Origin: Mesorhizobium sp. 61-13
GTDB lineage: Bacteria; Pseudomonadota; Alphaproteobacteria; Rhizobiales; Rhizobiaceae
Length of the DNA stretch: 64,000 bases
Direction of reading: 5' to 3'
Assembly (NCBI GenBank): GCA_001897075.1
Contig: MKRZ01000089.1
Coordinates: 25,911-89,910, forward strand
Shown: in pieces, positions 1 to 64,000 of the stretch
Layout of the letters: the number at the start of each line of letters is the position of its first letter
Numbering within the stretch: position 1 is the stretch's first letter
The notes under the pieces: generated by a model
The model's database searches: none
The model's input: only the letters and a program-made list of their open reading frames with translations
What the model was told of the DNA's origin: nothing
Translations under genes and position numbers: made by a program

Positions 1-2711
1 CGCAGCCGGTACGTGGATCGCTTACCCAGAATGGTCTTGAAGGCACGGAAATAGGCCGCTGTGTTCTTCAGCTTCGCCAGACGCTTTTCGGCGGCGGCAT
101 ACTCGGCCTGCACGATGCCGTGGTTGGGCACGAACACGAACAGTTCTTCATCGACATGAAGTTCACAAGCCGAGAAATCGCCAGCTCCCTTTATGAGCGG
201 AAACAGCAGATCGGGCTCGACCCAATAGCGTTTTGCAGGGCCGATATCCGTGCGGCCCGCTTCCGGTCTGGTCTCGATCTGAACGAGGCCTTCCTTCTTA
301 TTCGTGTCCACGATGCGCACCATATAGATGCCATTGAGGTCCGCTGTGATCCCTTTCCTTCCAGCAAGCCAGTCGCTTGTGCCTTGGATTGCCGTCATCG
401 CTGAAAAGCGGCCTTTCGGCAGTATCGCCCATGGGGAGTTGCCGCCATCGACCGGATTGGCTTCAAGAGTCCTGATATCCACCCTCTTGAGAACGTCGCT
501 CTTGATGCACGTATCGGGAATAGCGGCTGCGAAACCCGACGCCTTTTCCCACACGCGATAAGGAACGGGATAAGTCGCGTGCTGCGCAGCAGGCACCTTC
601 TTCAGCCGCATGATGGCGGTTTTATTCGCGACCTTTGGGAAGGGCTTCAGCTTCTTCAGGTCGTCAATCTCGACAGGGATGAGATTCGCCTGATCGTTAA
701 TCCTGAAACTGCGGAACCCTTGCGAGGATGGCGACTGGAAATGCGTCTGCGTAATAAGGAAAACGAGCGTACCGCCCTGCCTGAGCCACTTGTCGCCGAC
801 CGTGTAGGTCAGCATGCCGGAAATATCGAGTTCGTTGCCGCCGTGATAGGGCGTTTCAGAAAAAATCGCATACTGCTCGCAGGTGGGCTTGATGCGGTCG
901 CGATACATTTCGGGAAGATTTGACCAGCGGACCCAAGGGGGATTTCCCACGACCACGTCAAACTCGCCCGCGACCGCAGACCAAAAGAAATTCCTCACGA
1001 TGCGAAACCAGATGCCGTTCCAGGACTTCTTGTGAAGTTCCAAAACCTGATCGTAGGTCTCGCTTAGAGCATCCCTCCAATCCTTTGCCTCCGCAGCGGT
1101 GATTATTTCGCGCTGAAGCAACCGCTTCTCGACAACCTTGTACGGATTTTCATCCTCGACGGCTTCGGCCATCGTTGCGAACGCTTCGTCGAGACGCTTG
1201 CGGTCATAGGCCAGCGCCCATGGCAGAACGACCCGGAGATCCGATTGCGCGCTGCCGATGCGGTATTCGACGAAGTCTTTATCTTCCTGCGGCGAATGCG
1301 CCGGTGAATAGACGGCGTCAGCCAAAAGGACCGGCAATTCGACTTCAAGCTTGGTCACGCCGACGAGATCGGCAATGGCGATGAGAAAGTTGACACGGGA
1401 CGACTGCACGGCCAGCGGGTTGAGATCAAACCCCCAGGTCGTTTCGAGGACGTTCTGGAGCACCTTCTCCGGCGGGAGCTTTGCCTTCGCGCCGATTGTC
1501 CTTTTTCTTCGGATGGTTTCGAGCAGGAAGGAACCTGAACCGCAAGTCGGGTCGAGGACGCGCGCTCTGTACCAATCGGAAACGTCTGCGCGATCACAGG
1601 CCACGTCCACCAACCAGTCCGGTGTATAGAATTCACCGAGCGCCTTTCTGAGTGTTTCCGGGACGAGCGCCTGATAGAATGCCTTCAATACGTCTTTGGA
1701 CCGCGCTGCGCTGAGATCGTCCATCCTGTAAAGCGAAAGCTGCGTCAAGAACGAGCGGATGCCCGCGCATATTGCCGCTCGGCCCCCAGCTGACAGCGAG
1801 ATGTCGGCATACCAGGAAAAGACGGCTTCCTCGACGAAGCCCTTGATGCGGGCGGCCTCGAAATAGGCGCTCCGCTCGACCTCCACATCAAGCTTTTGCA
1901 GAAGGTCGTCATCTTCGTATCCGAGCAAATGCTCGCAAAAGTCGGGATGCGCCGTGAGACCGTATTCCGCCACGATCTCGGCCGCCAGCATCTTCATGAC
2001 AAAGGCGTTGTAGGTGTGGATCACAAAAAGCAGCGCGGCAACGGCGTCCGCCTGGGGAAGTGCAATCGTTAGCGGTATCTGCCGCTTGATTTCCGCAGCT
2101 TGCGCAGCGGACAGGTCCGCCACTTGTCCGAACAGGGTGCGCCATTCCTCGAACAGCATTTTCACCTTGCTGTTGCCGCTGCTTTTTAGCTGCCGTTCGA
2201 GTTCCGCCGCCAGGCTGCCCATCATCAGCCGTCCGATTTCTGAACCATGTCCGAAATCCTCGACCAGATTTTCGGCAGTCACAGCACGGCGTTTAGAATC
2301 GGCGCAGGCCTGCGCGACAAGGCTTATCGACGCCTCGTTGAACGGCAGAAGATTTCTGTGGGCGATGACGCCGTCCTTGTAAAAGGCAAAGCTAATATGA
2401 TCGCCGTCGGTCGCAATTCCGATATAATCCTCCAGTGGAATTCCCTCCAAGGATGATCTGGCCTTTATATATTTCGCGAGTCTGTCGAAAATTGCTTCCT
2501 TGAAAGCAGGGCTTTTAATGCTCCCCTTGAAGAGTCCTTTATCCTTAAACTCAATAATGACCTGATTATATGAGGCGTCGTTGCGGCCGCGCTCAGCGTG
2601 AAATGTAATGCCGAGATCGTTTTCGATATGCTTCAGCCAGCTTTTCCGCACTTCTTCTTCGTTGGCCCAGTGCGGCCTGGCTTTGGCCAGATCGGTATAC
2701 AGCGACGACAT
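1..2711 (-). CDS. Type IIG/IIL-like restriction-modification enzyme (N-terminal PD-(D/E)xK-like motif plus gamma-class N6-adenine DNA methyltransferase). The C-terminus runs off the window.
   Basis: Not in the ORF track because it is open-ended. My reverse-strand translation from the ATG (complement of 2709-2711) is stop-free to position 1: MSSLYTDLAKARPHWANEEEV... Motifs: D-x8-E-x-K (NDASYNQVIIEFKDKG), GEFYTPDWLVD, motif I VLDPTCGSGSFL, motif IV VVGNPPWVRW. Confidence 0.8.
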   Translation of the reverse strand, partial: MSSLYTDLAKARPHWANEEEVRKSWLKHIENDLGITFHAERGRNDASYNQVIIEFKDKGLFKGSIKSPAFKEAIFDRLAKYIKARSSLEGIPLEDYIGIATDGDHISFAFYKDGVIAHRNLLPFNEASISLVAQACADSKRRAVTAENLVEDFGHGSEIGRLMMGSLAAELERQLKSSGNSKVKMLFEEWRTLFGQVADLSAAQAAEIKRQIPLTIALPQADAVAALLFVIHTYNAFVMKMLAAEIVAEYGLTAHPDFCEHLLGYEDDDLLQKLDVEVERSAYFEAARIKGFVEEAVFSWYADISLSAGGRAAICAGIRSFLTQLSLYRMDDLSAARSKDVLKAFYQALVPETLRKALGEFYTPDWLVDVACDRADVSDWYRARVLDPTCGSGSFLLETIRRKRTIGAKAKLPPEKVLQNVLETTWGFDLNPLAVQSSRVNFLIAIADLVGVTKLEVELPVLLADAVYSPAHSPQEDKDFVEYRIGSAQSDLRVVLPWALAYDRKRLDEAFATMAEAVEDENPYKVVEKRLLQREIITAAEAKDWRDALSETYDQVLELHKKSWNGIWFRIVRNFFWSAVAGEFDVVVGNPPWVRWSNLPEMYRDRIKPTCEQYAIFSETPYHGGNELDISGMLTYTVGDKWLRQGGTLVFLITQTHFQSPSSQGFRSFRINDQANLIPVEIDDLKKLKPFPKVANKTAIMRLKKVPAAQHATYPVPYRVWEKASGFAAAIPDTCIKSDVLKRVDIRTLEANPVDGGNSPWAILPKGRFSAMTAIQGTSDWLAGRKGITADLNGIYMVRIVDTNKKEGLVQIETRPEAGRTDIGPAKRYWVEPDLLFPLIKGAGDFSACELHVDEELFVFVPNHGIVQAEYAAAEKRLAKLKNTAAYFRAFKTILGKRSTYRL

Positions 2712-2778
2712 CAATCCCCCCGTGCGTCATTTATGATTTGGCCATCGGAGATCCCCCCGCTGTGGCCTTCTGTTGCCC

Positions 2779-3096
2779 TCATTTGCGCAGCCCCGCTGCG
2801 CCTGAACTCAGCCTGTCCGTGCGAACGGGAAGACGAGCGATATCCTTTCCGGCTTTCTCATTCGCTACACGGATATCGTAGGCAATCTGGAGATTGAGCC
2901 AGAATTCCGCGCTGTTGCCGAACCAATGACCTAACCGAAGAGCCGTATCACCCGTGATGCCGCGATGACCGTGAATAATCTGCGTAATGCGGTTGGGTGG
3001 GACGTCAATGAGGCGTGCCAGCTCCGTGGGCGTAACGCCAAGCTGTTCTAGTTCGTCGGCAAGAATCTTGCCGGGATGGACGGCGCGTCGGATCAC
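2779..3096 (-). CDS. higA: HigA-family antitoxin (XRE-type HTH)
   Basis: HPGKILADELEQLGVTPTELARLIDVPPNRITQIIHGHRGITGDTALRLGHWFGNSAEFWLNLQ is the HigA/VapI-type signature. GTG start. Confidence 0.85.
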   Translation of the reverse strand: MIRRAVHPGKILADELEQLGVTPTELARLIDVPPNRITQIIHGHRGITGDTALRLGHWFGNSAEFWLNLQIAYDIRVANEKAGKDIARLPVRTDRLSSGAAGLRK

Positions 3097-3129
3097 TGTT
3101 ACCCCCGAATCGACATCCCCATGATTGCT

Positions 3130-3405
3130 CTATTGACGATTTACGTCAAGCGTAATGCACCTGTGAATGCAATAGGTAAATTGCCAGCAGGAGACCGGTA
3201 TCCGCCATGGCGGATGCCGAAATTTTCTGCCCGCGCACCGCGACCGCCGCACGGTCGCGGCCGGGCGGCCAATTTTATTTTGCTTGCCGCCGACCTGACC
3301 GGCGCGCGACACTGCAACGGCTAGTCTAATCCTCTGGCAAGCGCCGCCCCTGCTCCCGCATGGGCGGAGCTTATGTTTATGCCGCCTCGTCCTGCTGCCC
3401 GGCAT
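3130..3405 (-). pseudogene. Possible degenerate higB-like toxin frame
   Basis: A 91-codon frame lies directly upstream of higA, which is HigB-like in length and position. C-terminal WRIPVSCWQFTYCIH..ITLDV loosely follows the HigB pattern WSIxVxxxWRIxFxF..DYH. However, it lacks the terminal DYH, is Arg/Cys-rich, carries a perfect 9-bp-stem hairpin (3238-3260), and overlaps the ardC 3' end. Confidence 0.25.
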
Positions 3406-4294
3406 CGCCAGCGGGCTGCCGGCCGGCGAGGTAATCGGCGGCCCGCTGCGCATGGGCAGCGGCGACAAATATGGCCCGCTTGTCGTCCTTCAGGGCTTTG
3501 AGCCATGACGCGATATAGCTGGCGTGTTCCGCGCGCGGCTGCGGCGTCAAGGAAAGGTCAGCGCAAACGAAAGCCGCGCCCAGCTCGGCGACAAGTTCTT
3601 CCATCGCATAGCCTTCATCGCCCCACCGCTTGCGCCCGAAATCACGGTCAAGGCGCTTGGGGTGTTTCGTCCAGTGGCAAAGCTCATGGGCCAGTGTGGC
3701 GTAGTAGGCTTCCGGCTCCTTGAAGGCCACAAAGGGCGGCATCTGCACGCGGTCCTCTGCCATGCTGTAGAACGCCTGATTGCCTCCCTCCCTGATGTCG
3801 GCTCCGACGAATGCAAAGAATGTCTCCACGCGCGAGATGCGCGCTTCCGGCTCAAGGGCCGGTTCCTGCACGGCGTAGAAGTGCGCTGGCAATCCGTCCA
3901 CCTGCTCGGCATTGAAGACGGTGTATCCCTTCATGAAGGGGATTTCCCGTTCCATGTCCGCGCCGGTCGCCTCGTCCTGCTCGGTTCTCTTGATGGTGTT
4001 GGCGTAGACGACAAGACTGCCCTTCTCGCCTTTGCGCACCTGCGCGCCAAGCTCCTGCGCCTGCTTGTAGGTTAGCCAGAGCGGAGCCGTATAACCGCGC
4101 TCGGTCGCTGCGGCCCAAAGCATCAAAACATTGATGCCGCGATACGGGATGCCGTTGGCACGCAAGGGCCGGGTGATACGCCCTGCCGCATGGTCTGCAT
4201 TCCAAGGTTTCAGCCACGGGCGAACGCCCTTTTCCAACTCCGCTATGATGCTGTCGGTTACACGCTGATAGATGTCTTTCCGTTCCTCACTCAT
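3377..4294 (-). CDS. ardC: ArdC-family antirestriction protein (N-terminal ssDNA-binding domain plus HExxH metalloprotease)
   Basis: MSEERKDIYQRVTDSIIAELEKGVRPWLKPW..., YRGINVLMLW and HELCHWTKH motifs. RBS aaggaagg lies before the ATG at 4294; the ORF-track start at 4330 is probably too long. Confidence 0.9.
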   Translation of the reverse strand: MSEERKDIYQRVTDSIIAELEKGVRPWLKPWNADHAAGRITRPLRANGIPYRGINVLMLWAAATERGYTAPLWLTYKQAQELGAQVRKGEKGSLVVYANTIKRTEQDEATGADMEREIPFMKGYTVFNAEQVDGLPAHFYAVQEPALEPEARISRVETFFAFVGADIREGGNQAFYSMAEDRVQMPPFVAFKEPEAYYATLAHELCHWTKHPKRLDRDFGRKRWGDEGYAMEELVAELGAAFVCADLSLTPQPRAEHASYIASWLKALKDDKRAIFVAAAHAQRAADYLAGRQPAGDAGQQDEAA

Positions 4295-4942
4295 GGCCTT
4301 CCTTCCTTGGTTAGCTGGTTGCGCATGCAACCGGACTAGCCACGCGGCGATGAGCGGGGGGTTCGGCGGTCAGGGCCGCCGCCGGGGACAGGGGTATCTC
4401 CCAGCTTGGCAGGGCGCGAGCGACCGAAAGTTGGGGAACGCCCCGGCGGCGTCCGTAGTGAAACGAAGAATGAAAGCCTTGACGGCCGTGGGGCCGCAGG
4501 CCCTCTTTCTCGTCTAGGGATGCGGGCAGCGCCCGCCGATCAGAGCGCCGGCAATGCCGGCTCCGCTGTTCTCAATGCGCGAAGGATGGAAACCGGCTGG
4601 CGGAGACGCTGCGCGGCTCCGGGCGAAGCCTGACAGCCTGGTCCGCTAGGCGGACGCGCCCATTCCTGAAACTGCACTATCTGTTTCTGCAATCATCAGA
4701 GCCGATTCAGGATTTCTCCGAACCGACGTTATGCAATCCGGGCCTGACTGCCAATCCAGACTGTGAATCTGCATCGGTCTGTCCTTGAAACGCGCAAGCG
4801 CAAATTCCCGTATCCCCTGCCTTCACTTCGTTGCAGGCGGGCGATTCCCCTCGGTTTTTGCGCCTGCGCGCCGTCCATCCCGAAGCGACAGGGCATTCAC
4901 AAGGCTGGCGATCAAGCCGGCCGCAAAACAAGGAAGAAAATC

Positions 4943-5125
4943 ATGAACCGCTTACTGACCATCGCTGAACTGCAACATCGCAGCCAATCGGAATTGCGCG
5001 CCCTGTTCCGGCAGGCCTCACAGGCTTTGGCCCGCACCGCGACCGGCACGCCGGAGCGCCGGGCCGGGCTCGCCACACTGGAGAACATCTCGCGCGCGAT
5101 GACCATGGGGGCGCCGGGCTTTTAG
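4943..5125 (+). CDS. Small hypothetical protein (60 aa)
   Basis: ATG at 4943 preceded by aaggaag. MNRLLTIAELQHRSQSELRALFRQASQALART... The first half of the longer track ORF (4763) looks non-coding. Confidence 0.5.
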   Translation: MNRLLTIAELQHRSQSELRALFRQASQALARTATGTPERRAGLATLENISRAMTMGAPGF

Positions 5126-5141
5126 CCCGGTGCTTTCCCGC

Positions 5142-5837
5142 TCAGGGCCTGTCGGCTTCGGCCGCCAGGTCCCGGCGCAGGGCCTCGGCGGCGCGGGCGC
5201 AATCCACCCACGCCATCTGCCAGTCGAGCAGCAGGTCCTTGTTCATGCTGGTCAGCGCCATCAGAATAGTGCTTCGTGCCAGCTTGCGGTCCCCGTGCGC
5301 GAGCGCATCGAGCGCCGTTTCGATCATGCCGCGCCACTCGCGCCCTGCTTGCAGGACGGGACCGCCGAAGAATTTATAAGTGCTGATGGCATCCCGAAGA
5401 TAACGTCCAGCCTCGCCGGCTCTCGGACATTCTTTCCGGAACGCGCGGGCCGACCGCTCCGACATATTGCGGGTGCGCGGGCTTATTTCTCCGCCGCCTT
5501 CATTGCTGTCGTCGCGCACCTCCGCGATGCGCCCAATGCCGAGATACTCTTCGACAGCATCGAATGGCGTCTCGGACCGCAGGTAAATGAAGGAGTCGGT
5601 GATGTTTCCGCTATCATCGAACACATAGGCCAGCGCCTTGTCGGTCAACACGCGGGCGCGATGAAGGCCGTCCAGATAAAGGTCGATCTCCTGCACGGAG
5701 TCGATCCAACAGTTCACCGGCGGATGTTCCGCACGGTATGCCTGCCGGGCGATCTTGGCCGCTGCGATGTAAAGCGGATTGTCCTGTGGCCGTCCGGTCC
5801 ATTCGGTGTCGTTGTCGTCGTCCGTGATCCCAGTCAT
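5142..5837 (-). CDS. Hypothetical protein (231 aa)
   Basis: Long ORF with protein-like composition, same strand as the flanking parA/ardC genes. No motif I can name. Confidence 0.6.
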   Translation of the reverse strand: MTGITDDDNDTEWTGRPQDNPLYIAAAKIARQAYRAEHPPVNCWIDSVQEIDLYLDGLHRARVLTDKALAYVFDDSGNITDSFIYLRSETPFDAVEEYLGIGRIAEVRDDSNEGGGEISPRTRNMSERSARAFRKECPRAGEAGRYLRDAISTYKFFGGPVLQAGREWRGMIETALDALAHGDRKLARSTILMALTSMNKDLLLDWQMAWVDCARAAEALRRDLAAEADRP

Positions 5838-5898
5838 ATCCTTCTCCCACCGCCGATCCTGCCTTTCCTCGCTTCAGATTTCCACACCGCTTTAGTGA

Positions 5899-6300
5899 TC
5901 ACTGCGGAAGATGCCTGTCTTCGGCAACTATGCCGCCGGGATACTCCCGTTCGAGAAGCGCGACAGCCTTCTCAAGCGTTTCGCCCAGGCCCCAGCCCTG
6001 CTGGTCGGCAATCGCGCAGAACGAGGCAACAGTTTCAGGCGTGGCTTTCAGGTTCAGTTGCATATTGCGGCCGGTGCGACGGCCGCGCGGCGGACTGAGC
6101 TTCGGGGTCTTCGATGGTGCAGGCCGCTCCCCCGCAGCCTGCGGCTCACGGCTACGGAACCCGGCGGCTGCGGCAGCCTTCGTTGTTGCGGCCTTCGGCG
6201 GTTTGTCGTTGGCCTGCGCGTCTGCGCGCGGCAACCATTCAGCCGGGTCGAAGTCGTCAAGCGTATCGGTGAAACCAAGGTCGGCGCGCTGCTTGTCCAT
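5899..6300 (-). CDS. Putative ribbon-helix-helix partition/DNA-binding protein downstream of parA
   Basis: The start codon (MDKQRADLGF) lies 1 nt after the parA stop. C-terminal QLNLKATPETVASFCAIADQQGWGLGETLEKAVALL has an RHH-like strand-helix-helix pattern. Confidence 0.6.
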   Translation of the reverse strand: MDKQRADLGFTDTLDDFDPAEWLPRADAQANDKPPKAATTKAAAAAGFRSREPQAAGERPAPSKTPKLSPPRGRRTGRNMQLNLKATPETVASFCAIADQQGWGLGETLEKAVALLEREYPGGIVAEDRHLPQ

Positions 6301-6301
6301 G

Positions 6302-6994
6302 TCAGGCCACCTTGGGCGCTGCGGCCGCGCTCTTAAGCCTGCCGATGACCTCGCCGGCAAATGCGCGGGCGTTCTCCCGAGCCTTTTCGACGTTGCTGAC
6401 CTGGTCCGGCGTCAGATCTGACAGCAAGCCGCCATAGTCGAAGATGTCGCGATAAGCGGCCCGCTCGACTATAGAGGTTGTCAGCACGTCGATGCCTGCC
6501 TTGTCCAACTGGTCGCGCACGTTGCGCAGTGCCCGTGATGCGACGGCGGCGCTGGTGCGCGTGAGCAGGACGCTATGCGCAATGGTCCGTCGCGCCATGC
6601 GCTCCTGATTGCGGATGAGCTTGATGGTCTTGGCCGCACCTTTTGCGTCCATCGACGCGCCCTGCGTGGGAATGAGGACGAGGTCAGACATGCCGATGGC
6701 GTTCGCCACCATAAGGCTGGCAGTGCCCTCAAGGTCGACAATGACGAATTGCGCCTTCTTCGCGGCGCTCTCGATGTGGTCGACGATGGTGTCTTCGCTT
6801 ACGTCCGCGATGATGTCGATGGTGGCCGGCTTGCCGGGAAGTTTCGCCCACTGGGAGATCCAGCGCTCGGGGTCGGCATCGATGATGGTGACGCGCGCGC
6901 CTTTGGCGGCAAGTTCTCCGGCAAGAAGCAAGGCTGAGGTTGTCTTTCCGGCTCCCCCTTTGGGATTGGCGAAAGAAATAATGGGCATGAACAC
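6302..6994 (-). CDS. parA: ParA-family partition ATPase
   Basis: Deviant Walker A: IISFANPKGGAGKTTSALLLA. ParA/Soj-like length. The start may be the MPII codon at 6988. Confidence 0.9.
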   Translation of the reverse strand: MFMPIISFANPKGGAGKTTSALLLAGELAAKGARVTIIDADPERWISQWAKLPGKPATIDIIADVSEDTIVDHIESAAKKAQFVIVDLEGTASLMVANAIGMSDLVLIPTQGASMDAKGAAKTIKLIRNQERMARRTIAHSVLLTRTSAAVASRALRNVRDQLDKAGIDVLTTSIVERAAYRDIFDYGGLLSDLTPDQVSNVEKARENARAFAGEVIGRLKSAAAAPKVA

Positions 6995-7066
6995 TCACAA
7001 CGGTAATTATTAATGGAATATCATCAATCAAAAGTACCGGAATTTCAGTGCGCAGCGAAATACATT

Positions 7067-7160
7067 CGATAGCTATCCGGATGTTATCCGGAATCTAATC
7101 GATAGCGTGCTATCGGATAGCCAACAGATAGCTATGCGTTGGCTATCTGGTCGCTATCCA
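7067..7160. repeat. Array of GATAGC/GCTATC palindromes upstream of parA (parS/operator candidate)
   Basis: cGATAGCTATCcgg, cGATAGCgtGCTATCg-GATAGCc, aGATAGCtatgcgttgGCTATCt and tcGCTATCc. At least four inverted copies of the same hexamer lie within about 95 bp of an AT-richer intergenic region. Confidence 0.6.
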
Positions 7161-7390
7161 GTGCAAGCCAAAGGCAGATAACACTATGGCAAACGCCAGC
7201 GCGCGAAGTCGTCCTGCGATTCGTCTGTGAAAGATGCGACGTCGCGCACGCCGGGCGTCCTGCACGCCGCGCAAATCCTTGGTTCCCAGAACTGACTTGC
7301 TATAGCGGCGCACATTGCGGACAATTCACGAAACCCGTTCGGGTCTTTCGTAATTCTTTTTGAATACAAATGAGGATTTAGTGACGTAAT

Positions 7391-7448
7391 AAAAAGAAAA
7401 CCCGCCGAAGCGGGTCGCATTAAAATCAAAGATGTTCGTGATCTCAGC
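7391..7448 (-). ncRNA. Candidate small RNA (about 58 nt) upstream of, and opposite to, the rep-like gene
   Basis: On the minus strand: TTGCGA (7483-7478), a 17-nt spacer, GATATT (7460-7455). About 40 nt downstream is the hairpin acccgc-TTCG-gcgggt followed by tttcttttt (7416-7391). No plausible ORF lies between promoter and terminator. Confidence 0.4.
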
Positions 7449-7555
7449 AATCCGAATATCTCAAACTCCGAATAACATCGCAAGCACTTTCTGCGATGCT
7501 TTCGTGCGCCCTCACGTTTCTGCGGGTTTTCTCCATCGCATAGAGGAGGAAACCA

Positions 7556-8257
7556 GTGACTATGCAAAATGATCCGCAAGCCGCCTTCATCAAATCGGCG
7601 CGCAAGCTACAGAATCGAATCGTGACGCCGGGAACCGATCCGCGACCGATGAATGTCCCAGCCGCCGATCCTACGCGGCGCAAGCGTTCGCTCAATACCT
7701 GCCATCGCTATGCGCAGTCAGAGCGACCGCGCAGTGTCGCGCCGCACACCAGCTGGGCCTATGTGCCGGAACTGGCGGCGCGCATTGAGGACGATCCGAA
7801 CCTCACCGATGGCGCGCGGCGCTGCGCGCGCAAGCTCGCCGAGCTGACCTATCGTCGGAACAGGGAAGGCCGGTTGCTGCCGGTGACAGTCACATACCTC
7901 GCAAGGGCGCTCGGCCGTTGCCGGCGTACCGTACAACGCTATCTCCGCCAGCTGGAGCGGGAAGGGTATGTCGCGGTCGATGTCGTCGTTTCGCAGCGGG
8001 CGAGGATGTGCGTCGGCCTCGTAGTGCGGCTCCTTCAGCCGCTGCTTGCTGCGCATCACCGCGAACGGTGGCCCGGAAGCTCTGCAAAGCCAGGGGCGAC
8101 ACCGGAGTCACTGAACAAGAGATTCAAAGGTTATATTCAGGCGGAAGGTTATCGAACCGGCGTCGAGCAATGGGCGCTGCGCTGCATGGATGGGGTTTTC
8201 CGCAGCTATATGAAAACAGCCCCGCTCGCCGCGCTGCCGTCCATCGCTGCCACGTAA
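7556..8257 (+). CDS. Winged-HTH protein, replication-initiator-like, divergent from parA
   Basis: RBS gaggagga before GTG 7556 / ATG 7562. DGARRCARKLAELTY...VTYLARALGRCRRTVQRYLRQLEREGYV is wHTH-like. The position next to parA is typical for a rep/regulator gene. Confidence 0.6.
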   Translation: MTMQNDPQAAFIKSARKLQNRIVTPGTDPRPMNVPAADPTRRKRSLNTCHRYAQSERPRSVAPHTSWAYVPELAARIEDDPNLTDGARRCARKLAELTYRRNREGRLLPVTVTYLARALGRCRRTVQRYLRQLEREGYVAVDVVVSQRARMCVGLVVRLLQPLLAAHHRERWPGSSAKPGATPESLNKRFKGYIQAEGYRTGVEQWALRCMDGVFRSYMKTAPLAALPSIAAT

Positions 8258-8399
8258 TAATCTTGCGCCGATGCCAATGCCGATTCCGGCCCGGTAGCGG
8301 GGCGGAGAATGCGCTATTGCCTTCAGGGGGTGGTTCGGGCCCGGTCAGCGCCGGAACGCATCCTGACGCAAACTCGGCGAAATCAGGGGCTTTCCCGTA

Positions 8400-8834
8400 T
8401 CAGGACCACAAACGCGAGAGCCATGACCAGAATCCGTTCTTCGGTCTGCTGGGCGGCACTGAGTCAGCGGGCTTGGCAGCCTGCTTCGACTCGTCGAAAT
8501 AACGCGCCTTGGCGCGGCGGTCGTGGGCGCGGACGCTATCGATCTGGTCCTGCGTCATGTCGCCCGCCCAACGGGCCTTGCCCTTGTCGATCCAGTAGTG
8601 GGAACGGCAGGGGAAACTCCAGTTTCCGATTGAGGGATGAAGAGATACGGCTACGCCGTCATAGGTCAATTTCCAGTCGGTGGGGCTAAGCGGCGTTACG
8701 ACTTCTAGGCCGCAGCCGCAGCAGCATTTGTGCGCGACCGTGGCGTATTCCATCGATACGTAAAGGGTATTCTCGGCGAGTCTGTCGGGGATGCTCGCGA
8801 CAAATTCCGTGTCGAGGACGATGGGCTGTTTCAT
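8400..8834 (-). CDS. DUF6527-like Cys-rich protein (last gene of the ubiquitin-like operon)
   Basis: MKQPIVLDTEF...VAHKCCCGCGLEVVTPLSPTDWKL...SIGNWSFPCRSHYWI. The start ATG overlaps the E1 stop (ATGA at 8831-8834). Confidence 0.7.
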   Translation of the reverse strand: MKQPIVLDTEFVASIPDRLAENTLYVSMEYATVAHKCCCGCGLEVVTPLSPTDWKLTYDGVAVSLHPSIGNWSFPCRSHYWIDKGKARWAGDMTQDQIDSVRAHDRRAKARYFDESKQAAKPADSVPPSRPKNGFWSWLSRLWS

Positions 8835-10012
8835 GGCTTGTCCTCGTTCAGGAGCATGTTGCCGTCGAGCGTGTAGGTGCAATGGTGTTCGTCATCCAGA
8901 TCGAGGTAAAACCCGAACAGCTTCTTCCACTTGATGACTGCCAGCGCCGCGTTCAGGGCGTTCAGATCGGCAATCTGGATATTCTTGACATACAAGTCGT
9001 CGGCCGCGCCCGTAGAAAGGCCGATACGCTTCTTGTCGCGGATATGCGCCCTCATCCGTTCGGTGCTGGTAGTCGTCCTGACGATGCCCTGCAGCTTGTC
9101 GTCCACGAGGTCGATGCCCATGCCGACATCGACAAACGGGATGCTCAGTGGCTCCAGCTTCTCGATGATCGGTCGCTTTGCATCGCCGCGATCGACGCAA
9201 AGGAAGACGAATGCCATCCCGTCGAGGCAGTCCGCATTCGCGGCGTCGATATGGAAATCGTGCGCCACGATGTTCCGGCGCATCGGCGCATAGCGGTCGC
9301 GGAAGTAATGGACCTTTTTCGGCGCGGCCTTCAGTTCGGCAAGCGTTGCGGCCCCGGGCGAGCGAAACGCATTGTGCTGGAGGTAATGGTCGCCGTCGAA
9401 AAGATGGATCTCATGGACCGGCGTTTTCGCCACCAGATCGAGGACGTAGGAACCCGTACCGCCAAGGCCGATGATCGCCACCTTGGGCAGGGCCAGCTTC
9501 TGCGACACGGCGTAGATGCCCGCGCGGCTTGAGGCAGTGTCCAGATACTCGAATACGGAATCGGGGTCTTCGGCTTCGATCACCCGGAACGTCTTCGCCG
9601 TGGCCGTCGGATCGATTGCCGCCGCATGGCTCGACAGCATGTCGGCGTAGGTGGTCATCTTGTGGTGGTAGTCCTGATACCCGCTGGCGGGCTTGCTCGA
9701 AAACGAGTGCTCCACCACGAGACCGTCGCCCAGATTCTGACGGCTGCTGCCGTTGACGATCTTGGTCAGAGGACGTCCATGCCGGTCGCAGGGATGCTCG
9801 CCCGCGAACAGGGCGACGTGGGTCTCCGGCTTCGCAGTGACCTGCCCGGCGAGATTGAGCGTCGAGACCAGCAGTCCGCGTTTCACGACGCGCTTGCTGT
9901 TAACGTAAGGCACGTTGCGGAGAACGAGGTGGTTGGCCCTGACCTCCACCTCGTATCCGTCTTCCTTCAGCTTGGCGAGGTCGGGACTACGACTTATCAG
10001 TGGCGGTGACAT
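8831..10012 (-). CDS. ThiF/E1-like adenylyltransferase with an N-terminal E2-like (DUF6791-type) domain
   Basis: Rossmann motif KVAIIGLGGTGSYVLDLV...HLFDGDH. The N-terminal roughly 140 aa carry FAGEHPCDRHG (candidate catalytic Cys, by inference). Confidence 0.8.
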   Translation of the reverse strand: MSPPLISRSPDLAKLKEDGYEVEVRANHLVLRNVPYVNSKRVVKRGLLVSTLNLAGQVTAKPETHVALFAGEHPCDRHGRPLTKIVNGSSRQNLGDGLVVEHSFSSKPASGYQDYHHKMTTYADMLSSHAAAIDPTATAKTFRVIEAEDPDSVFEYLDTASSRAGIYAVSQKLALPKVAIIGLGGTGSYVLDLVAKTPVHEIHLFDGDHYLQHNAFRSPGAATLAELKAAPKKVHYFRDRYAPMRRNIVAHDFHIDAANADCLDGMAFVFLCVDRGDAKRPIIEKLEPLSIPFVDVGMGIDLVDDKLQGIVRTTTSTERMRAHIRDKKRIGLSTGAADDLYVKNIQIADLNALNAALAVIKWKKLFGFYLDLDDEHHCTYTLDGNMLLNEDKP

Positions 10013-10304
10013 TGAAGATCATGCCCTTCTTGATTTTCACAGTTTCGCCCTCGACGAGCGATCCTTCTGGCTTCTCGCCTTGGCCGCGCCGGTAGGTGAT
10101 CGTGAAGACGATGTTCTCGCCCGTCGGCGGCGTGTCAAAGGCGAGCGCGACGAGCTGCGCGAAGGAAAGTTCCTTGCCGGTCACGGTCTTCTCGCGGCCG
10201 TTCACGACGATGGTGATGTCCTTGTCGTGATCGCTGTGACCGCCGTTGCCGTGGTCATCGCGGTGGTCGTTGCCGTTGCGGCCGTGTTTGTGATCGTCGG
10301 TCAT
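9987..10304 (-). CDS. Multiubiquitin-family beta-grasp (ubiquitin-like) protein with a His/Asp-rich N-terminal tail
   Basis: ITIVVNGREKTVTGKELSFAQLVALAFDTPPTGENIVFTITYRRGQGEKPEGSLVEGETVKIKKGMIFNVTATDKS fits the multiubiquitin domain pattern. Tail: MTDDHKHGRNGNDHRDDHGNGGHSDHDKD. There is no C-terminal Gly-Gly. Confidence 0.75.
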   Translation of the reverse strand: MTDDHKHGRNGNDHRDDHGNGGHSDHDKDITIVVNGREKTVTGKELSFAQLVALAFDTPPTGENIVFTITYRRGQGEKPEGSLVEGETVKIKKGMIFNVTATDKS

Positions 10305-10325
10305 CCTTTTCGTCCTTTCTTCGGT

Positions 10326-10559
10326 TCAGCCCTTGGGCGGGAACGGGTCGCCGCCGTGGCTGTCGCTGCTGGCGATGCGGCCGTCCTGATTGTGGATGCG
10401 CAGCTCGGTGCCCTGATTGCGGCTGACGGTGCGACCGCTTTCGATAGCCTCGCGCTTGGTTTCGTGGTGCCTGCTGGCGCGTTCAGCGCCGCCGCGCTTC
10501 ACGTCCCATCCTCCGTTCGGGTTCGGGACGACATGGTGGGTTTTCGGCCCTTTGCTCAT
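10326..10559 (-). CDS. DUF2188-like small protein
   Basis: MSKGPKTHHVVPNPNGGWDVKRGGAERASRHHETKREAIESGRTVSRNQGTELRIHNQDGRI. Lies 21 nt upstream of the Ubl gene on the same strand. Confidence 0.65.
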   Translation of the reverse strand: MSKGPKTHHVVPNPNGGWDVKRGGAERASRHHETKREAIESGRTVSRNQGTELRIHNQDGRIASSDSHGGDPFPPKG

Positions 10560-10611
10560 CGTTCGGGTCTCCTTGACCTGCTTCCTCGCGGAACCGCTGT
10601 TCCGCATATCT

Positions 10612-10626
10612 GCTAATTAGCGTATT
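10612..10626. promoter_or_regulatory. Operator candidate GCTAATTAGCGTATT (copy 1), upstream of the DUF2188-Ubl-E1 operon
   Basis: A 15/15 identical copy occurs at 11764-11778. The core GCTAATTAGC is a perfect palindrome. Confidence 0.55.
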
Positions 10627-10673
10627 TCAGAGTCGAATACAAGGGCAGCCGATTTTTCGGCTGCCGGCGTTGT

Positions 10674-11399
10674 TTAGAGACGGTCGAAGAGGGAGGGCCC
10701 GGCGGACGTTGCGCCCAGAATGTTTAGTCGGAGGAGCCTCACCCGCGCGGCATCCGCCGACACCTGGAACGCTTCCTGAACCCGCGCGATCAGGGCCTGG
10801 CCGTGTTCCGTGCCGGTGCCGATGACTCCGAACAGCCCGTTAGCTTCCTGATATGCGCCGACGACGCGGCGCAGATAGGACACCGGCATCAACAGCGCGC
10901 CGCAGGCATGGCCCGCTTGCCATTCCATCCAGTCGGTCTGGACAGCTTCCAGCATCGTATCGCGCTTGCAAATCTGCTTGTTGGCGTTCGGATTCCGCCG
11001 GAGCAAATCGGCGCCGGGCGGCTCGACCTCCCAAAGATAGGCATGGAAATGCACATGCCCGTATTCGTGGGTCAGGGTTGTACGGAGCCGATTCTCGCGC
11101 CGTTCGTCGTTGGAGAGGTTCTCGGCGATGCGGACGATCGGCTTCCGCCCCGGCTGGAACTCGGTCACGCCCTCTACGTCATGGCCGTATGAGGACAGGT
11201 CAGCGTAACCGTCGAAATCTTCTGTGTCGCGCTCGATCAGTAGCGTGAGATCGTCGGTCGTGACCGGGAACTCGGCCTCGCCGTATTTGTTCTTCAGGAA
11301 TCCCGTGATGATGTTCTCACATTCACGGTCGAGTTCTTCGGGCTTGTAGTGCGGGCGCTGAGAGAAACGCCCTGTCGTGTCACGAACGTATCTCACCAT
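10674..11399 (-). CDS. ImmA/IrrE-family zinc metallopeptidase
   Basis: HEYGHVHFH (HExxH) in a DUF955-like context. Lies 11 nt downstream of an XRE repressor gene, as in ImmR/ImmA pairs. Confidence 0.8.
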   Translation of the reverse strand: MVRYVRDTTGRFSQRPHYKPEELDRECENIITGFLKNKYGEAEFPVTTDDLTLLIERDTEDFDGYADLSSYGHDVEGVTEFQPGRKPIVRIAENLSNDERRENRLRTTLTHEYGHVHFHAYLWEVEPPGADLLRRNPNANKQICKRDTMLEAVQTDWMEWQAGHACGALLMPVSYLRRVVGAYQEANGLFGVIGTGTEHGQALIARVQEAFQVSADAARVRLLRLNILGATSAGPSLFDRL

Positions 11400-11410
11400 C
11401 CACTACCGCC

Positions 11411-11737
11411 TCATTTGCTGTTCGGCTTGCCGCGAAAGGCGACCATCGCCTTGGCGACTTCCTGTTGCGACAGCTTCCTTTCTCGCAGGTCCGCCGGAAA
11501 CTTGCCGGCCAGGTAATAGAGCCAGTCCGCCTCGATACCGAGCACGTCGGCGAATTGCTGGACCATCCGGTCGGATGAAGGGCTGCGCCGATCGTGCTCG
11601 ATGTCGTTGAGGTACTGCGGGGAAATGGCTTCTTCGTCCTCCCGGAGAATTTTTTGGGCAAGCTCTTTCTGGCTCCAGCCGCGCGCTTTGCGCGCCTGAC
11701 TTATAGCGCGCCCGAAGGTATCCGCCTTGTCACTCAT
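11411..11737 (-). CDS. XRE-family HTH transcriptional regulator (ImmR-like)
   Basis: FGRAISQARKARGWSQKELAQKI...QYLNDIEHDRRSPS is a Cro/C1-type HTH. Confidence 0.85.
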   Translation of the reverse strand: MSDKADTFGRAISQARKARGWSQKELAQKILREDEEAISPQYLNDIEHDRRSPSSDRMVQQFADVLGIEADWLYYLAGKFPADLRERKLSQQEVAKAMVAFRGKPNSK

Positions 11738-11763
11738 GTTGCTCCTTCACAATACGCTTATTC

Positions 11764-11778
11764 GCTAATTAGCGTATT
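11764..11778. promoter_or_regulatory. Operator candidate GCTAATTAGCGTATT (copy 2), upstream of the XRE-ImmA operon
   Basis: Identical to 10612-10626. Here it sits inside a larger inverted repeat, AATACGCT-N12-AGCGTATT. Confidence 0.55.
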
Positions 11779-11831
11779 CCAAGGGCGAATCACGGTCAAG
11801 ATGCCCATGGGATGCCGTGAAGCTGGCGGCA

Positions 11832-12479
11832 TCACGCCGCCAGCCTCCGGGCTGCGATGCCGTGATAGGCCCGGTCGATTTCGATCCCGATATAGTTGCA
11901 ACCGGCCTCGGTGGCGGCCACCAGGGTCGAACCCGAGCCGCAGAACGGGTCGAGCACCAGCCCGTCTTCCGGGCAGAACGCCTCGATCAGCGGCGTCAGC
12001 GCCGCGACCGGCTTCTGCGTCGGGTGCAGGCGATTGCCGCTATAGGGGAAATCGATCACGTCGGCGGGCGGGTTCTCCGGCAGCTCCGGACGGCCCTTGG
12101 CCAGCACATAGGCCGATTCGTGCGTGTAGCTGACGAAGCGGGATCGGGAAGCGTATTTCTTGCGAAATACGATGTGCCCGACGATGCGGAAGCCCGCCTT
12201 GCGCCATGCCTGCATGAAGCGGTCGGTCTGCGTCCAGCCGTAGAAGCTGACGGCGAGGCTGTCGTTCTTCAGGATGCGGTACATCTCGCGGTAGGCTGGC
12301 TCCAGCCAGTCGGCATTGTCGTCGTTGGCGATGGAGCGCCCGCTGCGGTCCTTGTAGCGGACGAGATAAGGCGGGTCCGTCAGGATGAAATCGACGGATC
12401 GGGACGGCATTTGGCGCATCACCTCAATGCAGTCTCCCTGCCGGATCGAATTGCGAAGCTGGTCGGTCGTAAAGGTCAT
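11832..12479 (-). CDS. Orphan beta-class (N4-C/N6-A) DNA methyltransferase
   Basis: Motif IV ILTDPPYLV precedes motif I VLDPFCGSGSTLVAA, which is the beta-class order. No adjacent nuclease gene. The likely start is MTFTTDQ at 12479. Confidence 0.85.
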   Translation of the reverse strand: MTFTTDQLRNSIRQGDCIEVMRQMPSRSVDFILTDPPYLVRYKDRSGRSIANDDNADWLEPAYREMYRILKNDSLAVSFYGWTQTDRFMQAWRKAGFRIVGHIVFRKKYASRSRFVSYTHESAYVLAKGRPELPENPPADVIDFPYSGNRLHPTQKPVAALTPLIEAFCPEDGLVLDPFCGSGSTLVAATEAGCNYIGIEIDRAYHGIAARRLAA

Positions 12480-12735
12480 GGCTTGCTCCTGCCTGTTGCG
12501 GTTTGATGCCGCGTGACAGGGCCGGCCGGAGAAGCCGGGGCGCACCGCAAGGGGAATGGCCAACACGGGAGCGAAGCGAAAGAGCGGGCAGGCCATTGCG
12601 CACCTGGCGCGGCCCGCCAGAAGGCGGAAATCAGAACAACCGCACGGCAGGGGCAGCCCGATGCCGCCTGACCGAAAACCAGCCTGACCAGTTTGTGCGC
12701 AATACGGGAGACGGGGTTGGTGCGATCACGGTGTC

Positions 12736-13002
12736 ATGGACCCCGTAGATCACATCACTGCCGGACAACGCGCTCCCCGCAAGCCGCACGACGGCTTCGT
12801 GGTCACGGACGATCTTGCCGGCCTGCCGGTTACGGATGCCGAGCTAGATGTCATAGAGGCGTTCCTGATGGCGCAGTTCAGGGCTGTCATGGCCGGCGAA
12901 ACCCCTGCGAAAGCTGCGGTTTCGGCGACAAAGGACTCGGAACAGCCGCAAACCCATGCTGAAATCCCGCGATCCAGACCGAAACGGGGGGCCAGGCGAT
13001 GA
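12736..13002 (+). CDS. Small hypothetical protein translationally coupled to the serine recombinase
   Basis: Its stop overlaps the recombinase ATG (ATGA at 12999-13002). Contains ...DLAGLPVTDAELDVIEAFLMAQF... No recognisable motif. Confidence 0.45.
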   Translation: MDPVDHITAGQRAPRKPHDGFVVTDDLAGLPVTDAELDVIEAFLMAQFRAVMAGETPAKAAVSATKDSEQPQTHAEIPRSRPKRGARR

Positions 13003-14645
13003 AAGCCTCTGACGCAAATGCCAATCAGGCCGCGCCGCAGCGCGTTGCGATCTACATGCGGGTGTCCACGGGCCGTCAGGCCGAGAGCGACCTGTCGATC
13101 CCCGACCAGCGCCGTCAGGCGCTCGCCTACTGCAAATCCCGGGGCTGGACGGTCGTCACCGAGTTTGTCGATGCCGGCCTGTCTGGCACCACCGACAACC
13201 GGCCGGAATTGCAGCGCCTGCTCGACATCGCCACCTCGGATGGCTCGCCTTTCGATGTAGTGCTGGTGCATTCGCTCAGCCGCTTCATGCGGGATGCGTT
13301 CTTGCAGGAAATGCACGTCCGGCGTCTCGCCAAGGCGGGCGTGCGCTTGGTGTCTTTGACGCAGGACGTGGGTGATGATTCCATCGGCGTCATGGTGCGG
13401 CAGGTCTTCGCGCTGTTCGACGAATATCAGTCGAACGAAATTCGCAAGCATGTCAGCCGCTCGATGAACGAGAATGCCCGTCAGGGATTCTGGAACGGCG
13501 CGGCTCCGCCGTTCGGCTATACGACGGTCGTCGTCGAGCAGCGCGGCGCGCGCATGAAGAAGAGGCTCGCCATCGACCCGGTCGAGGCGGAGACCGTGCG
13601 CCTGATGTTCCGGCTACTCATGGAAGGGGACGGCACGACAGGTCCGATGGGCGTCAAGGCGGCGACATGCTGGCTGAACGAGCGCGGCTACCGCACGAGG
13701 GGCGGCGCGAGGTGGGGCATCGGCCCACTCTACAACCTGATCTCCAACACGGTGTACAAGGGCGAAGCCGTCTTCAACCGCATGGACTCGAAGACGCGCA
13801 AGGAAAAGCCCGCCTCCGAGCGCATCATCGTGCCGGTCAATCCAATCATCGAACCTGCTGTGTTCGATACGCTTCAGGCGCAGCTGAAGGCTCGCAATCC
13901 GAAGGCCGTGCCGCCGCGTGTTGTCACCGGGCCGATCCTGCTCACCGGCATTGCCACCTGTGCTTCCTGCGGCGGTGGCATGACACTGCGCACCGGCAAG
14001 TCAGGGCGCTATCGCTATTATGTCTGCGCGGCTGCCGCGCAGAAGGGCAAGTCCGCCTGTCCGGGCCGCTCGGTGCCGATGGACAGGCTCGACGATGCCG
14101 TCATGGACCGCATTGCCCACGAGTTGCTGACGCCGTCGCGCGTGGCAGATATGCTGCGGGGTCTCATGGAGCGCCAGACCAAGCGTGATTCCGACTATGC
14201 TGACCGCCTGACAAGTCTGCGCGGCAAGCTCTCGGAAGTCGAAACCCGGCTCGGCCGGCTCTATCAGGCTATCGAGAATGGCATCGCCGATACGAAAGAT
14301 CCGATGCTCAAGGACCGGGTCGCGGCGGTGAAAACCGAACGCGACATTGCCAAAGCGGCGTTCGACCGGGCGGTATCGGAAATGAGCCCGGAAGCCCGGA
14401 TCACGGAAGACAAGATCGCCGCCTTCGTCGAAACCATGCGCGGCAACGTGCTGTCAGGCGACACGCCGTTCCGCCGCGCTTGGCTGCGTTCGGTCATCGA
14501 CGGCGTCGAGGTGGACGACACGGAAATCCGTATCCACGGAAGGCGGACTGTTCTGGAGCGGCTGGTGATGGGTGGCGGGGCGGCTCCGGCAGGAGTGCCC
14601 AGTTTTGTTCGCAAATGGCGCACCCGACAGGATTCGAACCTGTGA
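12999..14645 (+). CDS. Large serine recombinase
   Basis: VAIYMRVSTGRQ catalytic Ser motif and a resolvase N-domain. Recombinase domain with Cys cluster CASCGGGM...YYVCAAAAQKGKSACPG, then a coiled-coil tail. The last about 10 codons (..VRKWRTRQDSNL*) are encoded by the antisense of the tRNA fragment. Confidence 0.9.
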   Translation: MKASDANANQAAPQRVAIYMRVSTGRQAESDLSIPDQRRQALAYCKSRGWTVVTEFVDAGLSGTTDNRPELQRLLDIATSDGSPFDVVLVHSLSRFMRDAFLQEMHVRRLAKAGVRLVSLTQDVGDDSIGVMVRQVFALFDEYQSNEIRKHVSRSMNENARQGFWNGAAPPFGYTTVVVEQRGARMKKRLAIDPVEAETVRLMFRLLMEGDGTTGPMGVKAATCWLNERGYRTRGGARWGIGPLYNLISNTVYKGEAVFNRMDSKTRKEKPASERIIVPVNPIIEPAVFDTLQAQLKARNPKAVPPRVVTGPILLTGIATCASCGGGMTLRTGKSGRYRYYVCAAAAQKGKSACPGRSVPMDRLDDAVMDRIAHELLTPSRVADMLRGLMERQTKRDSDYADRLTSLRGKLSEVETRLGRLYQAIENGIADTKDPMLKDRVAAVKTERDIAKAAFDRAVSEMSPEARITEDKIAAFVETMRGNVLSGDTPFRRAWLRSVIDGVEVDDTEIRIHGRRTVLERLVMGGGAAPAGVPSFVRKWRTRQDSNL

Positions 14646-14660
14646 CCTCTGCCTTCGGAG
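14616..14660 (-). pseudogene. 3' 45 nt of a tRNA-Arg(CCG)-like gene (att-type remnant, not a complete tRNA)
   Basis: The minus strand reads CTCCGAAGGCAGAGGTCACAGGTTCGAATCCTGTCGGGTGCGCCA. This covers anticodon loop CU-CCG-AA, the 3' anticodon stem, the T arm ACAGG-TTCGAAT-CCTGT, the acceptor 3' strand and CCA. The sequence 5' of it cannot form an acceptor 5' strand or D arm. Confidence 0.75.
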
Positions 14661-14840
14661 CAATTTAGAGTAGCCCTCCGAAAAACGCGAGAGGGTACGC
14701 CATGGTTCGCTATCTGTCTGAAATAGCTAGATTTTCTGAATCGCCGCTTTCACGATCTTATCCGAACCTACGCTACGATTTCCGCCCGCGTGCTTACGTG
14801 GTGCTTACGCGAGAGATCGGCACTGATCGGATGGAATGCC

Positions 14841-16193
14841 ATGACTAAGATCACAAAGCGGGTTGTCGACGCCGCAGGTCCCCACGAAAAAGACTACGTC
14901 ATTTGGGACGACGAACTACCCGGTTTTGGCCTCCGCGTCTTCACTTCCGGCAAACGGAGCTACGTTATTCAGTACCGCGCCGCCGGACGGTCGCGCCGCT
15001 ACACGATTGGCCTCCATGGGGTCTGGACACCTGAGACAGCACGCCAAGAGGCCAAGGTTCAATTCGGCCGGGTCGCAAGCGGCGACAACCCCGCAGAAGA
15101 ACGGCAACTCGATCACAAGGCGATTACGGTGAAGGAGCTTTGCGCTCTTTACATCGCCGACCTCGGAGCAGGTCTCATTCTCGGCAAGGGTGGACGTCCG
15201 AAGAAGTCCACGACCGTCGGCACCGACACAGGTCGCATACATCGACACATCATCCCGCTCATCGGCACGCGGCGCGTGAAGGATCTTACCAAGGCCGACA
15301 TCAACAAAGTCCTCAAGGACATCATGGCCGGGAAGACGCGTGCCTCCGTTAAGACCGGCAAGCTGCGCGGCAAGGCGATCGTCCGTGGCGGTGTCGGGAC
15401 CGCGACCCGGACCGTCGGGCTGCTTGGCGGCATCCTGACATATGCCGTGGAAGCCGGCATCATTGAACACAATCCCGCACATGGTCTGCGCAAACCCAAG
15501 GCCCAAGTCCGCGACCGCCGGCTCACCGAGGAGGAGTATCGCATCCTCGGCAAGATGCTCGCCAAGGCCGCCGCCAATGAGAAGTACGCGATGACCGTGG
15601 ATATCATTCGCCAGATCGCTCTCACGGGCTGCCGCCGATCCGAGATTATAGAGCTCATGTGGAAAGAAGCCGACACCGACTCCAGTTGCTTGCGCCTGAT
15701 CGACAGCAAGGAAGGAGCCTCGATCCGTCCGATCGGTCTTCCGGTGGTGGAATATCTCGAGGAGCGGAGAAGAGACCAGTCCGGCACCTATGTGTTCCCA
15801 GGTCCGCGCATGGAGGACGGTGCCTTTGGCGGCTTCGCAAACCACTGGGAGCAGATATTCAAAGACTCTCCGCTATCGGGTGTAACGCCCCATGTCCTCC
15901 GCCATAGCTTCGCTAGCATCGCCAACGATCTCGGCTTCACCGAAGTAACGATCGCAGCCCTTGTCGGCCATTCGAAAGGCTCGGTGACCAGCAAATACAT
16001 CCACACGCTCGACACTGCGCTCATCATGGCGGCAGATACAATCTCTGGATACATTCAGGGGCTTCTCGACGGGATCGAGTTCAAACAGACCGCTTACGCT
16101 CTCGACCGAGATTCACGAAAGGCTGCGCTCGAACGTTTCCTCCTCCAGGCGGTGGGTAGTGATGACACTCGAGAATCTCGGCTTGCCGCATAG
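14841..16193 (+). CDS. int: Tyrosine integrase (P4-type, DUF4102 N-terminal domain)
   Basis: MTKITKRVVDAAGPHEKDYVIWDDELPGFGLRVFTSGKRSYVIQYR. C-terminal catalytic region: TGCRRSE..., HVLRHSFASIAND, LVGHSKGSVTSKYIH. Confidence 0.9.
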   Translation: MTKITKRVVDAAGPHEKDYVIWDDELPGFGLRVFTSGKRSYVIQYRAAGRSRRYTIGLHGVWTPETARQEAKVQFGRVASGDNPAEERQLDHKAITVKELCALYIADLGAGLILGKGGRPKKSTTVGTDTGRIHRHIIPLIGTRRVKDLTKADINKVLKDIMAGKTRASVKTGKLRGKAIVRGGVGTATRTVGLLGGILTYAVEAGIIEHNPAHGLRKPKAQVRDRRLTEEEYRILGKMLAKAAANEKYAMTVDIIRQIALTGCRRSEIIELMWKEADTDSSCLRLIDSKEGASIRPIGLPVVEYLEERRRDQSGTYVFPGPRMEDGAFGGFANHWEQIFKDSPLSGVTPHVLRHSFASIANDLGFTEVTIAALVGHSKGSVTSKYIHTLDTALIMAADTISGYIQGLLDGIEFKQTAYALDRDSRKAALERFLLQAVGSDDTRESRLAA

Positions 16194-16534
16194 CCGTTCG
16201 AAGTCGATCCGGCCTGGCTAGAATGCACGACTTGGACAGATGTGGCTTCCCCTCTGCGATGCGCCACGCCCGCCCGCACGGGTGTCGGCATCAACCAGGT
16301 GTCGACGCTTTTTGTGATCCGGTATTTATGCGTCGACCCATGACTGCAGCACGCCTTGCCGGTCATCCGACGAGTCTCCAACGGTGCGCTTCGGCTTTGG
16401 ACAACGGCGGTACGGTGCCCGCCTGGAGCTGCAGTTTGCCGGCAGCGATGATCCAGGATTCTAAGGAAAATTGCTCAAGACGCGCGCCCCGGCCACGCTG
16501 GGCAGATCACCCTTGACACCGGTTTCAATGATGG

Positions 16535-16549
16535 GAACAAATAGAGAAC
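16535..16549 (+). promoter_or_regulatory. LexA (SOS) box, alphaproteobacterial type GAAC-N7-GAAC
   Basis: GAACaaatagaGAAC, with TTGACA 16 nt upstream (16513-18). Nearly identical to the imuA box at 32642-32656. Confidence 0.6.
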
Positions 16550-16649
16550 AATGACAGTGCTTCAGGCGCGCGACCGGTTGGCCAGATTTCTGGCTTTCCT
16601 GCTTTCTGCCTATCCGGCTTTCCGCCTTGCAAGAAAGGCAGATTTCGTT

Positions 16650-16901
16650 ATGATTCCGGAATCAGAGCTCTTCCCGGTCAACGACCGAGACAGGTTGCCC
16701 GTCATGGCTGAAAACCGCCTTCGTGCGAGCAAGAAAGACCTGCTGGAAGACAGCGACAAGGGCAGCAGCGGCTCCCTCAATTTCAAAGTCACTCCCGAGT
16801 TCAAGAAGGAGTTCAAGGGCTACGCGGTCAGCCAGGGGATCAGCATGGTGGACCTCCTCAAGGAAGGCTTCGCGCTATCCAAGAAGCGGCGCAGCCAGTG
16901 A
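16650..16901 (+). CDS. Ribbon-helix-helix protein (possible controller of the downstream methyltransferase-nuclease pair)
   Basis: C-terminal SLNFKVTPEFKKEFKGYAVSQGISMVDLLKEGFALSKK has an RHH pattern. The track start at 16551 lies 1 nt after the LexA box, so ATG 16650 (MIPESEL) is preferred. Confidence 0.6.
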   Translation: MIPESELFPVNDRDRLPVMAENRLRASKKDLLEDSDKGSSGSLNFKVTPEFKKEFKGYAVSQGISMVDLLKEGFALSKKRRSQ

Positions 16902-16962
16902 GCCACCCCCTTTCCTTTGGCCGGACAGATCGCGTGACAGCGCAGCATGATCGAGGGACGAC

Positions 16963-19839
16963 ATGACCCTCGATCTGTTCAGCGATGCCGAGGCCGAACC
17001 CACCCGTTGGTTCGTCGAGCTTGAGCAATCGACCGGCTCAAAGCCTGTCGACGGCCTCGTTCTTGTCGCTGGTTATGTCCCGACGGGACGTCCTCCCGAG
17101 GAAGTCGCGACCATGGAAAAGGCGCGACGTTACGGCGCGCACTCGGTGTTTTTCGAAGCGGGACGCAATGGGCGAGCCCCCGTCCCGCAGGCCTTCGTCT
17201 TCATCTCCAAGGACGGCACCGACGACAAGGAGTTCGCCGACCTGCACAAGCGGCTGTGGAGCTGGGGCGGCGTTCCAATCCTCTACCGGCGAACGCCCGG
17301 TCAGATTCAGCTCTTCCGCTGTGCGCATGACCCGGACTTCATCTCCGCGACCGGCGAGCAGATCTGCAAGCCCTTCAAGTTCCTCGACATCGGCTCCCGT
17401 ATCGCCGGGAAGGAAGCATGGTGGGATGCCGAGCGGATTCGCAACGGTACGCTCTGGGATGATCCGGATGCCTGCCGCATCATGCTGTCCGCCCAAAAGG
17501 CCGCTCACCGGAAGCTGGTAGACGTCGTCCGTGGACTGAATGACGAACTCAACACCAAGCGCCTGCTAACCGCGCCTTTGCGTCGACGGCTGCTCATCCT
17601 ATCCCTGCTGATCGCATACCTCGAAGAGCGCGGGGTCCTCCGGCCGGAGTTCTTTGGTCGCTATGTGAAGGGCGCGACCCGCTTCTTTGAAGTGTTGCGC
17701 GAAGGCGATGCGCTGGTCGAGATGCTCAAGGCGCTCGAAGACCGCTTCAACGGTCACGTCTTTGCGCTCAAGGATGAGGAAGCCGCGGCGCTGAAGGCCA
17801 GCCGGCAGTTGGGCCGGTTCGCCAGCCTGGTGGAGGGCTACGAGGATACCGGCGGTCAGCTCAGTTTCTGGCGCCTCTATTCTTTCAAGGATCTGCCGGT
17901 CGAGCTGATCAGTCACATCTACCAACTTTTCGTCACCGACACCGACAGTTCCGTCTATACGCCGCCCACCCTGGTTCGGCTGATGCTCGACGAGGCGCTG
18001 AGCTGGGATCGCATCGATCGCCTGATGGCCGGCAAGGAGATCATTCTGGACCCGGCATGCGGCTCTGGCGTCTTCCTCGTCGAGGCGTACAAGCGGCTGG
18101 TGCTGCATTGGCGCAGCCGCAACGATTGGGCCAGGCCCGGGGTCGATGAACTGCGCGCGCTCCTCGAGCGCGTTCACGGCATCGACCTGGAACTGGGCGC
18201 GGTCGAACTGGCCGCGTTCAGCTTGTGCCTGGCGCTCTGCGACGCGCTCGAACCCGAGGAGATCCGCGCCAGCGTCAAGCTCTTCCCCAAGCTGGCCGAC
18301 GCGTCGCTGCATCAGCGGTGTTTCTTTGAAGCTAAGGAAGAAGGTCTGATAGCGGCCCCCGTCGGCGTGCTGATTGGCAATCCGCCTTTCGAATCCAGCC
18401 TCACCACACCGGCGGCAAAGCGCGCCTATGACGCCTATGTCAAACAGCATGGCAAACTGGCCGACCAGCAGGTCGCCTACCTCTTCCTGCACGAGGCCAT
18501 GGGATTGACCGCCAAGGGCGGCGTCCTCAGCATGATCCAGCCCTCGGGCTTTCTCTACAATCAGCATGCCGGCGATTTCCGCGCGAATTTTTTCAAGCGC
18601 TGGAACGTGCGTGAGATCCTCGATCTCGTCTCGGTCCGCGGCCTGTTCAAGAAGGGTGACGCCGATCCCAAAGTCGTTGTCGTCGTCGCAGTGGCGGAGC
18701 CCGCAAAACCAGCATCAACGCTGCTGCACACGGTCTTCCGGAGAAACGGGCGGGCCAATGCCGAGCAGGGATTCGAAATCGACTATTACGATCTCCACCG
18801 CGTGCCGCATGCCGCTCTTTCCGGCAATAGTGACATCTGGAGGGCTAATCTGCTCGGTGGCGAACGTCTTCTGACTTTCGTTCAGCGGCTGCGCGGCCTC
18901 CGCACGCTCGGACACTATGCGGCTGAGCGCGAATGGAACAGCGGTGAAGGGTATATCGCCGGCCAAAAGGGAATCTCGCGACCGGCCGCGCACATCGTCG
19001 GGCAGCAGTTGCTGCCCACCAAGGCATTGTCCGCGACGGGCCTGAACCGATCCGCGCTCACCAAGGTGCCAAAGGCGCCCATCAAGGATCCCAAGTCGCA
19101 GGCGCGCTTCACGCCGCCCCTCCTGCTCGTGAAGGAGCATCAGGATCTCTACAACGCTATGTGGGAGGAGAGCTACCTCACCTACAAGCACGAGATCGTC
19201 GGGTTTGCTGCACCCAAGAAGGACCTGAAGCGGCTGCGCCAAGTTCGCGACTGGATCGCGAACAATCGTCCAGCCCTCCAGGCCTACGTCGCCAGCACGA
19301 GCATTCGCTTGTTCACGCAACGCGCCACCTCGATCGCCAGCGCCGACATCATGGCGCTTCCCTATCCAGAAGACGGTACGCTCGACCTGAGTGCCAATGA
19401 GCAAATCCTGGTCGACGATGTCGTGCGGTACTGGCGCGACTTCGTACGCACCGGCAGTGATTCCGATGTGATGAAGCTCGATGGACGAGAAGCGCTGCCT
19501 GCCTTCGCTGCTTCCTTCACCGCACAGATCAACACGGTCTACCCGACCACGCCGCTGTCGGCGCTTGAACCACAATCGTGGCCCGGCATCATCTGCCAGC
19601 CTTTCGTCTTTGGCGCCGGCCAGGTCGACTGGACCGGCGTCGATGACCTGCGGGGCCGACTGGACAACCTGCTCCGCGAGCAGCGCGGCTCGAGTATCAC
19701 GGTCACGCGCATTGCCCGGATTTACGACGGCAAGTTTGTCTTTCTGCTCAAGCCCGACCGCCTTCGCTACTGGCTCCGGTCGATCGCGCTGCGGGACGCC
19801 GATGACGTGCTCGCCGATCTACGTGCTCAGGGGTTCTAG
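16963..19839 (+). CDS. Large gamma-class N6-adenine DNA methyltransferase (958 aa) with long N- and C-terminal extensions
   Basis: VYTPPTLVRLMLDEAL, motif I LDPACGSGVFLVEAYKRL, HGIDLELGAVELAAFSL, motif IV LIGNPPFES. The flanking roughly 340 and 430 aa have no motif I can name. Confidence 0.8.
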   Translation: MTLDLFSDAEAEPTRWFVELEQSTGSKPVDGLVLVAGYVPTGRPPEEVATMEKARRYGAHSVFFEAGRNGRAPVPQAFVFISKDGTDDKEFADLHKRLWSWGGVPILYRRTPGQIQLFRCAHDPDFISATGEQICKPFKFLDIGSRIAGKEAWWDAERIRNGTLWDDPDACRIMLSAQKAAHRKLVDVVRGLNDELNTKRLLTAPLRRRLLILSLLIAYLEERGVLRPEFFGRYVKGATRFFEVLREGDALVEMLKALEDRFNGHVFALKDEEAAALKASRQLGRFASLVEGYEDTGGQLSFWRLYSFKDLPVELISHIYQLFVTDTDSSVYTPPTLVRLMLDEALSWDRIDRLMAGKEIILDPACGSGVFLVEAYKRLVLHWRSRNDWARPGVDELRALLERVHGIDLELGAVELAAFSLCLALCDALEPEEIRASVKLFPKLADASLHQRCFFEAKEEGLIAAPVGVLIGNPPFESSLTTPAAKRAYDAYVKQHGKLADQQVAYLFLHEAMGLTAKGGVLSMIQPSGFLYNQHAGDFRANFFKRWNVREILDLVSVRGLFKKGDADPKVVVVVAVAEPAKPASTLLHTVFRRNGRANAEQGFEIDYYDLHRVPHAALSGNSDIWRANLLGGERLLTFVQRLRGLRTLGHYAAEREWNSGEGYIAGQKGISRPAAHIVGQQLLPTKALSATGLNRSALTKVPKAPIKDPKSQARFTPPLLLVKEHQDLYNAMWEESYLTYKHEIVGFAAPKKDLKRLRQVRDWIANNRPALQAYVASTSIRLFTQRATSIASADIMALPYPEDGTLDLSANEQILVDDVVRYWRDFVRTGSDSDVMKLDGREALPAFAASFTAQINTVYPTTPLSALEPQSWPGIICQPFVFGAGQVDWTGVDDLRGRLDNLLREQRGSSITVTRIARIYDGKFVFLLKPDRLRYWLRSIALRDADDVLADLRAQGF

Positions 19840-19841
19840 GC

Positions 19842-20594
19842 GTGCTGGCAGATCACGCAGAACCAAACGTCCAATCGGGCGGCCTCGATCCAAACCTTCA
19901 CCTCCCAGCGGCATGGCGCTTGGCCCTTCTGGACTTTATCGCGGATGAGCTCCCGAGGTGGCGTGACGATCCAAAGCGTCCGATCGAAACCGCGGAGACA
20001 TCGCTCACCTCCCGGCTTTGCGCCCACATGAATAGCGCGACCCGAAAGTCGGGCGGATGGGACTTCCTGCAGTTTCGCGTTGAAGAGCCGGATGAACTGG
20101 TCGGCGGCCGTAAACTCGACCTTGTGCCCGCGCCGAGCGCGGCGACGATCTGGATCGACGGCCGTGAGTACACTCAGTACACGCCGCTCATTCCCATCGA
20201 ATGCAAGCGACTACCTATCCCGGCTGCCGGGACCCGAGACCAACGTGAGTATCTCTACAGCGCTTCTTCTTCCACGGGCGGCATTCAACGGTTCAAGGCC
20301 GGCCACCACGGTGCCGCGCACTCAATCGGTGCAATGATTGGCTATATCCAATCTCAGAACATTGATTTCTGGCACGGCCAGCTTCGCGCTTGGCTGAGAG
20401 ACTTGGTCTCAACACCCATCGATGGCTGGACGGCTGACGATGACGTCCAAATAACCAAACAGGATGCGGCCGCAAAGTCAGCGTTGCTCGAGTCCCATCA
20501 CCAGCGAACTGGCCTGCCGGACATTAAACTACATCACCTGTGGATCGACATGACCGGCTCGTCACGACAATCAGCGGATACAAATCATGACTAG
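19842..20594 (+). CDS. PD-(D/E)xK-type nuclease candidate (restriction partner)
   Basis: GTG start 2 nt after the methyltransferase stop. GRKLDLVP...PLIPIECKRLP gives a D...E-x-K arrangement. Confidence 0.55.
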   Translation: MLADHAEPNVQSGGLDPNLHLPAAWRLALLDFIADELPRWRDDPKRPIETAETSLTSRLCAHMNSATRKSGGWDFLQFRVEEPDELVGGRKLDLVPAPSAATIWIDGREYTQYTPLIPIECKRLPIPAAGTRDQREYLYSASSSTGGIQRFKAGHHGAAHSIGAMIGYIQSQNIDFWHGQLRAWLRDLVSTPIDGWTADDDVQITKQDAAAKSALLESHHQRTGLPDIKLHHLWIDMTGSSRQSADTNHD

Positions 20595-20726
20595 CAACAG
20601 CATAAGAAACATATCTTTAGCGCGTTCGGTTGACATTGCCGCCGACTGATCGTTTCCGAATCAACTTGTCTTAGCGCCGCCTTTCCCAGCCGCTAAATGT
20701 AACGGCGCCCGCCTCGGGGAGTTTTC

Positions 20727-23700
20727 GTGGACGATATTTTTCAAAGACTCGTTCGTCGGGATGAGCGCCGCTCCGAAGCCGAAATCCAGGCGGATGTACG
20801 ACAGTTCATCTTGTCCGCGCCCTTTGAGCTCGACGAGGGGGATGTCGCTCTGGTCGCCCTTGAATCCTCAGTCGGCAATCGACAGCGCATTGACGTCGAA
20901 GTTGGCGCTACGGTGATTGAAGTCAAACGCGATCTCCGCCGCGGAAGAGTCAAAGAGGAAGCGATTGACCAGCTTGCGGGCTATGTGGAACTGCGGATGC
21001 AGCAAACCGGCTTGCGATACGTCGGCGTTCTGACGGATGGAACAGAATGGTGTTGCTACCATCTCGTAGAAGGCGGACTAAGGGAGGTATCAAACGCGAC
21101 GTTCGGTTCACCTTCCGATGACTTGAGTCGTCTTGTCGTGTGGCTTGAGGGCGTCCTTGCCACCGCGAAGGGCATTCCGCCCACCCCGCAGAACATTGAA
21201 GCCCGCCTTGGGGCGAGAAGCAGCGCCTACGCATTGGATCGCGCAACTCTCTCCACCCTCTTCCAACAGAACCGCACGAATCCTAGCGTCCAGCTCAAGC
21301 GCACCCTTTGGTCACGGCTGCTCACGTCGGCCCTCGGTACGCAATTCGAGGATACCGACGATCTTTTCATCGAGCACACCCTTCTCGTCAACACGGCCGA
21401 GATTATCGCTCACGCCGTGTTGGGCCTGTCACTCGAGGCCCAAAACCCCGTTTCATTGCTGGGTGGGCACAAGTTTGATGAAAGCGGCATCTATGGTGTC
21501 GTTGAGCCCGACTTTTTCGATTGGGTGATCGAAGTGGACGGAGGCGAGCGTTTTGTGAGGACGCTGGCTAAGAGGCTGGGTCGGTTCGATTGGGAACACG
21601 TCCATCAGGATATCCTCAAGGTTCTGTACGAAAGCATCATCGCAGCCGAGACTCGCCAGCGCATGGGAGAATATTACACGCCCGATTGGCTAGCGGACGT
21701 TGTTGTCCAGCATGCAGTACCTCAGCCTTTGGCAACGCGTGTTCTCGATCCTGCCTGCGGGTCAGGGACATTCTTGTTCCATGCAATCAGATCGTACGTT
21801 GAGGCCGCCGAGCGAGACGGTATGTCTGTTTCCGACATGCTGGACTCGTTGACGAAAAGCGTCATCGGGATGGACCTACATCCTGTGGCGGTAACACTCG
21901 CCCGCGTTACCTACCTTCTTGCCATAGGCCGTGAGCGGCTCACTCACCCAGCACGTGGGACGATCCAGATTCCGGTCTATCTTGGCGACTCTCTGCAGTG
22001 GCAAGAGCAAAGTGCTGACCTCTGGGCTGCTGAGAATCTTGTCATTCGGGTGGACGATAAGCAGGAATTGGTGGGGCCAGAACTGCGCTTCCCTGACGGA
22101 CTACTTGATGATGCCGCCCGCTTCGACCAACTCGTAACCGAACTGGCGAACCGCGCGGCCAAGCGGAAGCCCGGTGCTGCGGTACCCGCCCTCACAGTCG
22201 TATTTCAACGCCTGGCGATTCCAGAGAAATACAGGAAAACAATCGAGGCTACTTTCGCAACGATGTGTCGCTTGCACGACGCAGGCCGGGATCACATTTG
22301 GGGCTATTTTGTCAGAAACCTGGCTAGGCCACTGTGGCTTTCGCGCGAGAAGAATCGCGTCGACGTGCTGATCGGCAACCCTCCCTGGCTCGCTCTGCGA
22401 CACATGACCAGCGACATGCAAGTCGCATTTCGAAACATGAGTGAGGCGCGCGGGTTGTGGGCCGGTGCCGAGAACGCCACACACCAGGATTTGTCGGGGC
22501 TCTTCGTCATTCGCGCCGCCGAGCTTTATCTGAAGCGCGGAGGCCGTTTCGCGCTCGTGATGCCAAACGCTGCATTGGATCGCGAACACTATTCCGGCTT
22601 CCGTCGCGGATACTATGGGGACGCCACGATCGGGCTGAAGCTCCAATTCAGCGCCTCGTGGGACCTGCGTCGTATACGTCCCCACTTCTTCCCTCGTGCG
22701 GCATGTGTCGCATTCGGCACGCGCTCGACACGTGGGGAGGAAATGACGGACGAAGCTACGATTTGGTCAGGACGACTGCCTCGGCCTAATGCACCCTGGT
22801 CAGAGGCTCGTCCGCTCCTCGTGCGCAGTGAAGGGCATGTGACGCGTACCGGCATGGGCCTCAGGTCACCCTATCACCCTGCTTTCGCCCAAGGTGCCGT
22901 CTTGCTTCCGAGATTCTTGTTCTCGGTTGAGGACCAAGTGAAACCACCCCTTGGCTTGCCCTCCGGGAAAGTAGCGGTCAAGTCGTCGAGGAGCGTCCAA
23001 GAAAAGAAGCCTTGGAAAGAGCTTCCAGCTCTAGAGGGCGTGGTCGAAAGCGAGTTCGTAAGACCCTACTTCAACGGCGAAAACATCCTTCCTTATTTGG
23101 CGGGCTCTCCAGAAAGAGCCGTCATCCCCTGCAATCCTAGCCGTCTTCTAACGAGCGACGAGATCGAGTTTCATCCTGGATTGCAGCACTGGTGGGAGCG
23201 CGCTGACGCGCTATGGAAAGAGCATTCCGGCGGAAAAATATCTTCGCTGCGGGGCCAACTGGACTACCAATCCAAGCTGTCGAAGCAGTTGCCCGTAGTT
23301 CCTCTTCGTGTCGTCTACAACCGCTCCGGAATGCATGTGGTCGCGGCAAAGGTGCGCGACAGGCGCGCGCTGATTGCAAGTGGATTGTATTGGGCAGCAG
23401 TGCATTCCGATGCAGAAGCTAATTTCCTTTGCGCAATCCTTAATGCTCCGATCACCACCGAATTGGTCCGGCCGTATATGACTTACGGCAAGGACGAGAG
23501 GGACGTAGCCAAGCACATTTGGGAGTTGCCAATCCCGACCTTCGACCCTGACGATACCGTTCATGCGCGGCTCGCCGAGCTGGGGCAATGGGCCGAACGC
23601 GAAGTTTCGAATTTTGCCATCAATGATAGCGTGCACTTCTCCGCCGTTCGTCGACACATTCGCCAGCACCTCGCCGCGTCCGCCGAGGCGGAGGAAATTA

Positions 23701-23729
23701 ACAATACCGTGTTTGAGCTGCTCGGGTAA
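20727..23729 (+). CDS. Type IIG/IIL-like restriction-modification enzyme (nuclease-methyltransferase fusion, 1000 aa)
   Basis: D-x8-E-x-K (RIDVEVGATVIEVKRDL), GEYYTPDWLADVV, motif I VLDPACGSGTFLFHAI, motif IV LIGNPPWLALRHM. Same layout as the open-ended gene at 1-2711. Confidence 0.8.
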   Translation: MDDIFQRLVRRDERRSEAEIQADVRQFILSAPFELDEGDVALVALESSVGNRQRIDVEVGATVIEVKRDLRRGRVKEEAIDQLAGYVELRMQQTGLRYVGVLTDGTEWCCYHLVEGGLREVSNATFGSPSDDLSRLVVWLEGVLATAKGIPPTPQNIEARLGARSSAYALDRATLSTLFQQNRTNPSVQLKRTLWSRLLTSALGTQFEDTDDLFIEHTLLVNTAEIIAHAVLGLSLEAQNPVSLLGGHKFDESGIYGVVEPDFFDWVIEVDGGERFVRTLAKRLGRFDWEHVHQDILKVLYESIIAAETRQRMGEYYTPDWLADVVVQHAVPQPLATRVLDPACGSGTFLFHAIRSYVEAAERDGMSVSDMLDSLTKSVIGMDLHPVAVTLARVTYLLAIGRERLTHPARGTIQIPVYLGDSLQWQEQSADLWAAENLVIRVDDKQELVGPELRFPDGLLDDAARFDQLVTELANRAAKRKPGAAVPALTVVFQRLAIPEKYRKTIEATFATMCRLHDAGRDHIWGYFVRNLARPLWLSREKNRVDVLIGNPPWLALRHMTSDMQVAFRNMSEARGLWAGAENATHQDLSGLFVIRAAELYLKRGGRFALVMPNAALDREHYSGFRRGYYGDATIGLKLQFSASWDLRRIRPHFFPRAACVAFGTRSTRGEEMTDEATIWSGRLPRPNAPWSEARPLLVRSEGHVTRTGMGLRSPYHPAFAQGAVLLPRFLFSVEDQVKPPLGLPSGKVAVKSSRSVQEKKPWKELPALEGVVESEFVRPYFNGENILPYLAGSPERAVIPCNPSRLLTSDEIEFHPGLQHWWERADALWKEHSGGKISSLRGQLDYQSKLSKQLPVVPLRVVYNRSGMHVVAAKVRDRRALIASGLYWAAVHSDAEANFLCAILNAPITTELVRPYMTYGKDERDVAKHIWELPIPTFDPDDTVHARLAELGQWAEREVSNFAINDSVHFSAVRRHIRQHLAASAEAEEINNTVFELLG

Positions 23730-23877
23730 AAGTCGCGACCCACACCGGTTAGTTTCGTTCGAATAACTTCGACCTTGGTGTGTTTCTCAACCGGGTGCAT
23801 TACAATACACTACAAATCACGTCGCGGGGGCGACAAGCTACGCGCAGCGTGGCACGTCACCGGTCGGCGTCTTCGCG

Positions 23878-24735
23878 GTGACCCCCATGCTCCAGTTCGA
23901 CGGCCGTTGGAGATTTGACAGTCCAGGTCCGATAGAATCCGGCGTCGACGACGCGTTCCTTGACCTCATCAATCGGATTGCCGGACAGGCTCCGCGTAAA
24001 TCCATCCTCGAGCATTTCAAGTCACGGTTCGCGGCCGCGGCCAACATCCAATACTGGCCGAGCAGCAACGAGCGGTTCGCCGCCGAGGATCTCACTACCG
24101 CCATGTCCGAAGCAGCGGCGAACGCGCCTTTATTCATAGAAGCGTTCTGGCTTGGCTGTGAGGAACTCCGGCTCCGTCATCCCGAAATGGTGTTGCCCGA
24201 CGCGGGGCGGATCAACCGCATCCTCACCGACACAAGCGCCGGCTATCAGCTCGATCCGCCGATGCTGGTTGCCACCCGTGTGCATATTCCCATCACGGTT
24301 CCGACCCCGCCTCCATCACTGGATGTGCAGGCCCGGTCGCTCATCGAGCAGGCATTGCAGGCGTCAGAACGCGCCCTGGCCGAGGGGAACGGCCGACAGG
24401 CCGTCCAGGAAGTACTGTGGCTCCTGGAGACCATCTCCACTGCATTTCGCAGTCCTGAGGTGTTCGACGGCACCATTCAGGGACGCTACTTCAACAAGAT
24501 CATCGGTGAGTTGCGCCTGCGCGGTCGCGGGCATCAGGAACAGATCCTGCAATGGATGATGACATTGCATGGATACCTGTCCTCCCCCACCGGCGGCGGG
24601 GTGCGCCATGGTGTCGACCTCAAGGAAGGCCTCGCCTTGGGAATCGAAGAGGCGCGTCTCTACTGCAATCTCATCCGTAGCTACCTGACATTTCTCATGG
24701 CGGAGCATGAGCGCCTGACAAGGCGCGCCGCATGA
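23878..24735 (+). CDS. Hypothetical protein A of a three-gene operon (285 aa)
   Basis: GTG/ATG start. The C-terminal half looks helical and contains ..LHGYLSSPTGGGVRHGVD.., a weak Abi_C/HEPN-like resemblance only. Its stop overlaps the next ATG. Confidence 0.6.
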   Translation: MTPMLQFDGRWRFDSPGPIESGVDDAFLDLINRIAGQAPRKSILEHFKSRFAAAANIQYWPSSNERFAAEDLTTAMSEAAANAPLFIEAFWLGCEELRLRHPEMVLPDAGRINRILTDTSAGYQLDPPMLVATRVHIPITVPTPPPSLDVQARSLIEQALQASERALAEGNGRQAVQEVLWLLETISTAFRSPEVFDGTIQGRYFNKIIGELRLRGRGHQEQILQWMMTLHGYLSSPTGGGVRHGVDLKEGLALGIEEARLYCNLIRSYLTFLMAEHERLTRRAA

Positions 24736-25619
24736 CCGTCTATATGACGAAGACTTGGGGATTTGGATCGCCATCGGGGCCACTTCAATTTAGCCAGCGC
24801 GGGTGGCGGGACAGAGCTCGCGGCCTCCTCCGGCTAGGCGATCTTGTGGTGATCGTCGGCACGATGGGCGATGAAACCCATTCCGAAGAGCGCGGCATGA
24901 TCCTTGGCCTCATGGAGCCGACCACGACGACCGTCAGCTCACTCGATTACGACCTCGCCCGTGGCCCACGCGATTTCGATGAGGCTGGCAACTACCGCTG
25001 GCCGTTCGGGCTCGAGCTCTTGCGTGCCTGGCGCTTCCTCGAACCAAGAACCGCTTTGTCGGCGATATCGCCACGGCGCTTCAGCATGGATTCCGCGCAG
25101 GGAATCGTACCGCTCCTAGCAGATGAGGCCGAGGCGATCCTGCTCTTGCCCAGAGAACCGGTCGCGCTGCTCCGGCCCGCTCGAGCCGAGGCACGGGTCG
25201 CGGGTCTAGAGGCAGCTCGCCGGCGAGGTGCCCCGCCACCAACGACCACGCGCACCGGCATCATGCATATGCGGAGGGCACCAACCTTCACCTACGCCAT
25301 GATGATCGAAGGCGCTTCACCCCCTTCGTTCAAGATTGGCTGGGCCTTTGACTGGAGGCAGCGGGAGCGCAGTTTCAACCAGGCATCCATGCCCGAGCTC
25401 GGTGGCGTTCGATATCGCACGATCCTCCACGAACTGTGGGACACGGCCATAGATGCCTTTCGCATGGAGCAGGCGCTCCTCCGCCATTTCAATGCTCTCC
25501 GGCATGCGCGCAATCAGGAGGTGGTATCCGCGGTTGCGGCAGACACGATCCAGAAGTCGTGGATCGACTACCTCTCGAACCACAGGAAGGGGAGCACGCG
25601 GGGAGGAAAAGGCACATGA
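24732..25619 (+). CDS. Hypothetical protein B: PUA/EVE-like N-terminal region plus GIY-YIG/T5orf172-like C-terminal region (inferred)
   Basis: N-terminus: KTWGFGSPSGPLQFSQRGWRDRARGLLRLGDLVVIVGT...YRWPFGLELLRAW. C-terminus: FTYAMMIEG..FKIGWAFDWRQRERSFN...FRMEQALLRHFNALRHARNQEV, which follows a GIY..YIG..R..E order. ATGA overlaps at both ends. Confidence 0.55.
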   Translation: MTVYMTKTWGFGSPSGPLQFSQRGWRDRARGLLRLGDLVVIVGTMGDETHSEERGMILGLMEPTTTTVSSLDYDLARGPRDFDEAGNYRWPFGLELLRAWRFLEPRTALSAISPRRFSMDSAQGIVPLLADEAEAILLLPREPVALLRPARAEARVAGLEAARRRGAPPPTTTRTGIMHMRRAPTFTYAMMIEGASPPSFKIGWAFDWRQRERSFNQASMPELGGVRYRTILHELWDTAIDAFRMEQALLRHFNALRHARNQEVVSAVAADTIQKSWIDYLSNHRKGSTRGGKGT

Positions 25620-26452
25620 AGAAGCCGTCCGCGATGGTCAGCAAGAGCACCAGGTTTCCCTTCCAGGTTGCCGTATCCTGTTGGATTGACCTGCTCGGTT
25701 ATGGCGAGATGATCTCCGCCTCTGGGTTCAATCCACTGCACGCCGAAGCGCGCGATGCCCTCGCTCGCATCAGGACGTTTCATCGCATCGTCGCCGAGCA
25801 CAGCGCGAGATACTTTCCGACATTGGTGAATGATGGGGCGGTCGCCTATCGTGACCTCTCCCTGCGATCGCGCTCACCTACTCACGATTTTCTCGTGCGG
25901 GCGTGGAAGATGTTCGAGGCGGTTCGAAAAGCGGACACGGACAGTGGCCATCCAGGACCGCGGATGGTCTTGGCCTGCGGGTTTCGCATGCTGGGACGGC
26001 GTGCCGGCCTGGACGCGTCTCGCGAACACTTCAAATCAATTGTCGATCGGTTGCAGAGGGGCGGTATCGGCGCCGAGCAAGCGGTGCGCGAGGCAGCATC
26101 GATGCGGCCGCGCTTCGATATCATCCCGCAACTGCAAGCGAACTTCGCCTTCACAAAAGCCTATGTCGCCGAGCAGACCGGGACGAAGGGCAAACTTCCT
26201 GGTCCCGCATTCTACGTGGACATGGCGATATTCGGCGACGACCGTCCGCAATGGATTGATCTCGGCCCTGACATTGACTGGGCACACCCCAAGTTGAACT
26301 TACATGCGGTTTTCGCCGAGGCCCGTGGGTTGCAAGATGGGCGACATCCGAGCGGCGGCCCGACGGATATTCGCGATGGCCTTGCCGTTGCGCAGACGCT
26401 TGCCAACGATCCAAATGTCCTGGCGGCACTGCGCGCCGCGGAAAAATCGTAA
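25616..26452 (+). CDS. Hypothetical protein C: class III nucleotidyl-cyclase-like (palm-domain) protein (inferred)
   Basis: Motif order: VAVSCWIDLLGYGEM (F-x-D-I-x-G-F-T-like), TLVNDGAVAY (G-D-like second Asp), PRMVLACGFRMLGRRAG (R-I-G-I-H-x-G-like), ANFAFTKAYV (V-N-x-A-S-R-like). The start ATG at 25616 overlaps the gene B stop. Confidence 0.5.
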   Translation: MKKPSAMVSKSTRFPFQVAVSCWIDLLGYGEMISASGFNPLHAEARDALARIRTFHRIVAEHSARYFPTLVNDGAVAYRDLSLRSRSPTHDFLVRAWKMFEAVRKADTDSGHPGPRMVLACGFRMLGRRAGLDASREHFKSIVDRLQRGGIGAEQAVREAASMRPRFDIIPQLQANFAFTKAYVAEQTGTKGKLPGPAFYVDMAIFGDDRPQWIDLGPDIDWAHPKLNLHAVFAEARGLQDGRHPSGGPTDIRDGLAVAQTLANDPNVLAALRAAEKS

Positions 26453-26488
26453 ACATCGCCTGGGAACGGTCTTCGTCCCTATCTACGG

Positions 26489-29400
26489 CTAGTCCGCAGG
26501 AACACCCGTCCCGCCAGGCTGCTTCTTCGAGCGCTTCTGACTACGCCGGTCCAGAGCGGCGATCATCTCTGCCGGCCGCGAAACATCCAACACAACGACC
26601 TCCAATTTGCCTTTCAGGCGTGTCGGAATATCGCCAAGGAGCATCGCCTCCAGCCCCTCAGCGCTTGAAGGGGCTTGTTGCCCATCGCTCCGGGTGGGGA
26701 TCGAAAACTCGGTCCCGAACCAGAAGACCAGATACACTCCGTGTCCGTCGGCCCCCGCGTCCGATGCGTACCCGCTGAGCTGACTGAGTGGTGAAGTCCA
26801 AAGCTCCTTATTGTAGTGACGCTTAGCTTCGATCGGCAGGTTCTTGCCGGCGTGGCTGAGAAGCAGAACGTCGGCTCGCGTGTTCTCCCCGCGCCGTGCT
26901 TCAGGGAGACTGGCGACAATCCCGTATCTCTCCAGGCGAACCCGCATCAGTTCGAGCAGCCGGTCCCGATCCTCATTTTCAATCTGTGGTGTCGTTGCCG
27001 CACCGTCCTTGTCGGTGTTCCAGAATCGTTTCCATGGGGTTTCGCTGCCTGTTCGCAACGTGCTCCTGTACCGATCGATCTCCTCAAGGACCACCGCTGT
27101 GAGATCTGCCGGACTTGCAGGGGCTCCCCCCGAAAGCGCCGCGACGAGGTCGCCCACTGGCGGCGCCACATAGAGATCATCCCGCTTCATCCTGGCATGT
27201 TCGGCGGCCGCGTGGGCGAGCTGCGGCTTCCAACTCGGATGTACCTCTGATGAGAGCGTTTTCAGAATCTCGCCTGCGTCGTTACTTTTCGAAGCGCTCA
27301 GGCGGCGGATGGCTGCCCTGATGATCCCGCTGACGGTGTTGGAGTGCCGCCAGTCATCCTCCTCGGCCTCGTGGGCTTTCCCAAGAACTGCGATTCGGAT
27401 GCGATCCAGCACATCGGGCTGCGGAGACAATTCAAAGAGGGCCGTCGCCAGATCGCCGTTGGGTCGCAACAACGCGCCCCGGACCTGCTCATCGGACAGT
27501 CCGGCAGAATATGCAGTCGGGTCGAGAGCCAGCGCGACAAAGCTCCAGATTTCGCGCTGCTCATCGCCAAGATCGGTCCGCTTTAGTGCATCGTCGGCAA
27601 AGCCCGCCAAATCGTCGGCAGCAAGCACAGTTGCGGCAGCGACCAAAGCCTGCCGCAATGCGGGCATCGGCAGGTTAGGCCGATGGTTCAGCAGTTCACG
27701 AAGGCATGCCGCGATAAGCCCATGCTCTTCGGCGCTCACCAAGTGATGAAGGCCATTGAGATCGTCATCTCCAGCGTCAAGGGCAGCTTTCCAGTACCGC
27801 AACATCTGGCTGACGCCTTGCTCGCGATCCTGCGCGAGACGTTGCACGGCCCAAGTGGCAAGCGAGGGTCCGTCGTCGCCCGCAAAATAGCTCTGACGCA
27901 TTCCGACCAGCGCGCAGACCAGTGGGGCCGCTGCAAGCTCCGCTTCCCGACCATGCAAGAGCCCCTGATGCAGTCCGGCGGCTACAACATATTCCTGCGC
28001 ATAGGCGCCGTTGGTTGCCTCCGCCCGCCCGAGACTCTCCGCATCGACCTTGATGTCGGTGTGGATCGCGAACTGGACAAACCCTTCTGCAATGGCTGCC
28101 GTAATCTCCCCGTTGGTGTAGCTCGTGACCTTGGCGAGCGGCTCCTCCTTCTTTGATATTCTCGCGTTGCGGTAGTGATCGGCCGCCCACTTCAGCGCGC
28201 CGAATTCGCTCGCGACGCCGCTCGCGATCGCGGCGAGCTTCGGTGTCAACGCAGCGATGTTGTCCTTCCGCGAGACTTCCGTCTTTGCGTCCTGTTGGGC
28301 CTGCCTTTGCGCCTGCTGCTTCTTCCACTTGGCGTTCGGGTCGGACAGCAGCAACTTTATGAATCCGGTGTGGCCACCTTCCTCTTTGAGAATGGAGACC
28401 ATCTTTTCGCGCCACTTTGGCCAACGCGCTTCACCGCGCGCCGTGTACGCGGCAATCTGGAAGAGCCGTTTGCGCCATGGTCCCTTCGCCTCGTTCCGGG
28501 CCAGCACAATCAGTGCCTCGACCAACGCCTCCGAGGGGAGCCGGCGCATGGTCGACATGTAGTGGTTCACAACAACCCAAGGCCCATCGGTGGGTGCGCC
28601 GGATTTCGACATGGCGAGAAAGAAGTCGAGTTCCCGCCGCTGAGGGTCGGCGTCCATCCACTTCTGCATCGCCTCGACCACGTCGCTATCGAGCATGTCC
28701 CAGACATGGTCGCGGGCGTTGTTTATCCAAGTCCACAAACGCTCGGCGTCAACCTCGGGACGCCGTTCAATTGTGGACACCAGCGCCTGATCGATGAAGA
28801 AGCGGACTTGCGATTTCTGTCGGAGCCCGCCCGTCGACCCGTGCGAAATCGGCAGATCGAACAGGTCTTCCGGCGCAGATCGACGCAGGGCAAGAGCCAG
28901 CGCATTCAACGCCCCGCGGTCCTCAACCTCATCATCATCCGATGGTGCGGGCAATGCGCTGAAATCGGCCAGGAGTTTGCGAATCTCGGATGCCGCTATC
29001 GCGTCGGCCGGCATTGCCGCCAGCAGTCTTGCCCTCAGTACAACCTGGCCGGCGTCGACGGGCTGAAGCTCCAGCTCAGATATCAGGGCTCGGCGTATTG
29101 CCGTTCGGTCCCCTCCGGCTCTGGCGATCACTTCTGAGGCGCGTTCGCGCATCCACAACGGTCGGCCGGCTTCGAGAACGATCTCACGAAGTTTGCTCTG
29201 AATTCCCTGGACCGGTAGTCCGTCCGCAAGAGCCTGCAGGACCGTAAGCTGGAGATGACTGCGGATGTCCGTGTCCAGGATCGTCGCGAAGTCCCCGGCG
29301 AGGTCCTCGCCGGCGAGCCCGCCCAGCACGGTCGCGTCGTCCTGCGACGAGAGAAAATAGGGATCGTCGCGGTCGAGATTGAGAAGGATCGCTTTCCGCC

Positions 29401-30556
29401 CCAGGTTGTCGAAAGCGGCAGCATCACCATAAGCGAGCACGGTCGCAGCATCCCGATCGATGAGACGGATTGCGCCCTGCGCGTCTCCCCGCTTGTGAAG
29501 ATGCGCCGCGAACCAGGCATAAAGTCCTCGAAGCTCGCTGGGTGCCTGGCGATCCGCGCCGGTGATGAGCGCGATGGCACGACGCAGGGGGAAAGCGTGA
29601 TTGTTTCCGGTCCCCGTTACGATCCTTGCCAGGAAACGAGCAGCGAGAAACTCTGCCACCGTGCGATGGCAGACCTCGAAGGCGTGACCCTCGCCGCGAA
29701 ACAACGCCGTGTCCAAGGCGGCAGCAACATGTGCAGGCTCGATGTTGAGCCCGTTCGTGCTCACATACTCATTGGCGCCACCCGTTTGAGGTGGCATGGC
29801 ATTGGAGCGCCAGACCGCCCTGGCACCGGAAGCGAGGACGTAGAAGCATAGTCTTGAGGCCGCTTCGACAATGGCCTCGACGCTGGGTCGGGGATCGATC
29901 ACACGCTCGGGATCGTATTCGTGGGCCAGTGCCCAGATGGCCTTTTCGAACAACTCGAAGCGCGTTCCAGGCCATGTTCCATCGGCCGCCACGGCCGAGT
30001 GAAGCAACCGGAGACTCAAGGGGCTTTCGAGGAAGGCCGCTGCGCCGCGCGTCCGCGCCTCGATCACGAATGCTCGCGGATCCACGGCGCCGAGCGCGGC
30101 CAGAACGGCTTCGGCCTCGCTTTCGTCCAAGGGCAAAAGGCGAGCCACGACGATGGAACTATTGTTGGCCGCCCGCCGCATGGCCCCCAGATCGGCGGCG
30201 TCGCGCCAGTCCTCAGCCCGACAGGTAAGGCGCCAGCGATGATGTTTGCTCGCTGACAATGTGTTGGCGAGTTGCAGGAGCTTGTCCTTGCCGTTCTCGC
30301 CCGTCCGATACTCATCCAACGCATCGAGGTAGACCGTATCGGGGGCCGGCAGCGGAACACCGCTCATCGCTTCGCGACACGTGACGACTTCGCCCCCTTC
30401 GGCCGCGGCCTCATGGCGCAATGCCGTCGACTTACCGAGGCCGGGCTCGCCGAGCAGAACGACACACGGTTCATCGCGCAGCGAACTCAGGCGGCGTTCG
30501 CTCGCTTCTGCCTCGCCGTGAACAAGGACGCGTCGGTCTAGGGATGCAATCTTCAT
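26489..30556 (-). CDS. NACHT/STAND-like P-loop NTPase with long helical middle region and a C-terminal PD-(D/E)xK-like domain (about 1355 aa)
   Basis: Walker A VVLLGEPGLGKST and Walker B VYLDALDEY near the N-terminus. C-terminus: ...RADVLLLSHAGKNLPIEAKRHYNKELW (D...E-x-K). Preferred start is ATG at 30556 (MKIASLD). Confidence 0.75.
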   Translation of the reverse strand: MKIASLDRRVLVHGEAEASERRLSSLRDEPCVVLLGEPGLGKSTALRHEAAAEGGEVVTCREAMSGVPLPAPDTVYLDALDEYRTGENGKDKLLQLANTLSASKHHRWRLTCRAEDWRDAADLGAMRRAANNSSIVVARLLPLDESEAEAVLAALGAVDPRAFVIEARTRGAAAFLESPLSLRLLHSAVAADGTWPGTRFELFEKAIWALAHEYDPERVIDPRPSVEAIVEAASRLCFYVLASGARAVWRSNAMPPQTGGANEYVSTNGLNIEPAHVAAALDTALFRGEGHAFEVCHRTVAEFLAARFLARIVTGTGNNHAFPLRRAIALITGADRQAPSELRGLYAWFAAHLHKRGDAQGAIRLIDRDAATVLAYGDAAAFDNLGRKAILLNLDRDDPYFLSSQDDATVLGGLAGEDLAGDFATILDTDIRSHLQLTVLQALADGLPVQGIQSKLREIVLEAGRPLWMRERASEVIARAGGDRTAIRRALISELELQPVDAGQVVLRARLLAAMPADAIAASEIRKLLADFSALPAPSDDDEVEDRGALNALALALRRSAPEDLFDLPISHGSTGGLRQKSQVRFFIDQALVSTIERRPEVDAERLWTWINNARDHVWDMLDSDVVEAMQKWMDADPQRRELDFFLAMSKSGAPTDGPWVVVNHYMSTMRRLPSEALVEALIVLARNEAKGPWRKRLFQIAAYTARGEARWPKWREKMVSILKEEGGHTGFIKLLLSDPNAKWKKQQAQRQAQQDAKTEVSRKDNIAALTPKLAAIASGVASEFGALKWAADHYRNARISKKEEPLAKVTSYTNGEITAAIAEGFVQFAIHTDIKVDAESLGRAEATNGAYAQEYVVAAGLHQGLLHGREAELAAAPLVCALVGMRQSYFAGDDGPSLATWAVQRLAQDREQGVSQMLRYWKAALDAGDDDLNGLHHLVSAEEHGLIAACLRELLNHRPNLPMPALRQALVAAATVLAADDLAGFADDALKRTDLGDEQREIWSFVALALDPTAYSAGLSDEQVRGALLRPNGDLATALFELSPQPDVLDRIRIAVLGKAHEAEEDDWRHSNTVSGIIRAAIRRLSASKSNDAGEILKTLSSEVHPSWKPQLAHAAAEHARMKRDDLYVAPPVGDLVAALSGGAPASPADLTAVVLEEIDRYRSTLRTGSETPWKRFWNTDKDGAATTPQIENEDRDRLLELMRVRLERYGIVASLPEARRGENTRADVLLLSHAGKNLPIEAKRHYNKELWTSPLSQLSGYASDAGADGHGVYLVFWFGTEFSIPTRSDGQQAPSSAEGLEAMLLGDIPTRLKGKLEVVVLDVSRPAEMIAALDRRSQKRSKKQPGGTGVPAD

Positions 30557-30764
30557 GAGCAAGAAATACTGTCGCCCGTGTCAGCGACAAAGAACAAAAT
30601 GCGAGCCCTGGGCTGCTCCACATCGCGTTCGCTGTGGATTCTCCATATTGCAGGAGCCTTGCTTTCGACCGCAGTTTCTTCGACAGACTTAGCAGGGGAC
30701 CGACAGCACACCGGCAATCCTCGGCTCGGCAACCCAACGGTCACAAACTGCGAGGCTTTCGAGC

Positions 30765-31613
30765 TTGCCGGCCATTATCGACGTCTGGAGCGCAAACACA
30801 TTCGACTCGGTCTTGCTTAAGTTCCTGACGTCGAAGGCAGACCTGGTCCGGGCCTATTTTGACACCGACAGGGACATCTTTCTTTCCTACGATCTAGGCC
30901 GTGGGCAACCGCGACCGATGATGCGCCCCGACAACCCCTACGCCTCGGACTTTTATAGTCTGCTCGACACCGCCGACGAACTCATGGCTGCGCGCACAAT
31001 CCGCGCCTTTCACTACACGCGGCTTACCGATGATGAAGTCACCGACCTGTCTCGTTCCGGCATCCATCTGTCGACACCGGCAACGCTGCTCCGGCGCTTC
31101 AACACACTGGTTACATCAGCCGTTTTGCCGCGCGCGATAGCCGACAGCCTATACGCGCAGAGTCCGTTCCACAGCGATCAGCGCGAAGCCCGAGCCGGAA
31201 AGTTCTGGATGGTATCGCATCCCACACCACCTGAAGATGGCGGCGTTGTCCCGCTCATGAAGCACTGGGGTGGCGAAGTCGCCTCCATGTGGGTCAGCGA
31301 CCCGGGGCTCTTGGCTCCATTGCAGGCCATCGGCCGCGCACGCATCCTCGAGGTGGCCGTGCCGCTCGCGTTGACACGGCACAGCTACGCCGCCGGCAAG
31401 GCGGTCGTCGCCACCTTTGGTCGCTCCGTGGGAGCTATCCCGGAAAAGGGGGCCTTCGACCTCTATATAGATCAGGCATTGCCGCCTTCCGCCGTTCTTT
31501 CCGTCCACACCGAAGGCGACCCTGCCTACACCGCTGTGGGCACCACTTATCCCGCAGGGTTTACCGACGTGGATGCAGGTCGCTGGAAAGAACTGACTGG
31601 CGAGGAAGACTGA
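30765..31613 (+). CDS. Hypothetical protein (282 aa)
   Basis: Long ORF, TTG start in the track, divergent from the NACHT-like gene. No confident motif. Confidence 0.5.
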   Translation: MPAIIDVWSANTFDSVLLKFLTSKADLVRAYFDTDRDIFLSYDLGRGQPRPMMRPDNPYASDFYSLLDTADELMAARTIRAFHYTRLTDDEVTDLSRSGIHLSTPATLLRRFNTLVTSAVLPRAIADSLYAQSPFHSDQREARAGKFWMVSHPTPPEDGGVVPLMKHWGGEVASMWVSDPGLLAPLQAIGRARILEVAVPLALTRHSYAAGKAVVATFGRSVGAIPEKGAFDLYIDQALPPSAVLSVHTEGDPAYTAVGTTYPAGFTDVDAGRWKELTGEED

Positions 31614-32404
31614 TCGCGCGTGCCACCTGGCCAGTCGGCCAACACCATGCGTGAGCGCCCGTCGAGGGCGGCTATTGGGCCGAGCGCAGCAAGATCAAGG
31701 CCGGAAGCAGTGTCATCCTCGAACTGCGCGGCTCGACGAAATCGCCGGCCAATGCCGAATGATAACGCATCGGCAAATTGCAGACCCGCTACATGGCTGG
31801 ATGGAGCGGTCAATATGCCACCTCCTATCAACCAGGGCGCATCCTCACTTGCGTCGCGCTCAATGCCGTTTCTGGCACGATCCTGATCGATCATGATCAT
31901 GGCCGGCCGGCCTTCAGCGTACAATTCTTCCTGGAGCGACCGCAGCATCACGCGCTTGAGCGCGGCATTCCGACTGACGCCGAACTCAGCGTTTCCCTGC
32001 TCGCGCCACTGCCGTCTCATCTGTTTGTATTGGCCGGCGGAAAGATAGCTGTAGCGCATGCTGGCCCCGGAGCGATCGACCAGTTCGCGCATCAGATGAA
32101 ACATCCCCATCCGGTCCGAAATACTGACGTCGCGCCAGCGTGAGCCCTCCTTCGGGTTGAAGACTTCCGCCCCGTGAAACTCAAGCTGACCTAGCTGCCT
32201 CAGACGCTCATTGAGAACGCTCTCGATCTCCGAGTAGCGCTCCGAATCCAACTTTATCGCTGCGAGCACACGCAGGTCGGGGACCAAAGCCTTTGTGCCA
32301 CCGCCATGAAAATCGGTATCATCCACAAACACCAGTGTCGTTCCCGGCTCACGCATCTCCGCGAGAACATAGGTGAGATCGAACTCTCCGCTGGACGCCG
32401 TCAT
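31547..32404 (-). CDS. DUF3800-like protein
   Basis: MTASSGEF..LVFVDDTDFHGGG near the N-terminus and HVAGLQFADALSFGI near the C-terminus match DUF3800 landmarks. The 3' end overlaps the convergent gene by 67 nt. Confidence 0.6.
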   Translation of the reverse strand: MTASSGEFDLTYVLAEMREPGTTLVFVDDTDFHGGGTKALVPDLRVLAAIKLDSERYSEIESVLNERLRQLGQLEFHGAEVFNPKEGSRWRDVSISDRMGMFHLMRELVDRSGASMRYSYLSAGQYKQMRRQWREQGNAEFGVSRNAALKRVMLRSLQEELYAEGRPAMIMIDQDRARNGIERDASEDAPWLIGGGILTAPSSHVAGLQFADALSFGIGRRFRRAAQFEDDTASGLDLAALGPIAALDGRSRMVLADWPGGTRDQSSSPVSSFQRPASTSVNPAG

Positions 32405-32641
32405 CGTGTCTTTCCTCACCTCGGCATTCCGAATCGGCCCCACTGAAGCAGGCCTGTGGCGAAACGAGCTGAATGCTTCGCGGACCGCCGACTCGGCGCG
32501 ATCCGAACCGAGCAGGATACTACCAGAAACTCGTCCGCCTCGGATGACCTCCAATGATGGTTCGCGTCCCCATCGAGGTATGGCCCGCGATCAAGTTTGG
32601 CGCCGGCGCCGCGAGTCCGATTGACTCATTCCCATTGAATA

Positions 32642-32656
32642 GAACAAATAGGGAAC
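32642..32656 (+). promoter_or_regulatory. LexA (SOS) box GAAC-N7-GAAC upstream of imuA
   Basis: GAACaaataggGAAC with TTGACT 15 nt upstream, 50 nt before the imuA ATG. Confidence 0.75.
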
Positions 32657-32705
32657 ATACCAACCCAGAAATCCATTGGGAAGACCGTTTGAGAGTGATT
32701 TATCC

Positions 32706-33467
32706 ATGGGTCAGCCGGCCGCCAGCCCTGCCATCGCTGCGCTTCGCGAGCGAATCGCACGCCTCGAAGGCGGGCCGGCGCGTCATCGTGCGGCGCTTCC
32801 GTTCGGCGTCCCCGCTATCGATAGGGCACTGCCGGGAGGTGGGCTGGCGCTCGGGGCGCTGCATGAGGTGGCGGGCGGCCGCAACGGGGCAATCGATGGG
32901 GCGGCGGCGGCGTTATTTGCCGCCGGCATCGCCGCGCGCACCAAAGGCAAGGTGCTCTGGTGCGTCACCCGGCAGGATCTCTTCGCCCCGGCGCTCGCCC
33001 AGGCAGGGCTGCTGCCCGGCCGTGTCGTCTATGTCGAGGCCGGCGACGAAGCCTCGGTGCTCGCCTGTTTCGAGGAAGGGCTTCGCCATGGCGGGCTCGG
33101 CGCCGTCGTCGCGGAACTGGCCCGTCTTCCCATGACCGCCTCCCGCCGACTGCAACTGGCCGCCGAGACATCCGGCGCCATCGGCATCGCTATCCGCCGC
33201 TGGCGCCGACAGACCGAAGCCACCGATTTTGGACAACCGACCGCCGCGGTCAGCCGCTGGCGCGTCTCCGCGCTTCCCTCCCGCCCCTTGCCGGTTCCCG
33301 GCATCGGCCGCGCCCGCTGGCAGCTCGAACTCATCCGGGTGCGGGCGGGAGAAAGCGCCGATTTCGAAGTGGAAGCCTGCGATGACAAGGGTCGTCTCGC
33401 TCTATTTTCCGACCTGGCCGACCGATCGCCTGCGGCGCGCGATGGGGACATCCGCGCCCTCGGCTGA
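32706..33467 (+). CDS. imuA: ImuA (RecA/SulA-like component of the mutagenesis cassette)
   Basis: MGQPAASPAIAALRERIARLEG...ALPFGVPAIDRALPGGGLALGALHEV... First gene of the imuA-imuB-dnaE2 order. Confidence 0.85.
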   Translation: MGQPAASPAIAALRERIARLEGGPARHRAALPFGVPAIDRALPGGGLALGALHEVAGGRNGAIDGAAAALFAAGIAARTKGKVLWCVTRQDLFAPALAQAGLLPGRVVYVEAGDEASVLACFEEGLRHGGLGAVVAELARLPMTASRRLQLAAETSGAIGIAIRRWRRQTEATDFGQPTAAVSRWRVSALPSRPLPVPGIGRARWQLELIRVRAGESADFEVEACDDKGRLALFSDLADRSPAARDGDIRALG

Positions 33468-34902
33468 AACCCCGATCGTCATGCTCGGCCGGCAGGGAAA
33501 CCGGCGGCTGGTGCTGGCCGCCGATGCGGCGGCGCGCGCGGCTGGCCTGCGCGTCGGCATGCCGGCGAGCAAGGCCCAGGTTCTGGTGCCCAACCTCCAG
33601 AGCTTCGACCTCGACGCGCCGGGCGATGCCGCGGCGCTCGATAGAATGGCGCTCTGGTGCTTGCGCTACGCGCCGATCATCGCCGCCGACCCGCCCGATG
33701 GTCTCATCATCGACACCACGGGCGCCGATCATCTGCATGGCGGCGAAGAGGCGATGCTCGAGGGGCTGGTATCGCGCCTGGCGGCATCCGGGATCGACGC
33801 TCGGGTCGCAGTGGCGGACACCTGGGGCGCCGCCCATGCCTGCGCACGTTTCCTCGCCCGTCCGACCTTCATCGTCCCGACGGGGCAAGCTCCGGCGATC
33901 GTGCGCGGCCTTCCGATCGGCGCCTTGCGGCTTCCCCACGAGATCATCTCCGGCCTGCTCACGCTCGGCTTCGAGCGGGTCGGCGACCTCGAAGCGGCGC
34001 CGCGCGCCTCTCTGACCCTGCGCTTCGGGCCCGAACTCGGCCGCCGCCTCGACCAGGCCCTGGGCCGGCGTGGCGAGCCATTCGAGCCCGTCCGCTCGCC
34101 CGAAATCATCGAAGTCCGCCGCGCCTTCGGCGAGCCGATCAGCGCGGCGGAAACCATCGCCCGCTATACCGGCAAGCTCGTCACGGCTCTCTGCGAAGCG
34201 CTCGAGACCAGGGGCCTCGGCGTCCGCCGGCTCGACCTCGTCTTTCACCGCGTCGATAGCCGCTTCGAAGCCATTCGCGCCGGGACCGCCGTGCCCGTGC
34301 GCGACGTCAAGCGGCTGACCCGGCTCCTCACCGACCGGATCGAGACCGTCGATCCCGGCTTCGGCATCGAGGTCATGACGCTGGCCGCGACCCTCACCGA
34401 GCCGTTCGGCGCCCGGCAGATCATCTCCTCGCTGGTCGAGGAACCCGAGCCCGACATCACCGACCTCATCGACACGCTCAGCAATCGCATCGGCGAGCAG
34501 CGACTCTATCGCTTTGCTCCGGTCGAGAGCGACGTACCGGAACGCGCCATCCGCCGCGTTGCGCCGACCGCGCCGGATGACGGGACGAACTGGCCAGGCG
34601 ACTGGCCGCGCCCGCCGCGTCTGCTGGCGCATCCCGAACCCATCGAGACCATGGCGCTGCTGCCCGACCACCCGCCGGTCTGGTTCAGTTGGCGCGGCAT
34701 CCGGCATCGCGTCGCGCGCGCAGACGGTCCGGAACGCGTTTTCGGCGAATGGTGGCAGCGCGATGCCGAACTGATCGCGGTCCGCGACTATTTCCAGGTG
34801 GAGGACGCGTCCGGGGAGCGCTTCTGGATCTATCGTGCCGGCGACGGCGAGGATCCCGAGACCGGCTCGCACAAATGGTTTCTGCATGGGGTCTTCGCAT
34901 GA
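33382..34902 (+). CDS. imuB: ImuB (Y-family polymerase-like)
   Basis: [19 protein letters not shown]...[24 protein letters not shown]... The stop overlaps the dnaE2 ATG (ATGA at 34899-34902). Confidence 0.85.
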
Positions 34903-37900
34903 GCGGGCCGCGCTATGCCGAATTGCAGGTCACGAGCCACTTCTCGTTCCTGCGCGGTGCGAGCAGTTGCGATGAGCTTTTCGCCCAGGCCACCATACTC
35001 GGCATCGAGGCCCTGGCCGTGCTCGACCGCAATTCGCTGGCCGGCGTTGTGCGTGCCCATCAGGCAGCCAAGGATACCGGCATCCGGCTCATCGTCGGCT
35101 GCCGCCTCGATCTGGTCGATGGCATGTCGGTGCTGGTCTATCCGACCGATCGCGCCGCCTATTCCCGGCTGTGCCGGCTGCTCACCCTGGGCAAGAAGCG
35201 CGGCGGCAAGGCAAAGTGCCACCTCGAGTGGGACGACGTCGCCACCTACGCCGAGGGTCTCATCGCGGTCCTCGTCCCCGCTCAGGCGGATGAGACCTGC
35301 GCGATGCAACTGCGGCGCCTGCGCGACACCTTCAAGGACCGCGCCTATCTCGCTTTGACCCTGCGGCGCCGGCCCAACGATCAGCTTCGCCTCCACGATT
35401 TGTCCAACCTCGCCACCCGGATGCGGGTTCCGACGGTGGTGACGAACGACGTTCTGTTCCACGAACCCGGCCGGCGCATCCTGCAGGATGTGGTGACGGC
35501 CATTCGCCACAACATCACCATTGACGCGCTGGGCTTTAGGCGCGAGCGCCATGCTGACCGCTATCTCAAGCCGCCCGAGGAAATGGCACGGCTGTTCTCG
35601 CGCTATCCCGAAGCTTTGGCGCGCACGCACGAGATTGCCCGCCAGTGCCGCTTCTCGCTCGACGAACTGGCCTATCAATATCCGGAAGAAAAGATGCTGC
35701 CCGGGCTGACGGCGCAGCAGGCGCTTGAGAAACTAACCTGGGAAGGCGCCGAACGGCGCTATCCCGAAGGCGTCCCGGACAAGGTCATCGCCCTCATCAA
35801 ACATGAATTGCGGCTGATCGCGACGCTGCAATATGCGCCGTATTTTCTGACCGTGAACGCCATCGTGCAGTTCGCACGCAGCCGGGACATCCTGTGCCAG
35901 GGCAGAGGATCGGCCGCCAATTCGGCGGTTTGCTACGTGCTGGGCATCACCAGCATCGATCCCGAACGCAACAATCTCCTCTTCGAGCGTTTCGTCAGCC
36001 AGGAGCGCAAGGAGCCCCCTGATATCGACGTCGATTTCGAGCATGAACGGCGCGAGATCGTCATGCAGTGGGTCTACGAGACCTACGGCCGCGATCACAG
36101 CGCGCTCTGCTCGACCGTCGTGCGCTATCACACCAAGGGCGCCGTCCGCGACATCGGCAAGGCGCTCGGCCTGCCCGAGGACGTCACCAAGATGCTGTCC
36201 TCGCAGGTCTGGGGTCACGGCGAGGGCATCGACGAGTCGCGTGCCCGCGAACTCAATTTCAACCTGGCCGATCGCCGGCTGCGGCTGACGCTGGAACTGG
36301 CGCAGCAGTTGGAAGGGACGCCCCGGCACCTCTCGCAGCATCCGGGCGGCTTCGTTCTGACCAATGACAGGCTTGATGACCTAGCGCCGATCGAGCCGGC
36401 CCGCATGGTCGATCGCCAGGTCATCGAGTGGGACAAGGACGACATCGACATCCTCAAATTCATGAAGGTCGACGTGCTGGCGCTCGGCATGCTCACCTGC
36501 ATGAAGCGCAGCTTCGATCTGCTCGCCGAGCACAAGGGCATGACCCTCGACCTCGCCACCATCCCGGCCGAGGACCCGGCGACCTACGCCATGATCCGCA
36601 AGGCGGACACGATCGGCGTCTTCCAGATCGAAAGCCGGGCACAGATGTCGATGCTGCCGCGCATCAAGCCGCGCACCTTCTACGATCTGGTCGTGGAGGT
36701 GGCCATCGTTCGCCCCGGTCCGATCCAGGGCGACATGGTCCATCCCTATCTTCGCCGCCGCGAGGGCAAGGAGCCGGTCGAATTCCCGACGCCCGAGCTG
36801 GAGCGCGTGCTGGGCAAGACGCTCGGTGTACCGCTATTCCAGGAGCAGGCCATGCAGGTCGCGATGGTCTGCGCCGGCTTTTCCGCCGGCGAAGCCGACC
36901 AGTTGCGCCGCGCCATGGCGACGTTCAAGCACACCGGCGGGGTCAGCAAGTTCAGGAACAAGCTGATCGGCGGCATGATCGCCAATGGTTATACCCCGGA
37001 CTTCGCGGCCAACACCTTCAGGCAACTCGAAGGCTTCGGCAGCTACGGCTTTCCCGAAAGCCACGCCGCTTCGTTCGCCCTGATCGCCTATGCGTCATCC
37101 TGGATGAAATGCCACCATCCCGACGTCTTCTGCTGCGCGCTGCTCAACTCCCAGCCGATGGGCTTCTATCTGCCGGCACAGATCGTGCGCGATGCCCGCG
37201 ATCATGGTGTCGAGATCCGACCCGTCTGCATCAATGCCAGCCGCTGGGACTGCACGCTGGAACCGGCCGGCGAGGATGGCCGGTTCGCCGTCCGTCTGGG
37301 TCTCCGCCTCGTCAAAGGTCTCGCCAATGCCGACGCCGGCGCGATCGTCGCGGCACGGGCGGACGAGCCCTTCGCCTCCATCGACGACCTCTGGCACCGC
37401 GCGGGCGTTCCCGCGGCGTCGCTCGTGCAACTCGCCGAAGCCGATGCCTTCCGCGCCGATCTCGGCCTGGCGCGTCGCGAGGCGCTCTGGGCCCTCAAGG
37501 GATTGCGCGACGAACCCTTGCCGCTCTTTGCCGCCGCGTCGGCGCGTGAGCGGCAGACCGTCGCCGAGATTCACGAACCGGCCGTGCCCCTGCGCGCGAT
37601 GACGGCCGGACGGGAAGTGGTCGAGGATTACGGGCATGTCGGGCTCACCCTGCGCAGTCATCCGCTGTCCTTCCTGCGCGCCGACCTTGTCCGACGCCGC
37701 ATCGTGACCTGCCGCGAGGCAATGCAGGCCCGCGACGGCCGCTGGCTGGAGGCCGCGGGGCTGGTGCTGGTGCGCCAGCGCCCCGGTTCGGCCAAGGGCG
37801 TCATGTTTCTCACCATGGAAGACGAGACCGGCGCCGCCAATGTCGTGGTCTGGGTCAAGGTCTTCGAGAAGTTCCGCCGCGTGCTGCTCTCCTCGTCGAT

Positions 37901-38165
37901 GCTCGCCGTGCGTGGCCGGATTCAGCGCGAAGGCGAGGTCGTGCACCTGGTCGCCAACCAACTCACCGACCTGTCCGGTGACCTCGCCAGCGTCGGCAAC
38001 CGCGATACGCCGTTTCCGCTGCCGCACGGCCGCGGCGACGAGGCGCACCATGGCGGCCCGGGGATCGATCCGCGCTGCTTGCCGAAAGGGTTCAGGCCGC
38101 GCGACATGGTGGATCCGACGCTGAAGGTCGATCCGATCAGGGTGAAGACACGCGACTTCCGGTGA
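34899..38165 (+). CDS. dnaE2: Error-prone DNA polymerase DnaE2 (ImuC)
   Basis: [22 protein letters not shown] (PHP domain start), then Pol III alpha core motifs across about 1088 aa. Confidence 0.95.
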
Positions 38166-38221
38166 TACCGTGCAACAGTCAGAGGGCCGTCCGCTTCTGG
38201 CGTGAGCGGACGCCGCTCCGT

Positions 38222-38953
38222 TCACGAAGCCGTATTGTCGTCCTTCAGCTTGCGCTTGCCCTCTTCGAGAAAGCGCTCCAGCAGTGCCTCCATGGCGGGA
38301 ATCGGGTTGTCCGGATTCTCGGCGCGGAGCTTTTCAGTCTGCTCGACGAATCCCGAAATCAGGTCGCCCATCGTGTCCGGCGATGTCGCCAGCCGCTGGA
38401 GCATCTTCATCCCATTGTGGGCATAGCCCAAGAATTCTGCGTTGCGCGCGGTGATCTCGCTCAGCATCTCCTTGGTGATCCGCTCGCCGGGCGGCACGAA
38501 GGCACCGTCAACCCAGTCCACGTAGAGCGAAGCATTCTTCGCCGTGTTCGATGCGTGGTGAAACTCCTCCTGGGTCTTCTTGAACGCATCCAGAGCCGCC
38601 TTGAAATCCCCGCGCGATTTGGCCTCCTTCTCGGCCGCGGATCCTTCAAGCATATAGGCATTGGACTTGTTCTTGGACGCGTGCCGCGCCAACGCGGCCA
38701 GGACCTTCTTCTCGTCCACGTCGAAGCCGACAATCAGGCTGACGGCCCACGCGCCGAGCGTCTCGATCTTGGAGCACTCCTCGAGAGAAATCTGGTGCAG
38801 GAACAGGGCGCGCGAGACCGCTCCCGCCTTGGCCAGCAATTCTGCCTCGAAAAACAACTGCTCGGCGTTCTCGAACGTCTTCGCGGCCCCCGCCGCAAGG
38901 ACGTCGATCGACGCCTTGGCCGCTCCTTCGGCTGTCTCAGTCACACACCGCAC
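38222..38953 (-). CDS. abiV: AbiV-family (HEPN-type) abortive infection protein
   Basis: FENAEQLFFEAELLAKAGAVSRALFLHQISLEECSKIETLG fits the AbiV N-terminal pattern NAexLxxxAxxL...A..L...EExxK. GTG start uncertain. Confidence 0.6.
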   Translation of the reverse strand: MRCVTETAEGAAKASIDVLAAGAAKTFENAEQLFFEAELLAKAGAVSRALFLHQISLEECSKIETLGAWAVSLIVGFDVDEKKVLAALARHASKNKSNAYMLEGSAAEKEAKSRGDFKAALDAFKKTQEEFHHASNTAKNASLYVDWVDGAFVPPGERITKEMLSEITARNAEFLGYAHNGMKMLQRLATSPDTMGDLISGFVEQTEKLRAENPDNPIPAMEALLERFLEEGKRKLKDDNTAS

Positions 38954-39006
38954 TCGAACGAGGCGGAATGATTGCCTTGGGCCTCGCGCCAGATCCCCGT
39001 GATGGC
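38942..39006 (-). pseudogene. Remnant of a second SRAP (YedK-like) gene
   Basis: The minus frame reads ..AITGIWREAQGNHSASFECGV*, compared with MAIAGIWREAQGNHSASFAMLTT in the intact SRAP gene. 38956-39006 matches 48711-48761 at roughly 43 of 51 positions by eye. No N-terminal Cys or start codon. Confidence 0.6.
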
Positions 39007-39160
39007 ATGCATGCGTTTGATCTCACCGTAAATGCCGCCAGGGCGACGACGAGGCACAGGATGGCGCTGCTGGCGCGGTTCGACATGACTAGCGGTTTCT
39101 CGCCAGAATCTTAACATTTCTTTGTCCTGAGCCGGATTTCATTCCGGGCGTGCATTGGCA

Positions 39161-39179
39161 TATCCCCTACGGGGGGATA
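39161..39179. promoter_or_regulatory. CsoR/RcnR-type operator (G/C tract flanked by AT-rich inverted repeat)
   Basis: TATCCCC-tac-GGGGGGATA lies 5 nt upstream of the repressor gene ATG. Confidence 0.65.
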
Positions 39180-39183
39180 GCAT

Positions 39184-39471
39184 ATGTGTATGGGCCAGAC
39201 ACCCCACCTTCACGAAACCCACCCCCAAATCGTCAAACGATTGAAGCGCGCCGATGGTCATCTGCGTGGCGTCATCGAGATGATCGAGGCGGGCCGGCCC
39301 TGTCTCGACATCGCCCAGCAGCTCCACGCCGTCGAGAAGGCCATCGCCCAGGCCAAGAAGACTCTCATTCAGGATCACCTCGACCATTGCCTGGAGGAAG
39401 TGGTCGGGCCGCTCGCGCGCGACCGGCGGCGGTCGATCGACGAGTTCAAAGAGATCGCGAAATATCTGTGA
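39184..39471 (+). CDS. Metal-sensing transcriptional repressor, CsoR/RcnR/FrmR (DUF156) family
   Basis: KRLKRADGHLRGVIEMIEAGRPCLDIAQQLHAVEKAIAQAKKTLIQDHLDHCL carries the conserved Cys and H-x3-C ligand positions. Confidence 0.85.
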   Translation: MCMGQTPHLHETHPQIVKRLKRADGHLRGVIEMIEAGRPCLDIAQQLHAVEKAIAQAKKTLIQDHLDHCLEEVVGPLARDRRRSIDEFKEIAKYL

Positions 39472-40784
39472 TGCTGGCGATCCTGAAGAACCGAACCTAC
39501 CGCCATCTCTTTCTCGCCCAGGTGATCGCACTGGTCGGGACCGGCCTCGCGACTGTTGCCCTCGGGCTGCTTGCCTTCGAACTGGCGGGCGAGAACGCGG
39601 GCGCGGTGCTGGGGACGGCGCTCGCGATCAAGATGATCGCCTACGTGACGGTGGCGCCGATCGCATCGGCATTCGCCGAGCGGGTGCCGCGCCGCGCCAT
39701 GCTGGTGACGCTCGATCTCGTGCGCGCAGGAGTGGCGGTGTTTCTCCCCTTCGTCACAGAGATCTGGCAGGTCTACGTCCTGATTTTCGTCCTCCAGTCG
39801 GCTTCCGCTGCCTTCACGCCCACCTTCCAGGCGACGATCCCCGATATCTTGCCGGACGAGAAGGAGTACACGCGCGCATTGTCGCTCTCGCGGCTGGCCT
39901 ACGATCTGGAAAGCGTCGTCAGTCCCATGCTGGCGGCCGCACTGCTCGCCTTCATCTCCTTCCACAATTTGTTCGTCGGCACGGTGATCGGCTTCCTCGT
40001 CTCGGCGGCGCTGGTGGTGTCGGTCGTACTGCCGAGCCCGAAGCCGTCAAAGCCACGTGGCATCTACGACCGCACCACACGCGGCACCAGAATCTATCTG
40101 GCGACGCCGCGCCTGCGCGGCCTGCTCGCGCTCAACCTCGCCGTCGCTTGCGCGGGCGCGCTGGTGATCGTCAACACCGTGGTTTATGTGCAGGCCACTT
40201 TCGGCCTCGACCAGCAGGCCACCGCCCTGGCGCTCGCGGCCTTCGGCGGCGGCTCCATGGTCGCAGCACTCGCGCTGCCGAAGCTGCTGGAGGCCATTCC
40301 GGATCGCACCGCCATGCTGGCGGGTGCATCGTTGCTGGCGGCAGGAACGCTGACGGCTGCCGCACTACCCGGATATGGCTGGCTTTTGCCACTGTGGTTC
40401 GTCCTCGGCCTCGGCTATTCGACGGCGCAGACGCCATCCGGCCGGCTGCTCAGGCGCTCGGCCAATCCAGAGGACCGCCCGGCGCTGTTCGCTGCGCAGT
40501 TCGCGCTCTCCCATGCCTGCTGGCTGATCGCCTATCCGCTCGCCGGCTGGGCGGGTGCCGCCCTTGGACTCCCGGCGACCGCGATCATTCTCGCAGGTCT
40601 GGCGGCCGTAGCGATCTGCATCGCTTTCTCGGTCTGGCCGGTCGATGATCCGGAGGTCGTCGAGCATGGTCATGACGAGTTGCCTGCCGACCATCCGCAC
40701 CTTGCCGACGCGGATCGCGGGCATCGTCACGCCCATGCCTATGTGATCGACGATATGCATCTCGCATGGCCGCGCGAGCACTGA
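39471..40784 (+). CDS. MFS transporter
   Basis: MLAILKNRTYRHLFLAQVIALVGTGLATVALGLLAFELAG..., multiple hydrophobic spans. The ATG overlaps the repressor stop (TGATG). Confidence 0.8.
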   Translation: MLAILKNRTYRHLFLAQVIALVGTGLATVALGLLAFELAGENAGAVLGTALAIKMIAYVTVAPIASAFAERVPRRAMLVTLDLVRAGVAVFLPFVTEIWQVYVLIFVLQSASAAFTPTFQATIPDILPDEKEYTRALSLSRLAYDLESVVSPMLAAALLAFISFHNLFVGTVIGFLVSAALVVSVVLPSPKPSKPRGIYDRTTRGTRIYLATPRLRGLLALNLAVACAGALVIVNTVVYVQATFGLDQQATALALAAFGGGSMVAALALPKLLEAIPDRTAMLAGASLLAAGTLTAAALPGYGWLLPLWFVLGLGYSTAQTPSGRLLRRSANPEDRPALFAAQFALSHACWLIAYPLAGWAGAALGLPATAIILAGLAAVAICIAFSVWPVDDPEVVEHGHDELPADHPHLADADRGHRHAHAYVIDDMHLAWPREH

Positions 40785-41230
40785 CTGGCAACGTGGAAGA
40801 CCTGCTCTCGCTGGCCGGGCTGTTCGCCGTCGCTTTCATCGCCGCAACGATCCTGCCGGCCCAATCGGAAGCCGCCCTGGTCGGATTGCTGGTTCTTGGC
40901 AAGCAATCGCCCGCCCTGCTGGTGATCGTCGCAACCTTCGGCAATGTACTCGGCTCCATCACCAACTGGCTGCTCGGACGCTGGATCGAGCACTATCGCG
41001 ACAAGCACTGGTTTCCCGTCAGCCAACAGACGCTCGACCGCGCGACCGGCTGGTATCGAAGATGGGGCCGCTGGAGTCTGCTGCTCTCCTGGGCTCCGCT
41101 CGGGGGCGACGCGCTGACCGTTGCCGCCGGTGTCCTGCGCGAGTCGTTCTGGAGTTTCCTGCTCCTCGTCACGATCGCGAAGGCGGGTCGCTACATCATC
41201 CTTGCCGCAATCACGCTGGGGTTGCTGTGA
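40766..41230 (+). CDS. YqaA/DedA (SNARE-associated) family membrane protein
   Basis: FIAATILPAQSEAAL...ATFGNVLGSITNWLLGR...LLLSWAPLGGDALTVAAG... Confidence 0.7.
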   Translation: MAARALTGNVEDLLSLAGLFAVAFIAATILPAQSEAALVGLLVLGKQSPALLVIVATFGNVLGSITNWLLGRWIEHYRDKHWFPVSQQTLDRATGWYRRWGRWSLLLSWAPLGGDALTVAAGVLRESFWSFLLLVTIAKAGRYIILAAITLGLL

Positions 41231-41955
41231 TGTGGCAGATCTATCAGCAACTCGTTGCCGTCCAGCGCGAAATCTACCTGACCTTCGCCAGCCACATCCG
41301 GACATTCGCCGAGACGGGCGACTGGACATTGCTTGCGACCTACCTGCCGATGGGCGTCGTGTTCGGCGCGGCCCATGCCCTGACCCCCGGCCACAGCAAG
41401 GCGGTGCTCGCCACCTATCTGACCGGCTCGACGGCGAGCGTGCCGCGCGGGCTGGGCGTGTCGCTGCTGCTTTCAGCCGTCCATGTCGGCATGTCCGTGC
41501 TGATCGCGCTGCTGTCGCTGCCGCTGGTCTCGGTCGCGTTCGGCAGCGTCGGCCGTGCGCCGCTGCTGGAGAACCTCAGCCGGGGCCTGCTCGGCGTGAT
41601 CGGGCTCTGGATGCTCTGGCAGGCCGTGCGCGGCACGGGACATGCGCATACGGGACAAGCGACCGCGGCCGGGTTCGCGGCCGGCCTGGTCCCTTGTCCG
41701 CTGACCCTCTTCGTCATGACCTTCGCGATCTCGCGGGGCGTGCCGGAAGCGGGTGTAGCTTTTGCCGCGGTCATGATGATCGGCGTGGCGCTTGTGCTGG
41801 CGATGGTCGCACTCGCCGCCGTTCTGTTTCGCCAGCAACTCCTGCGGCTTCTGTCGTCGCGCCCGCGTCTGGTCGATGTGGTGACGCGCACGATCCAGCT
41901 CCTTGCCGGCGTCGTGCTGGTTGTCGTCGCCGTCAATGCGCTGATGGATTCATGA
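41230..41955 (+). CDS. RcnA/NicO-type nickel/cobalt transporter
   Basis: MWQIYQQL...GAAHALTPGHSKAV signature, a His-rich loop GTGHAHTGQ, and about 6 TM segments. Confidence 0.7.
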   Translation: MWQIYQQLVAVQREIYLTFASHIRTFAETGDWTLLATYLPMGVVFGAAHALTPGHSKAVLATYLTGSTASVPRGLGVSLLLSAVHVGMSVLIALLSLPLVSVAFGSVGRAPLLENLSRGLLGVIGLWMLWQAVRGTGHAHTGQATAAGFAAGLVPCPLTLFVMTFAISRGVPEAGVAFAAVMMIGVALVLAMVALAAVLFRQQLLRLLSSRPRLVDVVTRTIQLLAGVVLVVVAVNALMDS

Positions 41956-42069
41956 TGCTTGACAGGTCTCATTCGCCGCGCAGAATAGAGTGCATGGGGA
42001 TTGCGATCTCCCCACGAGGCTACGGCCCAAGAATCGCGTCCATCAAACCCGGCAACGGAAGGACGCGCC

Positions 42070-42894
42070 ATGCCATCCCCCACGACCATATCCATTGACA
42101 AGCTCGCCCGTCTCGTCGGCACGCCGAACGCTCCGGCGCTGATCGACGTGCGCATCGAGGAGGACTTCAAGGCCGATCCCCGCCTGATACCCGGCTCGGT
42201 GCCACGCCCGCATGACAGGATCGAAGAATGGGTAGCAGGACTGGGCCGACCGGCGGCCGTCGTCATCTGCCGTCAGGGCCGCAAGCTCAGCGAAGGCGTC
42301 GCGGCATGGCTTCGCCATCTCGGCGTCGCGGCGGAAGCCCTGGAGGGCGGCCATGACGCATGGATCGCCGCAAACCTGCCCGTCGTGCCAGCAAGCCGTC
42401 TGCCCGCCCGCGACAGTTCGGGGCGAACCGTCTGGGTAACGCGGGCGCGGCCCAAGATCGACCGCATCGCATGCCCCTGGCTGATCCGCCGCTTCGTCGA
42501 CCCCCACGCCGTGTTCCTCTTCGTCGCGCCGCAGGAGGTCGCGGCCGTGGCCGAACGCTTCTCCGCCACGCCCTTCGACATCGAGGACGTGTTCTGGAGC
42601 CATCGCGGCGAGCTTTGCACTTTCGACGTCATGGTCGAGGAGTTTGGCCTGGCAACCGAGGCGCTGCTGCGGCTGGCACGGATTGTTCGCGGCGCCGACA
42701 CCGCGCGGCTCGATCTCGAGCCGGAGGCGGCTGGGCTGCTTGCGGCCTCACTTGGCCTGTCGCGCATGTATGCCGACGACCTCGAACAGCTCGAAGCCGG
42801 CATGACGCTCTATGACGCCTTCTATCGCTGGGCCAGAGACGCGACGGGCGAGACCCACAACTGGCCGTCTGCCAGGCAGGGAGGCGTCAAATGA
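42070..42894 (+). CDS. Rhodanese-domain / ChrB C-terminal-domain chromate resistance protein
   Basis: N-terminus: ALIDVRIEEDFKADPRLIPGSV...VVICRQGRKLS (rhodanese-like). C-terminus: WVTRARPKIDRIACPWLIRRFVDP (ChrB-type). Directly upstream of chrA, with a 4-nt overlap. Confidence 0.75.
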   Translation: MPSPTTISIDKLARLVGTPNAPALIDVRIEEDFKADPRLIPGSVPRPHDRIEEWVAGLGRPAAVVICRQGRKLSEGVAAWLRHLGVAAEALEGGHDAWIAANLPVVPASRLPARDSSGRTVWVTRARPKIDRIACPWLIRRFVDPHAVFLFVAPQEVAAVAERFSATPFDIEDVFWSHRGELCTFDVMVEEFGLATEALLRLARIVRGADTARLDLEPEAAGLLAASLGLSRMYADDLEQLEAGMTLYDAFYRWARDATGETHNWPSARQGGVK

Positions 42895-44165
42895 GCGGCT
42901 CCCCTGCATCGGCTTCGGCTGAGGCTGCAACGGTCGGCACAGCAGCGGAGGCGGGTCTTTCGCCACCCATCCTGTCGCCCGGGCAGATATTCGTCCGCTT
43001 CCTTCGCTTCGGCCTGCTCGCCTTCGGTGGACCGGTCGCGCAGATCGCGATGATCCGGCGCGACCTGGTCGACGAGGAGCGCTGGCTGTCGAGTGGTCGC
43101 TTCAACCGCCTGCTCGCCATCTATCAGGTGCTGCCCGGACCCGAGGCGCACGAGCTATGCGTCCATATCGGCATGCTCGCCGGCCGCAGGCTCGGCGGCG
43201 TGCTCGCCGGCCTCGGCTTCATGCTGCCGGGCTTCATGCTGATGCTCCTGCTGTCCTGGCTCTATTTCACGATCGACATCACCACGTCCGCCCTCGGACC
43301 GATCTTTCTCGGCGTGCAGGTCGCGGTGATCGCCCTGATCGTCCGCGCCGTCCACCGGATCGGCGAGCACATCCTGCTCGACCGATGGCTTTGGGGTATC
43401 GGCATAGCGGCGGCCGTCGCCACGGCGCTCGGCGTAGGGTTCTGGATTACGCTGCCGGCGGCAGGCCTCGCCTATATGCTTGCACGGCGCGAGCAGGCAG
43501 CACTTGCCGGCGCGGTGCTGCTCGTCGCTGCCGTGCTCGCATTCCTCGTCGGACCAGGAGATGGCTTGCTTCACGCCCTGGCACCGCAGCAAACCGTCCC
43601 GCTCGACGCCGTGACGACGCAGCAGGCCACCGTGTTGGCCCTCTTCCTGTCCGGTCTCAAGGCCGGCCTGCTCACCTTCGGCGGGGCCTACACCGCCATA
43701 CCGTTCGTGCGTGACGACGCCGTTGGCAATGGATGGATGACCGACGCGCAATTTCTCGACGGGCTCGCCCTCTCGGGCATCCTCCCTGCGCCGCTCATCA
43801 TCTTCTCGACCTTCGTGGGCTATGTCGCGGGAGGTCCGCTTGGTGCGATCGCCATGACCGCCGGCATCTTCCTGCCGGCCTTCGGTTTCTCGCTGACCCT
43901 CTACGATCGTCTCGAAAGGGTGGTCGAGAACAGGACGCTGCACAGCTTCCTCGAAGGTGTCGCCGCCGGCGTGGTCGGCGTGATCACAGTCACGACCGTC
44001 GAACTCGCGATCGCCGTCGTGCACAGACTGCCCTCGGTGGTTCCGGGCCTGGCCATCTTCGCGCTGGCGCTCGGCGTGCTCTATTTGTGGAAGTCGAAGG
44101 TCAATGTACTCTCGGTGATTGTCGGCGCCGGCGCTCTGGGATGGTTGCTGTTCGGCGTGGCCTAG
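42891..44165 (+). CDS. chrA: Chromate transporter ChrA
   Basis: FLRFGLLAFGGPVAQIAMIRRDLVDEERWLS and a second repeat GLLTFGGAYTAIPFVRDDAV, i.e. a duplicated CHR domain. Confidence 0.9.
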   Translation: MSGSPASASAEAATVGTAAEAGLSPPILSPGQIFVRFLRFGLLAFGGPVAQIAMIRRDLVDEERWLSSGRFNRLLAIYQVLPGPEAHELCVHIGMLAGRRLGGVLAGLGFMLPGFMLMLLLSWLYFTIDITTSALGPIFLGVQVAVIALIVRAVHRIGEHILLDRWLWGIGIAAAVATALGVGFWITLPAAGLAYMLARREQAALAGAVLLVAAVLAFLVGPGDGLLHALAPQQTVPLDAVTTQQATVLALFLSGLKAGLLTFGGAYTAIPFVRDDAVGNGWMTDAQFLDGLALSGILPAPLIIFSTFVGYVAGGPLGAIAMTAGIFLPAFGFSLTLYDRLERVVENRTLHSFLEGVAAGVVGVITVTTVELAIAVVHRLPSVVPGLAIFALALGVLYLWKSKVNVLSVIVGAGALGWLLFGVA

Positions 44166-44213
44166 CTGTTGATGAGAGTAAGGCGGGTTCAGACGGTCGA
44201 CGTCCGATCGCGC

Positions 44214-45491
44214 TCATCCTCTGACCCTCTTCGATGTCCACGCCGCTCCCCAGAACGCGAGTGCCATCAGGCAGGACATGGCAAACACCGCGACCATGAC
44301 CATCCCGTAGTTGCCGGTGGCACTCCAGAGCGCGGCGGCCGCGAGTGGGGCAATTGCCTTGGCGATCGTCATGGGAACCGCCAGGGCGCCGTTGATGGCG
44401 CCATAGGCCTCGCGTGAGACCATCTCGGGAATGACGATCCCGCGCACGATGGTCATGATGCCATTGGCAGCGCCGTAGAGCGCGGCCGCCCCGCCCATGA
44501 TCCAGAACATCGCTGGCGCCCAGGCGAATGCAGCCATGGCCAGTGGAAAGGCGATAACGACCAGAGAGCCGAGACGGCGCCCCGATGCCTGCCGGCCGAA
44601 GGCCATGACAGCGACGCGGCCGGCGACCTGCGCGGGCCCGATCAGGGTCATCGCCAGGACCACGGCTCCAGTATCAAACCCGCGTTCAAGCATCATCGGA
44701 TAAAAGTGATAAATGAAGGCGGAGAAAGTCGCCGTGTACGCCGTGAATGAGACGACAAGGCCCCAGAAGACAGGATTTGCGAGAGCACTCCGCAACGGAG
44801 GGCGACGCAGCGGGTTGCCCGCTTGGACCGCTCGGCCCGCATCCTGGGACGGATCGATCACCCAAAAGTAGATCGAAGCGCAGAGCAGGATGTTCACCCC
44901 GGCCAGCACCTCCAATGTCCCCCGCCAGCCGACATGATCGAGCAGGATTTGCACGACCGGGACAAAGACGGTGGAGGCGAAGCCGCCCCATAGCGTTAAC
45001 GCGGTGATGCCGCCGCGGGCGTGGATCGGCCCGGCCCGTCGCGCGATCACCGCGAATGCCGGCTCGTACAATGTCGCAGCTTGCAGCGCGCCGACCCCCG
45101 CCGCGGCGACGTAGAACAGCCAAATGCTGTCGACGAGACTCCATGCCGCCAGCAGGATGCCGGCGAGCACCGACGCCGCTGCCATCACCACGCGGCCCCG
45201 ACCGCGATCAATCGCCTGCCCGATGGGGACGGCAATCACTGCCGCGAGCAATGCGCCGAGTGTCGCCGCGCCATAGATCGCCGGCTTGTCCCAGCCGAGG
45301 TCCGCCTCCATGGCCGTCGCGATCAGCGGGAACGAGTAATAGAGCGATCCCCAAGACGCGATCTGTGCGATCCCGAGCCCGGTGATAAACCAGCTTCGAC
45401 CTGAGACGGGAGCGGGAGCCGCGACATCAGACAACGCGCCGACCCTGCGCGTCGATGACGACCTCGCCGTCTTCCTTGACGAAGGGACCAA
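44214..45491 (-). CDS. MFS transporter at the distal end of the ars cluster (ArsK-like role possible)
   Basis: About 12 hydrophobic spans. The track start overlaps arsC by 65 nt; a TTG at 45434 would cut the overlap to 8 nt. Confidence 0.7.
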   Translation of the reverse strand: MVPSSRKTARSSSTRRVGALSDVAAPAPVSGRSWFITGLGIAQIASWGSLYYSFPLIATAMEADLGWDKPAIYGAATLGALLAAVIAVPIGQAIDRGRGRVVMAAASVLAGILLAAWSLVDSIWLFYVAAAGVGALQAATLYEPAFAVIARRAGPIHARGGITALTLWGGFASTVFVPVVQILLDHVGWRGTLEVLAGVNILLCASIYFWVIDPSQDAGRAVQAGNPLRRPPLRSALANPVFWGLVVSFTAYTATFSAFIYHFYPMMLERGFDTGAVVLAMTLIGPAQVAGRVAVMAFGRQASGRRLGSLVVIAFPLAMAAFAWAPAMFWIMGGAAALYGAANGIMTIVRGIVIPEMVSREAYGAINGALAVPMTIAKAIAPLAAAALWSATGNYGMVMVAVFAMSCLMALAFWGAAWTSKRVRG

Positions 45492-45849
45492 TCTCCGGGT
45501 TCTCGAGGATCTCCAGCACGACCTCGGACGGTCGGCAGAGGCGTGTGCCCTTGGGCGTCACCACGAAGGGGCGGTTGAGCAGAATGGGGTGCGCGCCGAT
45601 GGCATCGAGCCGTTCGTCATCGCTCTTGCCAGCATCGCCCAGGCCCAACGCATCGAAGGGCGTACCCTTCTGCCGCAGGGCTTCCCGCACCGTCAGACCC
45701 GCATCGGCAATCAGCTTGATGACCGTTTCCCGCTCCGGCGGGGTGAGGAGATATTCGATGATACTCGGCTCGACGCCCGACTGACGGATCATGGCGAGCG
45801 TGTTGCGGGAGGTGCCGCAATCGGGGTTGTGGTAGATGGTGACACTCAT
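45427..45849 (-). CDS. arsC: Arsenate reductase, glutaredoxin-coupled ArsC family
   Basis: MSVTIYHNPDCGTSRNTLAMIR. The start overlaps the aqpS stop (ATGA). Confidence 0.9.
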   Translation of the reverse strand: MSVTIYHNPDCGTSRNTLAMIRQSGVEPSIIEYLLTPPERETVIKLIADAGLTVREALRQKGTPFDALGLGDAGKSDDERLDAIGAHPILLNRPFVVTPKGTRLCRPSEVVLEILENPEIGPFVKEDGEVVIDAQGRRVV

Positions 45850-46511
45850 GCGGGTTTCTCGTTCGGTAGGAGCCATCGGACCAAGCCGAGGGCAATGACG
45901 GCGCCGGCGCACTGCGCCACGACGAAGGCCGGAACATCCTCGGGGCGGATGCCTGAGAACGTGTCGGTCAGCGACCTGGCAATGGTGACGGCGGGATTGG
46001 CGAAGGATGTCGATGCGGTGAACCAATAGGCCGCCATGATGTAGGCGGCGACGAGCGCTGGAACGGCCGGGGGTCGCACGCGGGAGCCAAGCAGGATTGT
46101 GGCCACGAGGCCAAAGGTCGCGACCCCCTCCGAAAGCCATTGCGCCCCACCGGTCCTGGCCTGGACGCCAGCGACCACCGGCGCGGTCTCAAACATGAGA
46201 TGCGCAAGCACGGTGCCGGCAACGCCGCCCGCCACCTGGACGACCGCATAGAGCCCGGCCGTTCGCGCGCTCATGGCCCCCTGCATCGCGGCCACCAGTG
46301 TGACGGCTGGATTGAAGTGGGCTCCGGAAAGCGGCGCCAGGAGGGTGATGAGGACGAAGAGGATGGCGCCGGTCGGCAATGTGTTGCCGAGCAGGGCGAC
46401 AGCGGTGTCCCCGGTCAGGCGTTCGGCCATGATCCCCGACCCCACGACCGTAGCGACGAGGAGGCCGGTGCCCAGAGCTTCGGCCGTGAGCCGCCGTGAT
46501 AGTGACGTCAT
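45846..46511 (-). CDS. aqpS: Aquaglyceroporin AqpS (MIP family)
   Basis: Two NPA boxes: GAHFNPAVT and SFANPAVT. Confidence 0.9.
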   Translation of the reverse strand: MTSLSRRLTAEALGTGLLVATVVGSGIMAERLTGDTAVALLGNTLPTGAILFVLITLLAPLSGAHFNPAVTLVAAMQGAMSARTAGLYAVVQVAGGVAGTVLAHLMFETAPVVAGVQARTGGAQWLSEGVATFGLVATILLGSRVRPPAVPALVAAYIMAAYWFTASTSFANPAVTIARSLTDTFSGIRPEDVPAFVVAQCAGAVIALGLVRWLLPNEKPA

Positions 46512-46936
46512 GACACCTCGCGGCTCATGAGGGCCGCAGAGGCGCAGATCGACGTGGCCTGCCGGGTCTCCAGGATTGACGGCGGGGCGCCCGCGCGTTC
46601 TGTCCGGACGAAGCCGAGCCGCTCGAAGAAGGGAACCGCCGTGTTGGTGAGGAGCCAGGTGCGCCGTGCGCCGGCATTGCGCACCTCAGTCAGCAGGGCT
46701 TCCGTGACTGCCCGGCCGAAACCCCGTCCGCGATGTTCGGGCGGCACGACGATGGACCGGATCAGAGCATCGTCGCCGTAGAGCTCGAAGCCGCAATAGC
46801 CGATCGCCACGCCATCGCGCTCAACCCGAAAGAAGCTGCGACCCGGCTCGTCCAGATCTTCAATCGGGAGGTCGCCCGCCAGCAAGGCGTTCTTCAGTTC
46901 GGGCGCCGATGCCTGTGTGGAGACCATCGAGATCAT
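46508..46936 (-). CDS. arsN: GNAT N-acetyltransferase, ArsN-type
   Basis: LAGDLPIEDL...LIRSIVVPPEHRGRGFGRAVTEALL...TAVPFFERLGF...SICASAALM. ATGA overlaps on both sides. Confidence 0.75.
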   Translation of the reverse strand: MISMVSTQASAPELKNALLAGDLPIEDLDEPGRSFFRVERDGVAIGYCGFELYGDDALIRSIVVPPEHRGRGFGRAVTEALLTEVRNAGARRTWLLTNTAVPFFERLGFVRTERAGAPPSILETRQATSICASAALMSREVS

Positions 46937-47463
46937 GCCGCACCCTTGCTCTTGGTCGTGCTGCCTTCCATCACGCCAATGAGGTGCAACTTGGAGGTCA
47001 GAGCCATGCGGTCGATGCTGGCGAGCGGCAGGCTCATGAAGGCGGCGATCCGGTTGCCGAGGAACTTCAGGGCGTCCTCGAATGCAGCCTCCTGCTTGAA
47101 CTCCGGTCCCTGCACGGCGGCGGGATCTTCGATCCCCCAATGCGCCGTCATGGGCTGGCCGGGCCAGACGGGACAGACTTCGCCGGCCGCGTTGTCACAG
47201 ACGGTGAAGACGAAATCCATCTTCGGTGCATCCGGCATCGCGAACTCGTCCCAGGGCTTGGAACGGAGGCCATCGGTGGCGATACCCGCCTTGCGCAGCG
47301 TGGCGAGGGTCAAGGGGTGAACCTCGCCCTTGGGGGTCGAACCTGCCGAATAGCCGCGGAACCGGCCCTCGCCGACATGGTTCAGCAGGGCCTCGCCGAT
47401 GATTGAGCGGGCGGAATTACCGGTGCAGAGGAAAAGGACATTGTAGGTGCGGTCAGCAGGCAC
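46933..47463 (-). CDS. arsC: Arsenate reductase, LMW-PTP (thioredoxin-coupled) family
   Basis: VLFLCTGNSARSII P-loop and downstream Cys residues (FTVCDNAAGEVCP). Confidence 0.9.
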   Translation of the reverse strand: MPADRTYNVLFLCTGNSARSIIGEALLNHVGEGRFRGYSAGSTPKGEVHPLTLATLRKAGIATDGLRSKPWDEFAMPDAPKMDFVFTVCDNAAGEVCPVWPGQPMTAHWGIEDPAAVQGPEFKQEAAFEDALKFLGNRIAAFMSLPLASIDRMALTSKLHLIGVMEGSTTKSKGAA

Positions 47464-47824
47464 AGGCGTTCTCCTTGGCGGCGGGGGCGCAGCAGTCCGC
47501 GGCGACGGCGGCGGCAGGAGCGCAGATTTCCGGATGCCCCGAGCAGCAGTCGCGCATGAGGAATTGGATCAGGGCAGACAGCCCGTCATAATTGGCCGAG
47601 TAGACGATCGAGCGGGATTCCCGCCGCGACTGGATGAGGCCGGCGCGCTCCAGATGCGACAGGTGGAACGAGGCCCCCGACGAGGAGGCGCCCACGGCAT
47701 CGCCGACAGCACCGGCGGACAGTCCATCCAGCCCAGCCTGCACCAGCACGCGCACCATGCGGAGGCGCGTTTCCTGGGAAAGTGCACCGAAGGCATCAAG
47801 GGCTTGCGATTCTTCGAGTTTCAT
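47453..47824 (-). CDS. arsR: ArsR/SmtB-family metalloregulator
   Basis: ALSQETRLRMVRVL...ASFHLSHLERAGLIQSRRESRSIVY wHTH, with a Cys-rich C-terminus (DCCSGHPEIC...). Confidence 0.9.
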   Translation of the reverse strand: MKLEESQALDAFGALSQETRLRMVRVLVQAGLDGLSAGAVGDAVGASSSGASFHLSHLERAGLIQSRRESRSIVYSANYDGLSALIQFLMRDCCSGHPEICAPAAAVAADCCAPAAKENACAC

Positions 47825-47850
47825 TTCAATATCTCAAGTATCATTGAAAT
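47823..47850. promoter_or_regulatory. Inverted repeat in the arsR/DUF6428 divergent promoter (ArsR operator candidate)
   Basis: ATTTCAAT-N12-ATTGAAAT, a perfect 8-bp inverted repeat in the 40-bp AT-rich intergenic region. Confidence 0.6.
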
Positions 47851-47864
47851 ATGGATACTCGATC

Positions 47865-48380
47865 ATGAACGCCCATGCAACTCTTCCCTATGTCGAGGTG
47901 GAAGCCTCCCTTGCTGCCGTGCTGGCGCACCTGGAGGGACAGGACGAGAAGCCCCTGATCATCGAATACGACGATCGCACCGTCCGGGCCGGCTATCATG
48001 TCACCGAGGTGAAGGCGGGCTCGTTCGTTACGCTCGACTGCGGGAACAACCCGGATGCCTGGCAGGAGACCGTCCTGCAGATCGAGGACATTCCGGCGAC
48101 CGACGACCGCCCCATGATGACCGCCGGCAAATTCCGCAAGATCCTGAGCCAGGTGGATCGCAAGGTCCGGCTGAACCACGACGCCCGACTGACCATCGAG
48201 ATCGGCCAGCCTGGAGAGGCGATGCGCGTATTCGATGTCGCTGAAGTGAATGTTCTCGAGGATCGTGTCCGCTTCGCGCTTGGTATGCGTGCCGCCATCT
48301 GCAAGCCAAGGCACCGCGCCCAAGAGGCTGCGGCCAACGCTTGCTGCGCATCGGCGGCCACGCCATCCGCCTGCTGTTGA
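47865..48380 (+). CDS. DUF6428-like protein divergent from arsR
   Basis: MNAHATLPYVEVEASL...AGYHVTEVKAGSFVTLDCGNNPDAWQETVLQI. Cys-rich C-terminus. Confidence 0.6.
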   Translation: MNAHATLPYVEVEASLAAVLAHLEGQDEKPLIIEYDDRTVRAGYHVTEVKAGSFVTLDCGNNPDAWQETVLQIEDIPATDDRPMMTAGKFRKILSQVDRKVRLNHDARLTIEIGQPGEAMRVFDVAEVNVLEDRVRFALGMRAAICKPRHRAQEAAANACCASAATPSACC

Positions 48381-48530
48381 CCTGTGCTGGAGGCCTGAAG
48401 TTCGCCAGCAACGCGGCTCACTTCCTCTCTGGAAACGGGACGGGTGCGACGTTGCGGTCAGGTCAAGATCTTCGACCTGACGCCCGGTTCATCTTCAGCC
48501 CTGGCATGATGACCTTCATCGCTCACCCCG

Positions 48531-49130
48531 TCACTCGGCGCCCTTCCGAACCATCGTGACAACGAGTGAGCCTTCCGCCAGCGGCCGCAGCAATTCAGCT
48601 TCGGGCTTCGTGCGATGGAGCCACGCCTTCCAGTCGTCCGGTCGCAACACGACGACCTGCCGGTCGTGATAGGGCTTGATGTCGGGACCGGGTTCGGTCG
48701 TCAGCATGGCGAACGAGGCGGAGTGATTGCCCTGTGCTTCGCGCCAGATGCCGGCAATGGCCATGAAGGGGGCGCCGTTAAGCGTGAAGCGATGCTTGGT
48801 CTTGGGATATTTCGTGCCGGTGAATTCGAAGAACCCGGAAGCCGGGATGAGGCAGCGCCGGCTGTTTGAGAAGTTCCGCCCGTCGGAGCGATAGTTGAAT
48901 ACCGGACCGCGCTTGGGCTGATCCGACGGCAGCCCGAAATTCATCGGCGTCAGTTCGACCTCGTTGAAGTTCGCCGTGGCGCGCATGACCGGCGCCATGT
49001 CGTTGATACGGATGTCGTCCGCCTCCGGCAGGTCAAGTTCGGATTGTTGCGTCGGGATGCCAAGCTCGATCGCCTGCATCATCCGCACATACTCGACCCA
49101 TTTCACATGCTGTTCGTAGGCATTGCACAT
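48531..49130 (-). CDS. SOS-response-associated peptidase (SRAP/YedK family)
   Basis: MCNAY N-terminus (Cys2 nucleophile), ...CLIPASGFFEF..., IAGIWRE. Confidence 0.85.
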   Translation of the reverse strand: MCNAYEQHVKWVEYVRMMQAIELGIPTQQSELDLPEADDIRINDMAPVMRATANFNEVELTPMNFGLPSDQPKRGPVFNYRSDGRNFSNSRRCLIPASGFFEFTGTKYPKTKHRFTLNGAPFMAIAGIWREAQGNHSASFAMLTTEPGPDIKPYHDRQVVVLRPDDWKAWLHRTKPEAELLRPLAEGSLVVTMVRKGAE

Positions 49131-49325
49131 TTCCGAACCTTAGCCCGGGATCGTTGGGATTTCGAGACTTGGTCTGCCACCGCATCCTCTCGGACCCAGA
49201 CATTCGCACTGGCGTAATTCCTGAAACCCGCATTGCCGCTTTCGCTACTGAAAGGGGAACGCCTTCCCCTGCGGCCGAGCCAGGGTCTCGACCGACCCCT
49301 TCTGCGGGGAGACCCCGCAACGCCC

Positions 49326-49409
49326 CCTCAGAGTGAGAGTGCGGACGGGTTTGCCGTGACGGGTTGAAAGCCGGAGGAGAGCTTCCGGCGCCCGTCGCGG
49401 AGAACCGCG
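49326..49409 (+). promoter_or_regulatory. Conserved 84-nt leader, copy A (upstream of ardC)
   Basis: Same length and register as 50881-50964. Shared blocks: cctcagagtgagag (14 nt), gtgacgggttg (11 nt) and cgcccgtcgcggagaa (16 nt). gtgacggg can pair with cccgtcgc. Confidence 0.55.
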
Positions 49410-50387
49410 ATGTCCAGACCTCACCGCCACGCCCGCGCCGGCACCGACTGGGCGAGCCTCTATGACGAGATCACCGGCAGGATCATTGCCGACCTCGAAA
49501 CCGGCCGCTTCCCCTGGGTGCAGCCCTGGGGCACGTCAGCCGCCCAGGCGCCGCTTGGCCTGCCGAAGAATGCCAGCACCGGCCGCGCCTATTCCGGGAT
49601 CAACATCCTGATCCTGTGGGGCGCAGTGGTCCAGCACGGCTTTCCTGGCCAGGGCTGGCTCACCTTCCGGCAAGCCCTGTCGCTGGGCGGCAATGTCCGC
49701 AAGGGCGAACACGGCACGACTGTCGTCTATGCTGATCGCTTCATTCCCGAAGACGAGAAGCAACGCGCCCGCGACATCGGCGACGAAGCCCAGGCCATTC
49801 CGTTCCTGAAACGCTTCACCGTGTTCAACCTGGCGCAGTGCGAGGGGCTGCCGGACGACATCGCCGTCGGGGCACCTCCACCTCCGCCGGGCACGATCGA
49901 GCCAACCGTCGCGGCGCTGATCGAGGCCACTGGCATCGATTTCCGCATCGGCGGCGACCGCGCCTTTTACGTGCCGATGCATGACTATGTGATGGTGCCG
50001 CCGCCAGCCGCATATTTCGAGTCGATCAACTGGCACCGCACAGCGCTGCACGAACTCGGTCACGCCACCGGCCATGCCTCGCGGCTCGCCCGTGATCTTG
50101 GCGGCTCCTTCGGCTCGAGGAAATATGCCTTCGAGGAGCTGGTCGCCGAAATGAACGCCGCCTTCTGCTGCGCGGCGCTCGGCATCGTTCCGACCGTGCG
50201 TCACGCCGATTACCTCGGCTCCTGGCTCGAGGTGCTGCGCGAAGATAATCGCGCCATCGTGCGCGCTGCCTCGCAGGCCAGCAAGGCAGCCGACTGGCTC
50301 CTCGGTTTCGTGCCGCAAACCAGCCGCGTCGCCGCAGCCGGCGCGGACGAGTCCGATGCGGCCGAGATCGACATGAGGGCGGCATGA
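49410..50387 (+). CDS. ardC: ArdC-family antirestriction protein (second copy, divergent from 3377-4294)
   Basis: WASLYDEITGRIIADLETGRFPWVQPW, YSGINILILW, HELGHATGH. Confidence 0.9.
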   Translation: MSRPHRHARAGTDWASLYDEITGRIIADLETGRFPWVQPWGTSAAQAPLGLPKNASTGRAYSGINILILWGAVVQHGFPGQGWLTFRQALSLGGNVRKGEHGTTVVYADRFIPEDEKQRARDIGDEAQAIPFLKRFTVFNLAQCEGLPDDIAVGAPPPPPGTIEPTVAALIEATGIDFRIGGDRAFYVPMHDYVMVPPPAAYFESINWHRTALHELGHATGHASRLARDLGGSFGSRKYAFEELVAEMNAAFCCAALGIVPTVRHADYLGSWLEVLREDNRAIVRAASQASKAADWLLGFVPQTSRVAAAGADESDAAEIDMRAA

Positions 50388-50566
50388 TCGCGAACCGTCT
50401 TGACCGCGGGCGAGGCGATACCCACATCCGTCAATGCTTGCATGACAGCGCCGTGTCGCCGTCAGTCTTGGCCCCGCGCCAAGGTCCCGTCCTTCTCCGA
50501 AGGTTAACCGGCGAGCCCCACACAGGGGCGCGCCATGGTGGTCGTCCCTCGCACAAGGAGGCGATC

Positions 50567-50785
50567 ATGTCGCAACGTAAGCGTACCTACACACCACAAG
50601 AAACCGCACTCGCGAAACAGCTCTACGAGCGAGCCAAGGCAACCGGCACACTGAAGCGACCCCGCGCGATTGCCGCTCTGGCTTTGAGCAATGGCGTCCG
50701 CCAAGTCGCCTCGGCCTCGACCGTCACGTTTCGCGACTATCTCCGTGACGCGCGTCAGCAACTGGCGCGCCGCACAAGCTCGTGA
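50567..50785 (+). CDS. Small hypothetical protein (72 aa)
   Basis: RBS aaggagg lies 6 nt before ATG 50567. MSQRKRTYTPQETALAKQLYERAKATG... Confidence 0.5.
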   Translation: MSQRKRTYTPQETALAKQLYERAKATGTLKRPRAIAALALSNGVRQVASASTVTFRDYLRDARQQLARRTSS

Positions 50786-50880
50786 CGCTCTGCCCGGCCG
50801 GCGCGACACCCTCGTCCGGTGAGGGAGCCTAGACTTCGGCTTTTGGTCCGCCGCGTTTCGACGCGAGTATGCGGCGCCGT

Positions 50881-50964
50881 CCTCAGAGTGAGAGGGCGGC
50901 GCCGCTTCTCGTGACGGGTTGGAGGTCGAGAGGAGTTCCCGGCCGCCCGTCGCGGAGAAAGACC
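50881..50964 (+). promoter_or_regulatory. Conserved 84-nt leader, copy B (upstream of the ParB-like gene)
   Basis: See copy A. The conserved blocks lie at identical distances from the ATG. Confidence 0.55.
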
Positions 50965-53094
50965 ATGGCGACCGCCAAGCAGAAGATCACTCTCAACCCC
51001 TCGCGGGATATCCCCTTCAAGAAGCTGATGCTCAGCCAGGCCAACGTCCGGCGCATCAAGAACGGGCAGTCGATCGAGGATCTCGCCGCCTCCATTGCCC
51101 GGCGCGGGCTCCTGCAGAGCCTCAACGTCCGCCCCGTGCTCGACGCTGACCGCAACGAGACCGGCATGTTCGAGGTGCCCGCCGGCGGGCGGCGCTATCG
51201 CGCGCTCGAACTGCTGGTCAAGCAGAAGCGCATGGCCAAGACCGAAACCGTGCCCTGCGTCGTTTCGGACGCGAACAGCGCCGTGCCGATCGAGGAAGAC
51301 TCGCTGGCCGAGAACTTCCAGCGCGAGGACCTGCATCCCCTCGACATGTTCCGCGCCTTCCAGACCCTGCACGATCAGGGTGCAAGCCACGAGGACATCG
51401 CCGCCCGCTTCTTCGTCTCGGCCACCTTCGTGCAGCAGCGCCTGCGCCTCGCCAAGGTGTCGCCCAAGCTGCTCGACATCTATGAGCAGGACGGCATGAA
51501 GCTCGACCAGATCATGGCCTTCACGGTCACCGACGATCATGCGCGCCAGGAACAGGTCTGGGAGGCGCTCCAGAATTCCTGGTCGCAGGAGCCGCATCAG
51601 ATCCGGCGTATGCTGACCGAGACGGCGATCCGGGCCAATGACCGCCGGGCGTTGTTTGTCGGGATCGAGGCCTATGTCGCCGCCGGCGGGATCGTGCTGC
51701 GCGATCTGTTCGAAGCCGACAATGGCGGCTGGCTGCAGGACCCGGCGCTGCTCGATCGTCTCGTCGGCGAGAAGCTGCGGGCCAGCGCCAACGTCATCGC
51801 CGCCGAGGGCTGGAAGTGGATCGTTGTCGACGTCGATCTGCCCTATGGCCATGAGCACGGCATGCGCTCCCTGACCGGCACCTTCGCCGATCTCAGCGAC
51901 GAGGAGCAGGCCAGCAGAACAGCGCTCCGCAGCGAGTATGACCAGATCGAGGCGCAGTATGGCGAAGCCGACGAACTGCCCGATGAGGTCGATCAGCGGC
52001 TCGGCGAGATCGAGCAGGCGCTCGGGCAGTTCGAGAACCGCCCGATGATCTACGAACCGGCCGAGATTGCCCGCGCCGGCGCCTTCGTCAGCATCGATCG
52101 GGACGGCGACCTGGTCGTTGATCGCGGTTATGTCCGTCCCGAGGACGAGGCCCCCGCAACCGTCGACGGCGACGCCGGCCACTCGCAGAACGATCCCGAA
52201 GGCGACGGTGCCGACTCCGCGGTCCGCCGGACAACGATCACCATCGGTGCGCAGGCCTCGGAACCTGACGAGGAGGAGAGCGACACCATCAAGCCGCTGC
52301 CGGAGCGGCTGGTCATCGACCTCACCGCGCACCGCACGCTGGCGCTGCGCAATGCCGTCGCCGGCAACCCACACATCGCGATGACGGCACTGCTCCATCG
52401 GCTTGTGCTTGACACCTTCGGTCAGCGCTCCTCGATCGGCTGTCTCGAAGCCTCCGTCCGCCACGTTTACTTCACCGCGCAGGACGTCGACCTCAAGGAC
52501 AGTTCGGACGCCAGGGCCGTCGCCGACCGGCAGGGGGCCTGGAAGGCGGACATTCCCTTCGGCGACGACGAGGCGCTGTGGACCTGGCTCGATACCCTCG
52601 ACGAGGCCAGCCGGCTGGCGCTTCTGGCGCATTGCGTCAGTTTCGGGATCAACGCGCTTTACGAGCGCATCAATCCCTACGGCTCCGGCGTCAGCCAGCA
52701 GGGGCTCGAGCAGCGCCTGCGCGAGGCTGACCGCCTGGCCCGGGTGACCGGGTTGGACATGGTCGACGCCGGCTGGCGGCCGACCGTCGCCAACTATCTC
52801 GGCCGCGTCACCAAATCCCGCATCCTCGAAGCGGTGCGCGAGGGCGCCGGCGAGCGTGCGGCGCAACTGATCGACCATCTCAAGAAGGGCGAGATGGCCA
52901 GGGAGGCAGAGCGGCTGCTTGCGGATAGCGGCTGGCTGCCCGAGCCGCTGCGCCTCGCCGGTGACGAACAGGCCGGCGTTCAGAAGGACGAGGATGACGG
53001 CGATGTAGCGGCGCTGCCTGCCTTCCTCGCCGGCGAGGAAGATCCTGTCGGGGCCGACGCAGACGAGCCGGTGCAGCCGATCGCTGCTGAATAG
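50965..53094 (+). CDS. Large ParB/Sulfiredoxin-domain protein (ICE ParB-like nuclease family)
   Basis: MATAKQKITLNPSRDIPFKKLMLSQANVRR...LLQSLNVRP...VPAGGRRYRALELL. Confidence 0.85.
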   Translation: MATAKQKITLNPSRDIPFKKLMLSQANVRRIKNGQSIEDLAASIARRGLLQSLNVRPVLDADRNETGMFEVPAGGRRYRALELLVKQKRMAKTETVPCVVSDANSAVPIEEDSLAENFQREDLHPLDMFRAFQTLHDQGASHEDIAARFFVSATFVQQRLRLAKVSPKLLDIYEQDGMKLDQIMAFTVTDDHARQEQVWEALQNSWSQEPHQIRRMLTETAIRANDRRALFVGIEAYVAAGGIVLRDLFEADNGGWLQDPALLDRLVGEKLRASANVIAAEGWKWIVVDVDLPYGHEHGMRSLTGTFADLSDEEQASRTALRSEYDQIEAQYGEADELPDEVDQRLGEIEQALGQFENRPMIYEPAEIARAGAFVSIDRDGDLVVDRGYVRPEDEAPATVDGDAGHSQNDPEGDGADSAVRRTTITIGAQASEPDEEESDTIKPLPERLVIDLTAHRTLALRNAVAGNPHIAMTALLHRLVLDTFGQRSSIGCLEASVRHVYFTAQDVDLKDSSDARAVADRQGAWKADIPFGDDEALWTWLDTLDEASRLALLAHCVSFGINALYERINPYGSGVSQQGLEQRLREADRLARVTGLDMVDAGWRPTVANYLGRVTKSRILEAVREGAGERAAQLIDHLKKGEMAREAERLLADSGWLPEPLRLAGDEQAGVQKDEDDGDVAALPAFLAGEEDPVGADADEPVQPIAAE

Positions 53095-53131
53095 CAGCCC
53101 CCAACGGGTCACCCCTCACTTCATCCCTCAT

Positions 53132-53162
53132 GGCCCGGCGCTCTGCCGGGCCTTTCCGTTTC
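53132..53162 (+). terminator. Intrinsic terminator candidate after the ParB-like gene
   Basis: ggcccggc-gctc-tgccgggcc followed by tttccgttt. Confidence 0.5.
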
Positions 53163-53175
53163 AGGAGAGATTGCA

Positions 53176-53652
53176 ATGTCTGCCTCTTTGATCTTCGACA
53201 TCGCCCCGCTCGGCGCGCTGGTCACCTATTCGGACGGCGCGCCTCGACCGCCGGCGCGCTTCACCAAAAAGCTCGCGGCCTGGGAGCGCCGCAACGGGAC
53301 CGGCCGGCTGGTCCGCAAGGAGCCGGCGCGCGAGCGCCCGACCTACACGTCCCCGCCCGGCTTCACCCTCCATGAGGGGACTTTCGGCCAGAATGGCATC
53401 ATCCTCGTCTCGGTGATGCGCACCTATGGGATCGACAGCGATCTTAGGTTCCGCGTCATCGACCGTCCCCGCATCGGCCAGGTCCGCGTGCTGCAATCCG
53501 TCGGCGACGGTCAGGAACTGCTGCATCTCGCCGAAAGCCGCGACGCTGCCGAGTTGTGGCTGGCGCGAAACCGCCACCACCAGTCCCGCATCGACGAGGT
53601 GACCGCCGACGAACTCAGCGCTGATGCCGTCGAGGGACGAGCCGCAGCCTGA
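53176..53652 (+). CDS. Hypothetical protein (158 aa)
   Basis: RBS aggagag before the ATG. Co-directional with the leading-region genes. Confidence 0.6.
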   Translation: MSASLIFDIAPLGALVTYSDGAPRPPARFTKKLAAWERRNGTGRLVRKEPARERPTYTSPPGFTLHEGTFGQNGIILVSVMRTYGIDSDLRFRVIDRPRIGQVRVLQSVGDGQELLHLAESRDAAELWLARNRHHQSRIDEVTADELSADAVEGRAAA

Positions 53653-53774
53653 CACCGGCGAGCCACCGATTTTCACGGCGGAACGACCGCCACTCTCAAT
53701 CATCCCCACGAACGAGGCGAACCTGCCCGGGCTCCTGAACGAGCGCTGGGCAGTTCGCTTTACGGAGACCGATC

Positions 53775-54200
53775 ATGCCCGAATTCACCGTTGAAACGAC
53801 GTATCACCTGCCGATCTACCGGCAGCGCACCTATACGGCCGAGACGCCCGAAGCAGCTTGCCGGCTCGCCATCGAGGACAAGGACTGGTCGCAACAGAAA
53901 GAGGATTGCGAGTCCGCCGGCGAGACCTTCGTCACCGGCATCTGGCAAGGAACCGATGCCGCCTACCGCGGTCCCACGGTGCAAGTCGCCCCGCACTTTG
54001 AGGAAACGCAGCAGCGCCAGGCGCGGCACTTCGAAGTCCTGCTCGGCCTGCTCAAGATCCTCCTCGCCGATTCCGAAGCGGGTCGAACGACGGCACCCGA
54101 ATGGTCCGGCAAGGCGAGATGGGCGGTAGAACTAGCCGAGGCCATCCTCGGCGGTGCCCGCGGGCCGGACGAACCGGGCAGCGCAGGAGACGTCTCATGA
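53775..54200 (+). CDS. Hypothetical protein (141 aa)
   Basis: ORF with protein-like composition. Its stop overlaps the next ATG (ATGA at 54197-54200). Confidence 0.6.
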   Translation: MPEFTVETTYHLPIYRQRTYTAETPEAACRLAIEDKDWSQQKEDCESAGETFVTGIWQGTDAAYRGPTVQVAPHFEETQQRQARHFEVLLGLLKILLADSEAGRTTAPEWSGKARWAVELAEAILGGARGPDEPGSAGDVS

Positions 54201-54463
54201 GCATCCCCGGCTTTGCCCGCGCCAATTTCCAGACGCTGCTCCGCGTCGCCGGTGATGGCAATCTGGCGCTGATGGAGTGCCTCGACACCGAAACGGCGCA
54301 ACCGCGCAACGTGATCTGTGCCGTCGGGCGCGACGGCACGGACTACACGCTCACACCCTTCGGGCATCTGGCCGAAGGCAATCCCTTCGACGCCTACCGG
54401 CCGCCCGATCCGGCCGACCCGAAAGGCTTCCTGCCCGCGGCCGGCGCGCCGAATAGGAAATAG
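54197..54463 (+). CDS. Hypothetical protein (88 aa)
   Basis: MSIPGFARANFQTLLRVAGDGNLALMECLDTE... Translationally coupled to the previous gene. Confidence 0.55.
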   Translation: MSIPGFARANFQTLLRVAGDGNLALMECLDTETAQPRNVICAVGRDGTDYTLTPFGHLAEGNPFDAYRPPDPADPKGFLPAAGAPNRK

Positions 54464-54632
54464 CCATCACGCCCGATCCTCATCAAGCGCCCGTGCTGCG
54501 GCCCGGGCGCTTGTTTCATGTCAGGGGTCATGGCCGAGAGGGAGAGTCTGGCCGGGACGGGTTCGAGCCGCTCCGGTCCAGAGAGAGCGCTGCGCGCGGC
54601 GCGATTTCCTGTTGCTCTCCGAGGATCCCATC

Positions 54633-57600
54633 ATGACCCCGACTTCCGCATCCGCGGCAGCGTTTGCCGCCGTGCCGCTTCCGCTCGCCAGACCCGACAC
54701 CGCTGCCGCGGTGTTTGCCGCCGCGAGCCTTCTCCTGCCTCATCTCGAGCGCGGCGAGCGCATCGACGCGCCGATCCTGCGCGCCAGCATGGAGACCGCC
54801 TTCGGCGCCTCCGATGCCGCCGGCGCCTGGGACTGGAAGCAGGCTTACGAGGCCTGCGAGGCGGCCACTGTCCTGTTCCTGCGCAAATACGGAAAGGCGC
54901 TGTTCCGTAAAGCCGCCACTCCGGCTTCACGGCTTTCCGCCCTGTCGACGATCGCGGGCCTGCTGCCGACGCATACGCGCCGCTCCGAAGAGTCGCAGGC
55001 CTTCCAACAATTCTCGACGCCGATCCCGCTCGGTCTTGCCGCGGCGACGGCCGCCGCCATCACCCCTGCCGACCGCGTGCTCGAGCCCTCGGCTGGCACC
55101 GGCCTGCTCGCCATCCTGGCCGAGATCTCCGGCGGCACGCTGCTGCTCAACGAACTCGCCGAAACCCGCGCCGATCTTCTCTCCTCCCTCTTTCCGGCCG
55201 CACCCGTCACGCGCTTCGATGCCGCGCAGATCGACGATCATCTCGATCCCGCTGCCGTGCCGAGCGCCGTGTTGATGAACCCGCCGTTCTCGGTGATGGC
55301 CAATGTCGAAGGCCGCGTCGTCGGCGCGGTGGTCCGTCATGTCGCCTCGGCGCTGGCGCGCCTGGCGCCGGGCGGCCGCCTCGTGACCATCACCGGCGCC
55401 AGCTTCGCCCCCGACAATCCGGCCTGGGCACCGGCCTTCGCGCGCTTGCAGGAGCGCGGCCGCGTCGTCTTCTCGGCGGCGATCGATGGCGCAGTCTATG
55501 CCAGACATGGCACGACGATCGACACGCGCCTGACCGTCATCGACAAGTTGCCGGCCGACGATCCCGGTGTCTTCCCCGCCGCGCCTGGCGTCGCTCCCGA
55601 CGCCGCCACGCTGCTGTCTTGGGTCGGCGCGCAGGTCCCGGCGCGCCTGCCGGTCGCGCTCCCGGCGCTGTCGGCCACCACCTCGACTCCCGCCGCGCCG
55701 CGGACGGTACGCGGCTATGTCGCCCGTGCCGCGCAAGTCGCGCCGCGGGCCGCGCTCGCCGAGCCCGAGGGCGTCGACCTCGCCTACGACACCCTCGAGG
55801 TGCCGCCGGCCGAAGACGGCGGCATCAGCGATGCCATCTATGAGGCCTACGGACTTCAGGCGATCCGTATTCCCGGCTCTCAGGCGCACCCGACCCAACT
55901 CGTGCAATCGGCGGCCATGGCGAGCGTCACGCCGCCCCGGCCAAGCTATCGACCGCGCCTCCCGCACAACATTCTCGACCTGCTGTCCGATGCCCAGCTC
56001 GAGACAGTGATCTATGCCGGCGAAGCCCATTCGGAATTTCTCGCCGGCGTCTGGACGGTGGACGACACCTTCGATGTCATCAGCGCCGCGCCGGACGATG
56101 CCGCGGGTGCCATTCGTTTCCGGCAGGGCTTCATGATCGGCGACGGCACCGGCGTCGGCAAGGGCCGTGAATCGGCGGCCATTATCCTCGATCATTGGCT
56201 GCAGGGGCGCCGCAAGGCGCTCTGGATCTCGAAGTCCGACAAGCTGATCGAGGACGCGCAGCGCGACTGGTCGGCGTTTGGGATGGAGCGGCTGCTGGTC
56301 ACGCCGCTCTCGCGCTTCCCGCAGGGCAAGGCGATCACGCTCCCCGAAGGCATCCTATTCACCACCTATGCCACGCTACGCTCCGACGATCGCGGCGACA
56401 AGGTTTCGCGGGTCCGGCAGATCGTCGAATGGTTGGGCGCCGGTTTCGACGGCGTCATCGTGTTCGACGAGAGCCATGCCATGCAGAATGCCGCCGGGGC
56501 ACAAGGCGACCGCGGCAATGTCGCCGCCAGCCAGCAGGGCCGCGCCGGGCTCCGGCTGCAGCACGCTTTGCCGAACGCCCGCATCCTCTATGTCTCGGCG
56601 ACAGGCGCCACGACGGTCCACAATCTCGCCTATGCCCAGCGGCTCGGCCTCTGGGGCGGCGAGCATTTTCCCTTCTCGACCCGCGCCGAATTCGTCGAGG
56701 CGATCGAATCCGGCGGCGTCGCAGCGATGGAAGTTCTGGCACGTGACCTGCGGGCGCTCGGCCTCTACACCGCCCGCTCGCTCTCCTTCGCCGGCGTCGA
56801 ATACGAACTCGTCGAGCACGAACTGACGCCCGTGCAGGTCCGGATCTACGACGCCTATGCGGGCGCCTTTGCCATCATCCATAACAACCTCGATGCGGCG
56901 ATGCAGGCGGCCAACATCACCGACAGTTCCGGCACGCTGAATGCACAGGCCAAGTCTGCCGCCCGCTCGGCCTTCGAAAGCGCCAAGCAGCGCTTCTTCG
57001 GGCACCTGCTCACCTCGATGAAGACGCCGACCCTGATCCGCTCGATCACGCGCGACCTTGCCGATGGCCACTCCGCCGTCATCCAGATCGTCTCGACCGG
57101 CGAGGCGCTGATGGAACGGCGTCTCAGTGAGTTGCCGACCGAGGAATGGAACGACGTTCGCGTCGACATTACGCCGCGCGAATATGTCCTCGACTATCTC
57201 GCCCATTCCTTCCCGGTCCAGCTCTACGAGCCGTTCACCGACTCGGAGGGCAATCTGTCGTCGCGCCCGGTCTATCGCGACGGCCAGCCGGTCGAGAGTC
57301 GCGAGGCCGTTGCCCGCCGCGACGACCTGATCGCAAGGCTCGCCAGCCTGCCGCCCGTGCCTGGGGCGCTGGATCAGATCGTCCAGCATTTTGGCACTGA
57401 CATCGTGGCCGAGGTCACCGGCCGTTCGCGCCGCATCGTGCGGAAGTCCGGCGCCGTCCCTGGCGGCGACCGCCTCGTGGTCGAGACCCGCGCGGGATCG
57501 GCCAACCTCGCCGAAACGCAGGCCTTCATGGACGACCACAAGCGCGTTCTCGTCTTCAGCGACGCCGGCGGCACCGGGCGCAGCTACCACGCCGAGCTTT

Positions 57601-58979
57601 CCGCCCGGAACAGGCGGCTGCGCGTGCACTATCTGCTCGAGGCCGGCTGGAAAGCGGATACCGCGATCCAGGGCCTCGGCCGCACGCATCGCACCAACCA
57701 GGCTCAGCCGCCGCTGTTCCGTCCCATCTCGACAAATGTGAAGGCCGAGAAGCGCTTCCTGTCGACGATTGCTCGCCGCCTCGACACGCTGGGCGCCATT
57801 ACCCGCGGGCAGCGGCAGACCGGGGGCCAGGGGCTGTTCCGCCCCGAGGACAATCTCGAAAGCCACTATGCCCGCGACGCGCTGCGCCAGCTCTACATGG
57901 TCATCGTGCGCGGCAAGGTCGAAGGCTGTTCGCTGGAACGCTTCGAGTCCGCCACCGGTCTCAAACTGATGGACGACACCGGCATCAAGGACGAACTGCC
58001 GCCGATCACCACCTTCCTCAACCGCATGCTGGCGCTCACCATCGAATTGCAGGACGTGCTGTTCGAGGCCTTCGAGCAATTGCTCGCGGCGCGGATCGAG
58101 GGCGCCATCGCGTCAGGCACCTATGACGCCGGGCTCGAAACACTCCGGGCCGAGAGCTTCGCCGTCACCGGCCGGGAGGTGATCTATACCCATCCGCGCA
58201 CCGGCGCCGAGACCCGGCTGCTGACCATCACCGAGCGTCAGCGCAACCGGCCGGTCACGCTCGATGCGGCGCTGAACCAGCTCGGCGATCCGCGCGCCAT
58301 GCTGCTGGTCAACGAGCAGTCCGGCCGCGCCGCCGTGCAGATCCCGACCACAAGCATCATGCTCGATGATGGCGAAATCGAACGGCGGGTCCGCCTGATC
58401 CGGCCGATGGAGGCCCAGAACCTGCCGCTCAAGGCGATGGCAGAGACCCGCTGGACGGAGGCCGATCGCGACGCGTTCGCGACGGCATGGCAGGCCGAGA
58501 TCGCCGAGGTGCCGGAATTCTCCGACAGCGTCCTGCATATGGTGACTGGCCTATTGCTGCCGATCTGGCGGCGCCTGCCGAACGAGTCGACGCGGGTCTA
58601 TCGGCTGCAGACCGATGCCGGCGAGCGCGTCATCGGCCGCCGCGTCTCGCCGGCCTGGGCCGCCAATGCCACGACGACCGGCGTCCCCTCGCTGACGCCC
58701 GAGCAGGCGTTTGCGGCACTGGTGGACGGGCGCACCACCCTCGACCTCGCCGCGGGACTGCAACTGCGACGCGTCCGCGTCATGGGCGCCTGGCGCATCG
58801 AGCTCTCCGGTTTCACCGACACGATGCGCGAGCGGCTCACGGCCTACGGGCTCTTCCACGAGATCATTTCGTGGAAGCTCAGGATGTTCGTGCCGACCGA
58901 TGCCGCTGGCATCCCCGTGCTGGATCGCGTGCTCGGACGCTGGCCGGTCGCGCGCGTCATTGAGCGGGAGACCGCATGA
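54633..58979 (+). CDS. Methyltransferase-helicase fusion (strawberry-notch-like NTPase, about 1448 aa)
   Basis: N-terminus: VLEPSAGTGLLAILAE (motif I) and VLMNPPFS (motif IV). Middle: GDGTGVGKGRE P-loop and VIVFDESHAMQNA (DExH). Preferred start MTPTSASAA at 54633. Confidence 0.85.
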   Translation: MTPTSASAAAFAAVPLPLARPDTAAAVFAAASLLLPHLERGERIDAPILRASMETAFGASDAAGAWDWKQAYEACEAATVLFLRKYGKALFRKAATPASRLSALSTIAGLLPTHTRRSEESQAFQQFSTPIPLGLAAATAAAITPADRVLEPSAGTGLLAILAEISGGTLLLNELAETRADLLSSLFPAAPVTRFDAAQIDDHLDPAAVPSAVLMNPPFSVMANVEGRVVGAVVRHVASALARLAPGGRLVTITGASFAPDNPAWAPAFARLQERGRVVFSAAIDGAVYARHGTTIDTRLTVIDKLPADDPGVFPAAPGVAPDAATLLSWVGAQVPARLPVALPALSATTSTPAAPRTVRGYVARAAQVAPRAALAEPEGVDLAYDTLEVPPAEDGGISDAIYEAYGLQAIRIPGSQAHPTQLVQSAAMASVTPPRPSYRPRLPHNILDLLSDAQLETVIYAGEAHSEFLAGVWTVDDTFDVISAAPDDAAGAIRFRQGFMIGDGTGVGKGRESAAIILDHWLQGRRKALWISKSDKLIEDAQRDWSAFGMERLLVTPLSRFPQGKAITLPEGILFTTYATLRSDDRGDKVSRVRQIVEWLGAGFDGVIVFDESHAMQNAAGAQGDRGNVAASQQGRAGLRLQHALPNARILYVSATGATTVHNLAYAQRLGLWGGEHFPFSTRAEFVEAIESGGVAAMEVLARDLRALGLYTARSLSFAGVEYELVEHELTPVQVRIYDAYAGAFAIIHNNLDAAMQAANITDSSGTLNAQAKSAARSAFESAKQRFFGHLLTSMKTPTLIRSITRDLADGHSAVIQIVSTGEALMERRLSELPTEEWNDVRVDITPREYVLDYLAHSFPVQLYEPFTDSEGNLSSRPVYRDGQPVESREAVARRDDLIARLASLPPVPGALDQIVQHFGTDIVAEVTGRSRRIVRKSGAVPGGDRLVVETRAGSANLAETQAFMDDHKRVLVFSDAGGTGRSYHAELSARNRRLRVHYLLEAGWKADTAIQGLGRTHRTNQAQPPLFRPISTNVKAEKRFLSTIARRLDTLGAITRGQRQTGGQGLFRPEDNLESHYARDALRQLYMVIVRGKVEGCSLERFESATGLKLMDDTGIKDELPPITTFLNRMLALTIELQDVLFEAFEQLLAARIEGAIASGTYDAGLETLRAESFAVTGREVIYTHPRTGAETRLLTITERQRNRPVTLDAALNQLGDPRAMLLVNEQSGRAAVQIPTTSIMLDDGEIERRVRLIRPMEAQNLPLKAMAETRWTEADRDAFATAWQAEIAEVPEFSDSVLHMVTGLLLPIWRRLPNESTRVYRLQTDAGERVIGRRVSPAWAANATTTGVPSLTPEQAFAALVDGRTTLDLAAGLQLRRVRVMGAWRIELSGFTDTMRERLTAYGLFHEIISWKLRMFVPTDAAGIPVLDRVLGRWPVARVIERETA

Positions 58980-60019
58980 TGCCGCGCCACGATGCCGCCG
59001 AACTCGCGCACCGTCTCGGCGAACATGCCGAGGCGGTGTGCCGGCACTACCTCTCGAATGGACGCCGCTCGGGCAATTACTGGCAGGTGGGCGACGTCCG
59101 CAACGCGCCGGGCCGTTCGATGTTCGTCCGGCTCAGGGACTCCCCCAAAGGACCGGCCGGCAAATGGACCGACGCCGCCACCGGCGAGCATGGCGACCTG
59201 CTCGACGTCATTCGCGATGCGCTCGGCCTCATCGACTTCAAGGCCGTCGCCGACGAAGCAAGAACATTCCTGGCCATGCCCCGACCGGAGCCGGAACGGC
59301 GTTCTTCGCGCCCCGGCGCGACGCCGGCCCCGGCCGGATCGCCGGAAGCCTCGCGGCGGCTCTTCGCCATGTCGCAACCGATCCCCGGCACGCTCGTGGA
59401 ATCGTATCTCCGGAGGCGCGGCATTACGGCTTTGCACGGAACCGGATCGCTCCGGTTCCATCCGCGCTGCTATTACCGGCCCGAGGACCACGGACCGACC
59501 GAGACCTGGCCGGCCATGATCGCCGCGGTCACCGATCTGAGCGGACATCAGACCGGTGCCCACCGCACCTGGCTTGACCCTAACGGTGACGGCAAGGCGC
59601 CCCTCGACACGCCCCGACGCGCCATGGGCGATCTCCTCGGTCATGCGGTCCGCTTCGGTGTACCAACCAGCGTCATGGCAGCCGGCGAAGGCATCGAGAC
59701 GACACTGTCGCTGAGATGCGCCTTGCCCGACATGGCCATGGCGGCGGCGCTCTCGGCGGCCCATCTCGGAGCCATCCTGTTCCCGCCGACCTTGCACCGG
59801 CTCTATGTCATCCGCGACAACGATCCGGCCGGCGACTCCGCCCGTGACACGCTCGCCGAACGCGCACGCGCGGCCGGGATCGAAGCGATCGTGCTGTCGC
59901 CCGAACTCGAGGACTTCAATGACGATCTCCGCCACTTCGGCCTCGAGGCACTTCGGGCAGCGATCGCACATCAGCTCCTGCGCCAGGATCGGCTGCGCTA
60001 TCTGAAGCAGGCGGCATGA
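58976..60019 (+). CDS. Toprim-domain protein (primase-like, DUF7146-type N-terminus)
   Basis: GEHGDLLDVI..., AAGEGIETTLS, YVIRDNDPAGDSA (Toprim acidic motifs). ATGA overlap with the upstream gene. Confidence 0.8.
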   Translation: MMPRHDAAELAHRLGEHAEAVCRHYLSNGRRSGNYWQVGDVRNAPGRSMFVRLRDSPKGPAGKWTDAATGEHGDLLDVIRDALGLIDFKAVADEARTFLAMPRPEPERRSSRPGATPAPAGSPEASRRLFAMSQPIPGTLVESYLRRRGITALHGTGSLRFHPRCYYRPEDHGPTETWPAMIAAVTDLSGHQTGAHRTWLDPNGDGKAPLDTPRRAMGDLLGHAVRFGVPTSVMAAGEGIETTLSLRCALPDMAMAAALSAAHLGAILFPPTLHRLYVIRDNDPAGDSARDTLAERARAAGIEAIVLSPELEDFNDDLRHFGLEALRAAIAHQLLRQDRLRYLKQAA

Positions 60020-60358
60020 GCCGGTAGGAGACGAGGGCGACGTCCGGGGCCGCCTGAATCGCTTGTGGACCCCGCCGAAGGAGGGCCGCGACCCGGCCTT
60101 CGAGAGGGCGATCGCGCCCACAAACGGGCCGGCCAGGCAATGGCGGCGGCCGACTATTTTCCGGCGGCGGGCAACTGCTGGCGACGGTCACCGATCAATA
60201 GGAACGCCTTTCCATCGCGAGGCAAAATAGTCGGCCTCTGCCATCCTCCGCTGGCGCTTCGGCCCTCCGCTCCGCTCCGGATGCCGTGCCGTCCCGCCCG
60301 TGGGCTTTCGTCGCCATGAAGGCCGCGAGGGTCGCGGTCCAGCCGACGGGAGATCCCC

Positions 60359-61291
60359 ATGAGCGAGCATGACGACACCGAACCGCAGCACGCATCGTCC
60401 CCGACCGACCACGTCCTCACCGAACTCCAGCTCTACGGCTGGCGCCCCTACAGCGATGAGCCCGATCCGCGACCGCTGCCCGATGGCGACCATGTGGCCG
60501 GAGCGGTGGCCGACATCTTCGATGCCCTCATCGCCACCCTGGCCGATACGCGCCTCGAACCCGATCTCGACGACCTGCTCTGGTCGGTCAGCAATGTCTT
60601 CCACCGCGCCGTCCTCAGGATCGAGCGCCAACTGGACGACAATGAGCAGGCCCAACGCCGCCTGCAGCGCGAACAGGACGGTACCGAGATCAAGGCGGTC
60701 GAACTCGAGACCCTCACCGCCCAGGGCCAGACCATGCTCGAACGGCGCGACGCCTTCGAACTCATGCGCGACCAGTCCGCCGACCGCTACGAGCAGCACA
60801 CCGGCTCCGCCTGGCGGCCCCGTTCGGGGTCGATGGTCAATCATCGGCACCTGACCGCCGCCCTGGTCGACAGCCGCGATTTCCTCGCCGCCCGACGCAA
60901 GGCCGGCAACGAGGTCATGCTGCCGACCGGTCCGAAGATCGCCCTGACCGGCGGCCTCGACTTCAACGATCACCACCTCGTCTGGGATGCGCTCGACAAG
61001 GTCCACGCCAAGCACCCCGACATGGTGCTGATCCACGGCAAGTCGCCCAGGGGCGCAGAACTGATCGCCGCCAAATGGGCGGACAATCGCAAGGTGCCGC
61101 AAATCGGCTTCGCGCCCGATTGGGAGAAGCACGGCCGATCCGCACCCTTCAAGCGCAACGACGCGATGCTCGACATCCTGCCGATCGGAGTCATCGTCTT
61201 CCCGGGCACCGGCATCCAGGACAATTTCGCCGACAAGGCGAAAAAGCTCGGCATCAATGCCTACGACTTCCGCAAGAGGGACGGCGCGTGA
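60359..61291 (+). CDS. DUF2493 (SLOG-type) domain protein
   Basis: C-terminal KIALTGGLDFNDHHLVWDALDKVHAKHPDMVLIHGKSPRGAELIAAKWA...APFKRNDAML. Confidence 0.75.
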   Translation: MSEHDDTEPQHASSPTDHVLTELQLYGWRPYSDEPDPRPLPDGDHVAGAVADIFDALIATLADTRLEPDLDDLLWSVSNVFHRAVLRIERQLDDNEQAQRRLQREQDGTEIKAVELETLTAQGQTMLERRDAFELMRDQSADRYEQHTGSAWRPRSGSMVNHRHLTAALVDSRDFLAARRKAGNEVMLPTGPKIALTGGLDFNDHHLVWDALDKVHAKHPDMVLIHGKSPRGAELIAAKWADNRKVPQIGFAPDWEKHGRSAPFKRNDAMLDILPIGVIVFPGTGIQDNFADKAKKLGINAYDFRKRDGA

Positions 61292-61421
61292 GCGCCGTCC
61301 ACCACCATCACCGAAGCGACGCGCGTGATTTGCGCCACACGCGCGCTGCGCTATACTTCACCTCGCGCCGCGGTGGTGGTGGAGGCGCAACCGTTCGACA
61401 TCGTCCACGGAGACCACCGCC

Positions 61422-61865
61422 ATGATCATCATCGGCATCCTCGTATCGCTCGCCGGCATCGTCGCGCTCTGCTGGCTGCTCTTCAATCTCGCCGTCCTCG
61501 CGCTCCCCTTGTTTGCCGGCATCTCCATCGGCCTCTGGGCGAACAGTACCGGCGCCGGCGGCCTCGGCGGCGTTATCGTCGGTGCGCTGGCTGCGGCTGC
61601 TACCTTCGGCCTCTTCCAGGTCCTATTGCTCGTGGTGCGGCCCGCGTGGCTGAAGCTCCTCGTGCTGCTCATCTTCGTCGCGCCGGCATTCATCGCCGGA
61701 TACCACGCGACCTTCGGCATCGTGAAGCTGACCATGCCGTCCGAGACCTGGCAGGTGGTCTTCGCCGTTGCCGGCGCTATCGCAGTCGGCATCACCGCCT
61801 TCCTGCGTCTCACCATGATGGCCCCGCCCGGACCAGCCGGACAGGGTGTCGCGCGAGCCTCGTGA
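61422..61865 (+). CDS. Small integral membrane protein
   Basis: Four hydrophobic segments (IIIGILVSLAGIVALCWLLFNLAVLALPLFAGISIGLW...). Confidence 0.6.
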   Translation: MIIIGILVSLAGIVALCWLLFNLAVLALPLFAGISIGLWANSTGAGGLGGVIVGALAAAATFGLFQVLLLVVRPAWLKLLVLLIFVAPAFIAGYHATFGIVKLTMPSETWQVVFAVAGAIAVGITAFLRLTMMAPPGPAGQGVARAS

Positions 61866-62274
61866 CCGAAGCGACCGGCCAGGACAACGCAGCCCCGCAC
61901 CACATCCGCCGCGCCTCGAAGGTGGGAAGCGCGGGCGTGAACGAGCGACTCGTCGAACTCGAGGGGCCCGTACGGGGGCGGCGTTGGTCATCGGTTGCTC
62001 CAGCGCTGGGACCAGCGTCATGCCCGGAACGCGTGGTCCGGGCGGTGAGCGACCGCTCGGGCGGCGGCGGTGCGGACAGCAGCTTGCTTGGGACGCAGGG
62101 AGACAATCCCGCAAGTGAAACCGTCAGACGGTCCCAAGGCACACCAGGTCGCCAGAAGCAGATCTCCCCGGTACCTTCCAACTTCAAGACCGCTCCAGTA
62201 CGGCCTCTTTGTCTGGCTTGATCTGTCCGAAGGCCGGCTTCGCCTCGATCGCCTAAGGCGCAACAGCGCCGTCA

Positions 62275-62330
62275 AAACTATCTTCCCCTCCCGGCCAGGA
62301 GGCCGGGTTCCTCGCGAGACAAGATAGTTT
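62275..62330. repeat. Nested inverted repeat in the long non-coding gap upstream of DUF736
   Basis: aaactatctt...aagatagttt (a perfect 10-bp outer stem) encloses cccggcc-agga-ggccggg. Confidence 0.5.
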
Positions 62331-62440
62331 CTCCTCTGCCGTCGGGCCCCTGCGGGGTGCGCCGTCGATCGCCTTCGGCCGGACGATCGCCATCGAGGCC
62401 GCATGGTGCGGGCTCGAGCCAGAAACCAAGGAGAACCACC

Positions 62441-62767
62441 ATGGCCACTATCGGCACCTTCAAGAAGACCGCCAACAACGAATTCACCGGCGAAATCGTC
62501 ACCCTCTCGGTCCAGGCCAAGAACGTCCGCGTCACCGCCGACACCCGCGCCAGCGGCGAGAACGCCCCCAGCCACCGGGTCTTCGTCGGTCGAGCCGAGA
62601 TCGGCGCCGCCTGGAGCAAGCAGTCCAACGAGGGCCGTCCTTACCTGGGCTTCAAGCTCGACGATCCCAGCTTCACCGCCCCGATCTACGCCAACCTGGT
62701 CGAGGACGAAGACGGCGAGAGCTACAGCCTCATCTGGTCCCGCCCGACCCGCCGCAGCGGTGACTGA
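62441..62767 (+). CDS. DUF736 family protein
   Basis: MATIGTFKKTANNEFTGEIVTLSVQAKNVRV...PSHRVFVGRAEIGAAWSKQSNEGRPYLGFKLDDPSFTAPIYANL. RBS aaggaga. Confidence 0.85.
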   Translation: MATIGTFKKTANNEFTGEIVTLSVQAKNVRVTADTRASGENAPSHRVFVGRAEIGAAWSKQSNEGRPYLGFKLDDPSFTAPIYANLVEDEDGESYSLIWSRPTRRSGD

Positions 62768-62781
62768 GGGTTCCAGAACAT

Positions 62782-62806
62782 CCCCGCCCGGCTGGTCCGG
62801 GCGGGG
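62782..62806. terminator. GC-rich hairpin between convergent genes (terminator candidate, no U-tract)
   Basis: ccccgcccgg-ctggt-ccgggcgggg, a 10-bp perfect stem. Confidence 0.4.
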
Positions 62807-62809
62807 CCT

Positions 62810-63064
62810 TCAACTGCTACTGCCGGTCGAGGACCGGCGCCGGGACGCGCCGCGTTCCGGCCGTTTCAACAGGTCGGATGCCTCGACGCCGAGCACCTTG
62901 GCCAGGCTGTCCACGACATCGATGCCGGCCGCGTAGACGCAGCGCTCGAGCGAACTGATATAGGTCCGGTCGATGCCGGCACGGTGCGCCAGTTCCTCCT
63001 GCGACAAGCCCCGCGCACGACGGTAGGTCTTCAGATTGTGGGCCAGTATCTCTCGTATCTCCAT
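62810..63064 (-). CDS. XRE-family HTH regulator
   Basis: LKTYRRARGLSQEELAHRAGIDRTYISSLER. Confidence 0.8.
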   Translation of the reverse strand: MEIREILAHNLKTYRRARGLSQEELAHRAGIDRTYISSLERCVYAAGIDVVDSLAKVLGVEASDLLKRPERGASRRRSSTGSSS

Positions 63065-63084
63065 GCACGAGAGGACACGGCCTT

Positions 63085-63115
63085 GTAGAGAATTCTGCCA
63101 CGGAGTATTCTCTAC
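63085..63115. promoter_or_regulatory. Inverted repeat upstream of the first XRE gene (operator candidate)
   Basis: GTAGAGAAT-N13-ATTCTCTAC, 21 nt upstream of the start codon at 63064. Confidence 0.5.
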
Positions 63116-63159
63116 ATCGCGCGCGCGGCGGATGCCGCCCCGATGTCCCGATCAGACCA

Positions 63160-63375
63160 TCACTGCCGAGGGCGCTTGATCAGTGCGGCTGCTTCCACCC
63201 CAAGGGCCTCGGCAATCCGGCCAAGAACGGTCACGCTTGCAGATTTGTTCGCGCGCTCGATCGCGCCGATATACCGCGCGCTCAAGCCAGCCCGGTCCGC
63301 CAGTTCTTCCTGCGTCATATCCTTGTCATGGCGTATCCGACGCAGATTGATCGCCATGACCTCCTTGAGGTCCAT
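63160..63375 (-). CDS. XRE-family HTH regulator (QseC-like position)
   Basis: LRRIRHDKDMTQEELADRAGLSARYIGAIER. Paralogous to 62810-63064. Confidence 0.8.
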   Translation of the reverse strand: MDLKEVMAINLRRIRHDKDMTQEELADRAGLSARYIGAIERANKSASVTVLGRIAEALGVEAAALIKRPRQ

Positions 63376-63397
63376 GGCAGAACGAGAACCAGCGTCG

Positions 63398-63425
63398 GAA
63401 CGATCGTTCTAGGAACGATAGTTCC
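63398..63425. promoter_or_regulatory. Two adjacent palindromes in the divergent intergenic region (operator pair candidate)
   Basis: GAACGATCGTTC (perfect 12-bp palindrome) and GGAACGATAGTTCC (14 bp), separated by 2 nt. Confidence 0.55.
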
Positions 63426-63484
63426 GATTCGCGAGAGGGCGTGGTACTGACACGCCGCTCATCTTCATCGTTACAGGACCCGGG

Positions 63485-63787
63485 ATGTCGATATATGCTC
63501 GGTTCGAGGGGAGAAACACGACCATGGCGCCAACCGACTATCTGGACGCCCCACCCGACAGCGCCGAGCTGACAGACTATGATCGCGCGCATATGAAAGC
63601 CTATATGCGGGTGCTGGACGCAGCCAGCGACGGCGCCGACTGGCGTGAGGCCGTGTCGGTGATCTTCGAGATCGATCCTCAAGCCGAACCCGAGCGGGCA
63701 CGGCGTGTCCACGACAGCCATCTCGCGCGCGCCCGCTGGATGACGGAGCACGGCTACCGCAGGCTGCTTCACGGGAAACCGCTATAG
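63485..63787 (+). CDS. Small regulatory-region protein (QseM-like position), hypothetical
   Basis: ...MAPTDYLDAPPDSAELTDYDRAHMKAYMRVLDAASDGADWREAVSVIFEIDPQAEPERARRVHDSHLARARWMTEHGYRRLL. The start may be ATG 63524. Confidence 0.6.
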   Translation: MSIYARFEGRNTTMAPTDYLDAPPDSAELTDYDRAHMKAYMRVLDAASDGADWREAVSVIFEIDPQAEPERARRVHDSHLARARWMTEHGYRRLLHGKPL

Positions 63788-63895
63788 TACGCCGCGGTGC
63801 GCCTCAGGCATCGCCCGGTGCGTTCTTAAACTCTTCCCAAGCCGTCAAGTTTCCGGGACGCTTCCCGCCCCACGTTGCGGCAACGAGGACCAACG

Positions 63896-64000
63896 ATGAC
63901 GCCCGATATCTCCCACTGGCGCTCCTCGGAGACATACGACTATCTCGACGAATTGCATTCGACCGAACTCGCCTGGGAATGGCTCAGGCGCAACAAGGAT
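63896..64000 (+). CDS. N-terminus of a DUF2285-type transcriptional activator-like protein (FseA-like class), truncated by the window edge
   Basis: MTPDISHWRSSETYDYLDELHSTELAWEWLRRNKD. The AWE(F/W)LRRN motif is typical of these ICE regulators. Confidence 0.6.
   Translation, partial: MTPDISHWRSSETYDYLDELHSTELAWEWLRRNKD

Follow-up and report, generated by a model that had tools for sequence, protein, structure and literature searches.

What does a compact set of ubiquitin-like conjugation genes do on a mobile element of Mesorhizobium sp. 61-13, and does it work through the cysteine chemistry that an HPC motif in its enzyme suggests? In a window of 64,000 nucleotides of contig MKRZ01000089.1, the initial annotation had singled out four co-directional, tightly packed genes at 8400-10559 and read them as an operon for ubiquitin-like (Ubl) conjugation of the Bub type, formerly known as 6E/DUF6527. 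We arrive at a broader unit, in which the locus at ~8400-11800 of the minus strand is a complete and intact six-gene cassette comprising, in order of reading, capH-like, capP-like, DUF2188, bubA, bubBD and bubE genes, with an induced relay as its proposed mechanism, and we give this reading a probability of roughly 85%.

The four genes first recognized are indeed all encoded on the minus strand, and their family assignments, by Pfam and NCBIfam, exceed chance by far. The DUF2188 gene (10326-10559, minus strand; 77 residues starting MSKGPK, in a longer open reading frame that extends to 10607) matches Pfam PF09954 at 1.3e-23; bubA (9987-10304, minus strand; 105 residues) encodes the Ubl and matches Multi_ubiq, PF14452, at 3.5e-21; bubBD (8831-10012, minus strand; 393 residues) contains DUF6791, PF20590 (3.6e-60, residues 10-159) and ThiF (3.6e-9, residues 171-297); and bubE (8400-8834, minus strand; 144 residues from ATG) matches DUF6527, PF20137, at 1.2e-25. 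The spacing reported at the outset also holds, with 21 nt from the stop of DUF2188 to the ATG of the Ubl, a 26-nt overlap of the Ubl and fusion genes and an ATGA overlap of the fusion and DUF6527 genes. The trio of Ubl, fusion and DUF6527 genes recurs with the identical 26-nt overlap in ~90 independent loci, and a Pfam search of the cassette genes returned no JAB peptidase. Together, bubA, bubBD and bubE form a textbook Type II Bub operon, a class whose operons and structures (PDB 9ea4-9eav, 9cd2) have been described by Ye, Gong, Chambers & Corbett (bioRxiv 10.1101/2024.11.21.623953).

BubA consists of a single beta-grasp (residues ~30-105) preceded by a disordered, His/Asp-rich N-terminal tail. 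The beta-grasp assignment is borne out by homology to a solved protein, as residues 27-105 align with the third beta-grasp of BubA from E. coli ZDHYS365, PDB 9cd2 (phmmer, E 7e-12). The Ubl had further been described as ending in ..NVTATDKS with no Gly-Gly, which is true of the sequence and yet no oddity: a C-terminal Ser in the pattern T-[DN]-K-S is found in 88 of 88 collected Type II BubA proteins, and the conjugation-competent E. coli BubA shares the TDKS end. A count likewise confirms the 6 His and 8 Asp of the 29-residue tail, a composition kept in the close clade only. By analogy with three-domain Bub Ubls, for which Ca2+-dependent assembly has been reported, a weaker possibility is that the tail may serve as a metal-sensing switch in the window's clade.

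The partner enzyme, BubBD, joins an E2-like candidate domain, DUF6791 (residues 1-~150, with Ser105, His65 and Lys107), to an E1 adenylation domain (residues ~160-393) that features GLGGTGS at 182-188, Arg217, Lys233 and a crossover-loop Tyr341. The clear ThiF Rossmann motif noted initially does belong to a ThiF-type adenylation domain; among solved structures, BubCD of the Type I system from Citrobacter comes closest (Foldseek 2e-12; phmmer 2e-5), followed in the Foldseek ranking by UBA5, ThiF and MoeB. The N-terminal domain is predicted by AF2 with a pLDDT of ~90 as a helix, a four-strand meander, a hairpin and a long helix, compatible with a minimal UBC fold, yet the best 50 Foldseek matches of the full-length model all cover the E1 part. 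Sequence comparisons of this domain were similarly uninformative: its profile (residues 1-150) returned only noise against PDB sequences, Pfam at E values up to 10 gave DUF6791 alone, and hhalign assigned probabilities of 1.4% to Citrobacter BubB and 0.3% to human UbcH5b. The search for BubB homologues for profile building yielded a single fragment, and no sequence-profile similarity is detectable between the window's DUF6791 and Citrobacter BubB (Prok-E2_E).

Where, then, is the E2 nucleophile? The initial annotation had placed the E2-like active site at the HPC motif (FAGEHPCDRHG). The motif exists, but among 143 diverse homologues its Cys75 is a Cys in only 101 and H, R, S or Y elsewhere, a degree of conservation that rules it out as the nucleophile; the four cysteines of the window's BubBD are kept by 101, 0, 83 and 8 homologues, and the sample contains no invariant catalytic Cys. 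Ser105, by comparison, is present in 140 of the 143 (the other three have Cys), alongside His65 (143) and Lys107 (126) in the same domain and Arg217 (143), Lys233 (143) and Tyr341 (141) in the E1 part. The window protein is 41% identical over 389 residues (E 1e-95) to the biochemically tested BubBD of E. coli ZDHYS365, and Ser105, Lys107 and His65 align with S106, K108 and H66 of the latter. Mutation of S106 abolishes conjugation in E. coli, and formation of the ATP-dependent BubA conjugates needs S106, the adenylation Arg R219 and the crossover-loop residue Y342 (Ye et al.). On conservation and alignment, Ser105 is the predicted E2 nucleophile of the window's BubBD. The E. coli sequences were taken machine-read, with small errors, from the supplement of Ye et al. 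and show V rather than Y at the BubBD column aligned with Tyr341; we read this V as an OCR error, so that the equivalence of Y341 and Y342 rests on conservation and numbering and not on the alignment. The loop that carries Tyr341 (332-343) has a pLDDT below 50 in the AF2 model, as expected for a mobile crossover loop.

The last gene of the operon had been recognized as DUF6527-like by its cysteine cluster (HKCCCGCG...CRSH). Both family and motif are present, but the cluster is a structural C4 zinc site and not the catalytic centre: Cys37/39/41/76 are invariant in 83 sequences together with a Ser68/His79 dyad, and these residues align with C57/59/61/99, S92 and H102 of Citrobacter BubE, an alignment that extends to E. 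coli BubE. The predicted catalytic residues of the window's BubE are thus named as Ser68 and His79, in what would be a protease of the serine type. Its C-terminal tail is amphipathic (GFWSWLSRLWS), with similar Trp/Leu/Lys-rich tails in relatives.

Set against the Type II system of E. coli ZDHYS365, the window operon shares the three genes, their order and the lack of a JAB peptidase; the E2 Ser, adenylation Arg and crossover-loop Tyr; a BubA ending in TDKS; and the Ser-His dyad, C4 zinc site and hydrophobic extension of BubE. It also shares the CapH/CapP association and the mobile-element location reported for the family. It differs by its single beta-grasp with a 29-residue His/Asp-rich tail in place of three beta-grasps, by a DUF2188 gene between regulators and bubA, and by co-directional regulators with a duplicated operator candidate. 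With Type I Bub of Citrobacter it has the oxyester logic in common and a homologous BubE with identical catalytic and zinc residues; Type I, however, uses Ubl-E2 and JAB-E1 fusions and a BubA that ends in Gly after JAB processing, whereas the window encodes an E2-E1 fusion, no JAB and a BubA that ends in Ser. The likeness to Bil (bacterial ISG15-like) and Type II CBASS Cap2/Cap3 systems lies in E1/E2 conjugation of a protein C-terminus, a dedicated deconjugating peptidase and residence in mobile or defence loci. Those systems rely on thioesters at catalytic cysteines, on JAB peptidases and on C-termini of the Gly type, while the window operon, unlike them and canonical ubiquitin, has neither a C-terminal Gly(-Gly) nor an invariant Cys in BubBD. 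The window proteins match PADLOC E1-E2 profiles weakly (1e-7 or weaker) and in the Rossmann region only.

Directly upstream of these genes lies a regulatory pair. The capH-like gene (11411-11737, minus strand) encodes an XRE helix-turn-helix repressor of 108 residues (HTH_3 4.6e-14; PADLOC capH 2e-7), and the capP-like gene (10674-11399, minus strand) an ImmA/IrrE (M78) zinc metallopeptidase of 241 residues (PADLOC capP 8.4e-9), in whose sequence the HExxH motif reads HEYGH and whose Pfam Peptidase_M78 score of 21.4 bits (2.2e-4) falls just under the 22-bit cutoff. By sequence, the ImmA/XRE genes belong to the cassette, with which they move as a CapP/CapH-like regulator, and not to the element's housekeeping. 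The pair accompanies the cassette in loci L002-L010; copies of the capH-like gene that are 92-97% identical occupy the same position in five of them (L002, L003, L004, L007 and L010), and CapH/CapP accompanies 41 of the 58 Type II Bub loci that could be scored. It has been reported at 31% of 544 Bub operons (Ye et al.).

The layout of this head departs from that of CapH/CapP in CBASS and other systems. Common to both are adjacent XRE-HTH and HExxH M78 genes directly upstream of a defence-type operon, as well as the PADLOC matches. In the original description, the regulators lie on the opposite strand from the operon and share a divergent promoter with it, and CapP, which carries a C-terminal GAF domain, is activated by ssDNA to cleave CapH (Lau et al., bioRxiv 10.1101/2022.04.27.489752). 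A shared divergent promoter is absent from the window, where capH, capP and the operon all occupy the minus strand and the pair ends in a terminator-like hairpin of its own, in addition to a second copy of the operator candidate. Both arrangements occur in the family, with 16 of the 41 CapH/CapP-associated Type II loci co-directional, as here, and 25 divergent; the window's CapP-like protein is ~50-60 residues shorter than its divergent-type relatives (~290-300 residues).

The operator candidates come as two exact copies of the 15-mer AATACGCTAATTAGC, both on the minus strand: one in the capH promoter (11764-11778, within 11751-11778), inside the imperfect palindrome AATACGCT..AGCGTATT and downstream of a TTGACC hexamer that resembles a -35 element, and the other at 10612-10626, upstream of the DUF2188 and bub genes. 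These are its only occurrences in the 64-kb window, against 0.01 expected by chance, and the motif is kept with at most one mismatch in the five loci with near-identical capH. Between the two transcription units, after capP, a terminator-like hairpin (10644-10665, minus strand) reads GGCAGCCG-aaaaat-CGGCTGCC followed by CTTGTATT and is retained in L004, L007 and L010. A consensus scan of 8200-12000 gave no sigma-70 match; promoter positions are therefore inferred only from the TTGACC hexamer and the operator candidate.

To which part of the cassette does DUF2188 belong? It matches the PADLOC candidate PDC-S16 over the full profile length (5e-36), a profile that carries no functional information. 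A role as core Bub component is rejected, as among 58 scoreable loci only 10, mostly the window's close relatives, have the gene directly upstream of bubA; DUF3892 fills this slot in other loci. Copies with 78-88% identity are found elsewhere ahead of Type II Bub or CBASS operons, and because near-identical copies stand before CBASS operons we assign DUF2188 to the head: it is an accessory of the CapH/CapP regulators and not of Bub itself, and it had earlier been noted in CapH/CapP-associated operons (Lau et al.). Within Bub loci, the association of DUF2188 with CapH/CapP is not significant in a small and non-independent sample (Fisher p = 0.25). The fold of the protein in the AF2 prediction is beta-beta-beta-alpha-beta, and comparison with PDB structures gave no significant match (the best being the HicB N-terminal domain, E 0.23). 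A relationship to the DUF1508/YegP domains that some Bub Ubls carry as fusions was also considered and is unsupported, with neither a PDB sequence match nor a significant structural one. The breakpoint between the window and L001, a 10.5-kb contig of a Hyphomicrobiales MAG and the only identical public stretch found, falls inside DUF2188, which suggests the gene as a homologous joint. We tentatively entertain, at odds of about one in five, that this small protein, rich in His, highly conserved and the first to be made on induction, could be a functional and portable part of the CapH/CapP head that acts as co-regulator or sensor for Bub, CBASS and other cassettes, its gene doubling as the joint for head/effector swaps.

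These elements can be combined into a model. CapH would bind the 15-bp operator before capH and before DUF2188, as its duplication and conservation suggest, and hold both units off. By analogy with the CapH/CapP family mechanism of Lau et al. (2022), DNA damage or infection would generate ssDNA that activates CapP, which would in turn cleave CapH. A BubBD dimer would then adenylate the C-terminal carboxylate of BubA (...TDKS) at the ThiF-type site with Arg217, and BubA would pass from an oxyester on Tyr341 of the flexible crossover loop to one on Ser105 of the N-terminal E2-like domain and finally to target lysines. All relay residues are present in the window's BubBD, and since these are Ser105, Tyr341 and Arg217, the relay would proceed by oxyesters rather than thioesters. 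BubE, with its Ser68/His79 protease dyad, stabilising zinc and amphipathic tail, would take the conjugates off again. Oxyester chemistry and deconjugation by BubE have been shown for the E. coli and Citrobacter systems only (Ye et al.).

As to what the induced conjugation is for, the initial annotation had set the operon among par/rep, ImmA/XRE and antirestriction genes rather than in a defence island. The ImmA/XRE part of that description does not stand, given that the CapP/CapH-like pair travels with the cassette, and two type IIG restriction-modification-like genes lie ~6.4 kb away. One flank of the cassette carries ParA/HTH and ArdC antirestriction genes; the opposite flank encodes a methylase, a serine recombinase and a tyrosine integrase. 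Most likely, the cassette is stress- or infection-induced defence cargo of the mobile element. It could instead serve the element itself, with Bub conjugation after DNA damage modifying element or host proteins for transfer, establishment or anti-defence. Many integrative elements likewise excise and transfer in response to DNA damage, and this alternative is in keeping with the flanking genes, with related cassettes that adjoin relaxase or ParB genes, with the occurrence of the trio on IMG/VR viral contigs and with the fact that phage protection by a Bub operon has not been found so far, E. coli included (Ye et al.). The 3.3-kb cassette (11801-8496), however, is found as a discrete unit in unrelated flanks, and also in large chromosomal contigs beside AbiE, HipA and restriction-like genes, related cassettes elsewhere adjoining AbiE, HipA and SNF2 helicase genes; we found no specific tie between Bub and conjugation machinery; and the CapH/CapP and DUF2188 head also drives operons of CBASS, an established anti-phage system. 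Service to the element accordingly appears improbable, at somewhat less than one chance in six.

Far less probable is a pathway without conjugation, in which the E1-like enzyme, akin to ThiF/MoeB or MccB/PaaA, would adenylate a beta-grasp protein for sulfur transfer or peptide modification. Foldseek does match PaaA, MccB, ThiF and MoeB at 1e-8 to 1e-10, and the Ubl without Gly-Gly and the lack of a conserved catalytic Cys would fit, but Bub proteins rank first in both structure and sequence comparisons, BubA conjugates are made by the E. coli orthologue at 41% identity, the dedicated deconjugating protease BubE is always present, and no rhodanese, sulfurtransferase or biosynthetic neighbours were found. 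Equally implausible is a decaying remnant that no longer functions and is a passive passenger of the element: in the relative L008 (Pelagibacterium sediminicola), whose ParA/HTH backbone is the same, bubA is gone together with the first 122 codons of bubBD, so such loss does happen, but the four open reading frames in the window are intact and keep their coupled starts, no catalytic or zinc-binding residue is missing, and a 99.85% identical copy exists in an independent assembly. A megablast of window positions 6000-13000 found no match among PLSDB plasmids, and a distant blastn search aimed at the E. coli operon found none in complete E. coli genomes.

Our preferred reading, an induced Type II Bub cassette, makes this locus a further copy of an already described system, ordinary for its family and categorically nothing new. 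To our knowledge, no known relative of the ubiquitin machinery has diverged further than the Bub systems, which work without any catalytic cysteine; reading HPC as the E2 catalytic cysteine was tempting but wrong and is corrected here. What the locus offers is a minimal example, a single beta-grasp Ubl in a self-contained cassette of 3.3 kb on an alphaproteobacterial mobile element, with a regulatory layout that puts a copy of one operator candidate on each side of a CapH/CapP-like pair. It further provides a clue to modularity in the small DUF2188 gene of the head, and because this head is common to CBASS, it strengthens the still unproven case for Bub as induced immunity cargo.

The four open reading frames that occupy positions 8400-10607 run in one direction on the minus strand and are assigned by Pfam to DUF2188 (10326-10559, start MSKGPK; 1.3e-23), Multi_ubiq (9987-10304, the 105-residue Ubl, bubA; 3.5e-21), DUF6791 plus ThiF (8831-10012, a 393-residue fusion, bubBD; 3.6e-60 over residues 10-159 and 3.6e-9, respectively) and DUF6527 (8400-8834, a 144-residue protein, bubE; 1.2e-25). 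The tight packing described in the initial annotation (a 21-nt gap, a 26-nt overlap and an ATGA overlap) was re-read in the sequence, as were all the details it had quoted, namely the ...NVTATDKS end and 29-residue tail with six His and eight Asp of the Ubl, the FAGEHPCDRHG stretch of the fusion protein and the HKCCCGCG...CRSH cluster of the last gene. The gene complement is identical to that of the Type II Bub systems of Ye et al. (10.1101/2024.11.21.623953), who introduced Bub as a new name for 6E/DUF6527 operons and defined this type as BubA (Ubl), BubBD (E2-E1 fusion) and BubE (DUF6527), with a JAB peptidase normally absent. Furthermore, over 389 residues the window BubBD shares 41% identity with the E. 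coli BubBD of their Table S2 (E 1e-95), and it matches NCBIfam PRK06153.1-4 (2e-175), its E1 half resembles Citrobacter BubCD (9ea4, 9ea5, 9eav) in a sequence comparison with the PDB (2e-5), and a structure search with its AlphaFold2 model (mean pLDDT 80.7) returns Citrobacter BubCD first (2e-12), followed by PaaA, UBA5, MccB, ThiF and MoeB. Gene complement and direct comparisons thus bear out the earlier Bub-type classification, and the operon belongs to Type II as an ordinary and intact copy. The family counts at least 8000 matches in a 90%-clustered database and, at 50% identity and E below 1e-30, 583 clusters, and PF20137 is already labelled "BubE" in the precomputed Pfam annotation of the contigs examined.

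In an alignment of 143 diverse BubBD proteins, 41-63% identical to that of the window, His65, the adenylation Arg217 and Lys233 are each found in all 143 sequences, Pro74 and the crossover-loop Tyr341 in 141, Ser105 in 140 and Lys107 in 126; His65, Ser105 and Lys107 align with E. coli H66, S106 and K108. The S106A, R219A and Y342F variants of E. coli BubBD each abolish the BubA-BubA conjugate, whereas mutation of K108 does not (Ye et al.). Based on this conservation, the E. coli equivalences and the published mutants, the window enzyme is predicted to use a relay from Tyr341 to Ser105 via oxyesters. Tyr341 lies in the sole long low-confidence loop of the BubBD model (332-343, pLDDT below 50), which is consistent with a mobile crossover loop. 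In the E. coli sequence, which was machine-read, this column holds V; we attribute this to an OCR error because residue numbers elsewhere in that text are likewise shifted by one or two positions. The initial annotation had instead read the HPC motif as the E2-like active site, and the motif does follow directly on strand four of the N-terminal meander, roughly where canonical E2s have HPN, a resemblance that we hold as a lead only since His73 is variable. Cys75 of this motif is kept in just 101 of the 143 sequences (H, R, S or Y elsewhere) against 140 for Ser105, the counterpart of the mutagenised S106, and with Ser105 and Tyr341 as the active residues it is ruled out as the nucleophile. The remaining three homologues carry Cys in place of Ser105 and could be natural thioester-type variants of the Type II Bub E2.

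The N-terminal domain itself is modelled at pLDDT ~90 as a helix, a four-strand meander, a hairpin ending at Ser105 and a long helix, a predicted architecture compatible with a minimal UBC fold. All of the top 50 Foldseek matches of the BubBD model align to the E1 half, a profile of the domain has no match among PDB sequences, hhalign gives no match to Citrobacter BubB or to UbcH5b, Pfam finds DUF6791 alone, and a homologue search for a Type I BubB profile yielded a single fragment, annotated Prok-E2_E. The E2 assignment derives from the orthologous relation to E. coli BubBD, together with the mutagenesis and predictions already in the literature.

Residues 27-105 of the window BubA resemble beta-grasp 3 of E. 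coli ZDHYS365 BubA, whose structure is solved (PDB 9cd2; 7e-12). Gly-Gly is indeed absent, as noted before, but this is a family trait rather than an oddity, because all 88 Type II BubA proteins taken from 96 loci end in Ser (TDKS in 50, TNKS in 16, close variants in the others); the conjugation-competent E. coli BubA likewise ends in TDKS, whereas Type I BubA ends in Gly (Ye et al.). At nearly all loci, the stop codon of bubA falls 26 nt into bubBD. The His/Asp-rich tail is limited to the window's close clade, where sequence varies and composition is kept (5-9 His and 7-9 Asp in ~30 residues); the more distant BubA of related locus L006 has three His and six Asp, and more distant single-domain BubAs have shorter, polar tails. 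Diverse N-terminal extensions have been reported, as have Ca2+-dependent filaments of three-domain Ubls (Gong et al.); a metal-related role of the His/Asp tail is speculation. In BubE, 12 positions are invariant among 83 sequences (His35, Cys37, Cys39, Gly40, Cys41, Pro67, Ser68, Gly70, Cys76, Ser78, His79, Tyr80), and alignment to Citrobacter BubE equates Ser68 and His79 with the S92/H102 protease dyad and Cys37/39/41/76 with the C57/59/61/99 C4 zinc site (Ye et al.). The DUF6527-like assignment therefore stands, its Cys cluster aligning with the zinc site and Ser68/His79 with the dyad, and by residue correspondence the protein is a putative zinc-site-bearing Ser-His protease. Its C-terminus, GFWSWLSRLWS, is one of the Trp/Leu/Lys-rich amphipathic tails found across the family and matches the "hydrophobic extension" of BubE described for Bub by Ye et al.

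Upstream on the same minus strand lie a capP-like ImmA gene (10674-11399; PADLOC capP 8.4e-9) and a capH-like XRE gene (11411-11737; PADLOC capH 2e-7), which the initial annotation counted as mobile-element context. Given these matches and copies 92-98% identical that travel with the operon in five relatives of other taxa, the pair is the cassette's own putative CapP/CapH-like switch. The moving unit extends from the capH promoter through bubE, ~3.3 kb, since BLASTN similarity to related loci L004 and L007 runs from window position 11801 to ~8496 and then ends. Such genes are present in 41 of the 58 Type II Bub loci whose upstream sequence reaches far enough, in divergent (25) or co-directional (16) orientation, and were reported with 31% of 544 Bub operons (Ye et al.); the window pair is co-directional with the operon, in contrast to the original description, where the pair is on the opposite strand (Lau et al., 10.1101/2022.04.27.489752). 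A candidate operator 15-mer, AATACGCTAATTAGC, has exactly two exact copies in the 64-kb window (chance expectation 0.01), one 24 nt upstream of the capH start (11764-11778) and one 53 nt upstream of the DUF2188 start (10612-10626); both are kept in co-directional relatives, and a terminator-like hairpin follows capP (10644-10665). In CBASS, cleavage of CapH by ssDNA-activated CapP lifts repression (Lau et al.), and by analogy CapH would repress two transcription units here, both to be de-repressed once ssDNA-activated CapP cleaves it. A second inverted repeat, GCGGAAC-AGCG-GTTCCGC (10570-10600, minus strand), sits downstream of the operator copy and ahead of the ribosome-binding site of DUF2188. 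It is kept in the related loci L002, L004, L007 and L010 and may form a hairpin in the leader RNA or serve as a further protein-binding site.

The 77-residue DUF2188 protein resembles the PADLOC candidate PDC-S16 (5e-36) and belongs to a very conserved subfamily (78-88% identity over many taxa), marked by an SDSHGxDPxPP motif and by pairs of His that are invariant; its AlphaFold2 model (pLDDT 81.7), beta-beta-beta-alpha-beta, has no significant match among PDB structures. Among six such proteins whose genomic context was looked up, four are found in front of Type II Bub operons (in Maricaulis, Hyphomicrobium, Pacificitalea and one other) and two in front of a CBASS operon (CD-NTase + Saf_2TM-SAVED), with CapH/CapP directly adjoining five. 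Furthermore, in loci L097-L103 (~6000-8900, locus coordinates) and L112-L114 (~4500-7400), a DUF2188 gene product 81-86% identical to the window's is encoded by the first gene of a CapH/CapP-controlled CBASS of the same composition. These elements share backbone genes with the window-type element: ParB in both sets, DUF2958 and ArdC in L097-L100. Only 10 of 58 Bub loci have DUF2188 immediately before bubA; several others carry a 94-residue DUF3892 protein (PF13031, 6e-18) in the slot between CapH/CapP and bubA (L043, 1298-1681; L068, 4270-4554; L070, 2653-2937; L082, 4266-4550), and L040 an HNH endonuclease-like frame. Both domains were linked to CapH/CapP operons earlier (Lau et al.), and DUF2188 goes without mention in the Bub papers of Ye et al. 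and Gong et al. From the CBASS and CapH/CapP contexts and its rarity at Bub loci, we assign DUF2188 to the regulatory head, as an accessory, and not to the Ubl pathway.

A Hyphomicrobiales MAG contig (L001, JAFKKW010000133; 5519-8223) shares 99.85% identity with window positions 10493 to 7790, a stretch that takes in bubA, bubBD and bubE along with most of DUF2188 and a portion of the HTH gene. On the upstream side of 10493, nucleotide similarity is absent, and the contig has a divergent capP/capH pair in this place. With its position ~22 codons inside DUF2188, the breakpoint of the recombination suggests that this conserved gene is where regulatory heads are exchanged. Pelagibacterium sediminicola (L008, NZ_QMEL01000002; 6001-9283 against window 6302-9649) has a decayed copy of the cassette: the ParA and HTH backbone of the window is present with bubE, bubBD is cut to residues 123-393, and there is no bubA, DUF2188 or regulator gene.

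Around the cassette lie genes for an ArdC antirestriction protein, ParA, an HTH protein, an orphan-type methylase, a large serine recombinase, a tyrosine integrase, two type IIG restriction-modification-like proteins, DnaE2, a chromate transporter and a Strawberry-notch-type helicase. The methylase, an N6/N4 DNA methyltransferase directly upstream of capH (11832-12596, minus strand; PADLOC MTase_II 4.5e-96), has no evident adjoining restriction partner and could serve the element as an orphan or anti-restriction enzyme. The Eco57I/MmeI-like type IIG genes (16963-19839 and 20727-23729, plus strand; PADLOC REase_MTase_IIG 6e-28 and 2e-77) flank a 250-residue frame of no known family; neither the three plus-strand frames that follow them nor a 1357-residue minus-strand frame (26489-30562) has a Pfam or PADLOC match, and the whole set may form a further defence cluster. 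No tRNA genes were found in the window. G+C shifts at ~31000-32000 from ~0.57-0.64 (1-32 kb) to ~0.63-0.70 (32-64 kb), which may mark a boundary of element modules or between element and host; the latter half holds DnaE2, MFS transporters, the chromate transporter and the Strawberry-notch-like helicase. The setting is thus a mobile element with defence-type cargo nearby: the earlier view of a context other than a defence island holds for the mobile-element genes but not for the ImmA/XRE pair, which is the cassette's putative switch, and type IIG genes lie close by.

The Bub trio is likewise present on several IMG/VR contigs. Ye et al. found no phage protection by Bub. To the Type II Bub family, this locus makes modest additions: a duplicated operator candidate, co-directional regulators, and DUF2188 in a head module common to CBASS.

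Follow-up and report, generated by a model that had tools for sequence, protein, structure and literature searches.

What defines the known defence cyclases of CBASS, Pycsar, Pucsar and type III CRISPR is an effector linked to them. In Pycsar and Pucsar the defining effector is the one paired with the cyclase (PMC11224242; bioRxiv 10.64898/2026.08.12.744502). Two other kinds of defence protein also bear on the locus described here. Lactococcal AbiJ consists of an N-terminal domain and an Abi_C HEPN domain. Fusions of an EVE domain to a GIY-YIG domain are predicted modification-dependent nucleases, that is, type IV enzymes (PMC7641849, PMC7897488), and the T5orf172 domain of ICP1 Odn is a proven nuclease with a catalytic Arg and Glu (PMC8263062). 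The three overlapping genes discussed below each resemble one of these groups, and a first-pass annotation had proposed that together they form a dedicated signalling system.

Gene layout and genomic setting

The genes, referred to as A, B and C, lie in the window, which is the whole stretch of 64,000 nucleotides that was analysed. The features of the region are as follows.

20727-23729: type IIG R-M enzyme, upstream of A (PADLOC REase_MTase_IIG, E 1.9e-77)
23840..26490, + strand: A-B-C cassette, 2.65 kb; blastn block with 92-94% nucleotide identity to sequences of five other alphaproteobacterial genomes
23887..24735, + strand: gene A, 282 aa, ATG start; AbiJ-like protein
24732..24735, + strand: ATGA stop/start overlap of A and B
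24732..25619, + strand: gene B, 295 aa; putative PUA-like barrel plus T5orf172 domain
25616..25619, + strand: ATGA stop/start overlap of B and C
25616..26452, + strand: gene C, 278 aa, ATG start; divergent class III nucleotidyl cyclase homology domain
26489..30621, - strand: EruA-like NACHT antiphage ATPase block (context, outside the trio; NCBIfam antiphage_EruA)

The ORF list and the sequence agree exactly with the earlier description of three same-strand ORFs joined by two ATGA overlaps, and the PADLOC and NCBIfam matches place the trio, as had been stated, between a type IIG enzyme and a NACHT-like ATPase. The longest ORF for A spans 23878-24735 and opens with GTG. The ATG at 23887 is taken as the true start because A homologues are 279-283 aa long and begin with MLxF. 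The bases directly 5' of the C start ATG (25616) are GGGGAGGAAAAGG. A scan of 23600-26700 for promoters and terminators gave counts at chance level, and a hairpin at 23856-23882, in a conserved 47-nt leader, folds no better than shuffled sequences (z -0.03).

Two type IIG enzymes and the EruA-like NACHT gene adjoin the trio. The NACHT protein has 1357 aa, is encoded at 26489-30562, downstream of the trio and convergent with it, and matches antiphage_EruA of NCBIfam with E 1.5e-280 and 934 bits against a cutoff of 1000. A literature search for EruA and HyoA returned no relevant paper. Upstream of the trio, the window encodes a tyrosine integrase, a serine recombinase, ArdC and ParA, and the GC content is 56-64% up to about 33 kb and 61-72% thereafter. 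The cassette appears to lie among the cargo of a defence island that is associated with an integrase.

A, B and C are real genes of conserved families, which are annotated as nothing beyond 'hypothetical protein'. The window's own three proteins have no significant match in Pfam, NCBIfam, PADLOC, PHROGs or PDB. The gene structure, folds, conservation and distribution are observed here; the biochemical activities and the roles in defence are inferred.

Domains of the three proteins

The C family comprises at least 426 clusters at 90% identity, with members in Alpha- and Gammaproteobacteria, Acidobacteriota, Bacteroidota, Myxococcota and Verrucomicrobiota. As modelled with AF2 (pLDDT 85.8, pTM 0.80), C has the fold of a class III cyclase homology domain (CHD), a beta-alpha-beta-beta-alpha-beta palm. 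All of the top 50 matches to the model in a Foldseek search of the PDB (E <= 1e-3) are class III adenylyl/guanylyl cyclases, the best with E 3.4e-6, at TMt 0.6-0.7. The model and these 50 of 50 matches bear out the class III cyclase/palm domain that had been read from the motifs of C by eye. The protein carries a helical insert at aa ~126-170 and a short helical tail, and has no separate sensor or effector domain. W23, D25, G28, Y29, G30, N72, D73, R116, G122, R124, Q174 and N176 are invariant in the family alignment, and K181 is conserved in at least 90% of members. D25 and D73 are the putative metal-binding residues, through which C probably still binds metal and NTP. D25, D73, R116 and N176 may correspond to the two metal-binding Asp, the phosphate-binding Arg on beta4 and the Asn of the Asn/Arg pair on alpha4 of class III cyclases.

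Sequence searches with C are silent. There is no match in Pfam, NCBIfam, PADLOC, PHROG or the PDB sequences, the C profile run against PDB sequences returns no cyclase, and the Pfam model Guanylate_cyc (PF00211) matches neither the window's C nor any of 66 family members at E <= 10. The C family was also aligned with hhalign to two bona fide class III cyclase domains from the fetched loci. Against a rhizobial class III cyclase, D25, D73 and R116 fall on D, D and R, a register that is not taken as evidence because its E value is 0.087.

B belongs to a family of 349 clusters at 90% identity. Its AF2 model (pLDDT 80.5) has an N-terminal beta-barrel (aa 1 to ~145), a disordered linker (aa 151-179) and a C-terminal domain (aa ~183-290). 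In the model the C-terminal half is clearly a domain of the T5orf172 / GIY-YIG superfamily. Foldseek against BFVD gives 70 matches with E <= 1e-3, led by T5 Orf172, CapR-homology and GIY-YIG proteins; the best (E 1.4e-5) is to T5 Orf172 domain proteins, with TMt 0.72 and an rmsd of 2.3 A, and the PDB search also returns the GIY-YIG structures of Slx1 and BH0048. Pfam T5orf172 matches 37 and MUG113 matches 21 of 65 B family members, with a best E of 1.7e-4, and the window's own B stays below the Pfam threshold (E 0.098-0.18). The GIY-YIG/T5orf172 pattern claimed for this half is confirmed by the 37 Pfam matches and the 70 matches in BFVD. Y188, K201, G203, W204, R211, E246, N261 and E263 are invariant in the family alignment. 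R211 and E246 are invariant in 65 sequences and follow the (T)Y..KIGW strands in the order that was expected, and by this motif order they may be the equivalents of the catalytic residues of I-TevI and Odn (PMC8263062).

The N-terminal domain of B may be PUA-like, of the EVE/YTH type, although the likeness is weak. Foldseek of the B model against the PDB gives 2g2x (E 0.043, prob 0.91), the S. marinus McrB N-domain 6n0s (E 0.16, prob 0.87) and YTH domains (E 0.1-1). Y88, W90 and W100 are invariant in the family alignment and are candidates for an aromatic pocket that would bind a flipped modified base. No Pfam PUA-clan model (PUA, EVE, ASCH, YTH) matches this domain in 65 members. The proposal of a PUA/EVE reader keeps a weak structural match, at E 0.04-0.16, while the Pfam PUA models remain silent. 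B is a candidate single-protein nuclease of the modification-dependent restriction type: modified nucleic acid would be bound by the PUA-like reader domain and cleaved by the T5orf172/GIY-YIG domain by means of Arg211 and Glu246.

A belongs to a family with 1969 clusters at 90% identity and 606 representatives at 50% identity. It has an AbiJ_NTD4-like N-domain (aa 1 to ~135) and a helical C-terminal domain (aa ~140-282) that bears an invariant SSPTGGGVRHG motif; S232-G238, R240, H241 and G242 are invariant in the family alignment. AbiJ_NTD4 (PF18863) matches 16 of 50 family members, all under the gathering score, with a best E of 0.015. It also matches TIR-fused relatives at E 0.0015-0.06, again under the gathering score. 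In remote relatives the N-domain is joined to TIR_2 or Mrr_cat instead. Abi_C matches the C-domain in two remote relatives only (E 0.013-0.014, under Pfam thresholds), and by sequence the C-domain of A may be weakly Abi_C/HEPN-like. In the GVRHG motif the R and H are side by side; a candidate pairing of R210/R212 with H216 has variable Arg positions. The first-pass annotation had claimed a weak Abi_C/HEPN-like RHG element for A. An Abi_C signal is found and is as weak as was claimed, and the AbiJ_NTD4-like N-domain comes in addition. A is a candidate AbiJ-like abortive-infection protein or toxin that acts alone and may be an RNase. It would couple an AbiJ_NTD4-type N-domain to a helical Abi_C/HEPN-like domain, where other proteins couple this N-domain to TIR or Mrr nuclease domains. 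The motifs that had been quoted for C and B are present in the sequence, and their conserved residues are seen in the family alignments.

Distribution of the trio and of its genes

Loci of C (59) were collected from GTDB contigs with one genome per species. B is present beside C in only five of them, in copies that are all at least 92% identical, and four of the five have A too. Neither A nor B occurs in any of the 46 other C loci with at least 1.8 kb of upstream sequence (0/46), and C is seen without A/B in 54 loci. Conserved co-occurrence of A, B and C across divergent genomes was not found in the 59 C loci, the flanks of B (53 downstream, 56 upstream) or six contexts of A.

The related copies behave as a cassette. 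In L001 (Oryzibacter) the blastn match covers 23840-26490 of the window and nothing more. The match extends over 23840/23842-30621 in L002 and L003, and in L005 it runs from 23842 up to the contig end. In L002, L003 and L005 the trio and the EruA-like NACHT block are co-linear; L001 and L004 lack the block. L004 has an intact C, has lost A and has half of B, and its match is limited to 25206-26462. The flanks of the cassette vary among loci, which are from different genera, and the homology ends sharply at 23840 and 26490. No direct or inverted repeats flanking the cassette were found, and a megablast of the region against plasmids gave no match.

The surroundings of C show no constant partner. 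Its nearest other relatives (84, 82 and 75% identity) each lie in a different context: in a prophage by an AAA_15 ATPase, after Z1-DUF4420-AIPR, and by SduA_C/DUF3800. Any given Pfam family is present in at most 2 of the 80 immediate neighbours (40 loci), a statistic built on ORF lists and returned gene calls, the GC3-based caller having missed C in many high-GC loci. These neighbours are mutually unrelated and include ThiC, GcvP, a tRNA synthetase, Fic, a TrwC relaxase, UvrD, type IIG R-M and RT. When all ORFs lying within 5 kb of C in the 59 loci were clustered, no shared family emerged that could be a hidden partner, and the other loci contain no homologue of the two small proteins encoded just upstream of C on Blastomonas and R. 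sullae plasmids. A search of 50,697 phage genomes gave no match to C, and 2.9 million viral contigs gave two. The association of C with defence is qualitative and is drawn from these neighbourhoods. As a dedicated effector neighbour is absent, the product of C, or its use of NTP, would have to target something encoded elsewhere or the cell's nucleotide pool.

Metagenomic loci of B (79) were also considered. C is found in 0 of the 53 with a downstream flank, and A in 8 of the 56 with an upstream flank. Many B genes are monocistronic and sit between genes on the opposite strand. A occurs without B or C in all six distinct contexts (6/6). It is present on 58 plasmids, often right after AbiEi/AbiEii, and is found alone after AbiEii, HigBA-like or PIN modules. 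The trio and solo forms of the proteins are equal in length and have the same conserved residues.

Independent genes or one system

We consider it probable, with some reserve, that 23840-26490 is a recent, horizontally moving cassette of three mechanistically independent defence-island genes and not a new cyclic-nucleotide signalling system. A, B and C would share transcription through tight packing and would not be obligate partners. The ATGA overlaps are uninformative on this point, since at other loci similar overlaps join C to the unrelated Fic (GTGA) and ThiC genes, and A to AbiEii (TGATG); such overlaps and joint transfer within a defence island do not by themselves point to a functional system. 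Some observations count against independence. In at least four genera the trio has kept its reading frames intact and its 4-nt overlaps, and it moves as one unit, as a functional operon would also be expected to do. A solitary cyclase that lacks a cognate effector has no established defence mechanism.

One alternative is that A and B are a two-gene unit, in which the AbiJ-like HEPN protein works with or restrains the PUA-T5orf172 nuclease, and that C was appended later. In the eight metagenomic A-B loci A lies directly upstream of B, the 4-nt overlap is kept, B is 66-77% identical to that of the window, the nucleotide identity to the window is about 70% and the flanks differ. The persistence of the overlapping pair down to about 66% identity of B hints at some link between A and B. 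Every A-linked B is among those closest to the window's B, a pattern that is also compatible with one linkage event inherited in a single clade. A is missing from 48 of the 56 B loci with upstream sequence, many of the B genes stand alone, A has six distinct contexts that lack B, and it joins AbiEii, HigA-like and PIN genes just as tightly. We regard a functional A-B unit as unlikely.

It is similarly doubtful that the C family represents a new type of immune or conflict gene, a solitary class III cyclase that inserts on its own into defence islands, prophage moron regions and plasmids. A solitary C might flood the cell with a nucleotide or deplete one on infection, or its signal might be read by receptors encoded at other loci. 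A secondary link of C to the neighbouring A/B nucleases could have arisen in the lineage of the window. A cyclase that has no linked effector would need a logic different from that of the known defence cyclases.

A role outside immunity is less likely again. Some or all of the genes would then be ordinary accessory cargo of the sort that builds up in variable regions, for instance a regulatory cAMP/cGMP cyclase, a selfish T5orf172 gene of the homing-endonuclease-like kind, or a toxin from a degenerate TA pair. It speaks for this that C lies equally often beside housekeeping genes (ThiC, GcvP, inositol monophosphatase, ABC-F) and beside defence genes, that phage genes of the homing-endonuclease-like kind commonly carry T5orf172 domains (PMC8263062; BFVD matches), and that no antiphage model of PADLOC or NCBIfam matches A, B or C. 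The neighbourhoods of A, however, are mostly TA, Abi and R-M genes, several neighbours of C are SoFic, DRT-type RTs, AIPR, SduA_C and type IIG enzymes, and C is absent from the phage genomes and nearly absent from the viral contigs counted above. Insertion next to core genes is also typical of small mobile defence genes.

The proposal that infection leads C to make a cyclic nucleotide which activates the nuclease B and/or the HEPN-like A has in its favour the cyclase fold with conserved putative catalytic Asp, the nuclease-type domains on B and A, the overlapping genes that move together in five genomes and the defence-island location, but we judge it very improbable: it is contradicted by the lack of synteny among the three genes in other genomes, the trio being confined to a shallow clade of copies at least 92% identical, and also by the equivalence of the trio and solo forms, by the L004 locus, which keeps C with no A and a truncated B, by the silence of the PADLOC Pycsar and CBASS models, and by A and B, in which Pfam, PADLOC and the family profiles give no match to a cNMP-binding, SAVED, CARF or STING sensor. 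Had the trio been a signalling system, it would have been a new architecture in cyclic-nucleotide immunity; the distribution argues against this. With three independent genes as the preferred reading, three sizeable protein families remain, one AbiJ-like, one PUA-like/T5orf172 and resembling type IV restriction, and one of divergent class III cyclases. The solitary cyclase C is the most interesting of them.

Comparison with known systems

C may be a solitary class III cyclase homologue that works independently of any dedicated neighbouring effector, and in this it stands apart from the known defence cyclases. Like Pycsar and Pucsar, in which a class III-type cyclase is paired with a TM or TIR effector activated by cNMP, it has a class III fold, a place in a defence island and nuclease-type neighbours. 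It differs in that the PADLOC cyclase models are silent at E <= 0.1, that a cNMP-binding effector is absent from the neighbours of C in the window and from the 80 immediate neighbours in 40 loci, and that not a single neighbour is conserved across the C family. CBASS joins a CD-NTase, which is Pol-beta-like, to an effector; the fold of C is instead that of a class III palm, and here too PADLOC is silent.

With the canonical class III cyclases (Cya2, Rv1625c, soluble guanylate cyclase) C shares the overall CHD fold and the motif order WIDLLGYG, NDGAVAY, RMVLACGF, QANFAFTK, and the putative counterparts of the Asp, Asp, Arg and Asn are invariant in its family. The sequence similarity, however, is undetectable (PF00211 in 0 of 66 members; hhalign E 0.087). 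A helical insert of about 45 aa takes the place of the usual arm region, no purine-specifying Lys is evident, a regulatory domain is absent, and in the N-x-x-x-R pair a Lys one position later stands in for the Arg.

A resembles AbiJ in its weak AbiJ_NTD4 and weak Abi_C similarity and in being a single gene. Its type of N-domain is also swapped onto TIR and Mrr effectors, which is typical of conflict systems. It differs from AbiJ in that all its matches are under Pfam thresholds and in that its best-conserved motif, SSPTGGGVRHG, is not a canonical Rx4-6H.

B is to be compared with the PUA-superfamily modification-dependent REases, such as the EVE-HNH enzyme VcaM4I, the EVE-GIY-YIG fusions and proteins with McrB N-domains. 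Its N-domain has no Pfam match and a weak structural one, and its nuclease domain comes from the T5orf172 branch. It shares with these enzymes a reader-like beta-barrel followed by a nuclease domain, encoded by a single gene that is located in a defence island.

Gene structure and island setting

Genes A, B and C are three open reading frames on one strand, and the ATGA stop/start overlaps that the first-pass annotation had reported at the A/B and B/C junctions (24732-24735 and 25616-25619) are both present. A is listed with a GTG start at 23878; because all its homologues have 279-283 aa and begin with MLxF(D/E)G, its start was placed at the ATG at 23887. A purine tract, GGGGAGGAAAAGG, precedes the ATG of C. 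All three belong to well-conserved families (426 clusters at 90% identity for C, 349 for B and 1969 for A) in which every named member is annotated 'hypothetical protein'.

Features of the window
3377-4330, ArdC-like anti-restriction protein
6302-6994, ParA/VirC1 ATPase
8831-10012, DUF6791-ThiF protein
10674-11399, IrrE-like M78 peptidase
11832-12596, N6/N4 DNA methylase
12999-14645, large serine recombinase
14790-16193, tyrosine integrase
16963-19839, type IIG restriction-modification enzyme, 958 aa
19842-20594, open reading frame, 250 aa
20727-23729, type IIG restriction-modification enzyme, 1000 aa
From ATG 23887, A, 282 aa
24732-25619, B, 295 aa
25616 (ATG)-26452, C, 278 aa
26489-30562, minus strand, convergent with C, NACHT ATPase (EruA-like), 1357 aa
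30765-31613, unannotated open reading frame, 282 aa
31547-32554, minus strand, weak DUF3800 protein
32676-33467, open reading frame, 263 aa

Profile matches recovered both neighbours between which the trio had been placed, a type IIG enzyme and a NACHT-like ATPase; the latter matches NCBIfam antiphage_EruA with 934 bits, just below the 1000-bit equivalog cutoff. The setting is a mosaic, integrase-associated defence island: a mobile-element backbone occupies 1-16200, the trio lies in the cargo region after the tyrosine integrase, and the GC content runs at 56-64% as far as about 33 kb and at 61-72% beyond it.

The type IIG genes are in tandem, and the 250-aa frame between them, which begins 3 nt past the stop of the first, has no family match. 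At two other loci (L064/L065), DNA lying some 2 kb upstream from an A-B pair shows 72% identity to the integrase region (14616-16141). Near 33 kb, within the right edge of the island (about 30600-33500), GC climbs from about 0.62 to 0.71. The 263-aa frame there, which follows the unannotated frame and the weak DUF3800 protein, has no Pfam match and is suspected to be ImuA-like.

Protein C

The proposal that C carries a class III cyclase/palm domain is borne out at the level of the predicted fold. The AlphaFold2 model, made from a 66-sequence alignment (pLDDT 85.8, pTM 0.80), gave 50 Foldseek matches in the PDB with E <= 1e-3, all of them class III adenylyl/guanylyl cyclases, including Cya2, Rv1625c, soluble guanylate cyclase and mammalian AC (best E 3.4e-6, target-normalised TM-scores 0.6-0.7). 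The modelled C consists of one cyclase homology domain, into which a helical segment (about aa 126-170) is inserted and which ends in a short helical tail; no additional sensor or effector domain was found in the protein. The motifs first quoted for C are invariant across the family alignment: D25 (WIDLLGYG), N72-D73 (NDGA), R116/G122/R124 (RMVLACGFR) and Q174/N176 (QANFAF), with K181 nearly so. A profile-profile alignment with two ordinary cyclase domains from the fetched loci, non-significant at E 0.087, pairs D25, D73 and R116 with the canonical Asp, Asp and Arg.

The window C lacks the Met of TLVMNDG (25822-25830, C residues 70-72), directly before N72-D73. This Met is present in all aligned homologues shown, including those 82-89% identical.

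Protein B

In the model of B (pLDDT 80.5) a disordered linker (aa 151-179) connects two domains. The C-terminal call of the first-pass annotation stood: this is a T5orf172 domain of the GIY-YIG superfamily, matched by Pfam T5orf172 in 37 of 65 family members and by MUG113 in 21. A viral structure library gave 70 matches with E <= 1e-3, with T5 Orf172, CapR-homology and GIY-YIG proteins on top; the best compact match has a TMt of 0.72 and an rmsd of 2.3 A. R211 and E246 do not vary across the family alignment; the Arg and Glu to which they probably correspond in Odn, a T5orf172 nuclease of phage ICP1, are catalytic (PMC8263062).

The N-terminal call fared less well. The structural matches are to 2g2x, an EVE-type structural-genomics protein (E 0.043), to the YTH-like N-domain of S. 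marinus McrB (E 0.16) and to YTH domains. Since all of these are weak and the Pfam PUA-clan models gave no match in the B family, 'PUA/EVE-like' is plausible for the modelled domain but not secure.

Protein A

AbiJ_NTD4 weakly matches 16 of 50 members of the A family. An exhaustive profile search gave 606 representatives at 50% identity. Some of these relatives (P0484, P0492, P0508, P0444, P0501 and P0460) carry the first 130-150 residues of A joined to TIR_2 (five proteins, one also with EAD8) or to Mrr_cat, a pattern that suggests an N-domain exchanged among conflict systems as a sensor or adaptor module. As to the suggested Abi_C/HEPN likeness, Abi_C matches two relatives of the C-terminal half (E about 0.013). 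The best-conserved motif of A, SSPTGGGVRHG, differs from the canonical Rx4-6H. With the weak AbiJ_NTD4 matches, the swapped N-domain and the Abi_C matches, A is probably best described as AbiJ-like, an exchangeable N-domain with a helical, possibly HEPN, effector.

Transfer and distribution

Nucleotide comparison of loci with relatives of the trio showed that it moves as a block with mosaic flanks. L001 (Oryzibacter) has only 23840-26490 in common with the window (92% nucleotide identity). L002 (Pseudotabrizicola) and L003 (Shinella) share 23840/23842-30621, that is the trio and the EruA-like gene, which was also co-transferred in L005 and not in L001 or L004. One left flank is common to L001, L003 and L005, L002 and the window each have another, and a right flank without EruA is common to L001 and L004. 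No repeats were found at the cassette ends. In L004 C is intact, and A and the first half of B are gone; the break in this locus (9582-10837, Breoghania sp.) is inside B, with homology from window 25206 and B HMM positions 158-287 left.

Pattern scanning of GTDB, one genome for each species, gave 59 C loci from Alpha- and Gammaproteobacteria, Acidobacteriota, Bacteroidota, Myxococcota, Verrucomicrobiota and Desulfobacterota. HMMs of A and B placed either gene beside C at L001-L005 alone, the loci whose C shares 92-94% identity with that of the window. At the other 54 loci neither lies within 10 kb, and for 46 of these the upstream sequence extends to 1.8 kb or more. The relatives of C that come closest after these are already in other settings: a prophage, flanked by an AAA_15 ATPase and capsid genes (84% identity), a position after Z1-DUF4420-AIPR (82%) and one beside SduA_C and DUF3800 genes (75%). 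The gene directly upstream of C encodes Fic, ThiC, UvrD, an ABC-F ATPase, inositol monophosphatase, a type IIG enzyme, TrwC relaxase, SpoIIE phosphatase, an FAD oxidase or a non-specific endonuclease. In a set of 80 immediate neighbours, which includes the defence genes SoFic, DRT-type reverse transcriptases and PDC-S24, no Pfam family is found more than twice.

In the prophage (L153, 2902-5834) C stands, moron-like, between the 660-aa ATPase and major capsid, protease and head genes, with a HigBA-like pair and an integrase upstream. On Blastomonas plasmid pBSY18_4 there is a 13-nt overlap between the start of C and a 150-aa frame (L151, 4528-4980) whose first residues, MKIFWSWQ, resemble the start of TIR-like/CAP12-type domains and which has no homologue at any other C locus.

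B was found at 79 metagenomic loci, and C follows it at none of the 53 with downstream sequence; many B genes are flanked on both sides by opposite-strand genes. A occurs without B or C after a HEPN_Toprim_N gene, a YaaC gene, AbiEi/AbiEii, a PIN gene, a HigBA-like pair (directly) and a 340-aa unannotated gene downstream of such a pair. It is also on 58 plasmids, an Agrobacterium Ti plasmid among them, again adjoining AbiEii.

A-family genes repeatedly stand directly after AbiEi/AbiEii (L147, 2222-4855, with a 1-nt overlap; plasmids H10-H13, for example NC_002377.1 131820-132665), and there may be a recurrent AbiE-A association. A Ti plasmid of A. tumefaciens is among these cases.

One system or three

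The first-pass annotation had offered three-gene signalling as a plausible model for its best candidate novel system, and had named a lack of synteny in other genomes as a refuting result. The distribution gave that result: outside L001-L005 C has neither A nor B nearby, and A and B mostly occur without each other. Their solo and trio versions have equal lengths and identical invariant residues, with no sign in either of trio-specific adaptation. The overlapping junctions are no peculiarity of the trio: at L007 an unrelated Fic gene overlaps C (GTGA), at L029 the end of ThiC does, and at L147 A overlaps AbiEii (TGATG). Small genes of the A and C type habitually insert flush against the 3' end of any upstream gene.

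Most likely, A, B and C are co-transcribed neighbours that each work independently. The analysis covers gene structure, predicted fold, conservation and distribution, and the activities are all inferred. A may be an AbiJ-like toxin or abortive-infection protein. B may be a single-chain nuclease that its PUA-like reader steers to modified nucleic acid, while the T5orf172 domain does the cutting. C would be a solitary class III cyclase homologue whose putative target is encoded away from it. The main rival, in which A and B form a pair, draws on an A-B overlap that is conserved within a single clade at B identities as low as about 66%; A stands upstream of B at only 8 of 56 metagenomic loci with upstream sequence, and we consider the pair unlikely. 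The original three-gene signalling model is very improbable, with C found without A or B at 54 of 59 loci and B without C at 53 of 53.

Comparison with known systems

A and B represent new families with known architectures. Modification-dependent restriction is the predicted role of EVE-GIY-YIG fusions (PMC7641849) and the proven role of EVE-HNH enzymes (PMC7897488). C resembles the class III cyclases in its predicted fold, but it had no match in any sequence library searched. It differs from Pycsar/Pucsar, of which a linked cNMP-binding effector is the defining feature (PMC11224242; bioRxiv 10.64898/2026.08.12.744502), in that this effector is absent beside C. What is genuinely unusual is the C family, a cyclase that has no effector of its own, is widespread yet unannotated, and occurs in defence islands, prophages and plasmids. 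Although the proposed novel system is unsupported, this solitary cyclase family merits experimental work.

Follow-up and report, generated by a model that had tools for sequence, protein, structure and literature searches.

An EruA-like gene of Mesorhizobium sp. 61-13 is a probable stand-alone antiphage receptor of the Erebus/Avs10 family with a predicted C-terminal nuclease

The textbook order of domains in STAND proteins is effector, NTPase, sensor, and Avs1-4 and typical bNACHT proteins follow it, with a restriction-endonuclease-fold nuclease effector at the N-terminus, then the STAND NTPase and a helical sensor. Erebus, whose protein is EruA, reportedly received its name from van den Berg et al. 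2024 (Cell Host Microbe 32:1427). EruA is encoded by a single gene found in defence islands, falls in a length class of ~1320-1360 aa, and runs from a NACHT NTPase through a helical sensor to a C-terminal PD-(D/E)xK domain. According to a Nature 2026 paper (PMC13581612), Erebus, Hypnos and bNACHT64 have been merged as Avs10. Avs10 couples a STAND NTPase to a helical, TPR-like sensor; the sensor wraps around the HK97-fold major capsid protein, and killing of the cell requires the effector. The tested Avs10 proteins are from Enterobacteriaceae, e.g. EhAvs10.

The gene described here shares with EruA its length class, domain order, ATPase and nuclease motif residues and single-gene occurrence in defence islands, and we consider it likely that its product is an antiphage receptor of the Erebus (EruA)/Avs10 family that stands alone as a single protein. 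It lies in a window of 64,000 nucleotides (the whole stretch analysed) of contig MKRZ01000089.1, where an uninterrupted EruA-like open reading frame (ORF list and translation) runs on the minus strand from an ATG at 30556 to a TAG stop at 26489-26491. The longest form of the ORF starts at a TTG at 30562, two codons upstream of this ATG; we favour the ATG as the start because the N-termini of homologues read MKIA/MRTA/MIIA-LDRRV. The features of the locus, in window coordinates, are as follows.

26489 to 30556, minus strand: EruA-like gene, 1355 aa plus TAG (ORF list, translation; match to NCBIfam NF058535, antiphage_EruA)
30557 to 30706, minus strand: upstream region that travels with the NACHT gene, including a hairpin at 30569-30590 (DNA identity; scan)
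29327 to 30556, minus strand: NACHT NTPase module, residues 1-410, with nucleotide-binding, helical and winged-helix subdomains (AF2, Foldseek)
30425 to 30451, minus strand: Walker A / P-loop GEPGLGKST, residues 36-44 (sequence reading and alignment)
30308 to 30334, minus strand: NACHT-type Walker B VYLDALDEY, residues 75-83 (D78, D81 and E82 invariant in 42/42)
30218 to 30226, minus strand: TCR motif, residues 111-113 (C112 and R113 invariant, R113 in 42/42)
27245 to 29326, minus strand: all-helical alpha-solenoid, presumed ligand sensor, residues 411-1104 (AF2, Foldseek, divergence)
26552 to 27244, minus strand: predicted C-terminal PD-(D/E)xK nuclease domain, residues 1105-1335, core ~1190-1330 (AF2, Foldseek)
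26822 to 26902, minus strand: putative catalytic residues E1219...D1229...E1243-x-K1245 (invariant in 42/42, including the cutoff-passing EruA)
26492 to 26551, minus strand: variable basic C-terminal tail, residues 1336-1355 (length and sequence not conserved among homologues)
26453 to 26488, no strand: 36-nt spacer between convergent stops (stop coordinates)

The facing plus-strand gene, the last of a three-gene operon at 23878-26452, ends in a TAA at 26450-26452, and no terminator was called in the spacer by a consensus scan. On the other side of the gene, the hairpin found by a terminator-like scan ends 12 nt before the ATG, and DNA identity to related loci extends upstream as far as 30706 in Brucella anthropi and 30693 in Bosea.

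Pfam run on the whole protein returned only sub-threshold P-loop and nSTAND3 matches (19.6 bits vs a 27.2 cutoff), and sequence and profile searches of the PDB gave no significant match to any solved structure. The AF2 model of residues 1-1104 (pLDDT 83.5) has an NLR-like fold at its N-terminus: its best Foldseek matches in the PDB are NOD2, NLRC4, NLRP9, NLRP3, NAIP5, Avs4 and Avs3, with E-values of 7e-7 to 1e-3. The P-loop strand begins at residue 31; only ~27 residues come before it, and they hold a short beta-hairpin alone; neither the sequence nor the AF2 model places an N-terminal effector ahead of the NTPase. Within the Walker A motif G36, E37, P38, G39, G41 and K42 are invariant in the alignment. 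R113, in the TCR motif at the end of strand 107-112 of the AF2 model, presumably occupies the sensor-1 position typical of NACHT proteins, as judged from known NACHT motifs. Across an alignment of 42 relatives, some of them just 24-39% identical overall, eleven residues are invariant in every member (K42, D78, D81, E82, R113, E1193, E1219, D1229, E1243, K1245 and Q1259), and because this invariance holds at such distances the ATPase and nuclease motifs are not chance resemblances.

Residues 411-1104 are wholly helical in the AF2 model, mostly at pLDDT 80-95, and Foldseek matches this solenoid to HEAT/ARM proteins such as transportin-3, condensin Ycg1 and SF3b1. A preliminary description of this DNA, made from the sequence alone, had given the ORF at 26489-30556 with 1355 aa, a 36-nt gap between the convergent stops, a NACHT-type ATPase at the N-terminus with both Walker motifs in the first ~90 residues, and a long helical stretch after it. 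All of these agree with our analysis: the gap is exact, and the helical stretch resolves into a solenoid of ~700 aa followed by ~85 aa of linker helices (residues 1105-1189).

That description had also proposed a PD-(D/E)xK-like domain at the C-terminus, and the AF2 model of this region (pLDDT 80.6, pTM 0.73) bears it out as a predicted nuclease, with a core fold in alpha-beta-beta-beta-alpha-beta order that carries the conserved E...D...ExK residues. Numbered as residue minus 1104, the core elements are helix 89-105, strands 109-114, 126-130 and 135-142, helix 151-161 and strand 169-175. In the string RADVLLLSHAGKNLPIEAKRHYNKELW (residues 1227-1253), D1229 marks the start of beta-2 and E1243 and K1245 fall within beta-3, while E1193 is located in alpha-1. 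NucS/EndoMS, SfsA, the LmuA (Cap4) nuclease, Hjc, EcoO109I, EcoRV, McrC and Avs4 are among the best Foldseek matches in the PDB, with a top probability of 0.99, a weak best E-value of 2.9e-3 and TM of about 0.32-0.42. At the sequence level no nuclease family was found for the domain in Pfam, NCBIfam, PADLOC or the PDB.

Many PD-(D/E)xK folds are non-catalytic. With structural matches this moderate and no nuclease family detected by sequence, the domain might be a DNA-binding, ligand-sensing or oligomerisation module rather than the killing effector, toxicity then arising from ATP consumption or some other activity. We regard this as very unlikely, given that the catalytic constellation (E1193, E1219, D1229, E1243-x-K1245, Q1259) is complete in 42 of the 42 relatives, that its residues occupy, in the model, the places on beta-2 and beta-3 that are canonical, and that the protein has no other candidate effector domain; moreover, in the Avs families tested in PMC13581612, mutation of the effector abolished cell death. 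A predicted nuclease effector is the reading we keep for this domain, with the difference from Avs1-4 and typical bNACHT proteins that it stands C-terminal, after the sensor.

The preliminary description had taken this inverted layout for a possibly distinct architecture, and here it has to be revised. NF058535 ("NACHT domain-containing antiphage protein EruA", Erebus) aligns in one stretch from residue 17 to 1326 of the protein against positions 11-1318 of the 1318-position profile, end to end through the C-terminal domain, which places the protein in a described family with the same architecture. The score is 934.5 bits (E 1.5e-280), below the curated equivalog cutoff of 1000, and under the NCBI rule it does not receive the EruA name. 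Ten other full-length relatives score 629-959 bits against the same model. Our homologue search returned no protein carrying the name EruA, and a bona fide EruA was picked by scoring candidates against NF058535; a Dickeya zeae protein passes the cutoff at 1059.4 bits and has the same C-terminal domain and nuclease motifs.

BLASTP between the two proteins aligns the NACHT module at 32% identity (E 4e-46) and the C-terminal domain at 36% (E 3e-37), with PE...RAD...IELKRDY conserved, and detects no similarity over residues ~482-1077. Overall, identity between the present protein and the Dickeya EruA is 32-37% for the enzymatic domains but only about 15% for the sensor. At the profile level the sensor region aligns too: hhalign of its own clade (A1), which is mainly alphaproteobacterial (Hyphomicrobiales/Rhodobacterales), against the clade holding the cutoff-passing EruA (A4) gives a probability of 100% and an E-value of 2.5e-141 over 1285 columns. 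Compared with the EruA clade, the sensor diverges most, at 15-17% identity, which is below BLASTP detection; the ATPase and nuclease reach 32-42%. On sequence grounds we place the protein as a divergent new member of the named and tested Erebus/Avs10 family, its architecture already described, and a fast-diverging sensor beside conserved enzymatic ends is the pattern that would be expected of an immune receptor. A strongly diverged sensor in this subclade is also among the differences from Avs10.

Other reference profiles were less informative. The PADLOC-DB 2023 profiles, which predate Erebus, yielded nothing useful. Hypnos HyoA (NF058534) is a related NACHT antiphage protein, but its profile is ~110 residues longer and the present protein matches it with 48 bits over residues 128-772, vs a cutoff of 1200. 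Some relatives of the present protein can be aligned with the HyoA profile as far as its final positions, and for this reason the C-terminal domain is probably common to HyoA as well.

In the mechanism that we propose, the receptor would at rest hold its NACHT NTPase locked, ADP-bound, against the solenoid, with the C-terminal nuclease kept inactive. During infection the solenoid would bind a phage protein, the published trigger for the Erebus/Avs10 family being the monomeric HK97-fold major capsid protein. This contact would free the NTPase, allowing nucleotide exchange and then oligomerisation, which would gather the C-terminal PD-(D/E)xK domains so that they become an active nuclease, cutting DNA and aborting the infection. 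Our analysis establishes the three-domain anatomy, the full-length EruA homology, the invariant residues, the fast-evolving sensor and the defence-island or mobile-element context; we infer which protein is the trigger for this subclade, that the receptor oligomerises, that its substrate is DNA and that infection ends abortively. Since the sensor is so diverged, the capsid-protein trigger may not carry over to this subclade. One extension, which we hold to be rather doubtful, is that the subclade, which falls short of the equivalog cutoff for EruA, keeps the Erebus ATPase and nuclease while a re-targeted sensor sees some protein of a phage or mobile element that is not the HK97 capsid protein; in a weaker version of it, the co-transferred genes at 23878-26452 modulate the receptor.

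Within the window the NACHT gene stands beside two type IIG R-M enzymes. The gene upstream of it (30765-31613) is divergently oriented at a distance of 208 nt and has no Pfam, NCBIfam or PADLOC match; none of the neighbours scanned matched a DUF4143 or AAA_14 partner gene. Homologues elsewhere are accompanied by MmeI and GmrSD, by Lamassu-like and SIR2 genes, by TIR and PIN-TPR genes, by ICE Tra genes and ThsB-TIR, or by Ppl and Abi genes, with integrases and transposases common nearby. Around the distant homologues, which lie in defence islands and on mobile elements, the neighbouring genes are unrelated, and this difference makes a single-gene system most likely.

According to PMC13581612, STAND clades alternate between defence and non-defence roles, and Pfam sees a DUF alone (PF28130/DUF8371) in the relatives, both of which would suit a non-defence STAND protein, e.g. 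a signalling or transcription-associated ATPase, that has come to lie in the island by chance. We judge this to be highly improbable: the homology to an experimentally named antiphage family is full-length, there is no DNA-binding HTH output domain, and the location in defence islands and mobile elements is consistent.

The preliminary description had asked whether the receptor works with or independently of the operon at 23878-26452. The block 23840-30621 is 92-94% identical at the DNA level in Shinella daejeonensis, Pseudotabrizicola formosa and a Reyranella MAG, and because these are three different genera the four genes moved together. In Brucella anthropi the operon's third gene (278 aa, 90% identical) again faces the NACHT gene in convergent orientation, with surroundings that otherwise differ. 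These observations would fit a single four-gene system in which the operon products modulate or license the receptor. However, the association decays fast: in Bosea the NACHT gene is intact but the third gene is reduced to its final 137 nt, and in Allomesorhizobium (80% DNA identity) the NACHT gene alone is shared. By tblastn no relative of any operon gene was found at the Bradyrhizobium, Algihabitans and Dickeya homologue loci, the annotated flanks of the Pantoea, Ralstonia and Vibrio plasmid homologues are unrelated, and convergent transcription speaks against a shared operon. We consider such a four-gene system unlikely. Co-inheritance thus holds for near-identical copies of the block only and fails beside distant homologues.

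An obligate four-gene system with 23878-26452 was considered and rejected, the association being absent beside more distant homologues.

The reach of these results beyond correct annotation is modest. Proteins of this kind are labelled "hypothetical" or "NACHT domain-containing" by NCBI, and Pfam marks only DUF8371 in relatives; they can now be read as predicted Erebus/Avs10-type, NLR-like antiphage nucleases, in which the predicted nuclease follows the sensor at the C-terminus, so that the textbook order of STAND proteins is inverted. Being invariant across distant clades, the nuclease residues offer clean mutational targets, and with its conserved enzymatic ends and diverged sensor the alphaproteobacterial subclade is suited to asking if capsid sensing is universal in the family.

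With the C-terminal domain as the query, 1695 representative clusters were recovered, nearly all of which carry it at the C-terminus of ~1350-aa proteins. Proteins of 200-270 aa with the C-terminal domain alone were also recovered, and these could be stand-alone nucleases or fragments from short contigs.

We translated the NACHT gene as an uninterrupted open reading frame on the minus strand, and all elements of the preliminary description (its coordinates, its motif strings and the spacing of the convergent stop codons) were reproduced from the sequence. The longest possible ORF starts at a TTG two codons before the ATG at 30556; because the N-termini of homologues (MKIA.., MRTA.., MIIA..LDRRV) coincide with this ATG, the gene coordinates are right as first described. 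The stops of the NACHT gene and of the last gene of the facing three-gene operon (23878-26452, plus strand) are separated by exactly 36 nt in the window sequence.

Features of the NACHT gene and its junction with the facing gene, read from the translation and the sequence.
26489-30556, minus strand: NACHT gene, ATG at 30556 to TAG at 26489-26491, 1355 aa
residues 36-44, minus strand: GEPGLGKST
residues 75-83, minus strand: VYLDALDEY
residues 1227-1253, minus strand: RADVLLLSHAGKNLPIEAKRHYNKELW
26450-26452, plus strand: TAA stop of the facing gene

Searches of the protein with Pfam gave P-loop and nSTAND3 matches, both below threshold, and the PADLOC 2023 library gave nothing useful. NCBIfam (release 20) contains a model, NF058535, "NACHT domain-containing antiphage protein EruA", with a curated equivalog cutoff of 1000 bits. 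This model aligned in one stretch to residues 17-1326 (profile positions 11-1318 of 1318; E 1.5e-280) at 934.5 bits, which is under the cutoff; the NCBIfam model for the related HyoA (Hypnos) scored only 48 bits. When the NF058535 scoring was extended to eleven further full-length relatives, ten scored 629-959 bits, and a single one, a 1338-aa protein of Dickeya zeae (P0321), exceeded the cutoff at 1059.4 bits and is therefore EruA by NCBI's rule. In BLASTP the window protein matches Dickeya EruA over its first 494 residues (32% identity, E 4e-46) and its last 253 residues (36% identity, E 3e-37), the latter match keeping PE...RAD...IELKRDY, with no similarity detectable by this method across residues about 482-1077. 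We then compared profiles of the clade of the window protein (A1, 28 members) and the clade that includes Dickeya EruA (A4, 14 members), which aligned end to end over 1285 columns with a probability of 100% (E 2.5e-141), so that the window protein is a full-length, divergent EruA homologue of the same architecture. As judged by its sequence, it is a divergent, sub-cutoff member of the EruA family, in a mainly alphaproteobacterial subclade. The C-terminal domain is included in the curated EruA profile up to its final position and is also present in the cutoff-passing Dickeya EruA. The suggestion that an N-terminal NTPase joined to a C-terminal nuclease might be a distinct architecture is thus refuted, since a family with this layout has already been named and tested.

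The domain parsing first proposed (an N-terminal NTPase, a helical middle and a C-terminal PD-(D/E)xK-like domain) is borne out by structural models and invariant residues. In an AlphaFold2 model of residues 1-1104 (alignment of 12 sequences, pLDDT 83.5), residues 1 to about 410 form an alpha/beta NTPase with helical and winged-helix subdomains, and the chain from about residue 410 to 1104 is an all-helical solenoid. The best Foldseek matches of this model in the PDB are NOD2, NLRC4, NLRP9, NLRP3, NAIP5 and the bacterial Avs4 and Avs3 (E 7e-7 to 1e-3), followed by HEAT/ARM solenoids such as transportin-3 and condensin Ycg1. The protein has no N-terminal effector, since the P-loop strand has just a short beta-hairpin in front of it. 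Residues 1105-1335, modelled separately (19 sequences, pLDDT 80.6, pTM 0.73), follow the alpha-beta-beta-beta-alpha-beta order of the restriction-endonuclease fold; the best PDB matches of this model include the PD-(D/E)xK enzymes NucS/EndoMS, SfsA, the Lamassu LmuA nuclease, Hjc, EcoO109I, EcoRV, McrC and Avs4, with a top probability of 0.99 yet weak E-values (best 2.9e-3).

PD-(D/E)xK enzymes carry their catalytic residues at the start of beta-2 and in beta-3. When 42 sequences from the two clades were aligned together, E1193, E1219, D1229, E1243, K1245 and Q1259 proved invariant, and in the model D1229 opens beta-2 and E1243-x-K1245 lies inside beta-3. Also invariant in this alignment are K42 of Walker A, D78, D81 and E82 of Walker B, and R113, the TCR arginine. 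Identity to the EruA clade differs by region, and the same gradient is seen within the window protein's own clade, A1.

Identity to the EruA clade by region (two values each).
NACHT module: 32-33%
C-terminal domain: 34-37%
nuclease core: 37-42%
solenoid (sensor): 15-17%

Conserved enzymatic ends around a fast-evolving middle are the pattern expected for an immune receptor in which a ligand that changes rapidly is bound by the middle part.

According to a 2026 Nature paper on the STAND proteins of prokaryotes, Avs10 comprises Erebus, Hypnos and bNACHT64 and senses phage major capsid proteins, and mutation or deletion of the effector domain abolished cell death in all families tested (PMC13581612, which cites van den Berg et al. 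2024 for the naming of Erebus). The mechanism of Erebus was still described as unclear in a 2026 preprint. By homology, the solenoid of the subclade studied here would bind a phage protein, with a monomer of the capsid protein as the most likely candidate; binding would free the NACHT module from autoinhibition, nucleotide exchange would lead to oligomerisation, and the clustered C-terminal PD-(D/E)xK domains would then cut DNA and abort the infection.

By word-index search we found 187 relatives, named "hypothetical" or "NACHT domain-containing protein" at source. The best 120 of these are nearly all 1330-1400 aa long and come mostly from Hyphomicrobiales, with top identities of 93, 91 and 89%. 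The C-terminal 231 residues alone matched 1695 representative clusters (1319 with E < 1e-10), and in nearly all 1695 the domain lies at the C-terminal end of proteins of about 1350 aa. In a genome scan the family was found mainly in Alphaproteobacteria and also in Paraburkholderia, Thermomonas, Nitrospira and an Acidimicrobiales MAG, with plasmid-borne copies in Rhizobium, Agrobacterium, Ralstonia, Pantoea, Vibrio and Burkholderia.

PF28130 (DUF8371) is annotated on many members of the family. Precomputed annotation also gives an extra H-NS-type Pfam domain, PF00816, on some EruA-like proteins with a length of about 1395 aa (P0279, P0280, P0284, P0289, P0292, P0298, P0305 and P0318), which suggests that the receptor has gained a DNA-binding domain; its presumed place is the N-terminus, because the carriers exceed typical members by about 50-60 aa in length. 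A single 539-kb contig of Rhizobium sp. R634 holds two homologous loci (L026 and L027), whose C-terminal domains each share about 70% identity with the query, so that two paralogous receptor copies are possible per genome. Five proteins of 220-270 aa (P0128, P0151, P0182, P0212 and P0257) begin with Met and consist of the C-terminal nuclease domain only; these may be stand-alone effectors, or fragments from short metagenome contigs.

The NACHT gene is part of a row of defence-type genes in the window. No DUF4143 ATPase partner gene was detected among the neighbours scanned. Two type IIG genes stand back to back directly left of the operon and an imuB/dnaE2-type cassette lies to the right of the NACHT gene, which therefore is placed in a mobile defence island; the three operon genes had no family matches.

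Neighbouring genes in the window and at homologous loci.
16963-19839, plus strand: type IIG restriction-modification enzyme, large Eco57I/MmeI-type (type IIG-like) methyltransferase-nuclease gene
20727-23729, plus strand: type IIG restriction-modification enzyme, large Eco57I/MmeI-type (type IIG-like) methyltransferase-nuclease gene
33229-38165, right of the NACHT gene: imuB/dnaE2-type cassette
Brucella anthropi: MmeI-type R-M and GmrSD, within an integrase-bearing element
Bosea: Lamassu-like and SIR2 genes
Bradyrhizobium: TIR and PIN-TPR genes
Dickeya: ICE transfer genes and ThsB-TIR
Pantoea plasmid: Ppl and Abi

The neighbours differ at every homologue locus, as is characteristic of a single-gene defence system that is self-sufficient and carried on mobile elements.

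The three operon genes and the NACHT gene together form a 6.8-kb block (23840-30621) that is 92-94% identical in DNA in Shinella daejeonensis, Pseudotabrizicola formosa and a Reyranella MAG, from which a recent joint transfer of all four genes between genera follows. A functional link between the NACHT gene and the operon is nevertheless improbable, because the association decays stepwise. Brucella anthropi shares 25606-30706, with the third operon gene and the NACHT gene only; Bosea shares 26316-30693, with the NACHT gene and a 137-nt remnant of the end of the third operon gene; Allomesorhizobium has the NACHT gene alone in common; and no relatives of the three operon genes were found near the more distant NACHT homologues compared. 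At the DNA level, these nested versions of the block indicate recent transfer between genera and stepwise erosion of a defence cassette, and in our reading the genes are linked through hitch-hiking in a young cassette.

The third operon gene probably encodes 278 aa (25616-26452, plus strand), with a start at about 25616 and a 4-nt overlap with the second gene's stop, rather than the 338 aa of the maximal ORF from 25436. The B. anthropi orthologue is called as 278 aa, and DNA homology begins at 25606.

Upstream of the NACHT gene on the minus strand is a hairpin with an 8-bp stem (TTGTCGCTGACACGGGCGACAG) followed by TATTTCTT (30569-30590), which ends 12 nt before the ATG, with no Shine-Dalgarno-like sequence visible between the two. 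This hairpin may control translation or transcription, or may be a mere remnant; its region is conserved along with the NACHT gene in B. anthropi and Bosea.
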